DNA from: Lingula anatina
Taxonomy: Eukaryota > Animalia > Brachiopoda
Assembly: GCA_051362555.1 (NCBI GenBank)
Contig: CM120640.1
Span: forward strand, 13,392,001 to 13,456,000
DNA: 64,000 nt
Direction: 5' to 3'
In this document: positions 1-64,000 of the stretch, one piece after another
Layout of the letters: the number at the start of each line of letters is the position of its first letter
Position numbering within the stretch: position 1 is the stretch's first letter
Notes under the pieces: generated by a model
The model's database searches: none
Told to the model about the DNA's origin: nothing
What the model saw: the letters and a program-made list of their open reading frames with translations, nothing else
Translations under genes and position numbers: made by a program

Positions 1-1773
1 CCCCAAATACAATAACCTCCACAAATCAGAAGTTGATTAGTTGTGTTTTTGTATGACCTTACTTCCTGACAAAATCTTAACCCTCTGTCTGAAAGCAAAT
101 GCTGTATATCTTTACTTGTAGCGTTTTTTTCCTATGCTCGAACCTTTCAGTAGAGCAACGCATGGTGAGAACACCTAACTGCGTCTTTCAGCAGAAGCAG
201 ATGTGCTCTTCACTGAAGACATTAAAGGAAAACATATTTTTTCTACTTGAACATTCCTGTAAAGATCATGCCCTGCTTTAAACCAACATCACTTCTCTCA
301 GTGGAAACCACTTCAAGGCGCCTTTACGCACCCTTAGGCTTGTTAATTTTGTTTGGAAATCTGTCCTCATCATTGAGATCTAACAGTTACTTCGAAAATG
401 TTGGATTAAAACAAACAGACTGTTGGGTTAGAAAATGTGTTGCGAGTTTGCGCGTGCGTCGAGTGTAAAACCAGAACGTGAAGAATGCTAGAACTTTAAC
501 AGATTGATCCGCCACACAGAGGTTTATTAAATATTAACGGGGTATTCTGTGCTGAAGAAGGCAATGACAATTTGCGCAGGCGTTATATTCTGGTGGCAGA
601 ATTGAAATCACAGTGGCAGCACAAGTGAATGAGCCTTCACAGTAACTGACTCTGGGTTAATAGGTACATTGTGTCGTATTTTAGGGTTGTTTAGATCATA
701 ATGTGAGCTAGATAGCCACTGCTGCAATTCATGTCTGGAAGAAAATTCCTCTAGTTAGTTTCCTTTAATGGGTAGCTTGTACGTGTCAAAATGCATTAGA
801 GATGGGATCTGCTTACGGCACTCGCAACGGAAATAATCTTAGCAAAAAATTAGTCTGATAAGAAGTTCACCTATTTTTTCATTTCTTATTGTGCGTCTAC
901 ACGAAACATACTATTTATATCAGCGTGTTATACTGCGCCCCTTGGTTCTTAATTATTACGCCGTGGTTTGTATTGTCTATTCAACGTCGTGTTTTATTTT
1001 CCTTTTTTTGTTCTATCAGTGTAGCTTTAAAATGACAAAATACCAACGAGGTGTACACAGAAGGCGTACACTTTATAACCTACCACATTTGGTTTAAGCC
1101 CCATTTGTTTTGAATTCGATATTTTAATCAGAATCGTAAAACATACCCACTACTTCCACTAGTAATCCCACCGACTTCTGCCACGCAACTCTTCATGCTT
1201 ATAATATGAAATAATCAGATATACACTAAGATATTAATATAAATTGCACCCTTGACAGCCATATTTCGTCCTGTAAAGATCTATCTTCTTCCTCGACTTA
1301 CTGGTTGATAAGCAAACCGAGAGCCGTAAATCTGATAAGATGCTTTATTGAACAATTCCTCTGGACAGAAATGAAATGCACACTAACACGATGGTGTTTG
1401 ATAGTCCCAATCTCCAGGAGTGCTACAGCAGCAATTAATGTGTAATTCGTAGTAAGATGTAATAAATCAAAAATATGCGGTGCAATAATCACTTATGTGA
1501 TTCCTTTGAAATTGCACAGAATTCTGCTAATATAAGGTGCAGTAATGTTGAAAATAAGGGAAAGTAGTCGAAAAAGACAATAAACGTGTGTGTGCGTGTG
1601 TGTGTGTCTGTGTGTGTGTATACACACAAACAGAGAGAGATATGCTTGACCTAAAAAAGAATCAAGGATATTAAATCTGCGTTCTAAATCTTTTAACTAA
1701 GCACGTCGTTTACCATAGTTCTGAGGTTTCGAATATTTTAGCTGTCATAAACACATTATGAGTAACTACTTAC

Positions 1774-1916
1774 CACATTGATGAGTTGAATCATAGTAAG
1801 TCCAAAATTGATCATTAGCTTGTCCGACAGGTTTTGCACAGGTCGTATAAGTGGGTTATAACCTGTCTTGTCAAAGAGGTCCTCCACCAGTTTGCTTTCG
1901 TCTTCGCTACCTAAAC
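1774..1916 (-). CDS. Gene A coding exon 2: nAChR subunit, insect beta1-like N-terminal ligand-binding domain (gene continues beyond left edge)
   Basis: 143 nt, acceptor ttttgctcag|, donor |gtaagt, phase 1->0. Encodes (G)LGSEDESKLVEDLFDKTGYNPLIRPVQNLSDKLMINFGLTMIQLINV, resembling the insect nAChR beta1 N-terminus (SEDEERLVRDLF..YNKLIRPVQN..FGL..QLINV). Confidence 0.9.
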
Positions 1917-4360
1917 CTGAGCAAAAATGGAAGAGAATACAGCTCGTCAATGATAATATTTTGAAAAAAGATGTTAAGCCGGTAGAATGAAGGCCTGCGT
2001 CCCATCCTCGGGGCCTTGCGTTCACACCCGTGTCCCGACTGCCCGACCACATTGGGAATACAAGATGTAAGTAGGCAACTACATAAGGCAATTCCGAACG
2101 GCAACAGCGCCTTCAAAAGTCCCATAGAGTAACATCCTAGTTAGGAAGCTTGAATGTTTGGGGTGCGTCTGCCAGCGATCCCAAACATGACTCGAGCTTT
2201 CTGGAGCTCTGCTCAGACTATCGCGGTCTGTTTTCGTCATCTGTTTACTCTTGTTATGAAGCTTTATGAAAGCCGACAGTTCGCTACCTTATGGTAATTA
2301 ACTCCAGGAAGAAAAAAGTCGAGAGAGAATGTGCGGTTATTAGGTTTAGTTGGATAAGAGTTAAGGGAACAGCGTAGCCTATATCACAGGGGGAAGGTGG
2401 ATATATTTAATTGATGACAGACGCGCCATTAAAAATCGTATGATCACGTGTGCATGTTGTCATTGAGCACTGAGAACAAATGGGGGATAAACATTACAAT
2501 CGACTTTTCGAATGGAGGCCGATTATCCAAAAGCTACCTACCCATGAAACTGTGACATTATCATGAATCGTATTGTATTTATACATCAACCTTTTGTGCT
2601 ACAGAAAACAATAATAACCAATATTTTCAATAGCATTTATGAATGAGGTGCTCACGCTCAATTTTATTTGATAGTAAACGCGATAAGTAACGTAGTTTAT
2701 TGGGGATAACTTACGCGAGGCGTAGCCCCAATCCATCATGTTCAATTGTTATCATCCGTTCAACTTCGACCGCAGAGGGTGCATGTGATGTATGTACAGA
2801 CGCATTGCACCTTCTACATGTTGCCCTCAGTGCAAGGTTACATCGGTGATCCTGACTAACTAACACCCTCGTTTTGTTTCGCAGTTTAACTGGGCCCTAT
2901 GCATATTTAACTTCAAGGTATTTGAGATACAGTTATGAATGGACCAGGTGAGAAGCACAACTTGACTTCCACTGTTCAATATTTGCCGATTATTTATTGA
3001 GATGAATAGAAGGAATGTTCTGTACCTCCCGGACTAATGGAAAGGAGTGAGACTGGGTTACACAATTCGGCTTACGCCTAAGGAACTATCTCACGTCGCC
3101 TCAAGACGGGCTTTGTCCGCCATACCACAGCCGTGGGTTGTTAGTCGACCATGATTAATTCAGTAATGCACTTTCTCTCGCACTCCATACCATGTAATCC
3201 AATAGTGTTGTATTATTCTCCTTATCGCTGGCTCTGAAGAAATATCTGTACAGTATTTGGCTTAATAAGCATTATCTAAATATAATAGCATAGAAAACCC
3301 CTGTTTTCACCAGAAATGCCATATCCATAGTACAATGCATGGCGCACAATTGATGTTTTTGGTAAGTTTACGAAAAGGCGAGCAACGAGGTTTCAATAAT
3401 TTGGCACTTTTTCACGACTGACGAATTGAAGCCTACCTGTCTAATGCACGTTTTGGACAAATTATACCATGTACTTAGGTCTACATGATGATTATGTATG
3501 CATTTAGTACACGTATAAATGTATATACAGTGCATCACAGTTATCAGACATCTGCGTCTTTATTTATGATCACTCCTAAAAGGTTGTAAATATATTATCA
3601 TGTATAATGGTTCTACACATTTTCAAAATAGATTGCAATACAAGGTGAGGTAACTAAAGGTATCACGAACCCATGCACCAGATAAGCCTGACCTTAGCAA
3701 GCTGTGCCCGCATTACGGAGACCAGAACAGAACGCTTGAATTGTCCCCGTTTAATCCGTTATTTCAAGGCTGTGCATACACCTTATGTTTCTGTTGAAAA
3801 GATGAGGCAAGATAACTTAACCTTTCACACAAGCGCCCAGAAAGAGCGAAACGAAGCATGTTTTATTAAAAGAAATAACCAAACTGGCACAATTAGATCA
3901 ATTTCAAACTAAGCCATACACGTATAGAAATATGCAATGTTCTCATTATGCTTTATTATGCTTCATTAGTCTCAGACATAGTTCACGCCTCATGGACAGG
4001 CGTGAAAATTCGATCTCTTGCAGTTATAGATTTGCTGCCAAAATTCTCTGGCATATGACATTTTGATGTATCACTGACTTCATGGTTCTGAAAGAATGCT
4101 TACATTCAGTACGGTGTGTTGTTTTTCTAACGTGTATACATTATACACTCTATTCCAACAAATGACAATGGAAGGTATCATGTGATTCTGCCTTTGAGAA
4201 AGACATTTAATGAAAATTTGTATTTCGATTTCATCCGTCCGATAGATTCACATTTGTAACCCTGATTAAACCCATTTAATACTGTAATTAGATAATGTCA
4301 ATATAATCTGCATCACATAGTTTTTGGTTAACAATACACTGATAGAAACATTCCACTTAC

Positions 4361-4442
4361 CTGTACGGGACACAAAACATTGGATTCGTATAGATGTTAA
4401 TATAACGTAGACAAAATAAAGCCCGATACAACTCCTCGTCAT
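4361..4442 (-). CDS. Gene A candidate coding exon 1 (signal peptide)
   Basis: ATG at 4442, 82 nt, MTRSCIGLYFVYVILTSIRIQCFVSRT(G). Ends in a perfect ACAG|GTAAGT donor in phase 1, matching the phase-1 acceptor at 1916. Confidence 0.6.
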
Positions 4443-6639
4443 ATTTCATGCTGATGCATTCAGACATCCAGAGGATAAAAACAATGCATAGTTTGAACTC
4501 TTAGGCAGAGTAACGCTGATTCTATAGTCTAGTTCTGGCACTGTTTCCACCATTGCCTCAAACGACACATCAATATTTCTACTGCACTGAGCATGCGCTA
4601 ATGGTCACTTTCTTTAGATCAATCAGTGGACATCCGGGGACTTTTGCGACAAGCGCAGTGTGTGATATTAGATGGGATGTAATTGATTCCGAATGCATAC
4701 GTAGTACTTTAATGCGAAAAATTACTTCCAGAAAGAGAAAATTGTGTTAGGGCAAATTGCATCACTGATCTACTGCAGCCAAATGCGATGGAAACTACGC
4801 TCTATAGATTTATATTAGTGACGATGTGTTATCATACAAATAAGATAAAGTATATGTATTTCATATGAGTTTTTTTTTTTTTAGTCAAAGATAGGACGAG
4901 ATTTTATGACCTGCCATTGTCATTAATAACATGTGCTTCTTTTCTTCAATTAATGCATTTATCAATAAGTATTTCCTTTATACAAAAAGCAATAACCCTA
5001 GCATCACGATTTTTCTCAAGAGTGATTTACGGCAAACTGTGGAGAAAAATCAAAGATGCCTTCAAAGAAAGCAACTGCAAGATAAAGAAGCTCTGTGTAT
5101 GTTCATATGTTATAACAATCGCCCAGATGTGTGTTATTCACTGTTTAAAACTGGATCGGGTGGATAATCGGAGCTGAGCCCAGGCACTGGATCTGTTCTC
5201 TGCGCGTTACATAAAAACTCAACGCTTGTGCTCGTCTGGCAAGCACAGATAAATTGAGGGATATGACGGCTCTTCAGGTCAGCTAGACATCTGATTATTG
5301 AATTGTTCTATAATTATTCTACTTGGCTAACCATGTTCTAATTTCCATTTAGAATGTGACCGGGACTTTGAAATAATTCAGCTCCTCGGTGTTGACTGAA
5401 TTAACTTTATTAGTTTCTCAGCATATGAAACTTCACGTCGATGAAACTTTTATTCCTATTGTTACGGGACCGTATTCTTAAAAGCGCACTGCAGCTGTAT
5501 AAATACGTGTGCATTGAAGCGACCGCGCTGTCGACACACAATCAAATCCGATAGCCGATACTTGATTCTCCCGGCAAGCAGAGGACACAAAACCTATCTA
5601 GTACTATTTAATTCATGGTAACTTCGCCCTTTAACTTTTATTGAATATCCCGCGTGAATTGTTTATTTGCGATCTTAACGTGTATTAGCTTTGATATCAT
5701 AAAAGTTTCAGACAATGGTGTGGCACGTGGGAACATATAACATCCCAAAGAGTATCAACACGGCTTAATATTTCTCCTACATCTTGATTACAACTAGTAT
5801 ATAGACACATTATTGTCGAGTGCGTATCAACATTCCCAATAACATATTGCATAATTAAGAACAGTTGTGACTGTGTACGTGTCTGCTCACCACCAACATA
5901 ACTTCTTGTCACTTGTATTTACCACATCCACTAAATATTTCTACCGTCTTAAGATATCTGGCACCCACATTTAGCTATTTCAATATACAGTATGAGTGGT
6001 ACATGTACAAATGCCGACATGCATTTAAGTAATGACGAAACCAAGTTACATTTCGAAAGATGAAATCAATTTATCCTGCTGTGTTAAAGATTACAGAAGC
6101 GAGGAACGGGATTCATCTACTGAGATATACATGTACTTTTATAAACGCAGGTCCGGAATCATTAATCCATTAGTAAATAACAACACAGTGTCGATATTCT
6201 TCACCTCGGAAGATCATAAAATCGTTTACTGCATGCTCCACTTCCAAGAACATATATCGAAAACTGACTAATCAATTTAATTGAAACTCCTTGTTGCATT
6301 GCCCAAGAAACCAAGGAAAGCTTTTAACCTGCCGCGCTGGTTTTATAATGCCAAATGCGCCTATATAAAACCTTTAATGTCACGATACTTAATGAGGCTA
6401 ATGTTTCAAGGTACGTATTCGCAAGAGACTGATTTTGTTAAAGGTTTATCGGACTTCCATCCACGCAGTTAAACACTATAATCGGGTTCTTCATGTATTG
6501 ACTATAGCAGCTCTGGGTGTGTCTGTTAAGTTCTCGCGTTAGGTGAAAGATAAAGGCGGACGCTGGCTATTTTCCTTGGGCATGAAATGACAAAAGAAGG
6601 AAAGGGCGTACAATTTGCATATTTTGCATTTATCCAAAG

Positions 6640-7110
6640 GAAAGATAAGATAAGATAAATATTTATTTTACCAACAAATTATACATTTATATAAAATAAT
6701 CAATATCGTTACACACGCATACCGTACAGTTAACACCTAAGAATTAATATTTTCTATAACGCATCTATAAGGGGCTAAACTATTTCAATTTCTTGTTAAA
6801 GAAGTGCGGTCGGTGTCTTGCCCTTCTCAATTTCACGATGTTCCATTGTATCACTCCATGTTACACTATTGTTCAATTTAAAAAACACCCAATAAATTAT
6901 CGTTTCTTGTTTAGTGACTTCACCGCCAATTTCTTTAGGAGTTTTATAGCTTTGATTTCTTATGTAGCCTACCATAATCTTTTTCGTTTTGCTAACATTC
7001 AAGGTTAAATTGTCACCTGTGAACCAGTTAACTATAGAGGGCGCCGATTGCCTGTGCTCAGACTCGTCATTTTCATGAAATACACCAACTAAGATGGTAT
7101 CATCGGCCAA
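6640..7110 (-). mobile_element. Degenerate non-LTR retrotransposon (Rex1/Babar-like LINE) reverse-transcriptase fragment
   Basis: ORF 6796-7110: ADDTILVG..NDESEHRQ..IVNWFTGDNLTLNVSKTKKIMVGY matches the Rex1/Babar RT pattern YADDT..GLI.N.DES.YR....W...NNL.LNVSKTKE. A short (TCTTA)n tail-like repeat lies near 6642-6660. Confidence 0.75.
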
Positions 7111-10100
7111 TTCACAAGCTTTCTTGGTAAAATAAAGATCAATGTTTGGGCTACTTCACGGCCTTATCGCCTTATCGAATCGCTAAAACAGTGCTGTGAC
7201 TTAATCCAAACCAATGCGTTAGGTGACATCGCAACCTAAACGCTTTCGCTGCCGACACAATCCCAGTGAATGCAGTTATTTAGAGCACCGCTGTCACGAT
7301 TGCCGCTTGCACACTTCTCTGCGCATCATATCGCACCGTTTCTGCTGCAAGTTATTTAAACAGGATCGGTTGTAAAAACCCGCCATACGGCGCGAAATCA
7401 CTATTCACGTGGCTAAGGTCCTTAAAGGGCGGACCGAAACGTCCGATATAATGCTCGCTAGTTAGTCTTGAAATCAAGAATAACTCTGCTTTATCAACTA
7501 TCTTGAGCCACGAAAAATACCTTATATTGTAAGGTTAGTTGTGTTGTTAAACCTGACACCTGCTGATTACTTTCGAAGTGATTACTTCATGATATGAAAG
7601 AAGGGTGGTGATTGATTTCTTACTTTTGTAAACTTATTTACGGCAATCTTGCAATAGGTAAACATTATATTTCTACCCCACTAAATGGCAATGCAATGTA
7701 AATCGCAGCAGTGTTCTACCAGTTATTTTCCTATCGAGACAAAGAAAACAATGTAATATAGTTCAACTGCAGCAGAGGTCGCAAAGGGTCGTTTTGTATA
7801 ATGCCACGGATAGCTTAATGGCCCCGGCGTGTTATGGTTTGTTCTTTTTGAGAGCTGTGATAATATATTGAGCACCTGAACGGAGATCTACTATTTTTTT
7901 TGTTCCATGTAGTAGGCTCGCCTCCTCGGGTGCTGTATAGGCCGAACTCCTTGATAGATTTGCCGAATATACATGCTTTGTTTACCTTTCTTGTTCCCGT
8001 TTTCGTTTATTATTTAGTGAAGGATTAAATTGATTTTCTCTCCGGTCAAATTTTAATTTGACATGTGATCGTTGAAGTCGATCTTTTTTGTGATAAATCT
8101 GACGTGTGCGATAGGGTAATGTAAAGTTTATATTTTTCCAAACATTGGTGCATTTTCGCACACACTGCAAATGAGATTTGTAATTGCCAAGCCGTATTTC
8201 CACGATACCATCATTACATACGTATACCTAAAACGTATAAAATACGTGTTGGCTCCATGTTATGACATGTGTATACATCGAAACTTAATCGCTTTTATCA
8301 CGTGTAACCCGCATTCAATTACTGAAGCGTAACTCGAGATGGACCACTCAATCACTGTAAAGAAACTTAGACTTTGGTTTCAGTCAAGAACTATATCTAA
8401 GATCAACCCAGCAGTAGGTTATGATAATAAGTTGATTCTATAGAAAGAATCACTGAAGTTTGTATCTGCACAAAATGTGTCTGCCTAATATGTTTTCTGT
8501 AATAAGTGAAAGCAACTAAATAAGCAAACACGCTTGACATCAAATATTTTGCTATATTAGATTATTTCTATGTGCGTAAATCAAGATCTGCTTCATTAAT
8601 TGTTAAAAGTTTGTACATAATACAGCTCATTGTAGACACAAGCTGTGGTCACATACATGTGCCACCGTTATGAAGCGCCGACTTCTAGTTCAGAGATGAA
8701 TAGCTTGTGCACTATAAATGTACAAGGACTGACAGCATTTTCCTTCAATTTCCACTTTTCCCCCTTCCGAAAATCCAATCGTAGTCAAGATTTGATTTGA
8801 ATATAGTTTAATAAGCAGAATGATCCATTCAGAATTGGTTAATTTCAAGCACAATAACCCTGCCTTGGGAATATTCTATTTTGCTCGGGGAGATTGCCAA
8901 CTCTAACTCACATTGACTAGATTAATTAAATTCTAAGCTTCTCTAAGGACTTGTTTCAGCTCCCATTGAGCACTAATGCACTGGTAGGGAGGAGGCGTTT
9001 GTGTGAGCCCGTACTTGTTATAAGCTGTGCATTGCTCCATAACTTTCTCATCGATCAGTCAATCATCATTCGATATTTGGTTTATCGACTGGGCTGACTG
9101 ACTAATGTTTGTGTGGACCAAAAGACAATTCATTGAAGACATCGTGTTTTCGTATGAAAGCAGGGCAATTTTTTTGCAATCACGTTCATGTACATCCATA
9201 ATTGATTCTCTTGTGGTTGGTTTGTCACACTCCGTATTAGAGTTAGTTTCTTGCTTTTTATCGTTCAGGATTTTTACCTAACCACAATGTGGAGCGCTAG
9301 AACGAGATCAACACACATGTAGCTTTTGATAATTCCTTTATTACAAATCTTTCGTTTTAGCTCCACAATAAATGTGAAAAGTAGCATTCCAATTAATCAA
9401 TTTCAGGAACTACCATTAGTGCTATATCATGTCGATGTTTAAGTGAACACTCGATCTAAACAAGGACGCTTTTGTGTATAATCCATGTCTACGTAAACGA
9501 TGTTTATTTAATCCTCCTAAAGAATGCTTTATTGATGTACGGGGTAGTTACAAGATATTTAACTATAAGACGGTAGTTTATTAAAATTTTATTTCCGGGA
9601 GGTAGACATGCTCAAGGATGTGCAGGAGAGATGCAGTCGGTGAGTGGGTGTGCCCCTACCATGGAGAAGCGTCCTGACAACCTTAGACGACAATGTTAAC
9701 TTTTTCTACAATGAACCCAGAGGATTGGACGTAGCCCTTTAAGTTCGTACGGAGCACATGTTTCCTTTATTTATCCCATGCATAACCGACAGCAATGGCG
9801 GGCGTTTGGTCAAATATATCAGAAACTGTAGACATGCAATTACCAGAATGACGCTCCCAGGTAATCTTTTAGCCATATGGCATTACCTAGAACAAATCGA
9901 ACCAGGTAACACGAACATTTAGTACTAACATCGGTAATGTTATGTTTGCTCAGTTGATTTGTATCTATTCAGCAATATCACTAGGCACTAGTGCCCATAT
10001 GTCTTGCCCGTGAAATGACCAGGAACACCACGTATAAAAATAATATACTGTTAGATACTGAAATCCACAGCATACAATTTGCAGGGCAGCCAGGTTTTAT

Positions 10101-11267
10101 TTTCAGCAGGGATATTGAAAATCGGGAGACGGACGGGTAAGGCACGTCATCTGGCGGTTACTAAATGTCAATCTTGTTTAGTTTCACAGTTGATTTGATT
10201 CAGATATCACGGTATATAACGTCAGCAAAATAAGGGTTTTTGGCCTTAAGTTAAATAAAGATTATCTGTATTATCAAACGTAATAGCTCATTTGAATGCT
10301 TAATATAAACTGATTACAATGAAATTACTGTTGCCCCTATCACGCATGTCCTGGCATGCACTTCAGTTGCTGTAGCTTAATGCGCAGAATGTAGCTAAAG
10401 CCAGTCATAGCGATGTGCTATAAGATCAAAGAAATCTGAAAGCGTTCATAATTTTTTGACCTTCTAAAATCTTATTTTAGCCTGGGTTGCACGCGCAGTT
10501 AATTTCCCGCGCTGACCACTCCGCCCATACTGCATTTTCAAGATAGCATAAAGTTGATTATTTGGTGAGTGGAGAGCAACTAAACCAGGTCTTTATATGT
10601 AGCTTTTTTGCTCTGTATATCCGACTCATTTATAAATACAAACTTTACGCACGGCTTGGCGAACATATGTTCAACTCAAAATTCCTTATCGTAATTTTAA
10701 TCTCTCTTGGATAATGTTGCTTGTATGAGTTACCAGCAGGTAAATAGTAATAATCTAACGGATGAAAACGCCCAATCCAAAGTCTTTTTTCTTTTTAAAA
10801 CAGCTGTTTAAAATTAATATCGCCCTTACAGTACTTATTTTCTTAAAGAATGATGGTTTGCATATACCAGATGCTATGGAGCTAATGATCCTAAAAACTT
10901 ACTTAAATATTCTACTCAAGACGTCCACTCACACGGTGGAAACACTACACCACACACTTACGTGGTTTCCTTAAGTTACATATTAAAAACAAACTTCAAG
11001 TTAAACTCGTATTCATACCCTTTATTTTAAATTCCTGCTTAGTCGTAGATAAAGGCAGACTTGCCTAATAATCAGGTTTATCAATGGAATTGATATCGCA
11101 TATTGAGATATACTAGTAACTGGTGAAAAAGAAATGTTTAAACGATAGGTAAATTAATTTCAAATACTCTTAACCACTTTTCAAATAACGATATTTTAAA
11201 TTTATTGGGAAACGTTTGAAGTGTATATTAAGATGAATCAGCCATTGAACTACATGTGCTGGTACCA

Positions 11268-11435
11268 GGTGTGAAGAGAATGGTAGTCCACTAGGAACCG
11301 TAATCCGTTCCCCAGTACTTTGCACAGGTGACATTTGCCCCATAAACTAACCCCAATACTCCGACTAACCCTAACCTGTACTAATCAAATGGCACCCCGG
11401 ACTTCCATTCCTAGGACTACCATTCCTGTTACACC
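11268..11435. mobile_element. MITE-like element with ~30-bp imperfect terminal inverted repeats and internal CTAACC units
   Basis: Left ggtgtgaagagaatggtagtccactaggaa vs right ttcctaggactaccattcctgttacacc (reverse-complementary); internal actaaccctaacc. Confidence 0.6.
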
Positions 11436-13399
11436 GGCATATGAATAATATAAGACGTACATGGACGTCCAGTATAGGCATTGAGCCAATACAAAGAGTG
11501 ACAACAGAACTAATTGCTCATGCAAGTGAATGCATAGAGGTTCAGTATATTATAAAATTGTAATTGATTTAGCGTGAAATGTGGGCTTCATGATCTCACC
11601 CTGCTTTCAGTTCCTATTTTGCCCTTACCCTAAGTTAGTATCTGAAGGCTAGGGATATTGATAGCGTAGTTAAGTAGACAGATGCCGTGCTGGATTTTAA
11701 GAGTTCAAGTAGGAATGTTACGCCCAAGGCCAACCACTTTTCTTGATTAAAACATCACTTCAGTCTGGTGGACTGAATTATCGAAATGACATAAACTGAC
11801 ACTTTGTGTGTAACGGTTTAAGACACGCAGAGGGTTGAATGACAGTTATTTTCAGTAGTTCCATCTAGTTCGTGTCCTTTTTCATAGTTGCTATATGGAA
11901 TTAGAGGAAGAAATTATTTGCCCGGTTCAATAATTGGTTGGTGTTGGCGCGGGAGTCACCCTGGGTTGCTCGAGCAGGAACACCTTGACGACCGAGCGGC
12001 GCGATAAATAGAGAAAATACTGAGATAAAATACTTGAGCGAGGTTAGCAATTTAGCAACAGTAACAACCCTTAAAAACACAACATGTAGTTCAAGCAATA
12101 GTTATTATAGACATTCTGCTATCCAGTGTTCGAGAACGAGATCGGGTTAGAGTAGTCTCGCGTCATTACTGAACGGCGTGATTATGATCAATTAACTGGT
12201 GATAAATGTCCAATTTGCGCGTATTTTAACTCAATGCCTTTGACGAGACAAGATGCGCGTATCTGTTTAGTTTCAAAGAGCGTAATGTTTTACAGAAATT
12301 TTTTCTCCATTTAACAAACCATTGGCACCGAACCGTATATTAGTAAGCCAGGGTGATTGTGCTTACATACAGGCTTATTTTGCTGGTGTAATTCATTGAT
12401 TTCACTGGTTCTTGCTGAGGCAATGAGTGATTCACCTTACTCTCATCATGACTCCTGGTTTGACATGACATAATGTCGCACATATTGAGATTTACAAATA
12501 CTACAAAACCTGACTAAATTTCAAATAGTGTAAATTGTTTAAAATGATTTGAAATGGTTAAATGAGGTTTGAATGCTTAGCGAGGCATGTTTAGGCTTAC
12601 GTACAAGCATTAAGATTATTAATATTATTTACAAAAATTATGTATTTGGGAAGAAAACCTTGAATGTATGTCCTTAACAAATCGCTGATCAATCAAAACT
12701 GCCGCCATTTGAAAAACACCCATCCGCCTCTTTACTGTCTTCAATCTTGGACACGGATAGCTGAGGGCCTCTATTTTGCGAGCGTTAAGTCCACACGTGG
12801 ACCATTGCATACAGGCACTAGCTTCGGGCCAAATAGACCTAACACAGCGTCTAATCTTGTTCCCTGAATAACATCGGAGATGATGTCAGCAACAAATCGG
12901 GGACAACATTCGCCCTAAAGACAAACATACTGAAGGCAGCTTCCAGGCACTTAAAACATGAACACAATAAAAATAAGGTAAACTTTTTGTCTTTGGCAAG
13001 AAGCCATACGCAACCGTTTATAAAAGATAAAGAAAAGCGTATAGGAATGCGACTTATTTCGCAATACAGTTCATTTGTGTATATGGATTCAAATGATGTC
13101 CAAACGAGATTTTCCTTCAGCATATTATATGCGAGATAGCCTGACAAGAATAATAATTGATATCGAATTAAAGTCATAAAATATCTTCATATCAATAGAC
13201 GTATTATAGTGAGTGCGATTAATTACTTTTCTGATATCGTCCTCTGCGACTGGTTTTCGGTCACAAGTTATTTGTCATCCTTTATGAACTGGTGGCATTT
13301 GTTGACTAATTGTCTAGAATGTGCAATGTGTGTCGCCTGTTTCTACGCGTGTAATATTTCAATGTTAATGTATTCATTTTCGGAGTTCTGAAACAGCTG

Positions 13400-13401
<2 letters not shown>

Positions 13402-13461
<60 letters not shown>
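13402..13461. repeat. (TA)n microsatellite
   Basis: ~60 nt of pure AT dinucleotide. Confidence 0.95.
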
Positions 13462-13464
<3 letters not shown>

Positions 13465-16400
13465 AAACCTTAAAAAGATCTTTAAATAAAACCGGGTAGA
13501 CCGATTCCATCAACCTTTCCAATAACAGCTTAGGAAAAAAAGCTACACATATTTTCCGAGTTAACAATAACAGGACAAATATACTAATACATACACTGGA
13601 AAAATATAATATATAAGATTGAATTTTTTGCGATTTCTGAAAAGCACTAGTATGATTAATGTGAGTGGTCCCTCTTGCATCGATCTTATTGTCCGCATAT
13701 ATAACCTCTGATCCCCTCCAAGCCCCGTACTAGGCCAAAGATCAAATAAGATGCAGAATCACATCTGTTCTGCTTCACTAGGCCCTAATTCAGCGAATTT
13801 CACCATCAGCAGTTTCTGCCAATATAATCTGAGCAAGTGTAATAGTACAATGCCCCTGTCCTCGGGTGTGATATGCATTATTTTGCCCGGTTTTTCACAT
13901 TTTGATTCAGCATGAACGATTCTTTGTTCATAGGAAGTAAGACGAGAAATGAGGTCAAATTTTCGTAGGCACGTGGGCCATGCTCAATTTGATCAAGCAG
14001 TGAACGTGTGTGAAATGCCCGAACCAAATCGATATCGCCCCAAGGCAAAACTGAGATCTATAATACATGTAGAATGCCAATACTTTTCTGGAAATATTAA
14101 AGACGATTAAGGCTTGTATAAAATTTAGCTCTCTGCATATGACCAGTCGATTAAACGTAGGAAAAATACTGATATATTCCGTAGATATCTTCTGTTCACT
14201 TACGCCGACTAAAGTTAAAGTAAAATGGCATGTGGTTAACAAATAAGCCTATGTATCTGTTCTACCACTGGAAGACAGCCGTTACGCTAGTCTTAACAGA
14301 TTACACTGCTTATTTCACGCAATTTTGTCATGCTAAAATTTCTTTTACGCCTTTTTTTTTTTGAGCTAAACTATAAGAGCCAAATCCATGCTATCGGATT
14401 CATTGCATGTTACTAAGGTGATTTTATTCACTTCCTCTCTCTCTCTTCGTAGGTCTTTTGATTTATGGTTTTGTATCACGGAGAGGTCTCGCCTCGGAGA
14501 TATATAAACAGAAGCTAATGCTTTGTGCTTTGAGGACCTGAGAATACCAAACCCATGAATATTTTACGTGAAATCCCTACCGCGATTTTCTAAATGCTGA
14601 TTCTGATAACATCTTTGAGATTGCCGTAGATAAAAGCTAGTCTAAAGTGTTAATACATGCCATCATTTATTTCATTTAAGAACCAAGACAGTGTCTGAGA
14701 AAATCGATCCATGGGGTGGTTAGCAAACCCTTAATGAACAATTCCTTCGTGTCCGGCTCATTCTGCCATTCATCTCGACCTCTGTACCCAGTGTATAAGC
14801 AAAAAGTTCTGTTTTATTCTCTGACATTAATCTGTATATTTTTATCACAAACTTAGCTTTCTGTTTCGAAAGCCACGGTCTTATTATTTTAAGTGCTTAG
14901 CATAACTACAGTTGGAGATTACATGAATGTCTGCGCAAGTCAACTATGCCTGGTCCAAATTCGTGTTTTTTTCCCACAAAGAACGTTTTGTAGTATTAAG
15001 GGAAAAGGTAATAAAGCTCCCAAAGAGAAATAATCACTGTTGGCAAACCACCTCTGTGTTGACGTGCAGAGCAGACAAATACCCACAATACGGGGCGAGA
15101 AAAGGTGAAGATGCATGGTTGAATTGCAAAAACAAAACAACAATAATATGCATTTGCAGGTATATTGTGATACTGAATAATGGAGGCCATTGCTTGTTTG
15201 CTTGCTGCTGTATTTACGTAGTTTTATAAAGGAAAGTTGCGTAAAATGATCTCATGGCTGATCGCGACCTTAATAGAACTCGCGAAATACGACGTTGGCT
15301 CTACAAAGTAATAAAAGCGCTCTAATTTTGGTGTATCACGGTAATATTTCACATAGAACGGCCGTCTGGTTAATATGAAAGACTCCGAGCGTGAGAAGTA
15401 ATTGCGCGATTGATTCTCCCATTATGATAATCTCTCGACTCGAGTCTACAGTAAAATTATGGAGTGTCAATGAGAGAGGCTTAGCTAATCTTTAAAAAGG
15501 AAACTCTTGCAGTCCAAACCTCTACGTTAAACGCCGGCTATATTCTCATATTTTCCCGTTATAGCCTTATCTATAATTGACCAGATATATGAATTCCTAT
15601 CTGAAATTGACCCTGTCAAATATCTTATGTTTAAGTCACTGTTTAATAGAAACCATCTCTATACGCCAGAATACAGCGGAGATGGCTAAGAATAGATAAA
15701 TAACAACCGAATGAAAGGGCATTGAAGCTAAAGGTACTTTTGCAAGTCAGTGAACGGGGCATCCAAAAGGCGAATATGAAATTTGGAAAATAATGATAAT
15801 CGGGTGATCAGTGACACGACTCCATGTGCCACTGAAAAATCTACTGGAAAATAATGAAACCAGACTGAAGGGTTATGTGTATTGGTATTATGTTGGGCAA
15901 AAGTAAACCTGGGAGGTTAAGCTAAAGGAGAACCGGTATGTAAACATCATATTTACAAATCTATATTACCTTCATATAGCACAAGTATGTGAGTTTGTAT
16001 ACATCGACTAATAACATTTCATCACTACACATATACAATTGAAATTTAAAGGCTGGATCGGTGTTAGATACGTACCTTTATATACTAGCAGAGACAGCAA
16101 CAGTGTTAATATCACAAGTAAGTGTTCCATCCTGTGTGGAAATGACATGTTTTCCTACAGTTCCCACCCCTGCGTCGTTCAAACATGTCTCTAGCCAAGT
16201 ACTCCAGTTCACTTTGTGGGCCGACTTCAGACCAATCGCGCACCTGAATCAAGGCAGCAGCCTGGCTACCTAGACGAACGCGCACGCAGGTATCCTATTC
16301 CTTTCCTTAATAAATCTTAAGCCACAGCGTGTTGGTGTATTAATGTTAACATGGCAAGCGGCTTAAATATCCCCACAATGGTACCTTTTCTAGTTTGTAT

Positions 16401-19400
16401 TACTCTGTTTTTCCATGTGCATAACTATTTCCTTCAAGGAATGGATCTGGATTATCCTAACATCGGGTAGGATTACTTTATCTTTTTTCTTCGATTCGCA
16501 TGCAATACAGTCTTAACGTCAAATAGTTGCAAAAGAGTCGCCCCGTCTTCACTGGGCCGAATGCTTCAATCCAACATTTGTCAATAACAGCATCTCAGCC
16601 AATCAAAGACATGTTTACTTATTAGACCGCAATAGGCGCATTAGGCATTAAGGGCCGTCTTTCCTGCTGAATTGTCCCCGTGGAAGTGGCCCAAAGGTAT
16701 TCGATTACTAATTTAGTAACTCTAATTATGCATGCTTCTGTAAAAATCTGTTTACATTTGATGCTTACTTAAATATGTCGAACTTACAAAGTCATGTGGA
16801 AAAATTGTGAAACACAGGGAAAGGGAATAACATGCATGTACTCGGTTTAATTGCGTGGATTAATGACGTATTTTTTCATTATTTTTTTTTACTTTTAAAT
16901 TTCTTGTTAACTTAATGTTGGGATACCTTTCAAAATAGAAAAACACGACTTACATAGACCCAATTGATAAAGAAAGACTATAAAATATAAAATGCTTCTA
17001 TTAATATTAACACTGCTTGTGTAGTGTAATTTTTTCGTCCTGAAATTAGAGCAAATCAACGACGGTACTGAAGCAAGTGCATGTACAAACAGCTAATTAA
17101 TAAATGACTGGTTAAAAAATTATAGCGTTCGAAGTTCCTTAGTAATGAATCAGTTCTGAGCATTCTGACCACACTTGGCAAAGAAGAAAAAAGAATTGAT
17201 GTGTATCAAATCAGTAACCACCGTTTGATGCCTGGCATCTAATAAGCTGGTAGGAAAACCGTGAAGGCGATCGAATGGTGTTTGCTTGAAATGCATAGTC
17301 GAAAGTTTCAGTGTACAGGCACGTGGACCCCCTCCCCTACCCTATCATGTATCCGGTTTGGATCTCCAGAAGGTGCAGTATGTTCAGATTGAGGACTTAG
17401 ATGGACCAGTATATTCCAAGTGTATTTATAAAGTTTTAGTATTTGGTCGTAACGGTATGTCCTAGCATTAGAGTGGTCGTCGGTATACACCCCCTCCAGT
17501 TATAAACATATCGAGGATAAAAAGCCTGCTTGCCAATTGCAAAGATAGAAGCAAATTATTTATGCTACTCTAATTTATAATTAAAATCAGCAATTAAATT
17601 ACAAATTGGAAATTCTTCTTGTTACAAATATGTGATGATTGTTTATAATATCAATATTTAATCCACTTTTATGGAGCACCGTTCAATAAAATGTCACATT
17701 CTGTATAAAATTCTATTCTTATTTTCTATCCTAATGCAAACTGACTTAGACAACTTAAATTTGATAAGGAAGAAATAAGCCCTGTATAGCGTGGTTCCGG
17801 CCACACGCACACAGTACACGGAACAGAACAGTCGCGCCTGCTTTACAACACTGATGTATACAGAGGCATATCCCTTGCCAAATCAATAGTTTGGAGAACC
17901 AGGGGCTGCCAACAGATGTTTCCTTTTCATTAATGAGCAAGCACTTTAAATAAGAGGCCCTTGATAATATATTTAAATGAATGTAAACATATTCGTCGGG
18001 TATTGAGTTTTGGCTATTGAATTTTAAGAATGGAGTTACGTTTTCTCACATTCTTGTCAAAGGTAATGTGTGAGGAGTTATGGAAGATTTAAAAAAATAT
18101 TTACAGAGCCTTCGTCAGGGCTGCAATTTTCCCAGCATTCTGCAATATTTCTGAACGAGCAGCATTCGATAAGAGAGCGCCTTATCATAATGGAAATCAT
18201 ATTCCTTTAAAAAAATATTCAACGGCCAACCTCGGGGAGCAAGCCACAGCTCACAGCAATTTACCGCCAGTGTGTTGTTTTGGAAGTGATAGTATATGAT
18301 GTGTTTTGGCAATTACACTTCTGTCGTCTCTCCTCATCTTACTACGTCTGATTACAGTTTTGCATCGTTTTCAATCAACAGAACTGTCAATACCTTCCGA
18401 TATCCCAAATCCCAAGAAAGCAGAGCATCAAAAGCATTGAGAGGGGCCATTGCACTGGTCACATTGTATGATTCGAGGATACGAGGCAATGAACCCTCAC
18501 TGACAGTGTGCGCCTGATGGAGCAAATAAAATAAGGCTAAGTTAGAGTGCAGACCAGTGCTAACTGCCATTTAAATATCCATATAAATCAAAAACTCCAA
18601 GGGGAGAACAGTCAGTGTTCATGCAAGTATGTCAGGAAATTTTAAGAACCGATGGAGCAGTATATGAATACGGAGAAATATGGAGGCAGAAAAAATGCTG
18701 TAAAATATTATTCTGGGACAATCCCCCGGATACACACCGAGCAATCACATCCCCTGGACATTCCCAATACCCGGGTGATGTAATAATTTGACCAGAAAAA
18801 CTAATATTTTTCTTTCCAATGTAATATTTGGGGTTTCACCTTGAATTTTGTATGAGTGGAGCGCTTCCTTTGTACATGAGAAAATGAACAGTTTTATCAG
18901 AATAAGTTTAACCAATTCATTGCAGCATACACAAAAACTGTTTTAAGAATGCACAATGTATTTTGTCGTTTTCAAAACTAGCGCAGTACACGTTTTTGTT
19001 GTGTTAATGCAACACGAAGTAACTTTCATACTGGAATGACTTGAAAAGGGTATGAATAGGCCTACCTAGAGTAATTTCACCTGTACAAACGGACCTCTTT
19101 TATTTTTTGTTCTTTTTTTTTTTTTTGTTTTTGTTTTTTGTTTTGTTTGTCTGTTTCAAAATGTTTTGTAGCAAGCTATGTTACAGTAAGGCTTGTCTAA
19201 AGACTGATTGATATATTGAAATTGGGTGAGTAGCAATAGTCTTGATACTGCAAATATACCTCGTTTTGCTTTAAAATGGGTCCATCTTTTCAAAGTTTTC
19301 CCTACCCTACAGAAGTGTTACCGCGCTGAAATTATCTTTTAAAATGCTAATATATCGTCATGCAAACCGAGATGCCACTTCGAATGTCAGAAAACTCGAT

Positions 19401-22400
19401 AGAGTGGCAACGTTTATATATCTTGGCGGAGAAAACACATTTCAGCATAAACGGAATACCAGTATTCTGCAGTAGATACATACATGAAGTGAGATATTGA
19501 TGATAGCAGCTGCCTGAAGGATATGAGCAGAAAATAGCTAAAAAATTATTAGTTCTTGGTTTGTTTTTACCTGCGAATGCACACATGCCATTTTATTGCG
19601 GATATTATTGCGGTATCACTGTTTCCTGAGTATATTTCTCGCTACACAGTGTCAACATTGTATCGGTGAAAATGCAAAACAAGCTGTTTGCAACAAAAAT
19701 TAACATAAATGATAATTTGGAATAAGGAGTTATTTCTTTTTTTTTTTATTATATGGTTTCTATTTTCCCACTTCTGACTATTCTACAATTATGCACTTTT
19801 GTTGTTATTTTTCGTTTATGATGGAGGTTATATAGTGGCTTATCTAATTAACAAATCAATTATAATGGCGCCAAAAGCATTCCTATAAGACCAAAATGTC
19901 AACCTACGCCAGAGGATAGTCTTTAAATGAGAACATTTAATTAAGTTAACATTGGAAATAAGACCCTAATTTCTCCAACGTGTTAACAATTGTCCACGAG
20001 AATCACAACCTTGATTTAAGCAAAAGAAGCGGGTAATATAAGATTGGGTCCACCAAATGCTGATATTTCTTCCTCGTTGCAGTTCTCCACATTGTGCTTT
20101 CTTTTCATGTCATCCAATTACCTTTGTAGAGAGAGGGGGGATTATCGTGCTATGCTCAATATGTCAACTTTTACGTGTAAACGATGGCACATGGTAAACA
20201 GACCCTGATTTTATATTCATGCTAGTTTGGTTAATAAAACCGTTCACAACATGTTTATATTTAGAACAAGTTAGATTAATACTGGTATTGGCTAACACCA
20301 GGATTGCCATAAACCCTGCATGCGGATTGACATTGGCAGTAAAGAGTGCTCTTACACGTTGCATCAATTTTTTTTTATCTCCTGTACAAAAATTACATTA
20401 TGCGGCTTTAAACAAGAAGTCCTCATACTCATACGCGTTTTTTTTTCTACAGGACAAGACCAGTAGTCTATTAGTAATTAAATGTCAAAATACCAAACCT
20501 AGATATTGATTTCAGCAGGTCGATAAAGCTGTCACTTCATCGTAGTGTCTGTCATCAGACGAAGTATGAAAAAGAAACAGTTGAATGTCCAGCTTAATGC
20601 CATATAGAATTTGGATATATTTCCCTAGAGTATTTGGAAATTTGGTCCAAAATCTGGGTTCAATGGAAAAATAGTCACTGAGATAGCGGCACGTGCTGCC
20701 AGTGTCAGGTAGATAAGAAGAAACAGTTGATTGATATTTCTAGCCACGGTATGTTTGAGCGAGAACGGGCTGGGCGTGCACCATGTGACCTAAGTAGCAA
20801 TGCCAATATATAATACCCCCGAAGTCCTCGTTAAATTGTTCAAATTTGCCAGAACCGCGTTAGCTTTCTCACAGAGTCAACTAAGAAAGGAGTATCAGTA
20901 CTTTAACGGACTTCTCTCGAGCATTTTTAATCTATTTTGAAACCCTGAGTCGAAGACGTTTTACTCGATAGAAAAATTCGCACCCTTCCAGCGAGATGAG
21001 TTCGCTTGAATAGTTTTCACGCGATTCGCTGCGGGGAAGCCTGCAGCTGACGCTTAATCCAGCCGCATGTATCTTCTCAAGCCTTTATTGCTGCTGCAAC
21101 AGCTCAGTAAATAAAACAGTTTGTGTTCTATCGACGCCTTGTTGAATTAGTCAGCGGCTAGCAAAGCCTTTGCCCGACGGTAGCAAGTGTATCGAACGTT
21201 CGAAATCGACCACATTTAATGTACAACCGGGGCGAAGTGCTGCTAACATTGTTACGTGGCGATTTTCTTCATCACCCACTCTTAGAGAAGTCACAGCTAG
21301 ATTGTTCTACAAAATTGAACATATACCTTCCCTACATCTGTGGTCGTTGTTCTCTCATTGCTGTGAGAGATATTTTCTTATCATACTCACTTTGTGGGAA
21401 TAATACAGAATAAAACATGCTTATCGTTTAACGATTTCCTCTCTGTGTAACACATCAAGGTTATTTTTTCTGTTCTGGGCGAAGTGTTTTTACTCAATAA
21501 AAACGATTCCATATTCGTGTAAATGTTTTATTCTAAGCAGCAATTGCCAATTTTGTCAATCAAAACTTTTACGCAGTTCTGAATGGATGATTATTTAACA
21601 TGTGTGATAACCTTTGAGGGACTATTTTGACTGCACCAGTAATGAGTACCAATAAAGCTCGTTATCTTCACGGCATCGGCTTTTACTCATTTTTCTTGTT
21701 CGGCAAATTACGTTCCGTACAATAAGCTAAGAAAACAGAGAGAGTGGTGTGTGGCTTCGTGTATCTGGTGGCTGTACAAAATGAACACTGCTTCGCCTAC
21801 CATTAGGTGGTATTCTGTATTGGAATGCGGTAAATCGTTAAAATGCACCGTGTAAATATTTTGATGAATTTGTGCATTGTGGATTTGTACATTTGTACCA
21901 GTGTGGGTTGGGATGCAGTTTTTGTCAGAAATGAGATGTTGTGAACTTGGAACCACTATGTAGTGGTGGCCATAAAAATGTCAGTGCTATCTTCAGACAG
22001 TATATTCATTCTACAACGTTACTAAATCTACTGTGTGGAAATACCGCATCCTGAACAGCGAACTTATTTGATAAAAAAAAAGAACGAGATGGAAAAGAAC
22101 ACCTTCATTCATAAATAATCAGAATGGTACATTTTTAATGAAGTTGTGATTGCTTTCTTCGGATGTTAAGAAAATAAGACACCCCACTCAAATTTAACAA
22201 GATACAACTTCGTTAAAATGGTAACAAACGCAATCTATGGTAACACCGGGATCTCACCAAACGCATTCATATACAGCTCCATTCCTCACAGCACAATACT
22301 CGCAACATCTCAAAAAAAAATCCAACAGTACGCGTACATCATAGATTTCACTACGGTTTAAATAACTCAAAAGCATTCTAATTTATTACATGAATATATA

Positions 22401-23617
22401 AAATAAATGTCCCTTTTGTAGAGTAGATATTCACAGACATTCGCAAATATTCCATATATAAATGATTAGACATACACATACAGAGAAAACATAAGTGCAT
22501 TTTGTCCGAATATAAAAATAGCAAAGTAAATTGGCTAGACGATTGATATATTTCACGACATTTGAAGTGAATGTATAACATCTGGGTTGTCGTTGAATAC
22601 ATCAAATTTGGGGCACTAAATATTCACAAGGTAATAAATATACATTTTCCATTTAGTAGCACCAATGCTCAGTAATATTGAATATCATCATATGCAATGG
22701 TCGCCGGTGCTCCATAGTTACATTTATACCTAAAAAGTTATCGTCCCTACCGACCCAAACACGGTTGGCATCAACTGCAGTCTATGAATACAGTCATTAG
22801 GTTGAGCAAAAATACAATGTATTATAGGCGTAACAAGGGAAAGCCGTCCCATACCCCTTTTCCAAAATGACACAAACTTTAACTTTTAGCAAAAGAGAAG
22901 AAAGACATACTTTGAAGAATGGGAGCATCCCATCCTCCCCCCTAGATAGCCCGGATCCACCGGATGCAGTACGCAGTGGTGGTAACAGAGTCCGTGTCAA
23001 GATCGAATTTTCTTCATTGTCTTTTGTACAGGCTGTTGCCTTGTTACTTATACACCGATTCCATAGACGACAAAACAATACAGAGTCAGTGCAAAAGCGG
23101 TATTCGCATGATAACTTTATATGAATTGTCGATTATACAGTATTTAACTTGGAAGGATGAAGTGATTTTTTCTTCAGTCAACAGCTTAATATTGAAATAG
23201 TTCACTCCAATATCTGACTTACAGTTAAGCTGGGTTTTTTATCTTAGATACTAAATTAAAAACTGCATACTGAGAGCATTCCATCTTTCTAGTCAACGTA
23301 TCTGGAGAGTCAAGCGAACTTTTAGTACTTTTGCTTCTTTATAAACGTTCACCTCTAGGTGTAACTTAACGCCAAACAATTCTAGCACTTCGGCACTAAG
23401 GTTATTTTCCAGATGTAATGTGCATCTGCTATTCAAGATGGACTGCGCTACTTTTTTTTCCTAACTGAAAATCGTATCTTTCTTGTGTGACCGCACCATA
23501 CGCATATTGGGGCTTGTAACATGTCAACGACAACGACCACTATTGTCGGTCCTTTGGTTGAATTTCTGATACCGATTTCAACAATACCTCTTAAGACCAC
23601 TGAAAAACACCTCACCG

Positions 23618-24091
23618 TCAGTCAAACAGGTGAGGAGCAGAGAAAATGATAACACACGTTGATGTCACAGTAAATATGGTAAAGAGCCAAATACATAGTC
23701 TGTCGATGACGCGGGCGGCAAACATCCACTCGCTACGTACTTCTGCAGCTTGCTCTTTCTTTTTCAATTTGTCTGATATGTGTTTGAGCTCCCTATGTAT
23801 ATTACGCAGTTCTATTTTAGTGGCACAGGCATGGGGGTTAGAATGATGTGTTGGTGAGAATCTGATATCATTGTCAACTTTTATTCTGAATGGAGTTCCA
23901 TTGGTTTTGGGAGATCTGATGTGATCGTCATCCATGTCTAAAACGTTCACCAACAAACTTTTGGAAGCACGCTCTTTCATCTCCAGTTCCCGCATATTGC
24001 TTCTTCTGATAATCGCTGCTCTGGTCAGCTCTCTGTCCGGCCTGGTCATTCGAAGAATCCATGCCAGCCATTCACAGATTCCAACTTTTAC
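23618..24091 (-). CDS. CHRNA7-like: Gene B exon 9 (M3-M4 loop, MA helix, M4, stop)
   Basis: Acceptor gatttcag|GTA AAA. VKVGICEWLAWILRMTRP...EWMFAARVIDRLCIWLFTIFTVTSTCVIIFSAPHLFD*. Confidence 0.95.
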   Translation of the reverse strand, partial: VKVGICEWLAWILRMTRPDRELTRAAIIRRSNMRELEMKERASKSLLVNVLDMDDDHIRSPKTNGTPFRIKVDNDIRFSPTHHSNPHACATKIELRNIHRELKHISDKLKKKEQAAEVRSEWMFAARVIDRLCIWLFTIFTVTSTCVIIFSAPHLFD

Positions 24092-24316
24092 CTGAAATCA
24101 TTATCAAACTACCATTTGTTACGTGACCAATGGGACCTTAGTCGAGTGAAGCAGCAGAGTGTTATATTTATAACAAATCCAAAGGCAAGATTCAATATTA
24201 TTAAACTAAGACTATAGAGTAGTATCTCTGAAAACATGGATCTTGAAGTCTGCAGGAATTCGTGTATTTGCGTGACTGCGTTCACACGTTATCATTGCTG
24301 GTTAAAACAGACTCAC

Positions 24317-24426
24317 CCATCTAGGCATCACGTGGGTGTCAGGAGAACGGAAGTGGTAATTAAGTACTAGCACAGTGAATACCACAGATAACGAGCAGAC
24401 GATCATGATGCAGCCAAAATACATGC
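24317..24426 (-). CDS. CHRNA7-like: Gene B exon 8 (M3)
   Basis: 110 nt, ctttcag| ... TGG|gtgagt. (G)MYFGCIMIVCSLSVVFTVLVLNYHFRSPDTHVMPRW. Confidence 0.95.
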
Positions 24427-25564
24427 CTGAAAGTAGAAGAATACGCCCAAATAGGAAGAGCACCGATTTTATTCACATTTGATTACTCATCCATTTATCT
24501 TATCAATTTTTTTTTGTCAAAGATGTGTAAGTCGAGTTGAGCGTGGTAATTGGAAGATCCATTCAAACTTGTATTGGTTTTTCATCTCTTTTTGTTGAGC
24601 GAGCGTTGATTGAAATTGAATATGCGCAGAACACAATTGTCAGATCTAGATAAAACTTATAACTGTAAAATATAGAGTTTCCACTTTAGTCATCTTTGGC
24701 TTCCTCAGAAAAACATACAATTTCCTAGGGATCCCGAAAATGGCTTTATTACACGAAAAAAATTAGTGGAAAATTGTCATTGTTCATATTATAATGTAAC
24801 CTCCCGATGTGTTACATTTTAACTATGTTTTATCACACTAGATGATTAACAGAGGAAAACTATGGATGGATTCGTTGAGACTTCAAAATTTCGTTTCCAT
24901 AATAAATTGTTGCTCCAGTACACTAATAATAGCAAATAGATGATTTTATTTCTTGCTGAGCGCAATTCTTTAAGGGAGACTATGTCGTTTGGGCACTTAA
25001 CAAATACTATAAAGGGCTTAACAAACGGTAGTTCATGTCATGCGTGGGGGGAATTAACAGTAACCCTGCAGCTTTTCTTTATGTGGCCAAGAAACCACTC
25101 AAAGTAAGCCATCATGAAAAAAAAATCAGGCAAATTCGTTATTCCACGTGCTGACCAAAAGAAAAATCAATGGCTTTTACTAATCAAAAAGAAGTTGGCC
25201 ATACTGCTTGCGACCTGAAGCTCTTAGATGGTTGTCAGATGAAGATAACAAAGTCGTTTCTTGTGACGCGCTTTGATGGATCAGGTTTTTTTTCTTCCCG
25301 TTCCAACGGGTATTGGTATGCTTCGCATCAAATAATAAACGCCAAGTTTTTCTTCTTTTTTACAATAAAAACATAAAGATAAAAGGAAATATTTAAACAG
25401 AATTTTGACAAGAAAGATCCTAGGTTTATGTCCAGTTCCAAATCACATGTTCATCTTTGTGACAGTCTCACATTGGAAAATTTTAGATAAACCTCAGTCA
25501 ATTTTAGAATAAATCACAATGGTAAGAGCTATAAGTCCTTTTTGACTATAAAATCTATTTCCTA

Positions 25565-25565
<1 letters not shown>

Positions 25566-25600
<35 letters not shown>
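25566..25600. repeat. (TTA)n microsatellite
   Basis: Run of TTA/ATT trinucleotides in gene B intron 7. Confidence 0.9.
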
Positions 25601-26223
25601 CATTATGACATGTATTATTAGTATCTTATTCATATGAGACGATTCTGAGTTTAAGTCAAAAAACGACGATAACAATTACTACAAAAGTGAAATCAGTGCC
25701 TATCCCATCCGTCGATACAGTTCCCTTGAGGACTCATTCCACTATTTTGTCTATGATGGCCAACTTGACGAGCCAAATCAATCTAAGGTTTTGACTTTAA
25801 TTTTGGACTTAATTCCCCATTCGGAAGAATCAATTAGGTACAAATACTTGGTCACCTGCGCTCCTGTTGTGTAGAATTTTGTATGTTAAACTAAAATTCA
25901 CTCTTTTGAAGAAATGTCCAAATGTAAAAATATACAGGGAAACAGGGAATTATTTATCCATGTGGAAGCTTGTGTTCTTGTTGTAGTTGTTGTTGCTGTT
26001 TTTTTCTTATCTGTTTTTGAATATACATGTACAGTACGGTTGTGACTTATTTGCCTTTTTTATTCAGCAAAAACATTTCTCTTCGACAAATGATGTTTTT
26101 TTTTTTATTAAATGAAGGCCATATCGTTTGTGCGTAAAATAGCAGTGGGTTTAGCGTTTATCAAAATTCTGTCAGATATTTTGTAAAGCAGAGTCTCTTA
26201 TTTGAACTTGATTTCAATCTCAC

Positions 26224-26310
26224 CTATCAATGGGACTGCATCAGATGTAGGCGGCATGGTTTCTGCCACCAACAGTAAGAACACAAACAAAGAAAGCAGC
26301 ATGGTGACAC
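26224..26310 (-). CDS. CHRNA7-like: Gene B exon 7 (M2 pore helix and M2-M3 loop)
   Basis: 87 nt, ctttcag| ... G|gtgaga. (G)VTMLLSLFVFLLLVAETMPPTSDAVPLI(G). Confidence 0.95.
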
Positions 26311-26691
26311 CTGAAAGTAAGTGGCTAGTTTTGTAATACTGATATAAAAATCTAACCATCTGACTAATTAGTGCAGTAAAAACTGTCATGTTATGAATGA
26401 AAATAAAGTGAAGTACTTTAAGTAATTGACAATATTTTTTTCATTTTAACCTTAACAATTTCCTATCTGCAGTAAAAGCACTTCATTGCATCGCCAATAT
26501 CATTTAAAAAAGTTTTCAATCAGCACTTAAATAGCATAAATCCCATCGACAATAAACATACAAGAAAGTCATTCTCATGAAATATGCTGACACATAATGA
26601 ATACAAAGTGATAGCTCATATCATTCCATGCACCAGTGCACAGGTACAGCAGTTATGGAATGCATAGGTATTTTGCCAATTCTAGCCTTAC

Positions 26692-26889
26692 CTAGTGAGA
26701 TCTTTTCACCAGCATCGGGTGGTAAAAGAAATATAAAAAGTGACATTGCGGACAACAGGACACATGGCAAGATGAGGTTGAACCCATAGTACAACGTTCG
26801 CCGACGAATATGGATGGTGTAAGTAACATCGATGTACGGATTATCTGGACAACAATCATACAGAAGGACATTCCGTTTCCCCGGCACGC
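26692..26889 (-). CDS. CHRNA7-like: Gene B alternative exon 6b (loop C, M1, M1-M2 linker; canonical variant)
   Basis: 198 nt, tctcttgtag| ... G|gtaagg, phase 1->1. [65 protein letters not shown]. Confidence 0.93.
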
Positions 26890-27384
26890 CTACAAGAGAA
26901 CGAGACTCAGTTCTATATACACAGCAATATTAGCCATTACATGCACACATGCAAAGTTCCAGTTTTAAAAGAAACTGAAACATATTTCAGCAAGCACGTG
27001 TATTGCCAGGTGTTGTCGGGAACAAAAGGCAGTGCCCTGATGCAGTGATGCCTAAAACACAAGCATGCAGCCGTGTAACAAGACTAAGCCCATAATATAA
27101 ATAAAAAATGATCACAGAAAAAAAACACTTTTGTTACGTGACTTAAAGGGTGAACGGTGGTAGCTAGGTGACACCCCTCATAAGCCTTTGAAGATATGGA
27201 ACGAAACCGGGGTATGTATCTACTCTAATAAAGTATCAAAATATTTATACTTTACACATGCGCACATGCATACATGCCACTGGGAAAACACGTATCCATT
27301 AAAAAAGGGACGAAACCAAAGATAGTGTGAAGTGGATCATTAAGCTAACTCAGTGGGAAATGGGAAAGTGCGTTGGAAACCTAC

Positions 27385-27582
27385 CATGATTAATTTTTTC
27401 GCCTGATGAAGGGGGTATTGCAAAGGTTAACACGGAAAGTGTAGAAACAAGACAACAAGGAACAATGACATTCATCATGTAATAAAGACTCCGTCTCCTA
27501 ATGTGACAGGTGTAGGTATTGTCAATGTATGGTTGAGTGGGACAACAGTCGTAAAAGTGCACATTTCTTTGCCCGGGCATTC
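27385..27582 (-). CDS. CHRNA7-like: Gene B alternative exon 6a (loop C, M1, M1-M2 linker; divergent variant)
   Basis: 198 nt, attttcag| ... G|gtaggt, phase 1->1, open frame. MPGQRNVHFYDCCPTQPYIDNTYTCHIRRRSLYYMMNVIVPCCLVSTLSVLTFAIPPSSGEKINH. Confidence 0.88.
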
Positions 27583-28472
27583 CTGAAAATGGTAAACATA
27601 AACTAGTGATACGGTCATAAAGAATACTTACTGTGCCCTATTTTCACTTTGAAATTTCACAAGAAACCATTCATTTTGTCCAACCAATACTTCCTTGCGC
27701 CTTCAAAATATAGGCAAACACACCAAATGATGTTCTCTATATTAAATCCTCTTGGGTACAGCACATACATTACATGTACATGTACATGTACGTTGACTAT
27801 TGCTCAAAACGGACAGCAAAAACGAATGTATGCATGTTGTTACGTAAGCACAGTGACAGGAATCAAAAGATATTTGTAAGAATAAAGGAAAAACAAGACA
27901 ACTTTCACTCAAGAAACAAACACTGACAAAATGCACAAATGAAAGACAAATTCACGACATGCACAAAAAATATTTTCTGTGATGTCTCAACTCCCTATAT
28001 AAACTTTCCTATTGAAAAGAATTTAACATGCTATATTGTTGTTCCATGACATTTAACAAAAAATACCAATAATTGTACTAGAAATAAATAAAATATCCCT
28101 TGTGATAAAACCTCATCAACACATAACCCACTAAATGGTGAAAATGACCTGCCGAATTACGGTACGGTAAACATTTATTTAAAGTCTTCTCCATCCCAGT
28201 GTACCGCAAACTTTCATAGTCCCATTCACAACAAGAAAGAAGGCAACAAAGTATATCGATTGTTCGAGATTTGGCTAAACAAGATCGCTTTTATTGTATA
28301 ACCCCACTATCCTAATGATTTTAACAATTTTAACAATATAACAAATTGTTGCCTGTATTAAATGTTATGGCCTTAGGGATAAAAATATATATCAAACATT
28401 CAATAAGACCATCATCCTAAAAATTAAGATATGATGAGTATGTGTATGTATGTGTCTTAAAGTATATCTTAC

Positions 28473-28726
28473 CAATAAGGTTCCATTCCCCGTTGGGAAT
28501 AAACGATGATGTATCTCCTTCCGGTTTCTCCAATAAGAGATTTATTTGGGTTCCATCGTGTGTCCATGAACCAAATTTCATCTTACACAATTGGTCATCA
28601 AAAGGAAACCATGTGATGTCAATTTTGCACGTGCTTTTGAACATTCCAGGCGGGACCCACTGACATAAACCGTTACTGTAGATTACGACATTGGTAGGAA
28701 ACGTGCCGTCAAATTTTTCGTCCGCA
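28473..28726 (-). CDS. CHRNA7-like: Gene B exon 5 (loop E, Cys-loop, loop B, loop F)
   Basis: 254 nt, catttaag| ... G|gtaaga. ADEKFDGTFPTNVVIYSNGLCQWVPPGMFKSTCKIDITWFPFDDQLCKMKFGSWTHDG...GEWNLI. Confidence 0.95.
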
Positions 28727-28988
28727 CTTAAATGAAATGAACCAGAAAATTTAAAGATATAAGAAATGATTTAGTAATTTCTATTTAATAATACATACAT
28801 CGACATTTTCATAATCATGAATCACTGTTTGTTATTTGGTATGAAACTAGCGCTTCCCTATGGTTTTATCATTTCAGCAAACTGTATGCAGAAAGGGTTT
28901 TATATATAAACAATAAAAGTCAAAAAAATTAAATTCTCAATTTATTAGAATACTTGCGTTAACTGAGAAATACAACGACTTCATTTAC

Positions 28989-29098
28989 CTGTTGTACAAA
29001 AGAACGTCTGGTTTCCACAAGTATTTAGCTGGCAGTCTAATGGACGTTATCCCGCCATACTCTGATGAATTCCAGGTCAGCGTATAGTCATGCCAGTA
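28989..29098 (-). CDS. CHRNA7-like: Gene B exon 4 (loop A)
   Basis: 110 nt, ttttcag| ... AG|gtaaat. YWHDYTLTWNSSEYGGITSIRLPAKYLWKPDVLLYN(S). Confidence 0.95.
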
Positions 29099-29199
29099 CT
29101 GAAAATAAATAAAAAGGTATGTCTCCTCAACAAATGTTTACCTGACGCATTTAACCTTCATCCGACCATAACTAGGTTTAGACAAGAGTATTTAAAATA

Positions 29200-29714
29200 C
29201 AGGGGTTGGCAAAAGTATTGTACCATTTTGCTTAACGGTGAACAACAGCTAGATTTTTTTTTCAATTATAATTTTTAGAAAAATGGTTAAAGACCAGTGC
29301 TTTGCCCTTGTAAACGCATGTTATTATGTCACTACTTATGTTTTGGTAGGATAGTCACATGATGTCAATATGGCAACCATCCTTCTAAGCAAAGACTGAT
29401 AAAGGTTCAGTATTCTTTTAGGGTCTATGTTGGCCCAGGCCCTGGAGACACTTTGGGTTGGAGCGTTTCTGGTAAAGGGTTGGTACTTTGCAAAAGTTTT
29501 TTTTGGGGGTTTGCATCTTGTAATTGGGCAGGCCAATGTACCCTGTTGATGCCATGCTGGTAATGTCACTCTTGTACAGCCCTGGCCCTGTGGTGTAGCG
29601 GTATCATCTTGGGTACTCCAGGAGTACACCGCGAGTCACTTTTCAAGGACGGGTTCCCCATGTCACATAGCGCACTATTCACACAGATGGTGCAATACTT
29701 TTTGTCACCCCCTG
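29200..29714 (-). mobile_element. Internally deleted, decayed Tc1/mariner DNA transposon in gene B intron 3
   Basis: TA flanks at 29198-29199 and 29715-29716. TIRs caggggttggcaaaagtattgtaccat / atggtgcaatactttttgtcaccccctg. Frameshifted transposase C-terminal relics: QDD.A, HRARAVQE*..GINRVHWPAQLQDANP, AWANIDPKRILNLYQSLLRRMVAILTSCDYPTK. Confidence 0.85.
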
Positions 29715-30816
29715 TAGTAGTTCTAATGCATTTATAATAGACAAATAGTCCATCTTTCTGGAAGTCCAACTTTTGAACCATAAAAAACATTGAGAAAATA
29801 CCTATTCCCAAGAGGCCCAACACAATTTATCTCCTGGTCGATATTTCCGCCCTTAAATACCCAGCCATATTCATATATATGTGCTTCTTAGCATGTATAT
29901 AAATTTGAAAAAGATACCTTTTTATTTCAGTTTTTAGTATGTGATTACATGGAAGTTACAGGAAAAATCAGAAAACCCAGGTAGATGGAAACATTGATAA
30001 AACCAGTGGCAAACATTTGATTCAAAAGGTGGCCTTAAGAAACCAATAGGATATCCCTTGAGAGCGGAATGAAGATTTGACATATTGCGACTATTTTTTC
30101 CATAATGTTTCATAAAAAGGCCACTGACTACTACTCATCAATCAATTAATATGATTATCATGAGGATGTTTCCAAACAGGTCAGGCTACTACCCTCACTT
30201 CAGTTTATGTGTAAATGTCAAGATAATTATCTTACATGGGGTCAATTTAATATCATGATTCAAAATATTGCACGGAATTTCGGGACAAAAAGTTGCAGGA
30301 TGGACGTTTTACAGGTAGCTCCTGTGTATATAAAGAGTTAACGAAACATCGAACTTTTCATCGAACCACGATGACAAATCTATCTCCAATGTATATCGAA
30401 AAACGTGACTAGCCATTATCTGAAAACATTTCCGCTATGATAACCTAATAATAACTGTCATGCAAATATAATGAAGATGAATAGATACAATGAACATCAT
30501 TCTTCACGTGTAACTGAAAAAACTGAAACCACTAATGAGAGTTTAGGAGTCCGGTAACTGCATGATTAATTACTACAGTACCTTATACTTCAATTGCAAC
30601 CATTTAACATATTATAGATCTGTAAATGACCTGATAACTGGTGATCTTTCAGTCGCAAACAATCTAACAAACAACAGAGCAATAGAATTAGCGAACTGAA
30701 ATGTCCATTATTTACGTTATCTCACTTCAAGTAAGGTTATAACAGTAAATTTGGCAATATGTTTCTGGAACGTTAAGTTTCAATGAAAAATACAAAATAA
30801 CCGACCTTCGACTTAC

Positions 30817-30861
30817 CAGGTTCAACCAAATGTTGGTGTTGATAACTTGATTCTTTTCATC
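30817..30861 (-). CDS. CHRNA7-like: Gene B exon 3 (loop D)
   Basis: 45 nt, cacatag| ... |gtaagt. DEKNQVINTNIWLNL. Confidence 0.95.
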
Positions 30862-31643
30862 CTATGTGATAAAAAATAAAATACGATGATAGAAAGTGCA
30901 AAGTTTATTCACAGTACAGTGATTATCTAAATTTAGATATGCTTCTTAGAAATGATCTATTTGTCGCATCAAACAGTGTAATTAAGCAAAGAATAAATTA
31001 GCAAAACAAGGCAATTTCACACGCTAGCAAAAAAGAATTCCCACATATTCCCCATGTACTCTAATCCTTTGAAACTGCGTCAAATTCACAGAATCCAGTT
31101 CAATATTCGTATGATGAATGAAACCATTAATGCACCCAAACATTCCGGACTAGATTATAATTTATCAGGCTTGTCTGATGTTTGTCAAAATAAAATCACA
31201 AATTATAGTAAATGTCCCTTGTGAGACATCAGTAATGAGTAATAATCAGATCTCTCCCACTACAGGGCAAATAATGAATGCGGTTGCAGTTGCGCTGCGT
31301 GAAATAACAATGGTTATTTTTCCAGAGTGCCCGATGAGCTTAGGCTGACAATAAAGTAAGCAGCAGTTTTTGGCAGGGAGATCTGATCAATTTTCTTATC
31401 ATTTTAGCCTTAACCGCTAAATGTAACTAAATGAATTCAACAGGCTCAGAAAAGTAAAGACCGGCTTTTGTAATTAAGTTATATAAATGGTTGCTGACTT
31501 TTTGCCCTCTGTCTCAAACCAATGTTCTGTAATGTTGCCAAGATTTTGGAACGCTGTGATGGAGCAATTTAATAAATAAGTGCTTTGAAGAAATCATTTT
31601 GATTAAATGAAAAGCTTTTGTTTATTCACGTGGTATAATTACA

Positions 31644-31982
31644 CCTCGTTAACATCGAACTTGAGATGCTTGGAGGACGTTTGGCCTACTCTCACCAACA
31701 GACTCAGGGAATCGCCCTGGGGTTGCAAGGTGGGATTTAAGTAATCATGATAGTCTTCCATGGCGTCTCTTTTGGTCTCAATCACACTTCATTGGCATCG
31801 TTCGCCAAGAGATATGCGAGTTTATGGAACTGGGCCCATTGTCCATCGCAAATGGTCTCTCAGGTTTCTTGTCGCTCTCCATCTGGTTTCAAAGTGAACA
31901 GGTGGCAAAGGCCAAGAGCGCTTTTAAAATTTCATGGTCGCCGTTATCGTGGTGAGAGGGTCGTAGCCCGGTGTAAACGAGG
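31644..31982. mobile_element. Possible MITE in gene B intron 2
   Basis: Short imperfect TIRs cctcgttaacat / gtgtaaacgagg bound a GC-richer interior. No clear TSD. Confidence 0.35.
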
Positions 31983-32113
31983 CAATAGTTTATTTACTAT
32001 ATAAAATCATCCTGGTCCAAACAAAATTACATGCAAACTGAAAGTGTCACTTGATATCTTTACAACAGTTAATGTGTATGTAATGTAGGAATGAATGCTA
32101 AACCAATACTCAC

Positions 32114-32259
32114 CACGTCTATTATTTGCTGTAATGTTAATCCAAATGTCACTTCTAAGGCTTCACTTTCATTTTTCACTGGTCTTTCAAGAAGGTTATA
32201 TGACCTATTTTTAAATATTTCGTCCAAAAGACGTCTTTGGTGATACCCTTGTTCCGTGC
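32114..32259 (-). CDS. CHRNA7-like: Gene B exon 2
   Basis: 146 nt, attccag| ... |gtgagt. (G)TEQGYHQRRLLDEIFKNRSYNLLERPVKNESEALEVTFGLTLQQIIDV (alpha7-type ERPV.N.S..L...LQQIIDV). Confidence 0.95.
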
Positions 32260-34386
32260 CTGGAATATATCAGAAAAGAGAAGCTTGTAAACAGAAATAT
32301 ATGGGGTGCATTAAATGCAAACACAAAGAAAAAGATGACACAGAATTATACAATATGTGTCAATTAATTTTTAGTATATAGGCAGATTTAAAATTAATTC
32401 GCCTCTCCACTTTACCTTGGTGGGAAATCCACAGGCTATTCTTATAGGCGGTAAATCATCGAGTTTTTTCTTACAATTAGGGCGTATAACAACATTTTAT
32501 TGTGATTAAATTGTTTTTTTGCATTTTCAATAAATTGGTATTTGATATTTTCAATTAAAATACGAATGTAATGGAAAATATGTTTCAATGATGCGTTAGA
32601 CATCAGTCGATGGCAGTGTCCGAATAATCAAATCGTCAGGGAAACAAAACATGGCTAGCACACTACTGAAACTGATCCAATTTGATGTCTGACATCGATC
32701 TACTAGGAGTCCCTGGAATTATAGCAGCAAGAACGAAAAATAGGCATTAGTACTGCCAGCTTTAGGCTTTAATCTATCACCCGTTCCATGCTTATACCTT
32801 ATACTAATGATCACTTATAGGACGGTATGATCACATAAGAAAATCTTCTTATCTTTTTTAACGATCATCAAAAGACACCTATTTTACCCATCAAAGCTAA
32901 AAGGCAAGCACGACGGCACCGATTCAACATTTGAAAGAAAAATGGTAATAGGTATTTAGCACATCAGTCAGACTTCTCTCCCTTCCTTAGGTAATGTGTA
33001 TCGACGTGTGTTTCTTTTTAATCATATCCGCTTTTTACAAATTAATATAATGAAATAGCTCTTTACTCAATGCGCAACATATCTTCAATATTTCTAACAA
33101 ACAAAATTGGCTGCGCATTCATTGTAAAGCGTATGTCACTAAACAATTTATCGAAGACTTGGGTTCATTAAACGAACAAAACGGATGACATTTGATACAG
33201 AAAGCGCGAGCGTTCAGCTTTAAAAAGTCAAAGAGCAACATTCATAAAGGTACTTGCACGCATTTTAATGACCATTTAGATGGAAATGGTTTTCAAAAAA
33301 ATGCGATTGCATGCACCTCCAAATGATCGTAGTTGATTTTATTTTTCAGTCTATATTTCCTAATATAAGATAATGCCGGTGGGTGTAATGGCGATAGGCA
33401 CCCTTAAGAAAATAAAGCATCGCAATTGTATTGCATGTCCCATATAATCAATTGTCCTACCACACTTCCTTTGCCTTTCTGAGTTACTGTTCTATTTAGT
33501 ATAAAAACTCCTGGAGACGAGAGACGCAAGAACCATAATGGTTCTATTCATAATCGATCTTTGTATAAACAGCTATGTGTTTGTACTCTTTTGTCACAGT
33601 TTCTTCCGCTTTTACTTTCTTTTGTAGATCCTACAGTTTTTCGATTTTACAAAATTTCATTCATTTCTACCATGTGCAAAACTGCACTAATGTATTTTTC
33701 TTCTAAACAATCACCTGAAAGCACTCTTTAATAGTTGCAGTCTACAATAGTCGCAATGTAACTTAATCGCCTTCGTTATTCGTGCTTGAGTTAATTTGTC
33801 AAGTGCTTGTTATTGAATTAGCTTTTAAGCCACAAATGTGTGGAGCTCGATATCGGGCTGGGTTTGTGAGAAGATGTCACTTTTCGCAACTTTAAATCGC
33901 ATTTGAAAAAGTCAGCGAACCACATTTGTAAATACGCTTTTTGAAAACAATTTTCGGAAATATTTAGGTGCAATTCCGCTGCCTACATGAGTATAAAATG
34001 AACTAATCATGAGAAGCAAATGCGCGTCTTTGGTACACCATGATACCGAGTAATTGCTTCAATATTCGGTCATTCATTTACGAAATCACATGACAATAAC
34101 TTATTTTGCGATTTTATGTTGGTTGTTATACTGAGCACGTAAAAATAATTAAGCCGTCTAACCGTGAAACAACATTAATTTACATAACAATTCACTGAGT
34201 CTGTTGCTATAAGAGTCGTTTCAGATTAAAAAAACAGATGTTTTTTTATATAATAGTTTGTCAACATTATGCACCATTGTGTGTCTTTTACTAATTAGCC
34301 ATTTAATTTTTAAGGATGTGAGATCAAACCCACACTTCAACGCGTACATGTATTTTAACGCCTGAGATGCTTTCATCTACACTCAC

Positions 34387-34462
34387 CTGGCGGAAAACAG
34401 CAAAAAATTATGAGGAATGGTAGGAATATCGTACACAAGCAGTTCTTCTTAAGCATCTCCAT
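34387..34462 (-). CDS. CHRNA7-like: Gene B coding exon 1 (signal peptide)
   Basis: MEMLKKNCLCTIFLPFLIIFCCFPP(G), CCAG|gtgagt in phase 1. A strong acceptor (ctttttcttttcag|) at 34583 suggests an upstream non-coding exon. Confidence 0.8.
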
Positions 34463-36663
34463 CCCATCAGATACTCTCCCATTGATTAATTCCTGACACT
34501 GTCTGATGGGCAATATCACCACGAAAATCCCTGGCACCTTGACCCTATCTTGAAATCAATGCTCGGTATTATCTACCAGCAGCTGAAAAGAAAAAGCGCA
34601 ATAACCACGTGACGGATGATTGAAAACAATGCAAGATCCCTGTTAGCACATACACTGTCGGGGGGCAAAGATTTTTCATTGATTCACGCTTAGGAGATCA
34701 ACGCTGGTAATTCCACGCATGCGTCCTAGAACATACAGGCGCTGTGCCGCTGTGTTACCTGTTTATAAACGTTTTTCAGAACGCCTCCCCTTAAAAACTT
34801 TCCTTTCAGAAATTGGTATCGATGTGGTTTTATGTCGTGGTAAAATCAAAATAATCTTAATCTGCAGCGGTGAAGACAGATATCACTGTTTTATCGAAAC
34901 AATCTGATTAAGAATGGTTGACGCTTCATAGAACCATGGTGAAAGCCAAATGTGTGCATTTTGAAACTCTTTGATACTTTATTGTAATTAATATCGCCCT
35001 ATACCTTTATTTTGAATTTACAGAGAACGCTGGCTGACGTATTAGAAATATGTTGTCTTTAGTGTTCTCTTTGATAACAGAAAAAAATGTTTTTAGATCT
35101 GAATGAAAGTCTTTGCACAAACACTGGCGCCCGATTTGAGGATTGGTTTAAATGAAATACCTAGACAGATAGCCGGCGAATAATTTCTAAATGATAAAAC
35201 GATAGGTATTATGATTGACACGCTGGTTAAGGCAATTGGAAATTATAGCTATCAGTCTCAAAGTCTCATATAACTGAGGTGAAATGCCTTTTTTAAAATA
35301 CATCTTAATGTTGTAGAGAAAAAAACAAAACGCTAAGCATATTTTTTCATTTATCAAGTTATAGCGCTAAATAAAAAAAGTCAGCCTACCAAAATAAGTC
35401 CAGTACAGTGGCAGATATAGTTGAATTGAAATTTTAACACAAGAGCTCATGTTTTAAAGTTTTCTTTTAATAAAAGAAACGTCATTTTTATTAAATGAAT
35501 GGTACATTTGTTGATAACTCTTTAATTCCCACACGAGAGCACTATGAATTATAGTCTAATAGTCTATAAAGAGCAGGATAAGACCCATAATAAATGTAAC
35601 AGGATAGAACCGATCAAAGATTAGAAAGTGCGGTTAACAACAAGAAAAATCAATTTTAACATCCAAAGGTACTTTATCCTTCTGGTTAATTCACACGGAA
35701 GAAATATTTCACAAGCATGAATATCAAATTAGCACTTTAGTGAAAAAAGTAGCCTCATGCCTTAAGAACCATCTCCAGAAAATGTTCAAAAGGTACGCTT
35801 CGGTTCTTTCTTCCTCCTACGCATGCATACATTAAGCACTACAAGATTACCAGAAGAAAAGGGATCATAGTTTCCAGTTGCTTTAGGATTTCCGTGGTAC
35901 CTTATGATCTCTCATAGACTGTATGATAATCGATAACTGCGTTTACGCCCCGCATAATCCCAGATCTCCGCCATGATTCACACCATTAGGGAATCTCAGG
36001 GTCCCACGTATGTCAATATGGATTTGTATTCTTAGGCTTTGATTAATAGAGAAAGTTCTACCGCTTGTGATAACGCATTTACGTGATTCAACTCACTCTT
36101 TGGGCTTATCGGTGCTATCCCATGTGTAAGCTTTTAATTTTTTTCCCTCCGCATTTTAGTAATGAACAGTAATTCGCTTAGCTTACTACAACGGGTTTGG
36201 TGTCAAGGGGCTATTTCATAAAAGGAATAGCACTGTTTGCTCTCGTAAGTAATCAGGATATTCGAGAACCAAGACCTCTACTTATTATTGTTGTTTTTAC
36301 CCACTTAACTTTGAAACATGTGCTTATTCATGTAAGTAGATATTTGAAGTGATAAAGATACAATATATTTAATATGCCATATATAGGCCGCTAACCGGTG
36401 ACTCCAACTTCGTGATCATGTTGATACCCCAAATGTTGTTTTTACTATTTAGGTAAAAATGTGAAAATGCTGAACCGACAATGACAGTATACTATAGGTG
36501 TTTTTAATGCTGATGCTCTGTTTCATAGTTGACAGTGCCAGAATTATCTCTGCCCTTTACTTTTCACTGCCCTTATGAGGCACTTGTCTTACATTGTATG
36601 AAAAAGGGTGTTCGTTAATTGTGTTCGCCGTAAAAGGTACCTCTCGGCAGTATTCAACATTTA

Positions 36664-36665
<2 letters not shown>

Positions 36666-36718
<53 letters not shown>
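36666..36718. repeat. (TA)n microsatellite
   Basis: ~50 nt of pure AT dinucleotide. Confidence 0.95.
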
Positions 36719-36720
<2 letters not shown>

Positions 36721-39700
36721 GGCACACCACTCTTCTCTTAAAAAAAAAAAAAAGAAACCAAAAAGTCATTCTATGCACATGATTCAACACTTCCTTTAAT
36801 TTGATGCAATTACCATGACAACTGCAAGAATAAATTTGCCTAGAAATCTACTGTATGGTCATGCAAGTGGCGTCGTATGTTTTTCTTTTTTTTTTCTGCA
36901 GGCACAGTAAATTAATTTCTTTATCTAATAAAACGTCAAAATTGCCGTGCGTTTGTTATTTAAGTGGCAGCTGGAATTCCCATGGTCACGAATTAAACCC
37001 GAGTGGTTGACCGGCGCACAGGACTGTTTAAAATTTAATCACCGTTTATCTTCTTTTAAAAACATATGAACTATCTGCGTTTTTAAACAGCATTTTGATG
37101 GCCAGGGGGGTTACATATGTTAAGACGATAATCGTGATCTTGTGCATTCCCACACGTGACAAACTATTTCCTTACATGTGACCCGCGCTTTTATCATTTC
37201 GTTCGTTCAAATACATTGATAATAAAAGCTATTGGCATAATCATATCAAGTGAAAACATTTACCTAATGAAATTAATTCACACATACTTTAGTTGATAGT
37301 TAAGTAGACACGCTGACACAACAACATTAATTCCACCAAGAACTATAGCACCTGCTAGTAAAGTTTTAATCGGCATTGGTGAAGATAATTGTAAAATTCT
37401 TCTTGCGACGGGCACTTTAGATCAAACTTTAAGCACGTGGGCATGCGTAGGTACTACTTTTGCAACTGAGAGATGATGGCATGCACAACAATCATAAAAA
37501 AATTACTTTCCAAACTGCCAAGACATAAGCGATCTTAACGTCAGAGGCTATTTGATAATATAGCCAAACGAAACCAGACCCCATTACGTGTCTGTCTCTG
37601 TCTTTTTTCAATTAGCCATTGTAGAATCACCGGAAGCCAGACTACTTAATGAATGGAATATCACCGTTGCTGATTTGGTCGTTAAGGGTTATCTATCCTT
37701 CCGTGCACAATCAGTGCGTTTACCTACGAGATTCCCATGTAATATGACCACAGCGGCCAGTGCACAGATATGAGTGGTGAAATGGTCATGAAATGGCCAT
37801 CGCTTCAGCTCGCTATCAGTACACTGTGAAATGACCTTCCCCTTATGCTAGCCCATAATTGGGTCATCAATTTAACAAAACGTTGGTTTACTGCCAACGC
37901 ATGTTGAAACAATGTAATTTAGTTTATTTCCCATATAAACAAGATTTGTTTATATCATGTTTCGGATAGTTCTCGGTATTATTACTGGCAGTGTCAAATT
38001 ATGCAAGATATCACAGAGTTCTGCATTCATGACCATGACAATATTTGCAGAGAGGATGTGAAAACATATCAAGTTTTAAGATGAACCAAAATCTGCTTCT
38101 TTCCTCGTCAGGAGATTATAGCCACAGGCGGTTTATTCTCCGACAAGAAATCTTCGTGGCCAATATCAATAACTCATTCTCGACTAAGTTATTTTTCTTG
38201 ATGCGCAGACATTCTTCAAATGTTAAGTAAATGCTATGGTATGGAGTAAATAGATTTGCAGCATTCATAACTTCGTTGTCCAGTGGCATCAGATATCCTA
38301 GAAAACTACCCATAAAACCACCAGAAGCGTTTTCTTGAAAACATTTTACCTAAACGCTAAGTACCGCGGTGTCATTAGTTGACGTGTAATTTGCGTCAAA
38401 GTCTGGTCACGTACACAAATACAGGAAGTTCAATCTGCTGTTTTAATTGATTAAGGAATTAACATTATTTTCTACATTACTATACAATATCACCTAGCTA
38501 TGATAAATTGCCTTTTCCAATGTGTACTTCTATCGTTAGCTCACTTTCCAAATCCCAGATCTGTAGATGATAATGCTACCGTTTGCTCTTCCTGCCTAAA
38601 AGTCTTATCGTTCATTTCGAGTGTTTGATTGTTGGTCTCAAATCGTATTAATTACAGCTGTGATGAAATTGGCTACAATGCCACGAGACCCGATATTCAA
38701 CATGTGCGATGTAATGCAGATATACAAGCTACAAAGTTCAATCACAAAATATTATTGAGATTCGACTATACGTTTTATGGGTCATAATTATGTGTGTACT
38801 TGAAAAGAAAAATGACATACATGCACTGAAATGAAGGGTAGTTGGCTTTGAAGTGCAGAATTATACACAAAATCCAAGATTATTATCAAGGCGTTGTTAT
38901 TGGGAAATGTAATACTGGAATATATTAAACCCAATTTACACTGAAAGGAGTCCTTTGTGCGGCCCTTTTGCTACCATGAAACTGGCCAGGTAACTGTTGG
39001 ACGCTAAAAGGGGTCTCAGTGATCGCTCAAATCTCGCACAGAACGTTCACGGGTCGCCGTGGATGCCAGGGTGGCCGCAAAGTTTTGAACAGGGCAATCG
39101 CACAAAGGATTCAGTGAAGGTTGGTCGCTGCAACGTCGCTCAAGGGAAACAGAAAGGAGGCACAATCACCGCTTTGGTTGCAGAACCAATGCTCAATTAT
39201 CGGCCAGTGTTCAGCACGTAAAATACTTTTTTTACTCTCAAACAAGTTTCTCGAGTGCCTCGAAGCGTATTTAAACTAATAGGGTGTAGATGGCAGTGGG
39301 TTAGGGGAATAACTCCGTATCCACTGCAGATAAAAGCACCAATATCAATGACACCAAGTTGCCGCTAGGGTCTTTATACGAGTTACAGTTACGATAGTCA
39401 TCATCTTTAAATATCATAGAAACTGGCTGCATTTCTAACCAGAGGGCGCGGATGATTAGGAATAAACTTGGCGGTTGAAGGCTGAATTAATCCAGGCGAA
39501 TGATAAGACCATGCCAGAGTGCTTCATGTCCCTCTCCATGCATGTAAACTGATGTCTGTTTCCATAGCACGAAATTTATGGATAGACAGCTATCCAATAT
39601 TATAAATAACACACAGGCTCATCAAAACTACTTTTAAAGTCCAAAATCGTTCTTAGTAATAATGCTATTAACCGTGTAAGCTAAGTTCCACAAAAATTCA

Positions 39701-42361
39701 AAACGCTTTTTATCTCCTTTTTTTATGTTTAATCTAAGCTCCAAGACCATTGGCTTGGCAATTAGTTTTACTTCCAGGTGTGACAACGAAGGTAAGGCAA
39801 TTACTCTGTTGCAGCCAAATCGTTCGCAAAATGCTCTTAGTCCAATATCACAAAGTCGACATTACGTTGTCGGTTTTTTACTGTATTTAAGCAGTCTCGA
39901 AACAAACACGAAGTCTCTTATATTATATTCTAAAGATCCGTTCGTCCACGCTTCTGTAAAATATAAACTGGTGTATAGCAGTTCACTTTTTATATAGAAC
40001 CCGTAAAATGTAATTAAAACTACAGTATCACGTTTTAGAGCATTGTGTCTACCAGTCTATTGATGGGTGTACCCCCCCCCCCCCCAAACACAACCACAGT
40101 GCCCAATTTCAGTGAAATTTCATTAGCTTCCTCTGCGAGCACGCGTTTCATTCAATTCTTTTTCTGAACAGAAAAAGGAAATGGCTTATAAATTATCACC
40201 AAATTAATATAGACTACATACATATATATGCACAGGTAAAATTCATTAACATTGTCTTTAACCCCTATATTCCCTTCTTGTTCAATATTAAAATTTTTTG
40301 TACGGATTTAAGACTTAAAGTAGATGTTCTCATCTTATGCACACACTCTCTCCTCTCTCTCTCTCTCTCAAACAGTGCAGTATCCACTGGACATTTTTTT
40401 CAAATTTAGGCCTTGATTATCAAACACCTCAAGAAAGGCTCATTATCTCAGCAGTCGTCTTTAGACAAATTCGTTCTAAAACACTATTCAATCATAAATA
40501 TTATCATTTGTTCTAGATGTCATCCAATTTTCCTTCCATCAAGTTCTGCTCCTTTCCATGGGTACTGAATCCCAGTAACAATTGTACATGGTCGTTGTGT
40601 AACACGTCTTGCACTTATTCGGTGGCTACAGACCATGTGTGTTTGCTTTGAGGAAAGGAATGTCTTTTGTTTACCCAACAGGGTTCCACTTCGGGCATAA
40701 GCGGAAGTAATTTGGGCTTCCTCGTCGGTGGAACCGTCATTTTCCCTGATGGCTGTCCTCTGGCAAAACTCCTAACAGCTTAATTTGCTTAGTCGCGCTC
40801 CCGTTGGAAGAATTCATAAGTGGCTTCTTTTATAACAGTGCTCAGTCTCTTAAGAATTGGTTGTTTAGCAATGTATTATTAAGAACTATTGGCCTCATGC
40901 CTTTTTCATTGTGTGGCTGTTATTGTTGTTTTGATTTTGTCTCATTTCAAATTCAGTTTTGAGTTCAAATTTCCTTTTTTCATAAATTTGCCAACTTGCA
41001 GGTATACTCACAAAGCTTCTGTCTTATGAGGAGCGCCATAGAAACGTAAATCCCCAAACCATCTCTGATTGTTGTACAAGTAAAAATGTTACAATGAGTC
41101 AATAAATATGATAAAGGTACCTGTACCCTTTTGGTACTTTATTGCGGTAGGCTTGTGAACGCAAATGTACGTGACAGGCAAAGAGACAATGGAAAGTTGG
41201 GGTAACACGAGCATGTAGACTCAACACTGTCATCAGTGACAGAAGACTGTCTTAAACAATACTTTTGTATTGCCCAATGTGTTTCATTTTCAATGCTCTT
41301 GAAACTACATGTATCTGGTGTTATACTTCATGCAAGCACGTACGCACTTAAATAAAAATATGATTAATAAGATGTACATGTATGCTTGGTGCATATGAAA
41401 TAATGTATGTGCATCTGTTATCACATGGAACAATTTCACAATAAAACGTATTTTTAGTATTTGCCTTCTGAGATACAAATGAACACGTACGGATCAACGC
41501 AATTTGAAATGCTACCTGTTACTATACAGAGTTACTAGTCATCAGTTCTGTATATACTAATCTTTGATATATTCAAATCAGACCATTTTTTTAATATCAA
41601 ATTTGTTATATATTACTTCATTTGAATTAGAAAGTAATCCGGTACTTTGATAAAAATGCCTTTTTTTATACCATGCATAACAGCAAGAGAAAATAGATGT
41701 TCCTAAACTCCTACAGATTAAAAAGAATGCATAAGTGGCCCAACCACTGATATTTTTTTTACTTACTGCCTTTCAATGGATTCCCGCGTAATAAGTCTTG
41801 GTATATCTTTTATGTATAGGAAATCGAATTGAGACTCCTCTTCAGTTTCAGTTTGGCTTGAGGGAAAACAGTCAAAATAGAACAGCTTGATTAGTAGAAA
41901 ATGGTGCCGTATCAGTCATGATGTGGAGTACTTCTTACAGAACGATGCCTGTGGCATATTCCATTCCGACTTTGATCCCTGCCTGTCGTAACTTATTGTT
42001 GTTCAACAGATGGTTTGTATATCATGACCGGGCTTCAATCCCTCGTGTTCAATTTACGCACACTCCCTCGCTCTTTTTCCCTCTTGTTCTCTCTCTAAAC
42101 CGAGTGCGATGTATTATTTGTACATTTCCCCACATACACCAGCAATTAGTCAAATTGTTGCCAAGTCAATATTCAGACTATCAGTCATCGTGTGCATCTC
42201 TTATATAAGTTATACAGAGAGCAAACATTTACTGCATATGATCGCCCTATATGTATGTTTAACTCTGCTTGCAATGGTAATTTCAATAAATCACGAGTGC
42301 AATCTTACCTGCTCAAGGGGGACTTGACCCAAAACCTCAAGTACAGAATATGTATATATAG

Positions 42362-42375
42362 TCTCTCTCTGTCTC

Positions 42376-42411
<36 letters not shown>
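42362..42411. repeat. (CT)n microsatellite
   Basis: Imperfect CT dinucleotide run. Confidence 0.9.
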
Positions 42412-42416
<5 letters not shown>

Positions 42417-44968
42417 TACACATATGCAGTTTAAAAGCTCCAAAATGAAGTAATGTACGTGGTTTCCATGTAATGTTTTCTAAATCGTTCCTATGTTGGC
42501 GCTCTTTTACAACACTCTTTTGAATGTATCAAATGTCACCAAAATGACTATGGTAGTAATTAAATCCACTTTATCTCCGTCAATAAAGCAGTACTCCTTT
42601 CAATCCTGCTTGATGAACAACTCGGTGCCAGTCTTTCGAATGAAAAAGCGTAATTACCCAAGATAGTTGTAACTAATTAAGCCGCGCGCCTTTGGTTATT
42701 GATCTTGAAAAAATAATGCGCCTACTCTTCGTAATGGGCATGCTTTTCCTTTGTTGGGTTAAAGGACAACTGGATGGACTCGCATTGCAATTTTCAGGCT
42801 TAGCTCCCTGGGCGTGTTAATTACCGATTTTCTCTTTTGATTTTTGAGTTACCACAAGCGTGATCTGTTTTCCAGGAGGTTGTTCTGCCTAATGTTACTA
42901 ATAGATATCCTCTTGTACCTTCACATGTGTTGAATAAGATTGCCCAATATTGCGTAATTTCCCTCAACACATGTGTAGATATATGTTGTGTATGTCCTCC
43001 TTTCAATACGAAAATAACGTCAAAATCGTATAAGGTTGTCTGTGTAACCATTTGCATACACGCACACACACACAAGCACACAAACACACGCGGATTATCT
43101 TGGGGGAGGAAAAAATGATAGCGAAACAAGGAGCGAACAATTATAACTAACACAAAAGCCAGTCGTTATTATTCAATAAAAGATTACCGCTGGAATCTAC
43201 ATGATCTGGCTATTGAACTTGGCGTCTGTTCATGTCCACAGCTGCGCAATGCATTTATCTTAATCAGCGAATGTTTAATTCGTTAATCAAAATATAATAG
43301 TCGATGATCAATAATAGGCGCTTCTTATTATTCGAATTTTGAGCAAATATCCATATCATTCAACTGGCAATTCTTCTGCGGGCTCCAGCACAAGCTAACA
43401 GTGCGCTATTAACAGCTGAACTTTATTTTTCATTTGCAGACATTTATCTACTCCAAAATGTGCCTATTCAGCTGCCTTTCTGTTGTTTTTAGAATACAGG
43501 TTATACAATAAAATCTGCGTATGTAAGATTGCCACCTCTTTGTGATCATAGTAAACATGGGCCGTATGAACCCCGCAGCGGCCTACAGGTGGGAGAGCTG
43601 AGGATACGGCCAGCGTCTGGTCTGGACGCTTAGTCTGACCTGTGGCTCAGATCCTGGCAGGGAGCTATCGCCTGGACACTAACGCTTGACATATTGTTGA
43701 AATGTCAGTTAAATACCAATGAAACTAATAATCATGACGCTGTTGAAATGATTTAGTCTCTGATACGGACGTCTTGTGGCGCATGTTTGGAGACAACCTG
43801 CTAGAATTAAAAATACCCACACTAGATCCCCTTATCAAGTGTTTGCAATTACGTTAGTATGATAAATATACCCCAGAGTATGTTCTGTTATGTGACATTT
43901 ACACGCAGCTTGCTGTGTTGGATGTTTCTATTTTGTGATGCAGTTTTTATTTTTGTTTATCAAGTTTACGGAATGGCTAGTTGAACTGGAAACATTGTAC
44001 AATAAACAGAAATTTTTATTCGTGTCATTAAATTTCATGGTCTAAATTTTTATTCTTCCAGAATTCAGAATCGCACCATTGGTAATGCTATGGATAAATA
44101 TGATTATGTTTGCCTCCTGTAAAATCCTTTACATTTTAGACGTTCCACAAACACAAACACATAATTAAGAAAAGAAAGTGAGTGGGGGGAAACGAAGGAC
44201 TATATATATATACAATATATATATTAAATACAATCTGCAAACGCACATATAGATAGATAGATAGATGGATGGATGGATGGATAGATAGTGTTTATTTATT
44301 AAAGTGACATGTGAATATACATTTATTAAAATATAAACCACCCGGTTTCATGGACCTATAAGTCACCGAGCTTTTATCAAAAACATTACGTTAAGGTAAT
44401 AAGTTATAACAAGAGCAAACATAGGCCTATACATGTATCTATACATGAACACTTGTCTACACATTATAACACCTCATTTAGGATTTCCATAATGTACACT
44501 GTAAACCGCCAGCCTGAACCTCGTCCCCCTCAATTCACAAGTACTGTAGATAGTTCACAAGGGGAAAATAAAATAAAATATTGCATTAACAACCCCTGAT
44601 TTTATCAAACCTTTCCAATGGTGAAAGTCAAGTGAAGATAACTTGACTAGGATAATATTATATTCATGAATGAACAGTTGGGAAAGACCATGAGAATGGA
44701 TAACATACAGTATAACATCTTGCGATTTTGGGTAATACATGAATCAAGTAAGGTTTCCCGGGATCTGGAGGACAAATGATGGCAGACGAGCGAGTGCGGT
44801 GCGACAATGAATTAAAACTGACAGAATTTACACACGAATATTTTTCTTTTTGTTTTCTATTAATCTTAATAAACAACATTAATTAATAAAACCTATACCA
44901 ATTTAAACGTTTAGCACGAGATGAGTCACCGTTCATACCAGAACCGTTCTCCAAGAGATTGTAAGCCT

Positions 44969-45128
44969 GGTGTCACGAAACTGAGGGTCCGTGTAACAGA
45001 AAGTCCGCCTTCCATATGGTTATAATGGTTAGGGTTAGTCTGACCTATGTGGGTCAAAATCTAGGGCGAGGCTCACAAAGTAATGGGAAGCGGACTCTCT
45101 GTCATGGGTGACTTTCTGGTACACGACA
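44969..45128. mobile_element. MITE-like element with inverted repeats and internal GGTTAG units
   Basis: taacagaaagtccgccttcc vs ggaagcggactctctgtca (reverse-complementary); internal ggttagggttag. Same architecture as the 11268-11435 element. Confidence 0.5.
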
Positions 45129-46135
45129 AAAAATCTTAAAAGTAAAAAAGAAGAAAAAAAGAAGACACTACAAATCTCTTTATTCTTTATAAGAAATGAA
45201 TTGTGATTCCTCTATACTAATGAACATTTGGTCAACTGATTTATTAATGCAACTGGTACAAATTAGACTATACGAAAGTCAAAACTGTGATCTCGAAAGA
45301 TATTTAATGCATTTTTCGTTTAATTAATAATCTCAGTCAAACATTGTCATGGATTGCTTCCATAATAGTACACTAACCACGCGTGCATACATAAGACATA
45401 TATTTATATATTAATATACACATGTGCACTTAGCTTTACAGAATTAGCACAACCGTGAGTGAGTATTATAGTCAGGTTAGAAAATTTCAATAGAGACATA
45501 TGGACAAATCCATCTTAAATTGCTAAAACTCACTTTGCAAAAGGGAGATACACGACAGTCAAGATAATACAGAGCAGCCGTGCACAATAAAACACAAAAA
45601 GAAATCCACCCTCACTTTGTTATCAGCACATGTATTCTTTGGCATCGCTGGATATTCATTTGATTTTGATTTTGCTGAAAATATTTGCAACATCGAAAGC
45701 TTGCAACCACACAAGGGGAATGGCAGTTATTGAACTGGAATGGCAGGGTTATACAATGTGTATATACAAAAGGAGTCGGGTTGGTTTATTTTACAGTTTT
45801 ATCAAAGGATGTGTTCCAAGACTGATAGACAAACACAATCGTCTGCTGAGTTTCACTGGATTAAGATCGTTGTGCATAAAAGAGAAAACGACGCAATTTA
45901 TCGCCACCCACCAAAAACTGTGAAGTCCACATGAACGAAGATCAGAGACATGTTTTGCTACCTGAAAACGTCATGCTACGAGTCAACATTTTGTCCTCGT
46001 TCGGCAGTGGGCAGCACGTACATTCTGGTCGTATTTAAACCGATGGAAGTGTATATATATATATATATATACATGCACCACTGTTCCCTTTGGCAACCAG
46101 TCACCATTTGAGTGACGTTCAGCAACATAACACGG

Positions 46136-46591
46136 TTACATGATACCATGTGGTGTGGATGCCAACACAACCAGAGTACAAATTACTATAGCAGCGCTGA
46201 AAGTTATGAGACACAAACGGTCGATCACGTGGGCCGCAAACTTCCAATCAGACGAAACCACCGAACTCGAGTCGTCGTCTTTCATCTTGTCTGTAATGAC
46301 TTTGAGTTCTTTGTAAATATTGCGGAGTTCATTACGAGTGGAGCATGCATGGCTGTCGGAGCTGAAGTGTTCTTTTGAACGGGTGTCGCGGTCCACTTTG
46401 ACGCCCATAAGACCATTTCTGTGGTAGTCGTCGACCTCTGCAACGTTAGCGAGTAGACTGGGGGAATTTCGCTGCTTCTCCTCCATCTTGCGCAGCTTCT
46501 GACGCTGTAGGATGGCCTTTCTGGACAGGTCCTTACCTGGGCGTGACACGAAAAGGATCCATGCCAACCACTCACATATACCATATTTCAC
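46136..46591 (-). CDS. CHRNA7-like: Gene C exon 9 (M3-M4 loop, M4, stop)
   Basis: Acceptor gttctag|GTG. VKYGICEWLAWILFVSRPG...DWKFAAHVIDRLCLITFSAAIVICTLVVLASTPHGIM*. Confidence 0.95.
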   Translation of the reverse strand: MKYGICEWLAWILFVSRPGKDLSRKAILQRQKLRKMEEKQRNSPSLLANVAEVDDYHRNGLMGVKVDRDTRSKEHFSSDSHACSTRNELRNIYKELKVITDKMKDDDSSSVVSSDWKFAAHVIDRLCLITFSAAIVICTLVVLASTPHGIM

Positions 46592-46883
46592 CTAGAACAT
46601 CATTGAGCAAGTAATTAGTCACCCATATAATTATAATAATCAGTCTGAAGGTGTATCATATATCAGTTACTGAATAACATTTATAAAAAAAAAAACACTA
46701 TATTGAGATAAAATAAAAGAATACTTTTTCGCTAAATATTTTCTATAGAGTCATAACTGATGACTGACATTTTGTATACCTAGACTATAAATCAAAGGTT
46801 TGAATGCTGCACGAGCCTATTAAGTTTTATGTAATCATGTTTCATATTTTGTAACATCAGTTTACTACGTGAATTTTCCTCAC

Positions 46884-46993
46884 CCAGCTTGGCATGTCGT
46901 GTGTGTCGTCTGCGCGATGGTGATAACTCAGCACAAGAACTGAAAACACCACCGACATGGAACACAGGGCAAGTATCATTCCAAAGTATATCA
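46884..46993 (-). CDS. CHRNA7-like: Gene C exon 8 (M3)
   Basis: 110 nt, tttactttccag| ... TGG|gtgagg. (V)IYFGMILALCSMSVVFSVLVLSYHHRADDTHDMPSW. Confidence 0.93.
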
Positions 46994-48470
46994 CTGGAAA
47001 GTAAAGAGAGAAAACGCCATGGTCCATCTGTCACAGAGCAAATAAAAAATACAACATGAATATGAAACTTCGACTTGGGATTAAATTAATATGCAAAAGC
47101 GTTTTCGTGCTTCATTCATGTCTTTTCATCAGTGTTCCTTAAATGTTTCATATTAATCCTCAGTGAAATGGAAAATACAGGTAAAATCATGATATACGTG
47201 GCATCATAAAAACAAGCGTTAAAGCAATCATGAACTGATGATAAATATTTGAGTTCCAACAGATTAATGAACCAATGTGCCAAAATCTTACTAAAATATT
47301 GAATACTGCAAAACCTTTTGTAACTATCTAGCACAACGCTATAATTTCTTAAGGATCAATCTATGATCATGCAATCCGCTTAATGTATTCAAACTTCTTA
47401 AGGCAAAACAAGAGCAAAATATAATGAAGTTAAAATAATCACTATTAATTCAAAACGCTTCATATTTTATATAGATCCATTATGTTTCATTCAAAAGCAG
47501 AAGAACCCTTACCGCTGGTCTTCAGGAGGGAGCATGCATGTTAAAAAGGATAGACAAATGAGCATTCACGCTGTGAAATTCAAAGATACTGTATCAATAA
47601 GTAAGCATATGGATTAAAGTACAGTAATGAACAGATCATTATATACAATAGTAAACATTATGTCAATTAGAAAAACAGCATATTAGTAATAGAGTAATAT
47701 CGCCGGTCCTCAACTAAATGGTCAAGGTAGGCGGGGACTATGCAGCACGGATCGTGAATGGACCTCAAACAGCTACTGTATGTCTGAACCACTCTCGCAT
47801 CCAAATAAAGAATTATACAATTGGGGTCCCTCAACTGCCGTAAATAGTTTAGTTATCAAATAAACACGATCATGAACGTTGAGTTCCGAACAGTGTTGGC
47901 AATCTATATCTGTTAGAGGGAATCGTCATTAAATTTAATATCTTTCGAGAATAATCGGTAATAAAACCATTACTGTACGGACAGTATAACTACGGAGAAG
48001 TAAAAATGAGTGCTTTGATTACCAACAAAGACAAAAGAGAAAAATACTTGCACGATTTCGTCTAAATAACAAAATCTGCAAGAAAATGCACGAGCGATGA
48101 CATAAGCAATGGATAAAAGTTTTGTATCAAACAAAGAAAAGTTATTTAAAGTTAATATAACAGATAAAAAAATACAGCAATGTCGTGCTACCCAAGGGAC
48201 TAAAGTAAATCGAATGTTACAATTTTTACAGAAAAGGTTTTTTTAAAAAAGTTTATTTGATTCAAAACAAAACAGGTTATTTAAAAAGATCATCGTTAGA
48301 GCAATGAAGTAAGCAGCAGGGGGAATGCAGCACCATAACATTCCAAGCGCACGAAAAGATTTTTAATGGGACAAGAAGCTGCCTGTTAGAGATGCCATTA
48401 AATTAGCTACAGGGACTCAGCGTACAGGAAACTGCCAATAGCCGCATCGTCTACATATGGTAGACCCTAC

Positions 48471-48557
48471 CTATCAGGGGCACCGCATCAGACGTCTCCG
48501 GTAACACATCTGCTACGATCATTAAAAATACTGTCAGTGACAGCATAATAGTGACGG
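48471..48557 (-). CDS. CHRNA7-like: Gene C alternative exon 7b (M2; Glu at 24')
   Basis: 87 nt, ctttatttcag| ... G|gtaggg. (A)VTIMLSLTVFLMIVADVLPETSDAVPLI. Not in the ORF track. Confidence 0.9.
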
Positions 48558-49290
48558 CTGAAATAAAGCAACAAAAAGAATATACAAGCCGTTGGTTATA
48601 TTTCACCTACAGGCTAAATACTCACTGGTGTCGGAGGTCTACACTTACCTCTTCCATAGGAAGAAATATTAGTATGTTAGAATACATAAAAACAAAAAGA
48701 AGAGCAAGATGAAATCCTACTACTGCAGCATTACGTCACTACGCTTATTGCTTCCTAGCCTTGGGCAGGGCGTTCATAACGTCACCATAAACAAAACGGA
48801 GTGCATGTTATTTTATACTGAGAGCTGAAACAAACTAATCGACGATTAGCGTCTAGTTGCATTGCAGCTGGTTCAACTGCTGCAAGCCAAGTACTGCAAC
48901 ACGTTCGTGAGACAGAGACTGGATCACCAGACCCTTTCGGGGGTTCCCACTAAGAATCCTCTCGCCAACCTTTCAGGGTAAAACAAAGTAAGTGTCATAT
49001 TTTAGCACTGCCATGAAAATGTTTCATAGGAATGGAAAATTGGTGAAAATGAGTATATAAAACGGTAGGTTATATCTGGGGATTATTTGGTGCAGTCACG
49101 CTGTGTGAATAATTGCACGACTAATACCAGATGGTTTCCACTATATTTTGAAATCAATTTGAAACCAAAGCAAGCAGAATGTAACAAGCACTGCAACCCA
49201 CACACTACGTCAAACTCGGCCAATGAACCAACGCGTGCGTCCAGTGGTGCGACACACGGTCTCTCAACGTCACAGCAAATTGCCCCCTAC

Positions 49291-49377
49291 CTATCAAAGG
49301 CACCGCATCGGACGTCGGTGGTAAGACGTCCGCCACGATCATCAAAAACACGGTCAATGACAGCATTATAGTCACAG
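49291..49377 (-). CDS. CHRNA7-like: Gene C alternative exon 7a (M2; Pro at 24')
   Basis: 87 nt, aattttcag| ... G|gtaggg. (A)VTIMLSLTVFLMIVADVLPPTSDAVPLI. Confidence 0.9.
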
Positions 49378-50016
49378 CTGAAAATTTCAACACATGCAAG
49401 TTTCTTAACTGGAAATTGTAACCATTGATAAAAAAACAGAGAGTATAGGAATCACCTGTTGGTTCGTTCGTGACCACAAATACATGGCTACGCAAGAAAT
49501 CGGCATCGATATTTGATATTAATTCAGCAAATATACATGCAATTATAGATCCTTTTGCCGTTAAAATGCAAACTAGAATTCAAATTTACATAACAGAAGC
49601 CCATATACATTCATGCGTGTTATGCATAATAAAAATATAATAATGCAGCTACATTGATTCACATATCAGCAAAGAGCTACTAAACATTTGAAAAGATTAC
49701 ATAAAGAGCATTATATTTGGTTAAGTTATTATCAAAGGAATTGAAATTAAAAAATAAAACCATATAGAGTAAAACAAAAAATTGAATAACTTAAAAGTCT
49801 GAGAAAATCAAACGTCTACCTTTCTACATTCTACAAAAATGTATATGATTTTTTAACTCTTCAGTAAATATGCGTTTGACTCGAGTGTTCATATTTTGAT
49901 GGATTGTCACTCTCATTTAACGAATTGTCACAGAAGGTGATAAGAAATATATATTCTAAGATAAAACATTATTTTATAAATGTACTTATTCGAACTAAAT
50001 CTTTCTCCTTACGCAC

Positions 50017-50214
50017 CAAGTGATACTTTCTCTCCTGCATCCGGTGGCAACATGAACGTCAGGATGGCGAGCAGCGACAGCAGCACACAGGGAATGATGA
50101 GGTTAAAGCCATAGTACAATGTCCGTCTCTTAATGTTGATGGTGTAGGTGACATCCACGTACGGGGTGTCTGGACAGCAGTCGTAGTAGATCTCATTACG
50201 CTTGGCGGTGACAC
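50017..50214 (-). CDS. CHRNA7-like: Gene C exon 6 (loop C, M1)
   Basis: 198 nt, ctttcag| ... G|gtgcgt. [65 protein letters not shown]. Confidence 0.94.
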
Positions 50215-50698
50215 CTGAAAGAATGAAATATCATTCCTTCAAGTACCAAAAGGACAAAATATGAAGTTTGGTGTTAGAACAATGATGATAGACAGAAATG
50301 ATTCCTGGGTGTACGGTGCATCTATCGAAAGCTGGGGTCTCTATATTTTAGGTGCTGATACCCATGCTGCTAAAAGAAACATGTAAATAAGCTATTACAG
50401 TAGGTCGGTCAACGCAATCAATATATATTTGATATACAAGTTGACTCTTAAACCTAATCCTAGGTTCGCTAAAAATATTAGATGGCCCACGTAAAGCAAT
50501 ATAACTTTTTGTACAGTAGCATGAAGATGTATGCGTGTGCATTATTTTTCTGACTTTTATAAGGGAAAAATAATGATGATTTATATATAAAAAAAAAACA
50601 AACAAAATTAACATTGTACGACAATATTATGACGGCAACTGTGTTCTCGTTTAAAAGTAAACTGCTGTTTACAAGTTCATCCATTTCAATCTGATTAC

Positions 50699-50952
50699 CT
50701 AACAAATCCCACTCGCCGTTCTTGATGAAGGACGATATATCGCCCTTTTCGGACTTTAAAACCAGGTCCACCTGAGAGCCATCATAAGACCATGTGCCAA
50801 ACTTCAGTTTACAGAACTGCATGTCGAACGGGAACCACGTAATGTCAATGTGGCAGGAGCTGCCGAACATGCCGGGCGGGATCCAGTTCATGTACCCACT
50901 ACTGTAGATCACAACGTTCGTGTGGTAGGTTCCGTCAAAGGCTTCGCTGGCA
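50699..50952 (-). CDS. CHRNA7-like: Gene C exon 5 (Cys-loop, loop B)
   Basis: 254 nt, tctcctag| ... G|gtaatc. ASEAFDGTYHTNVVIYSSGYMNWIPPGMFGSSCHIDITWFPFDMQFCKLKFGTWSYDG...GEWDLL. Confidence 0.95.
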
Positions 50953-51135
50953 CTAGGAGAAAGGAAAATAAAATAGATGTCTTTTTGAAATTTACAGGTT
51001 CACACAGTTGCTAGAGGTGCACAAAACTATATTTAGTTTGCTTATCGGACATGTAAGTATATCTTATACACGTTGTCGAACAAGAACTTTCTAATGGGTA
51101 CCGTTATATAATTGTCTCAAGACAAATAGGCCTAC

Positions 51136-51245
51136 CTGTTGTACAGAAGAACATCGGGTTTCCATAACTTGCCAGCGGGTATTCGAATTGCAGAAATATT
51201 TCCAAATTCTGCTTCATTCCAAATAAATGTGTAATCTGTCCATGT
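51136..51245 (-). CDS. CHRNA7-like: Gene C exon 4 (loop A)
   Basis: 110 nt, ttttaccag| ... AG|gtaggc. TWTDYTFIWNEAEFGNISAIRIPAGKLWKPDVLLYN(S). Confidence 0.95.
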
Positions 51246-51425
51246 CTGGTAAAAGAAATGAATATAAATGTATCATCGTAAAGTTCACAAGAAGTAGTTT
51301 GTTTAAACTGCTTTACAATCAACTGAAGCCAGTTAAACAAATCCCAATATATCTGGTTTTGTGCAAAGAATATTAAAATCAATGAGAAGACATTGATGGC
51401 TCTTTCTCTAGTGCATTTTACTCAC

Positions 51426-51470
51426 CATGTCCAGCCAAATGTTGGTGTGGATAATCTGATTCTTTTCATC
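51426..51470 (-). CDS. CHRNA7-like: Gene C exon 3 (loop D)
   Basis: 45 nt, tttcttcag| ... |gtgagt. DEKNQIIHTNIWLDM. Confidence 0.95.
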
Positions 51471-53099
51471 CTGAAGAAAGAACACAGAACACCAAATGAC
51501 CCGCTATCGGCTGAATGCTTTCATAGAAAGTGCTGGTTACTTAAGGAAACCCTTGACCTTACTGTTACAATTAATATTTTACAACATGCTATTATCTTTA
51601 AAATTTAAATCAAAAGAATTGTTATTTTTCGGTTATTTATGGTACAGCGGCAGTTTATAAGAACATGAACCTACGACCCTTGTGTACCGACAACCAATAC
51701 AAAAGTATTTATACCACAGTGATCCAGGGCTGAAATAACCTGTTAAAACAGCTTAGCGCTCACTAAAAAACACTTGTTACGATGATACCAAAAGGAAGTA
51801 TATTTATCTTATGGAAAGATATTTTCCTATGCTCCGCAATGCAAACATACACAGAATTAGCATGCGGTTTAGCACGAGTGAATTTGAAAAACACTTTTTA
51901 TGACTACTTTTTTAAATGGCCGCAAGGGATGATAAGATAATCTTAGTGAAGATAATTATAAAAGGTTAAGTTGGAATGTAGATCTACACGTACGAGCACT
52001 AAGTAGCCGCGTAAAAACACCTTCCAGGTATCAGTGCGTGTGGTAATATGTACAATACAGGCAGAGCTTCACCAAAGAACACAGGTCCAAACTTCATGTG
52101 AAGCATTCAATCCGAAATTTCGGTGCACTTTATTTTAGGATAAATCTGTGGTAATCTAACAGAATAAACCAAGCTTCTGACTTAGACAATAGCCTTTTTT
52201 TTACTTTTTGTAAAATAGTCCAAAAATTCTATTTCAAGTGCACTGCAACTTCACTGTCCTGGGTCAAATGCGACTAGAATCCTCGGTAATAAAGTTAAGA
52301 CCAGCCTACCGCATACGTTCTTTTGTAAACCTGGCACATAGAGCACGTAATTTTAACCACAGTAAGCAAACAGCTTTCATGAAATTTTTAGATTGTTTCT
52401 TATATATTCTTTATGTACTCTACAAATGAAACCCAAACGGTTAAAGTCAATGAAAATCATTCACACTAGAAATGGACCTATTGTTTTCAATAGTTTGGCC
52501 TCTAATTTAAACAAAGCTTAAAACTGTCAATTACGGATGTAGATCACCCGTTATGCTTCTCATTCACATAGTATGTAGGCTGACCATTTTCCAATTCCTT
52601 ACTTACGTTATGTGGATAATATACAGCTGTGAATACAAGTATAGTCCACCAAACTCATTGCTTTAACATAGCTTGGACAGGGTTGAGTTTGTAATGAAAA
52701 TATAATAATTGCAATGTATACGAACACCGCATTCTCAAAAATGGCTTTAATATATCCTTACACAATGCTAGGCGTCGACGGCACTGATCCGCGGTGAGCT
52801 TGACATCGATTATGTAACTCTAGAAAACATTTCTTTATAAATTGAAATTGAAAGTTTAGTCGGTCGAGTTAATTTGTATCGTCGTGTTAGTGCCGTATGG
52901 GCGCCGTGCGATATGACCACTATATACATAAAATGCAACAGTGAACAGTGGGGGCTTCTGGTACATGTAGTCTGACATTTATTGCTAAGTTCAAGACAAA
53001 TATTAGAAAATTTGAAAACGTGCTCTAGGTTACAGAAAATGCAAATGGATTTTAATCCAGCTTTGATAAAAAAAATTGTTTACACATAACACCTCTTAC

Positions 53100-53245
53100 C
53101 ACATCCAGAATCTGCTGTAGTGTAAGACTGAACGTAACGTTCAGCACGTCTTTTTCATTGGCAACGGGTCGCTCTAGAACATTGTGTGCTCGATCCACAA
53201 ACAACGTGTCAAGCAGTCTCCTCTCATGCTTTCCTTGGTGAGATT
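53100..53245 (-). CDS. CHRNA7-like: Gene C exon 2
   Basis: 146 nt, cttcttag| ... |gtaaga. (E)SHQGKHERRLLDTLFVDRAHNVLERPVANEKDVLNVTFSLTLQQILDV. Confidence 0.95.
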
Positions 53246-53973
53246 CTAAGAAGTAAACGTTTTAAGTATTAAAATGTAGGTTTCCATACAGACAATTAAA
53301 GCATTGCAAAATAACATAGCGTTGTGTTCAGTGGAGATAACCAATTGATAACACACTGATAACACAGGTATGATGCATTTAATCATTGAATGAAAAGTTT
53401 TCTTATGAATAGCACTTTTCATACAATATCACACGAACATTTTAGAAAGTGTGAAAAAATGAACTGGAGATATGTAAAAAAATTAGCAATGTTCCACTGA
53501 CGTTGCCAATTTGGCGTACCATTTTTGCGGCTATGTCTGGTAACAAGGCAGAGTTCTACGTATTTCTTTCTGAGGGCACACCTGGCAGGTGTATATCATA
53601 TTGCAGGATAACAGATATGTAGACTTCTAGAAACATGCGACATTAAGACATGCACAGCTGGCCTTAACATATCGGTTCCGCCATAGTGATTTTCTTTATG
53701 GAGCATTTGGTTGCACTTGGCAAAGCAGACGATATGAGTTCATGTATCATGAATATATTTAGAATGAATAGAGAGCGAGGTATCTTACAGACGTACAACA
53801 ACCAATTAGATGTGATAATTTATATCTGAGACTGTTAGACGTGTAAAATCATATGATAAAAACGTTTATATATTTGCACTGGGGTTCGGATGAAAACATG
53901 CATATATTCTAAAAGAATTCAATCCTGGGTGATAATTTGGGCATTCAAATACGCATACCCGCCCCCCCCCTCC

Positions 53974-53975
<2 letters not shown>

Positions 53976-54008
<33 letters not shown>
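53976..54008. repeat. (GA)n microsatellite preceded by a C-run
   Basis: Pure GA dinucleotide run in gene C intron 1. Confidence 0.9.
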
Positions 54009-54011
<3 letters not shown>

Positions 54012-57000
54012 AGATACGTTGGCATGTATTCGAAGTATTCGAGCTTTAACTTTTTTCACTATGACACCCTAGCATCAAACTACAAATTGACAGATGTTTG
54101 TTAAAAGACATAATCTAATGTGTAAACCTAGACCTAGATCTGGTAACTCCATTACGGCGGTCAGGGATTCCTAGTCATTTGCGTGAGTTTTTCATGCTGC
54201 CAACTCCACGTTATATCAGCGAGCAGACGTTGTTACAGCATTCTAACGATTTCTAGTTTACCACCTGAAGCTGACGAAGCTAATCGACCACACATATTAG
54301 CATCTGTACAAATACCTGCAGTGTTTGGTCATTTCGGGTCAAAAAGGCAGGGAAACAGAATATGTATTTTTATAATATCTCAAAACCGAGCAGCCCTAAA
54401 AACTTCGACAAATATTAACGAAAACTACTTCCTTTCCTGCACCTCTTATGACATTTCTCTCTAATAGTAAGAGAACAGACAGACTGGAAATAGACGGTAA
54501 CTAACTCTCATTACTCCACTGGTGTATGTGTCCATTCTAGCAATGAGCGCATGGAGGTTTCATTTACAAAGCAATTGCCAGAGATGACCCCTGATCATTT
54601 TTTCTCGGCGTGATGCATACAACGGAAAGCATTTCCTCGTGCAACAGTGTTTCCTCCTAGAGTTTCAAATATTCAAATTTTTATATCCTCTCTGAATAAA
54701 TTATAGTAAATAATATTGTAAAACTTAAAGGAAAACCATAAATCCGTCCAGTATAGTTACCCTTTGTGCAATATACCCCTACGTACAGTAAATACGGGGT
54801 CCGTTTACCTCATAATCAGAACTTTTCATTTCACGTAGAGAAATATCTATCTATCTCAGGTAAGCACAGGTGTTCATGTGGAAAGTGTTTACTTTCCCAC
54901 CCTCTCAATGGTGCTTAAGAACCTCTTCTTTGCTTTTCTTCTTCTAATTTTTTTCCAATTTTGCGTGTCAATATTTTCTTAACAATTTTACAACAATACA
55001 TGGAAAACAAATGAGTATTTTGTGGTGGGGAAATAATAGATTGGTGCAGCAGCAAATACTTTCTCTCATATGCCTGAGCTCCCTGCGGAGTTTCTACCTT
55101 CTTTCCACCGAGTCATTTGTGAAGAATTCGCCAGAGACAAGTTGCAAACCCACTGCACTTAAAAGAAATCTAAAAGCAGTCGCTATCCCCCCGCTCTAGG
55201 GTCATGATGAGGTTACATATTCTTACCGCTGTTATAGAAGATATTTCTTGGTAACTTATGCATCACCCCGGTGCACATGCTGACTTCAATAAAAAAGCAC
55301 AGTATCTGACCCGAGGAAGCATTTACGGACAAGGAGATGGGTAGTTGAGGTAACCTAACTCCTGTTTCGAATTGTAGGTGAGAGGTACTTATCAAGTGTG
55401 ATATTTTACACGCAAACACTCTAAATATGCGTGTTTTAGAAAAATAAACTGGTATCTGTCAGGGGTCCCTTTAATGGTTTGTAATCTTTGTTAACGGTAG
55501 CTGTATACATTTTACCGTTTAGCACGCACGAGCGGGAGTCTATAAGTTCGTGGCTATGCAATGGTTCTCCAGAATAAATACTATTTGCAAATAAAAAGAA
55601 CTATTTTTCATCCCGGAATCACAACCTTCATTTCAAGAATTTCCTTTTGTTTAATTTCATTTTTTATTTGAAGCAATACATTTCTACAAAAATAAAAACT
55701 CAAACACGGGTCTCTATATATAATCAGTAAAGAGATCCTTCGTGAGTATAAATGTTCACAGAAATTCGGAGTATCCTGTGTGATTTATGCGCCTTGAAAG
55801 CAACAGTCATGTGACCGTGATAATCAGGGTTTCCCTCGTGCAATATTGTTCTGAACTCCTTCCAAGTGGTGGTCCATATAGTTCTATCATTGAACGAGTG
55901 ACAGTTGGTTCGCATTGTTATTGAGCTGATAAGAGTTACCTTTTAGAGAAAGAATTAAGAAGTCTCGAGACACCATACAATACCATATTATTGCGTAGAT
56001 GTTTAAACGTCTTGTTTATTTTTGGCTTAGATCTATAGAATTGCTACTCCTTCTCCGGGGGCTCAGTTTTGTGAAATATTCGGACTATCGTCGTTTACAT
56101 TAACAATAAGTAAATCTTATCCCCATAATCGCTGTCGATCAGGTTGAAAATCACGGATTGGCTCAGCGGACCGATTGTCGAGTTCTATACATCTATTCCA
56201 CCCCATTAGGTTTTAACGGAGCGCATTTATTCCATTATATTTATTTTAATGTGGGCCTTTCATGAGCTTGTAATAAACTTTAAATTGGTTAGTTGGAGAA
56301 AAAACACAAGGGCCCCAATGGAGTGTTTATCTAATGAGACAAGAAAAACATGCCTCGACCAGCGAACTGTGTAGAAGCATAGGAGTAAGAAAACTCGTTA
56401 TTTATACGCCTGTGTTGTAACAATTAAATTTTCCCTGTTTTGTCTCTCGTCACCTTAGCGCCAATGTTATGCTACAATCTCAAAGTTGGGGAATAAACCA
56501 AACACAATTATTTCCCCGATTTTGTATTCTTTTGTAGTGGTTTTACAGTTGTGCTACTTAAAAGCAACAAGACGATGAGCATAATACCCAGTGAAGTTGT
56601 TCTTCTTACATAATACGAAAATATTTCCATTCCAGCAATTGTGGGCTTTTTGACATCACCTATTAATAGCCAATGCGTTGGGTGTCTATAAATTCTCAAA
56701 ATGAATATTTTTTGGTTTCCACACCTGTATATGCAGAACTCTTACAGGTGAAAATATATGACTAGCATGTTATCCCAGCGGATAAGGTCTACCTTGCCAC
56801 TGGGCATTTACCTGGGCCAATTCCCAACCTTTCCACAGTTTCCGTGTGTTCTCTTGTACTCCTTGGTGCAAGTGTTGACATAAACTTTACAAAACGAACT
56901 TCTTACCGCACCCGTGGGGGGCAAACACAAGCAGTTTCAACAAGCGGTCCCAGCGAATGTTTGCTGTATCATAACTTTTTAAAGAAAGGTGGAGATCTCT

Positions 57001-57461
57001 GTTTTGTAACTTTTATATATATATATCTGTAGCAGTCAGCCAGTTTTTGCTTTTCTCTTTGTCAACTAAGAATCGGCAAAGAGCACATATTTTTATTTTT
57101 AATTTCTATGTTTAATGAAACTAAGTGAAATCAATGCATCGAATTTTTTCAATAACTATTTTACAAGCGAAAATGAAATACAAATCAAACACTCATGGTC
57201 AACAATGTTCCTCTGCGCACAATAAGCACCACAGACATACAAATCGTTTTCAACGGTTATGCAAACTTCGTGTGCGTTATCTAAATATGTACTTAGTTGG
57301 ATGCATAGGGACATCTCAATGTGTTACATATTATTAAACGTTCTTTTCTTACCATCCATACCTCAGGAAAGAGGTTTATTCACGTTGGACGAATAAAAAA
57401 GCACGACTTTCTCCTAATTCAAGCCAATTATCACCTGTAAATATCAATACAATTTACCAAC

Positions 57462-57525
57462 CTTGAAAAAACACTGTCAATAGCATGGCTAAAGACAGGA
57501 AAAGTCTCTTCGTTGAATTCCCCAT
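57462..57525 (-). CDS. CHRNA7-like: Gene C coding exon 1 (signal peptide)
   Basis: aaatcATGG start, MGNSTKRLFLSLAMLLTVFFQ(E). CAAG|gttggt is a phase-1 donor compatible with exon 2. Confidence 0.75.
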
Positions 57526-58907
57526 GATTTCCAAGGCAGACTCTCAGTAGGCTCGGCTAGTCAAATCTACGTCAACCAGTAGGGAGAATCCGGTATCTTC
57601 TGCTCTGTTGTATCATTACATTGCAGGACAGTCTGTGATAAGGCGCCCTCTGGTTAGTCAGTGGTCTTGGTGAAAAGTTCGCTGGCGAGCACGCTTTACA
57701 CAGCTAAAGGTACCTTTCACTCTACCCTCTTGAGTTGACCGCAAGACGATTTGTGTGCGCTGCCGAGAGAAAAAGTAGTCCGTGCGGGGGTTCTGTTATG
57801 ATTATAAACTAAACGCGATACTTTCCAAATAAAAGTTATTCATTTTGATGCATATCAAATTAAACAGGCTATCAAATAGACTTGGTAAGTGAAAAAGTAG
57901 TGCTAATGTGACTTCTTTGTGAGCTCATGTATACTGAATTAACAATTGTTAGACTTAAAGGGGACGAAAAAAACATACGACAACGCCGAGGAGGTACAGA
58001 TGTCATCGAGCTAAACTGCGGTTCAAGAGATGATTAACACTATAAACAAACCACTTTTGTCGGGCTATTAACGATAAACAACGCATACAATGTAATCAAA
58101 ACATCCATGGGGACGAAGGCGTGACATAGGTGTCGTGTATCTTGAGATGTCACATTGTCACATTTACTGAACCTATAGAATTCGCCTGAATACTGCCTGT
58201 AGTTTTAAGGACTAAAGATGGCTTCTTGTTTTCTTTTTCGTAATCCCTTCCAAATCGATACTCAGAAATTACTTCTAAAATCAAATGTTCTCCTCTTACA
58301 TACTGGTACATGGAGGTGTGTATCTCGTTTGCTATATTGGACAAATACATCTGAATTCCTTGAGCTCTTCTTACCGAGCGAGATGGAAGATGAATAACAG
58401 CTTCTCGAGATAACTCGTTTAGCATATATCTGAATATACTGATGCGACTCCACGTGGAGCTTCAGCCTTTCTAGATCTACTCGCCATACTTCCTAAAAAA
58501 CAAACGTCCTCACTTGGTACATAAAAAGTTTTTTAACTAATGAAGGTGACTGAAAGGGTGAAATCAATCTTAGCTTCTTGAAATGCAAGAAAAGACATAG
58601 GTTGAAATGTTCTGCGGTAACTTTGTCAAAATGAATTTTACAATGCATGATAAAAAAAGGCAAAATCAAATAAAAAGAAGCAAATGAGTTTTATTACGAC
58701 GAAGGACAAATAGAGAGTTCGTCCGCCGGTCGGTAATGTAATTTTAATTCCTATACAAAGACCAATACGTATTGAAAAACTTGGCTGCTATGGCTGCTAC
58801 GAAAATGGTTCAATTCAGATATTACAGTAGTAGTTCTAGAATAATTGTATTTCAGAATTCGCGTGTAGTATCTTCACCTCATCACATCACGCGACTTCAC
58901 GAGAACG

Positions 58908-59459
58908 AGATATTTGTTAGATAAAGCAATAACATAGAGAAGTCAGAGATATTACACAGATAAAATAGTCTAACGAAGAGTAACTCCACAAGATCTATGC
59001 TATCGATGCATCTTCTAGTCTCTCGCAAATATGTCGACGGATGTTATTGATGTAAAAGTCAGTGCGTTTGTGGAGTGCACACGCTCGTGTTCCTGTGTGG
59101 GCAGAAAAGTAGCGTGCCGATCTTAAGATTTTCCATCGAAGCTTGAAACAGTTCAGATATTCGGTTATATGCTGCGTTGTACTAGATATTTGTTAGATAA
59201 AGCAATAACATAGAGAAGTCAGAGATATTACACAGATAAAATAGTCTAACGAAGAGTAACTCCACAAGATCTATGCTATCGATGCATCTTCTAGTCTCTC
59301 GCAAATATGTCGACGGATGTTATTGATGTAAAAGTCAGTGCGTTTGTGGAGTGCACACGCTCGTGTTCCTGTGTGGGCAGAAAAGTAGCGTGCCGATCTT
59401 AAGATTTTCCATCGAAGCTTGAAACAGTTCAGATATTCGGTTATATGCTGCGTTGTACT
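58908..59459. repeat. Exact 276-bp tandem duplication
   Basis: 58908-59183 is repeated at 59184-59459 (agatatttgttagataaagc...gctgcgttgtact), with 2-bp AG microhomology at the junction. Confidence 0.95.
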
Positions 59460-60889
59460 AGTGCACGATAATTGTTGCGTTTTGTAATTGCGTTTAGTAA
59501 ATGACAGTATAATTAATGACACTACGCACAAATGAGTTAAACAATACCGCCGCTACGATCTTATAGTGTTTGCCGTTCGATGACTAGGAAGAACTTTGGC
59601 AACTGTCAGTACACAAAGATACAGTTCACACCTGTAAACTGTGCATACTGATACCGAAATACATCTGACATCTGCCTGGAAGTTCTTGGCGGTAGGTGAT
59701 TGCTTTACTTTTATTTCCTCTTGAAAGAAAGGTAATTAAGTTACTCCCTTTATGGACCCACACAAGATTCAAGTAATAAAAAGATGCCAGACCTGCCCGT
59801 TTGACGCTGTGGTTGTGATCAGTAGGCCTAACACTTTTCCCTTGACTTTTTCGCAATAGTGGGCTTCGTCGTTTAGCCATTAAAAATAGAGTAATACAAT
59901 CAGTCGAATTTAATGCATTTCTCCTTTATTGCCAGTAGTACAGTAATAATAGTAGTAGTGTGGTAGTAGCAACAGTGCATGAAATAGTATTCTCAATGCA
60001 ACTTATGACCAAAAATTTAAAATTCCGAAGAATTTAACATTCATTTTATCAAGTTGTCCATTTCCATTTAAAAATATCAGCGCAAGTTTATGCACAGGAT
60101 ACCGAAAATGCAAAACAATAAACGAAATGTAGGACCAAGCTTGATAACAATTTCAAAAATGTAGCCATTTCATTGTTTTCCACTGTTTCCACAACACTGG
60201 GTCTGTATCATTTCAAATATATTACGAACGACGCCTTAACTAAGCAAATGTTATTATTTACATTTTCCGTCCATAAATAACGATAGGAAAATAATATCCG
60301 ACTTCAAGTTAGTTTCCCTTTAGGACCAACCCACGGGTATATAACACACAATGCACACTGTACATACAGACGCAGACATCTTACCCAACATGTAGGTAGA
60401 AGGCAGCGAGTTTTTCTGCAAATTTCTAAAGCATTTCCCCCGCTAATTTTACCAGTTCCGTTTAGAATTGTTAGGTCCAAGTTCGCAACAGTGAAGAACA
60501 AACAACACGGTGGATTTCAGAAAAGTGTGATCCTTGCTACTACTAGAGTGAAGCAGCCCCTCCCCGCCCCACCTCCACCCTTCTTTAGTCCGTGTTTTGA
60601 TAGATATTGTATACGTATGGATTGACCGGAGGCCTGGAGGTGACATACCTGTACCAGCCGTGGTAGACATACATGTACGTAACACTGACGGGGGCTATTT
60701 GTCAGCTCTAGTGACTAGTAACAATGACATATAACTCCTCATATTGTACACTACTGTACCAGCAGATTCTTATGTTTACATGTAGTTATCATACCTGAAA
60801 TGCATTCCCAATTCTATTAAGTAAGCATTCATAAAGATAAGTGTGAATGACACTATTTTGATTCTTTGCAATTCAAATGAATCCCACAT

Positions 60890-61087
60890 TCATGAAAGCT
60901 TGAAAACATTTTCTCTCTCCTTTTCCCAGACACCTCTTAGATAAGCTTTAGTTTTCTCATCTGCAAAGATGAGGTCTATAGATTTGTAGGAAATGTCCCA
61001 GAGTTTTTCTTGACTTAACTCAAATGTCTGTGCTAGTATGCTATACTCCTCTGACAGTGTGGTGCTGAACACCCCCTTGTCGTCAGT
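60890..61087 (-). CDS. ADAL: Adenosine deaminase-like protein (N6-methyl-AMP deaminase), last coding exon
   Basis: Acceptor tcatttcag|. TDDKGVFSTTLSEEYSILAQTFELSQEKLWDISYKSIDLIFADEKTKAYLRGVW...*. The TDDKGVF motif and C-terminus are characteristic of ADAL. Confidence 0.9.
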   Translation of the reverse strand, partial: TDDKGVFSTTLSEEYSILAQTFELSQEKLWDISYKSIDLIFADEKTKAYLRGVWEKERENVFKLS

Positions 61088-61559
61088 CTGAAATGACAAA
61101 AAAGAAAGGATGGTAAAAATGATAGCAGTACTGTTTGTTAATTTTGATCCCTCTTTGTCAAACCAGGTCAGAAGACATTACAAATCTGTTCAGTTACAGG
61201 TTACTTTGTCCACTTTGATTCTTAGACTAAAATGATCCTGCATTAAGTTTACCAGTTCTGTTTGTGAATTTTGTCAAGCAAGGTCAGAAAATTTTGCAAA
61301 TTTGTTCATTTGAGTGGGCCTGGATTGGGTTTAATCAGATATAATCTGATATAGATGAAAGCAATGTGCCATCACTCAACTAGTACATTATATTTCCACA
61401 CCACAAAGCAGACCACTCCTGTCTTCTTGTCATCACTAGAATAGAATTTAACTAGACTAGAATTTAACCAATTCTCAGTCTTAAGTTTTTCTGTCATAAG
61501 AAATTTGTTGATGTTCATGACTGAAAAAATATATATATAAGAAAATTCCTAATACTTAC

Positions 61560-61660
61560 ACAAACAGAGATAGGATGACCAATGTCATACCATTTCTTGA
61601 AGTGATGATTGTCATACGCTGCCACTGTCTGGCCTTTGATGTTGGAAGTAAGACACAACT
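61560..61660 (-). CDS. ADAL: ADAL penultimate coding exon
   Basis: 101 nt, gtttcag| ... TGT|gtaagt. (E)LCLTSNIKGQTVAAYDNHHFKKWYDIGHPISVC joins TDDKG in frame. Confidence 0.9.
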
Positions 61661-62199
61661 CTGAAACCATACAATATGACTGTATTTTACTGAAACATTT
61701 AATTTCATCCAATATATTTTTTGCATCATTTTTCAAATAGAAAACAGATTTGCAGTTCAGAAGAAAGCCAAAGGATGAAATTCAGAAATTCTACACAATA
61801 CCCCAACCCCCAACCTTTTTATTTTCATATCAGAACTGCATAAATCTCAAGAGTGACCTTTCTAAAAAAGGTGGAAAATTTTCATGCTTGTTAAAAGCAT
61901 GTAGCTGCTGTTTGTCATATATTAGTAACTTAAAAGGCATAAGGTCACATATAAATAGTGTATATCATCATTTGCAATACAAATCATTTTGAAAATGTAC
62001 ACAGAAGACACTGTGATAGAGAGTTTTGACTGACTTCCTTCATTCAAACCTCCTTTCAGTGATACATTTATTATATTGAAAATATTCATTCCCAGACAAA
62101 AAAAACTTAAATGACCCCCATCTCCACCCATTCAACTGAGAATCAATGTAATCACCAACACTACTCCTAGTTCATGACAACTCTGTCACAAATTGGTAG

Positions 62200-62450
62200 A
62201 TGGAACAACTAACAAAAGGCAGTCAGGTTAACCCTAGTAATTACACCCCCATAACTTCACTCAGCTGTCTAAGAAAATATTTAACCTCTCTAATGTGAAC
62301 TAATCTGCACAAACTTCTTGCTGAAAACAAACAGTTTTAAAAAAATGAAAACCAGACATGGTTATACATCATGCATGTCTGCAGGATAGCATGTTAACTT
62401 TATACTGCTTTATGATCCTGGAGAGCCTGACTTTGCCAAAAAAAAAAATA
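62200..62450 (+). mobile_element. Highly decayed LINE reverse-transcriptase fragment in an ADAL intron
   Basis: KGSQVNPSNYTPITSLSCLRKYLTSLM ... NENQT, matching the RT motif KG...P.NYRPI.L.S...K.F...Q.GF; interrupted by stops. Confidence 0.6.
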
Positions 62451-64000
62451 GAAAAAAAGAAAAAACTGTATCAAATGGAATAAATTGAAATTTTAAAGAA
62501 TTATTATAAATAAGTATAATGGCTGCAAAGTACTTGAGGCAGCTCATATCTTTTAGTGTCAACATTGTTTTTTTCCTTACTAGCCTTGAAGAATTTATGA
62601 AAAATCATGACATCACTGGCTTAAAACCTGTCTGAAAATTTAAAGAAGGATTTTGATGTTTTGCTAAAAATAATGCAGATATAGATGAAATGTGCTCTAA
62701 GCAAAAACAAATGACGAACTTCAACATCTGTTAAATGTATTCTCTGCTTACAAGCTGCAAACTATGGAAATTGGAGGTTAACACTTAAGAGACAAAGCTG
62801 ATGATCTTTCCAAAAAAAAAAAACACACACACACACACAGTGCCCAAAAAACTTAAAATTCACTTATAATGAAAGGCTGATAGAAATTGTAAAAACAATC
62901 CAAGTATCTTATCATACATTTCTCCCGACCAAAATCAATCCTGGAAACCAAACAAATACAAAAACCAACAGTAGCCATGTGCACTTACTAAATAAAGGGA
63001 AGAGGACTTAACCTAAACACTGAAACTCCAAATCCAATCCCTTTTCAACATTTGTACCACCCTATCTACAATGTGTTTCTATGACAAAATGTATCAACTA
63101 GTGAGACTTCATAAACTTTAAAACTTGGGGTTAATTTTTTCAAGGAATAACTTCCTTTAAAGCTGTGTGCAAATATAAGGCAAAACATGTGTGCATACAT
63201 TGGAATTATGCTTAAGGTTTATTGAACAAACAAAAGTCTGCAATATAGTGTAGTAGCAGTTTTTATGTCTCCCTGCTGACTAAACTGTCCCCACTGCGCA
63301 GACTACTGGCTAATAAAGACCAGGGCTGCATTCTTGGGGCATAAACAAGCATGACTTTACAACTACAAGTAAATACAGACATACAGGGTACAATTAATTC
63401 TATTTTTTGGTATATTTCCATCTACATGGAATTTCATAGTACGATGTACTGTCTCAAAGAATAAACAAAACAATTACATCAATTAGAGTGCAGGGGAAAG
63501 CTTCAGTAATTAAAAAAATTAGAAACAATAATGCTGATGCCAAAAAAAAATATAAAAATATTTTGATGAAACATTTTCAGTTTTAAATTAAAGTCATTCA
63601 ATGTTCTTTAAAATATTTTCACAATCATTTTTTGGCACAATCAGAACTTATTGTCACTTTTGTTGTCTATTTCCACAGTCATCTTAAAGTTGAAAGACTG
63701 ATAGTGACAGCTATAGTAAATAATCATTCAAGTGTAAGTCATATCTTGACCAAAATCTCTAGACTGCTTTGATTTAACATCTGTGCTCATGAAGGCACTT
63801 TTTACCTTATTTATTAACAATCAATTCTTTTGAAACACAATGTGCTAGGTGTGACATCCCCTATGTTCAACAACCACAATTTAGAGTAAAAACACATTCA
63901 GAACAGCAGACTAACAAATCCACAGATCAAAAATGGTGACCCACTAAAATGCTTGCCCCTTAATTCCTGCTTAGACACTGAATAGATTACCCGCAGGGAT

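Follow-up and report, generated by a model that had tools for sequence, protein, structure and literature searches.

Gene structure and exon layout

The window, by which we mean the whole 64-kb stretch of Lingula anatina DNA analyzed, carries two alpha7-like nicotinic acetylcholine receptor (nAChR) genes in tandem, at 46136-53250 and 23618-34462, both on the minus strand. We will refer to the latter as the host gene and to the former as its paralog. Read with exon 6b, the nine coding exons of the host gene (Table 1) give a conceptual product that matches P0004 exactly, that is Lingula anatina alpha-7 (XP_013406819.1), the sole member of its cluster, which contains 6b but not 6a. The host gene is transcribed in RNA run X4, in which spliced joints are present. 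Loose ends of X4 reads at 34582 match a site at about 41768-41800 (minus strand) with an adjoining GT donor, probably an upstream non-coding exon. In addition, M2 of the host gene, in exon 7, reads LSLFVFLL, with Phe at a site, presumably 12', where most relatives carry Thr.

Between exons 5 and 7 lie exons 6a and 6b, of 198 nt each and both phase 1-1. Each has an AG in front and a GT behind, both are open in one common frame, and 495 nt separate them. When each exon was compared with the window by tblastn, the host gene showed one exon 5 and one exon 7, and its exons 3 and 4 proved single as well. Coordinates, phase and tblastn thus agree with an earlier note on this DNA, which had described two equal-length, same-phase, open AG/GT exons between a single exon 5 and a single exon 7. 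Being neighboring homologs that match in length and phase and have valid splice sites, 6a and 6b are tandem duplicates. We take them to correspond to exon 7 of human CHRNA7 and exon 7 of insect alpha6.

Table 1. Features of the host gene and of the intron between exons 6a and 6b (positions in the window).
Feature	Position	Strand	Length (nt)	Remark
Host gene, CDS span	23618-34462	-		Alpha7-like nAChR subunit; 9 coding exons with 6b
Exon 1	34387-34462	-	76	
Exon 2	32114-32259	-	146	
Exon 3	30817-30861	-	45	
Exon 4	28989-29098	-	110	
Exon 5	28473-28726	-	254	Constitutive; Cys-loop region; Pfam Neur_chan_LBD, E 3.7e-25; single copy in host gene
Exon 6a	27385-27582	-	198	Divergent, unannotated alternative; loop C, beta10, M1, M1-M2 loop to M2 3'
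UGCAUG motif 1	27265-27270	-		Candidate RBFOX site; about 115 nt 3' of 6a donor, within a run of three GCAUG
UGCAUG motif 2	27064-27069	-		Candidate RBFOX site; middle of intron 6a-6b
UGCAUG motifs 3 and 4	26940-26953	-		Candidate 6b repressor sites; 51-64 nt upstream of 6b
Branch-point-like CTAAT	26929-26933	-		Adjoins motifs 3 and 4; consensus match only
Exon 6b	26692-26889	-	198	Canonical, dominant alternative; residues 212-276 of P0004
Exon 7	26224-26310	-	87	Constitutive; M2 from 4' and M2-M3 loop; single copy; joined to 6b and exon 8
Exon 8	24317-24426	-	110	
Exon 9	23618-24091	-	474	

Protein segment encoded by exons 6a and 6b

The two copies are identical at 39 of 65 amino acids, a recount that gave the same figure as the earlier note, and at 114 of 198 nucleotides. 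Recomputed identities likewise place 6b nearer to exon 6 of the paralog (50017-50214; 47/65) than to 6a, which itself shares 34/65 residues with the paralog exon. Both translations keep YDCC (the YxCC motif), the second Tyr of loop C, RRR, the Pro of M1 and GEK, as had been stated. Exon 6a aligns to residues 201-263 of the human alpha7 precursor; it thus begins where loop C does and ends, beyond M1, at M2 3'. The 13 best matches of a PDB search with 6a were all human alpha7 (best E 6e-18). The vicinal Cys in YxCC, the GEK before M2 and alpha7 as the nearest solved relative are the marks of an alpha7-like alpha subunit.

Of the 26 residues that differ between 6a and 6b, the half with loop C and beta10 accounts for nine, and the stretch that begins with the pre-M1 linker and reaches 3' for 17. 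If prime positions are assigned by the M2 numbering that we assume here, D, S and L of 6b at pore positions -4', 2' and 3' are replaced in 6a by S, N and H, while -1' Glu and 0' Lys are identical; the 3' position aligns with human L264. The exon had been proposed to swap the principal agonist-binding loop and the selectivity-filter region together. It does cover loop C, M1 and the pore entrance, but the Tyr/Cys-Cys/Tyr core of loop C, -1' Glu and 0' Lys are unchanged, so that this proposal was overstated, and agonist site and cation selectivity are likely kept. From its sequence, the swap is predicted to leave the agonist core and cation selectivity as they are and to alter M1 packing and the inner pore mouth; the agonist site would thus be less affected by 6a than the M1 helix and the inner pore mouth. 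According to the available text of PMC2064938, the GEK Glu sets calcium permeability in vertebrate alpha7.

Conservation of exon 6a

Synonymous sites are saturated between the copies (pS 0.93; pN 0.27), and identity at the first, second and third codon position is 40/65, 53/65 and 19/65. None of the 13 near-invariant columns has been lost in 6a. By comparison, 6b was allowed to decay randomly to equal nucleotide identity in 20,000 simulated runs: the amino acids that remained identical averaged 19.9 and never exceeded 30 (39 observed), a mean of 3.7 and a maximum of 10 of the 13 near-invariant residues survived (13 observed), and the products of 10% of the runs were free of stops. Given the saturated synonymous sites and the 13 invariant columns, 6a was constrained through most of its history, which upholds the suggestion that it is old. 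Judged by this substitution pattern, both copies are under purifying selection; a recent relaxation of 6a is compatible with the data.

Four residues of 6a, namely N in beta10, S at -4', N at 2' and H at 3', are absent from 142 distinct homologous segments taken from 408 stored proteins, and at the beta10 site 140 of these 142 have I, V or L. The four unique residues would fit relaxed selection as well as specialization.

Expression of the two exons

Raw-read runs were taken by species label. Seven of nine were covered (X1, X4, X5, X6, X7, X8 and X9), with 6-30% of the reads of each run, and a joint was reported when at least three reads carried it. They were treated in two sets, X1, X4, X7 and X9 on the one hand and X4, X5, X6 and X8 on the other, with an identical read subset of X4 in both; detailed counts came from the latter set. 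X1 and X7 held little besides repeat-derived reads, and in all four runs with detailed counts a dispersed repeat in intron 5 (28150-28430) attracted reads of both orientations with many mismatches.

The joint of exon 5 to 6b was carried by three reads in X4 and 10 in X5 (13 in two of four runs), with 11 more loose-end reads fitting this junction, and the joint of 6b to exon 7 by two and five reads, respectively (seven in all). Neither joint was found in the 6-30% of reads taken from X6 and X8. No joint of 6a reached three reads in any of the seven runs, again at 6-30% of the reads each. However, binned depth in X8 solves to a read piece at 27496-27583, which reaches the 6a acceptor and one shared base beyond it, and a piece of the same read in exon 5 at 28475-28535, which together account for 149 of 150 letters; the mate lies fully in exon 5, and depth over 6b is zero in this run. 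From these binned depths, we infer one fragment spliced from exon 5 to 6a. In X4, the depth over 6a solves to one unspliced fragment, 27495-27608. None of the four runs has any depth in the bin with the 6a donor, and a joint of 6a to exon 7 was not seen; likewise, a 6a-6b joint is not listed for X4, X5, X6 or X8, where no read spans the 6a donor. Of the junctions named beforehand for counting, 28473>26889 (n = 13) and 26692>26310 (n = 7) were thus observed, and 28473>27582 is represented by the inferred fragment. In these samples, 6b dominates among the spliced forms, and 6a contributes a minor one at best.

These data also bear on whether the pair is genuine. Haplotypes or pieces of the paralog might have been stitched together during assembly, a view for which no supporting point was found. 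The copies are 58% alike in nucleotides with saturated third positions, RNA fragments lie over the 6a acceptor and inside the 6a-6b intron, and a matching layout occurs in other phyla. Since the low identity and the unspliced RNA over the 6a acceptor make misassembly unlikely, we give such an artefact practically no weight.

Alternatively, 6a may be a formerly functional exon that is now decaying, being spliced as noise and yielding no working subunit. At most one spliced 6a fragment against 13 joints and 11 loose-end reads for exon 5-6b, the missing 6a in the annotated protein, the four unmatched residues (including a polar N in place of I, V or L), the long 6a branch in trees and a neighboring paralog without a 6a-type copy would all suit this explanation. 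Yet frame, length, both splice sites and the near-invariant residues are intact despite saturated synonymous sites, a UGCAUG cluster is present, and just 6-30% of each run was sampled. We regard decay as unlikely. The reading that we favor, with a probability of about 0.7, is that of two old, intact loop C-M1 exons, of which 6b is the main form and 6a is likely a functional, minor either-or alternative, the choice probably being switched by RBFOX-type proteins.

Possible mechanisms of exon choice

The joins 5-6a-7, 5-6b-7, 5-6a-6b-7 and 5-7 are all stop-free. With every join in frame, nonsense-mediated decay (NMD) cannot enforce exclusivity, as the earlier note had argued for co-inclusion, and this mechanism is ruled out for skipping as well. 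Steric exclusivity arises from a branch point near the upstream donor, a very short intron or a far-upstream branch point. It was rejected here, as the intron measures 495 nt, the branch-like CTAAT is only at -44 from 6b and AGs lie at -18, -25 and -87. Pairing of the Dscam type between docking site and selector needs strong competing intronic duplexes, and was rejected with a best duplex of -24.1 kcal/mol, a value that 25 of 40 control pairs also attained, and a perfect match of 12 nt, which 89 of 1000 controls reach. Pairing of intron 5 (27826-27837) with the UGCAUG elements is at chance level as well and was discarded.

The 6a-6b intron contains four sense-strand TGCATG motifs, starting at 27270, 27069, 26953 and 26945, where 0.22 are expected (Poisson P = 8e-5, counted after the motifs had been noticed). 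No second such cluster exists on either strand of the 64 kb, and the other eight introns of the host gene have none or one each. The layout, in which UGCAUG motifs follow one exon and precede the other, all on the sense strand, is that of an RBFOX switch. RBFOX binding downstream of an exon promotes its inclusion. The default without RBFOX would then be 6b. In some cell type with RBFOX, its binding to the motifs downstream of 6a and around the branch site of 6b would favor inclusion of 6a and repress that of 6b. Motif position puts the chances of an RBFOX-type switch from 6b to 6a at about even.

Twin exons in other animals

A word-based search with 6a alone gave no matches, and an exhaustive search revealed no close relative, the best identity being 64% among the best 150 of 3218 matches. 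Nevertheless, twins of this exon are annotated in annelids, a nemertean, a flatworm, crustaceans and hemimetabolous insects, and are thus not peculiar to the Lingula gene; two loop C matches were found in 16 of 254 proteins, one of them spurious (P0054). A one-for-one swap is annotated in the nemertean Lineus (XP_064652944, XP_064652968), in Owenia (CAH1797306) and in the barnacle Pollicipes. In Lineus longissimus, isoforms X3 and X6 have a divergent copy in place of exactly this exon of X1, X2 and X4 (five isoforms aligned), and CAH1797306/7310 of Owenia fusiformis differ from 7307/7309 by the same swap; among five Owenia models, two swap the exon and one has both copies. Both copies occur with the divergent one first, as in Lingula, in Owenia, Capitella P0117, Macrostomum P0259 and two further proteins. 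The bryozoan Watersipora has isoforms X1 and X2 that both use an exon of the divergent type (a-type) alone; in P0338/P0407, the annotated isoforms of this animal, the a-type exon is followed by Ser rather than Gly at 4', and no canonical copy was seen in their cluster.

The divergent copies of six two-copy or swap sets carry F, C, F, M, C and F at 3', hence never Leu, where Lingula 6a has H. Residues other than Leu occupy this site in 14 of 142 segments, which include all nine with Lys after RRR. In most spiralian divergent copies RRR is followed by K and 3' is F, against S and H, respectively, in Lingula 6a. In the alpha7 twins of arthropods (barnacle, decapod, isopod, louse, bug, termite, locust and stick-insect), on the other hand, the canonical copy comes first and the 3' Leu is kept.

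Mutually exclusive splicing, as presumed in the earlier note, therefore finds partial backing: the annotations of Lineus and Owenia show either-or use of this very exon, whereas Lingula itself contributes one inferred exon 5-6a fragment and no 6a-donor reads. By analogy with these relatives, a transcript would contain either 6a or 6b. No swap of this exon appears among the aligned cluster members of Biomphalaria (6 of 9), Aplysia (3/3), Bradybaena (3/3) or Tubulanus (2/2), for which annotation gaps are a possible cause. Other segments are swapped in some of these animals: a 45-nt exon 3 segment in Lineus (P0122, P0233-P0236), Tubulanus (P0123/P0238), Biomphalaria (P0245/P0246) and Aplysia (P0224/P0252), and an exon 4 segment in the Lineus alpha7-like gene.

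Exon 6a might also be functional in a purely regulatory manner, by being co-included with 6b or by giving a non-assembling subunit, in either case lowering receptor number. Co-inclusion is in frame, models with both copies are annotated in Owenia, termite, locust, Rhodnius, planthopper and barnacle, and the 3' His replaces a Leu whose Ala mutant abolishes surface expression of a human alpha7 chimera, as the available text of PMC12608704 reports. However, isoforms of Lineus and Owenia carry the divergent exon alone, as do Watersipora X1 and X2; a poison product would not need conserved agonist-binding residues; and the double-copy models may be gene-prediction artefacts, as database models with a doubled loop C-M1 segment are likely merged alternative exons. 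We consider a regulatory product improbable and retain the reading of 6a as a minor either-or alternative.

The paralog differs from the host gene in its cassettes. No 6a-type exon or remnant was found in the paralog region of the window. The paralog has twin 87-nt M2 exons instead (49291-49377 and 48471-48557, minus strand), annotated as isoforms X1 and X2, that are identical at 70 of 87 nt and differ by one residue (Pro/Glu, in the M2-M3 loop); they occupy the same position as insect alpha6 exon 8, with two TGCATG preceding the first copy and two following the second. Since the host gene lacks a twin M2 exon, each gene has kept or gained a different cassette.

Origin of the exon pair

Six near-duplicate arthropod rows were removed for the sets of 38, 58 and 57 segments, and one Watersipora row for that of 57. 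In a 44-segment tree, Lingula 6a and the divergent copies of Lineus, Owenia and Capitella split from the rest with support of 93/91, while in a free 58-segment tree the a-type exons do not form one group. With 57 segments, a single a-type clade is the best-scoring topology and separate duplication in each of seven pairs is rejected (p-AU 0.004), in a test that is partly circular because 7 of the 14 a-type rows had been picked by the signature itself. Four separate duplications reach p-AU 0.056 with 38 segments. When exon 6 was left out and whole proteins were used (28 proteins, 408 columns), the tree put every host among alpha7-like subunits but, with support of 46-63 at spiralian nodes, did not sort them into one-to-one orthologs.

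Lingula 6a would, on the evidence of its relatives, descend from an ancient spiralian 'a' exon that lay 5' of the canonical copy and lacked the conserved 3' Leu. An ancient origin shared by 6a and the divergent exons of worms is, in our view, somewhat favored. An old duplication within the Lingula lineage, with a convergent likeness to the worm cassettes, is a possible but tentative alternative. A Lingula-only clade of 6a and 6b is not rejected (p-AU 0.34 with 38 segments, 0.44-0.45 with 57), 6b is as near to 6a as any other sequence (39/65), both Lingula exons share a one-residue insertion in loop C, and the arthropod twins, reversed in order and with the 3' Leu retained, indicate that the exon was probably duplicated more than once. 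Conversely, the copy order is the same as in annelids and flatworm, and the loop C insertion is present too in the Lingula paralog and in bryozoan a-type exons. When diagnostic columns are taken from the six pair-defined sets alone, 8 of the 10 that separate the two types show a non-canonical residue in 6a, against four in 6b. At only three of these eight does 6a equal the a-type residue, and its score is higher against the canonical set (213) than against the divergent set (192).

Possible function of the 6a isoform

In alpha7 chimeras described in the available text of PMC12608704, L264F keeps the NACHO effect and loses RIC3 synergy, and L264A abolishes surface expression; a direct contact between L264 and NACHO is doubted there. 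NACHO is an assembly factor according to PMC11565801, the available text of which says nothing on the position of L264. Extrapolating from this human work, an a-isoform would still be a cation channel with an intact aromatic core, differing in assembly, chaperone use or gating. As the a exon exchanges exactly M1 and the base of M2, altered assembly or gating is the leading guess, although by analogy such a change in the 6a isoform can be put forward only tentatively. In a broader scenario, which we find doubtful, an RBFOX-switched spiralian 'a' exon would predate the split of flatworms, annelids, nemerteans and lophophorates, exchange M1 and the otherwise near-invariant 3' Leu (L264) as a single unit, shift RIC-3/NACHO dependence and partner choice and keep the agonist core, the twin having been reinvented by arthropods.

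Should 6a be functional, invertebrate alpha7-type genes would give two channel types per gene, in worms as well as in pest insects with insecticide-target receptors. The swapped segment is the one proposed to set the need of alpha7 for NACHO and RIC3 (available text of PMC12608704), and natural a/b pairs would be matched test constructs; if the spiralian 'a' exon holds true, the pairs are natural chimeras for asking why M1 and lower M2 set chaperone need.

Comparison with known systems

Mutually exclusive nAChR exons on other segments are known from insects, and swaps of the present exon are already contained in genome annotations. What is new is the brachiopod case, the a-type signature across five spiralian phyla, a first, inferred trace of spliced RNA and the UGCAUG cluster. 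No description of a cassette joining loop C, the coupling linker, M1 and the inner pore mouth was found in the literature searched, where subscription journals are sparse, and an insect report may exist; papers on pea aphid or cockroach may mention alternative exons in alpha7.

Exon 3 of insect alpha6 encodes loop D. The alpha6 exons 3a/3b and 8a/8b/8c resemble the Lingula pair in being tandem, old and of equal length in an alpha7-like gene and in having one dominant copy, and they are used singly, as the Lingula pair probably is, as far as the available texts of PMC1919356 and PMC10906874 go. They differ in segment, exon 8 encoding TM2-TM3 (PMC10906874) and the Lingula pair loop C, M1 and the M1-M2 loop. 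Exons 4/4' of insect alpha4 are likewise tandem alternatives in an nAChR alpha subunit, but unlike in Lingula they cover loops B and E and the Cys loop of a non-alpha7 subunit and include no membrane segment (available parts of PMC2064938 and PMC10906874). A title cited in PMC2064938 concerns the effect of the alpha4 alternative exons on assembly efficiency, and the text available from PMC12309072 also treats the alpha6 and alpha4 cassettes. The earlier note's statement that insect cassettes lie on other segments holds for alpha6 exon 8 and for alpha4, although the alpha4 pair is exon 4/4' (available text of PMC2064938) and not 3/3'. The Lingula exons, which encode loop C to M2 3', are not duplicates of a TM2-TM3 exon, of exon 3 or of the loop B/E/Cys-loop exon.

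Regarding control, the pairs egl-15 5A/5B and unc-32 7a/7b of C. elegans have, like Lingula, UGCAUG upstream of the second exon, and there RBFOX represses the second exon and favors the first; egl-15 exon 5B is repressed through UGCAUG in its upstream intron (PMC3585155, available text). Binding and effect are demonstrated in the worm, whereas for Lingula a switch is proposed from the motif cluster. Finally, the annotated isoforms of Lineus, Owenia and Pollicipes, which are database models rather than studied systems, swap the very same exon, and their spiralian copies share with Lingula 6a a residue other than Leu at 3'.

Follow-up and report, generated by a model that had tools for sequence, protein, structure and literature searches.

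Two mutually exclusive M2 exons in an alpha7-like nicotinic receptor gene of Lingula anatina encode subunits that differ at a single position

The window analysed here, a stretch of 64,000 nucleotides from Lingula anatina, contains an alpha7-like nicotinic receptor (nAChR) subunit gene, gene A, in which the exon for M2 and the M2-M3 loop is present as two tandem duplicated homologous copies with intact splice sites, exons 7a and 7b (Table 1). RNA reads from gene A show that the two copies are used exclusively and in a sample-dependent manner, and the proteins that result differ only at position 24' of the M2-M3 loop, which is proline with 7a and glutamate with 7b. We assign a probability of about 60% to the reading that the splice choice of Pro or Glu at 24' tunes gating and that the duplication arose separately from that of insects.

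Table 1. Coordinates of gene A, its alternative exons and nearby candidate elements, and of gene B, in the window
Feature	Position	Strand	Remarks
Gene A, coding span	46136..57525	minus	alpha7-like nAChR subunit of 489 aa, from a first codon near 57525 to the stop codon at 46136
Exon 6 of gene A	50017..50214	minus	loop C (including the vicinal cysteines), M1 and the GEK motif; joined downstream to 7a or 7b
Exon 7a, M2 and M2-M3 loop	49291..49377	minus	Pro at 24' (codon 49316-49318); RefSeq isoform X1, XP_013406821.1
Exon 7b, M2 and M2-M3 loop	48471..48557	minus	Glu at 24' (codon 48496-48498); RefSeq isoform X2, XP_013406820.1
Exon 8 of gene A (M3)	46884..46993	minus	common downstream partner of 7a and 7b
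TGCATG (Rbfox-type motif)	49393..49398	minus	13 nt before the 7a acceptor AG, in the weak pyrimidine tract; candidate 7a repressor
Second TGCATG upstream of 7a	49536..49541	minus	putative function
Two TGCATG (47538-47533, 47373-47368)	47368..47538	minus	downstream of 7b, in the intron before exon 8; candidate distal 7b enhancers
Gene B, alpha7-like	about 32260-23618	minus	XP_013406819.1

Results

Gene A and its duplicated exon

The protein specified by gene A matches the Pfam families PF02931 (Neur_chan_LBD) and PF02932 (Neur_chan_memb) above cut-off and contains a Cys-loop starting at C155 as well as the vicinal cysteines of loop C (YYDCC at 216-220). Its closest solved relative is human alpha7 (E 2.5e-147, against 3e-100 for the next non-alpha7 subunit). 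Exon 6 matches at 100% the Lingula anatina neuronal acetylcholine receptor subunit alpha-7 isoform X1, and the protein cluster of gene A has two members, the RefSeq isoforms X1 and X2, which differ only by P293E; both isoforms are thus already in RefSeq, through automatic annotation. From the GEK motif, which occupies G267-E268-K269 (-2', -1' and 0'), we infer that the channel is cation-selective. With K269 counted as 0', residue 293 is 24'. No Rfam match was found within 44000-56000.

Exons 7a and 7b are 87 nt each, have equal phase, intact AG acceptors and shared G/GTAGGG donors, and are identical at 70 of 87 nucleotides. Their 28 whole codons comprise 13 identical pairs, 14 with a synonymous difference and one with a non-synonymous difference, CCG in 7a vs GAG in 7b, that is, Pro vs Glu. 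The codon that is split with exon 6 (GCT vs GCC, both Ala) provides a 15th synonymous difference, and the count of 15 synonymous differences and one non-synonymous difference made in a first-pass annotation of this DNA is exact for the window. At 49357 every covering RNA read departs from the window base (63/63 in X6, 2/2 in X5, and 1/1 in each of X2 and X9), which means that the window has either a rare allele or an assembly error at this site. The change is synonymous, and because the RNA base equalises one Leu codon of the two exons, there are 14 synonymous differences in the animals sampled for RNA. A-to-I editing was rejected as its source, the sense-strand change being T to C, which is the wrong type.

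The repeat that comprises 7a and 7b reaches only a few bases beyond the splice sites, and similarity among the three flanking introns is at chance level (best cross-intron blastn E 0.25); equal length, phase and donor combined with unrelated flanks are as noted in the first-pass annotation. A profile search in all six frames found no third M2 copy in gene A.

The pattern of substitution between the copies is strongly skewed toward silent sites. Of about 22 synonymous sites 14 are changed vs 2 of about 62 non-synonymous sites (Fisher p about 1e-8), and 9 of 15 four-fold sites differ. By the method of Nei and Gojobori dS is 1.36, a rough value given the few sites, and dN is 0.033 (ratio 0.024); with the RNA base at 49357 dS becomes 1.09, for a dN/dS range of 0.024-0.031. 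The dS of 7a or 7b vs the M2 exon of gene B, a neighbouring alpha7-like gene, is 1.5-2.0 and so of the same order as that between 7a and 7b, which argues that the split between them is old. The earlier proposal of an old duplication followed by purifying selection on both copies is borne out by a dN/dS of about 0.03.

Exons 7a and 7b are used one at a time and differently between samples

We examined eight Lingula anatina RNA runs (X1-X7 and X9), picked by species label, taking about 6% of the reads of each large run and 25-30% of each small run, and listed a splice joint only when it had at least three reads from at least two start sites. All four junctions that had been proposed (exon 6 to 7a or 7b, and 7a or 7b to exon 8) are present in X6, where 7a has 43 upstream and 48 downstream junction reads and 7b has 14 and 19, respectively. 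The share of 7a in X6 is therefore 72-75% (43/57 upstream, 48/67 downstream), a strong use of this exon that was seen in this single run, with about 6% of its reads examined. Exon 7b is the form in most samples scored: upstream and downstream counts for 7b and 7a are 24/38 and 0/0 in X5, 13/37 and none in X4 (with zero depth over 7a), 8/8 and none in X7, and 3/4 and 1/0 in X9. In X1, X2 and X3 the expression of gene A was too weak to score either exon. Neither a joint of 7a to 7b nor one of exon 6 to exon 8 was listed in the eight runs, with rarer events possible below the threshold. The exons are thus used one at a time, and the possibility that only one of them is ever used is contradicted by X6, which splices both.

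Counted by distinct read starts, exon use in X6 differs from that in X5 or X4 (Fisher p about 1e-9 to 5e-9); in X5 the share of 7a is at most about 11% (95% upper bound). The runs X5 and X6 have three exonic variants in common, at like fractions (p 0.70-0.85), which is consistent with the same animal or pool and makes genotype unlikely as the cause of the exon difference; most likely this difference reflects tissue or condition.

Read depth over the introns (46994-50016) is roughly 2-17 in X6, compared with 70-100 in exons, and far above that in the other runs. This signal, found in the one sample that mainly uses 7a, represents either retained introns or nuclear RNA. Because these unspliced reads fill every bin between 7a and 7b, the two exons are physically in tandem.

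How exon choice could be set

Several general means of enforcing exclusive use were considered and set aside. Gene A transcripts that include both exons and those that skip both are open frames, so nonsense-mediated decay can neither enforce exclusivity nor hide such transcripts. Steric blocking, including that by a distant branch point, is unlikely in view of the 733-nt intron between 7a and 7b and of an AG-free zone before 7b of only 47 nt. Pairing between RNA docking and selector sites was rejected since helices near the splice sites are at chance: across seven pairs of 150-nt flanks searched for competing intronic helices, 3 to 34 of 40 shuffles were as strong. A stem with arms at 49468-49448 and 49242-49222 brackets 7a, and the fold around 7a is no better than that of shuffles (z 0.05).

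The acceptors of the two exons are unequal, with 11 of 20 pyrimidines in the tract before 7a vs 16 of 20 before 7b; four other acceptors examined are as weak as that of 7a or almost so. The hexamer TGCATG occurs 10 times in the 4613 nt of introns beside the alternative exons of genes A and B vs 2 times in the 8022 nt of ten other introns (p 0.0012, rank 2 of 3386 hexamers), an enrichment of a motif that was spotted by eye before testing and six of whose ten copies come from gene B. Its reverse complement, at 3 vs 1, is without such excess. In the literature, Rbfox binding upstream of an exon weakly correlates with repression and binding downstream with inclusion (PMC3967051), and mutually exclusive exons of C. 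elegans are under RBFOX/UGCAUG control (PMC3585155). In gene A UGCAUG is placed, on post hoc inspection, as in the Rbfox rule, before 7a and after 7b; the two copies after 7b sit 0.9-1.1 kb away. This arrangement suggests control of the 7a/7b choice by an Rbfox-type protein, which we treat only as a lead because the motif was seen before the test was made.

Position 24' and gating

The equivalence of 24' with GlyR K276 and with the Lys or Arg of GABA-A gamma, put forward in the first-pass annotation, agrees with Table 1 of PMC2233691 and with PMC3222680. The former gives this column as Lys in GlyR, Lys/Arg in GABA-A gamma, Ala in alpha7, Ser in alpha1-4 and alpha6, Glu in muscle beta/gamma/epsilon and Pro in beta2/beta4, and equates it with K276E; the latter names GlyR K276 as 24'. 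That PETS vs PPTS distinguishes subunit classes fails for alpha vs non-alpha, as both vertebrate forms are found in non-alpha subunits, PET in muscle beta/gamma/epsilon and PPT in neuronal beta2/beta4 (PMC2233691).

Substitutions at this position can have large effects. In GlyR alpha1 K24'A raises the EC50 45-fold, and in the GlyR beta subunit the same change is without effect (PMC3222680), so that 24' is not sensitive in every subunit. The GABA-A gamma2 mutation K289M concerns the conserved linker lysine (PMC11309982). The mouse muscle nAChR has alphaS266 at 24', and across six constructs the gating equilibrium varies 1000-fold; all substitutions lower it, with mostly modest effects on desensitisation (PMC2429975). 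In the Torpedo receptor S266 packs against the Gly-Glu of the beta8-beta9 loop of the neighbouring subunit, and S266A causes a 4.4-fold loss; four loop residues changed together have almost no effect (PMC10899235). By analogy with these receptors, the swap of Pro and Glu at 24' likely alters gating, in a direction that is not predictable. Pro or Glu at 24' is not among the mutations found in the main texts on this position, and a search of the open-access literature found no recording of either Lingula isoform.

In order to place the P/E difference within the family we compared 103 distinct M2 peptides, obtained from 236 of 354 proteins fetched. Of the 28 columns only 21', at which 7a and 7b have the same residue, is more variable than 24' (2.46 bits), where P, Q, A, S, E and T are all found and Glu is present in 10 of the 103 peptides. 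Within-gene exon pairs differ at 24' in 7 of 8 cases vs about 77% of random family pairs, and the frequent difference was therefore rejected as a sign of selection. Given this variability, a single tolerated change would often land at 24' regardless, and the comparison gives no backing to the contention that a one-residue toggle is what preserves the two copies.

Origin of the exon pair

A tree of host genes was built from 37 rows chosen from hits, with exon 6 and the M2 exon excluded, using a quick search and SH-aLRT support only. It places gene A inside a spiralian clade (98), apart from arthropod alpha6/alpha7 (97) and weakly sister to gene B (80), and by this tree gene A is not an arthropod alpha6 orthologue. 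Gene B has one M2 exon. Exons 7a and 7b are the nearest rows to each other (0.037 vs 0.2 or more) and share 27 of 28 residues, including a Met at 8' found in 4 of 103 peptides, which implies that they split after gene A had taken its own path. The 28-column tree of M2 alone leaves 7a and 7b unjoined in the best tree, and a p-AU of 0.38 neither backs nor rejects their clade; the sequence pattern speaks against matching each of the two with a different insect exon (8a, 8b or 8c). The duplication most likely arose separately from that of insect alpha6 exon 8, judging from these sequence comparisons. Of the two origins previously proposed, convergent with or ancestral to the insect cassette, the data favour the convergent one, which the 28-column tree cannot prove.

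Other relatives provide further context. Among nemerteans, five full-length Lineus isoforms and two from Tubulanus were compared, all with a single M2 version. From 57 metagenome loci 25 reach the M2 exon, and 24 of these 25 have a single copy, on short contigs in which copies can be missed. The remaining locus (L056), on an animal contig and of another nAChR subfamily, has tandem 87-nt M2 exons at 1339-1425 and 1893-1979 that are identical at 55 of 87 positions and have intact AG/GT sites. Protein searches yielded no orthologue of gene A in another brachiopod or in a phoronid. Pro is found at 24' in gene B and in the nemertean, Capitella, chiton and snail relatives; since the nearest relatives carry Pro, 7a would be ancestral and 7b is probably the derived copy.

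The outside sequence closest to the Lingula exons is, in a tie, an odonate 8c-type peptide, which agrees with each of them at 23 of 28 residues. Tandem M2 peptides also occur in a barnacle protein (P0101), which has Glu and Thr at 24', and in Macrostomum (P0007, P0090-P0092), and the protein P0246 has three copies; these protein copies were read from gene predictions that fused them.

Neighbouring genes and other features of the window

Gene B carries two intact, same-phase 198-nt exons for loop C and M1 (27582-27385 and 26889-26692, minus strand), of which the annotated protein uses only the downstream copy. The 495-nt intron between them contains four TGCATG. The same exon pair is found in Lineus isoforms, in Capitella, in Macrostomum and at the metagenome loci L001 and L002, and looks old across spiralians. 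A search of genes A and B for further copies of exons 2-9 found only the M2 pair of gene A and the exon 6 pair of gene B. In nemertean alpha7-like genes, further mutually exclusive exons are suggested by Lineus/Tubulanus isoforms (P0019/P0079/P0081 and P0024/P0084) that have equal length and differ in the regions of exons 3 and 4.

A third nAChR-like gene lies near 1911, with first exons at about 1774-2140 (minus strand), and runs off the window, which thus holds three receptor genes in tandem. An exon at 60893-61177 (minus strand), probably the end of an upstream gene, weakly resembles adenosine deaminase (PF00962, E 7.4e-06, short of the curated cut-off). At 58995-59552 there is a direct repeat of about 180 bases, with the same 60-residue translation at 58995-59192 and 59271-59552. 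A short frame at 6796-7155 (minus strand) resembles a decayed reverse-transcriptase fragment of a retroelement.

Discussion

The reading that we favour is that gene A yields, through 7a or 7b, two subunits that differ only at 24', and that its exon was probably duplicated within the Lingula lineage. The Pro exon would be ancestral and the Glu exon derived, and the difference between samples would be one of tissue or condition and not of genotype. Splicing factors would make the choice, with repression of the weak 7a acceptor by an Rbfox-type protein as the best lead. Residue 293 would then sit against the beta8-beta9 loop and the pre-M1 basic residues of its surroundings; by motif homology we take G201-E202 and R237 to be the Lingula counterparts of the Torpedo Gly-Glu and Lys, respectively, with the loop contributed by the neighbouring subunit. 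Replacing a rigid Pro-Pro with Pro-Glu at this point would shift the closed-open equilibrium and the EC50. Little effect would be expected on the binding site or on ion selectivity, because all pore-lining residues are identical.

Gating need not, however, be what keeps both copies. Under exon-level subfunctionalisation the copies would have been split among cells, which would make both of them necessary and keep both at the M2 sequence, and the change from Pro to Glu would have been tolerated with little effect on the channel. Any copy in use must encode a working pore, which alone accounts for a dN/dS near 0.03; 24' is a highly variable position at which Glu is found in about a tenth of the peptides, exon use is near all-or-none between samples, and the single-step intermediates between CCG and GAG (Gln and Ala) are common at 24'. 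Against this, a change from Pro to Glu is radical and took two nucleotide substitutions within a single codon. The copies agree at 21', the column that varies most, both exons are spliced in X6, and substitutions at 24' in muscle nAChR and GlyR alpha subunits shift gating 4- to 1000-fold in the published measurements cited above. We regard this explanation as clearly less probable than the gating reading, of which it is the strongest competitor.

We consider it improbable that 7a and 7b go back to an M2 cassette of early protostomes from which insect alpha6 exon 8 and the flatworm copies would also stem, and which was later homogenised or re-duplicated in Lingula. The tandem M2 copies of insect alpha6, barnacle P0101, Macrostomum and P0246, and the match of the odonate 8c-type peptide to both Lingula exons, would fit such a history, and the loop C/M1 duplication that gene B has in common with several spiralian phyla indicates that old cassettes persist in this family. 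Yet 7a and 7b agree in all but one residue, the rare Met at 8' included, gene B has a single M2 exon and the nemertean isoforms a single M2 version, and the one metagenome locus in 25 with two copies belongs to a different subfamily. That the pair is an assembly artefact or contains a dead copy, through collapsed haplotypes or a 7a pseudo-exon, is far less probable still. Exon 7a is absent from X4, X5 and X7, and one of its reference bases is contradicted by all reads, but the junction reads of X6, which join both exons to the same neighbours, refute this reading. Collapsed haplotypes, named in the first-pass annotation as a way in which the pair could prove spurious, are further contradicted by the unspliced X6 reads that cover every bin between the copies, by the unrelated flanks, and by a divergence of 17 in 87 bases between the copies, compared with 8 sites listed across the 198 nt of exon 6 at which the most divergent run departs from the window.

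More broadly, and at somewhat under even odds, Lingula may have an insect-independent, tissue-controlled splice switch whose output is one residue at the hinge between binding and gating, in a receptor family that repeatedly duplicates its M2 exon. If so, the pair would amount to a naturally occurring comparison of Pro and Glu at 24'. Considered with the tandem M2 exons of the barnacle, the flatworm and other sources, it would mean that one exon has been duplicated repeatedly to tune gating, and Rbfox control might be shared with the loop C/M1 exon pair of gene B. Two natural isoforms that are one residue apart offer a clean test, in an alpha7-type channel, of the role of 24', a position that is linked with startle disease and epilepsy through related receptors. 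The pair also bears on the reasons for the repeated duplication of M2 exons. The principle itself is not new, both isoforms were in RefSeq beforehand, and the host is not a standard model organism; what sets the pair apart is its one-residue output and its probable independent origin.

Convergent tandem exon duplication in ion channels has been surveyed in human, fly and nematode (PMC9741552), and the exons in that survey are, like 7a and 7b, old, tissue-specific, mutually exclusive and often convergent, with enrichment in ion channels. The text of PMC9741552 has no passage with 'single amino acid' or 'one amino acid', and its tables may hold such pairs. A search of the open-access literature found no description of the Lingula pair, of its regulation or function, or of lophotrochozoan nAChR exon pairs. 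The best-known counterpart is insect alpha6 (Dalpha6), whose alternative exons 8a/8b/8c, correctly cited in the first-pass annotation (PMC1919356), are described in several papers (PMC1919356, PMC6393475, PMC12309072). They represent the same exon of an alpha7-type subunit, which spans M2 and the M2-M3 loop in 28 whole codons, and as in Lingula they are tandem copies used one at a time that mostly differ at 24' too (Thr/Ser vs Gln). There are three copies in insects and two in Lingula, and one insect exon dominates (8b > 8a > 8c), whereas use in Lingula switches between samples. The insect copies are 6-7 residues apart, including pore-facing ones, whereas the Lingula pair differs only at 24'. 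The functional meaning of insect exon 8 diversity is called elusive in PMC6393475; that the copies differ at many residues is part of the difficulty. At the level of the protein, GlyR alpha1 K276E, GABA-A gamma2 K289M and muscle alphaS266 concern the aligned position of the M2-M3 loop; those mutants are disease or laboratory changes from Lys or Ser, whereas both Lingula residues are natural and chosen by splicing.
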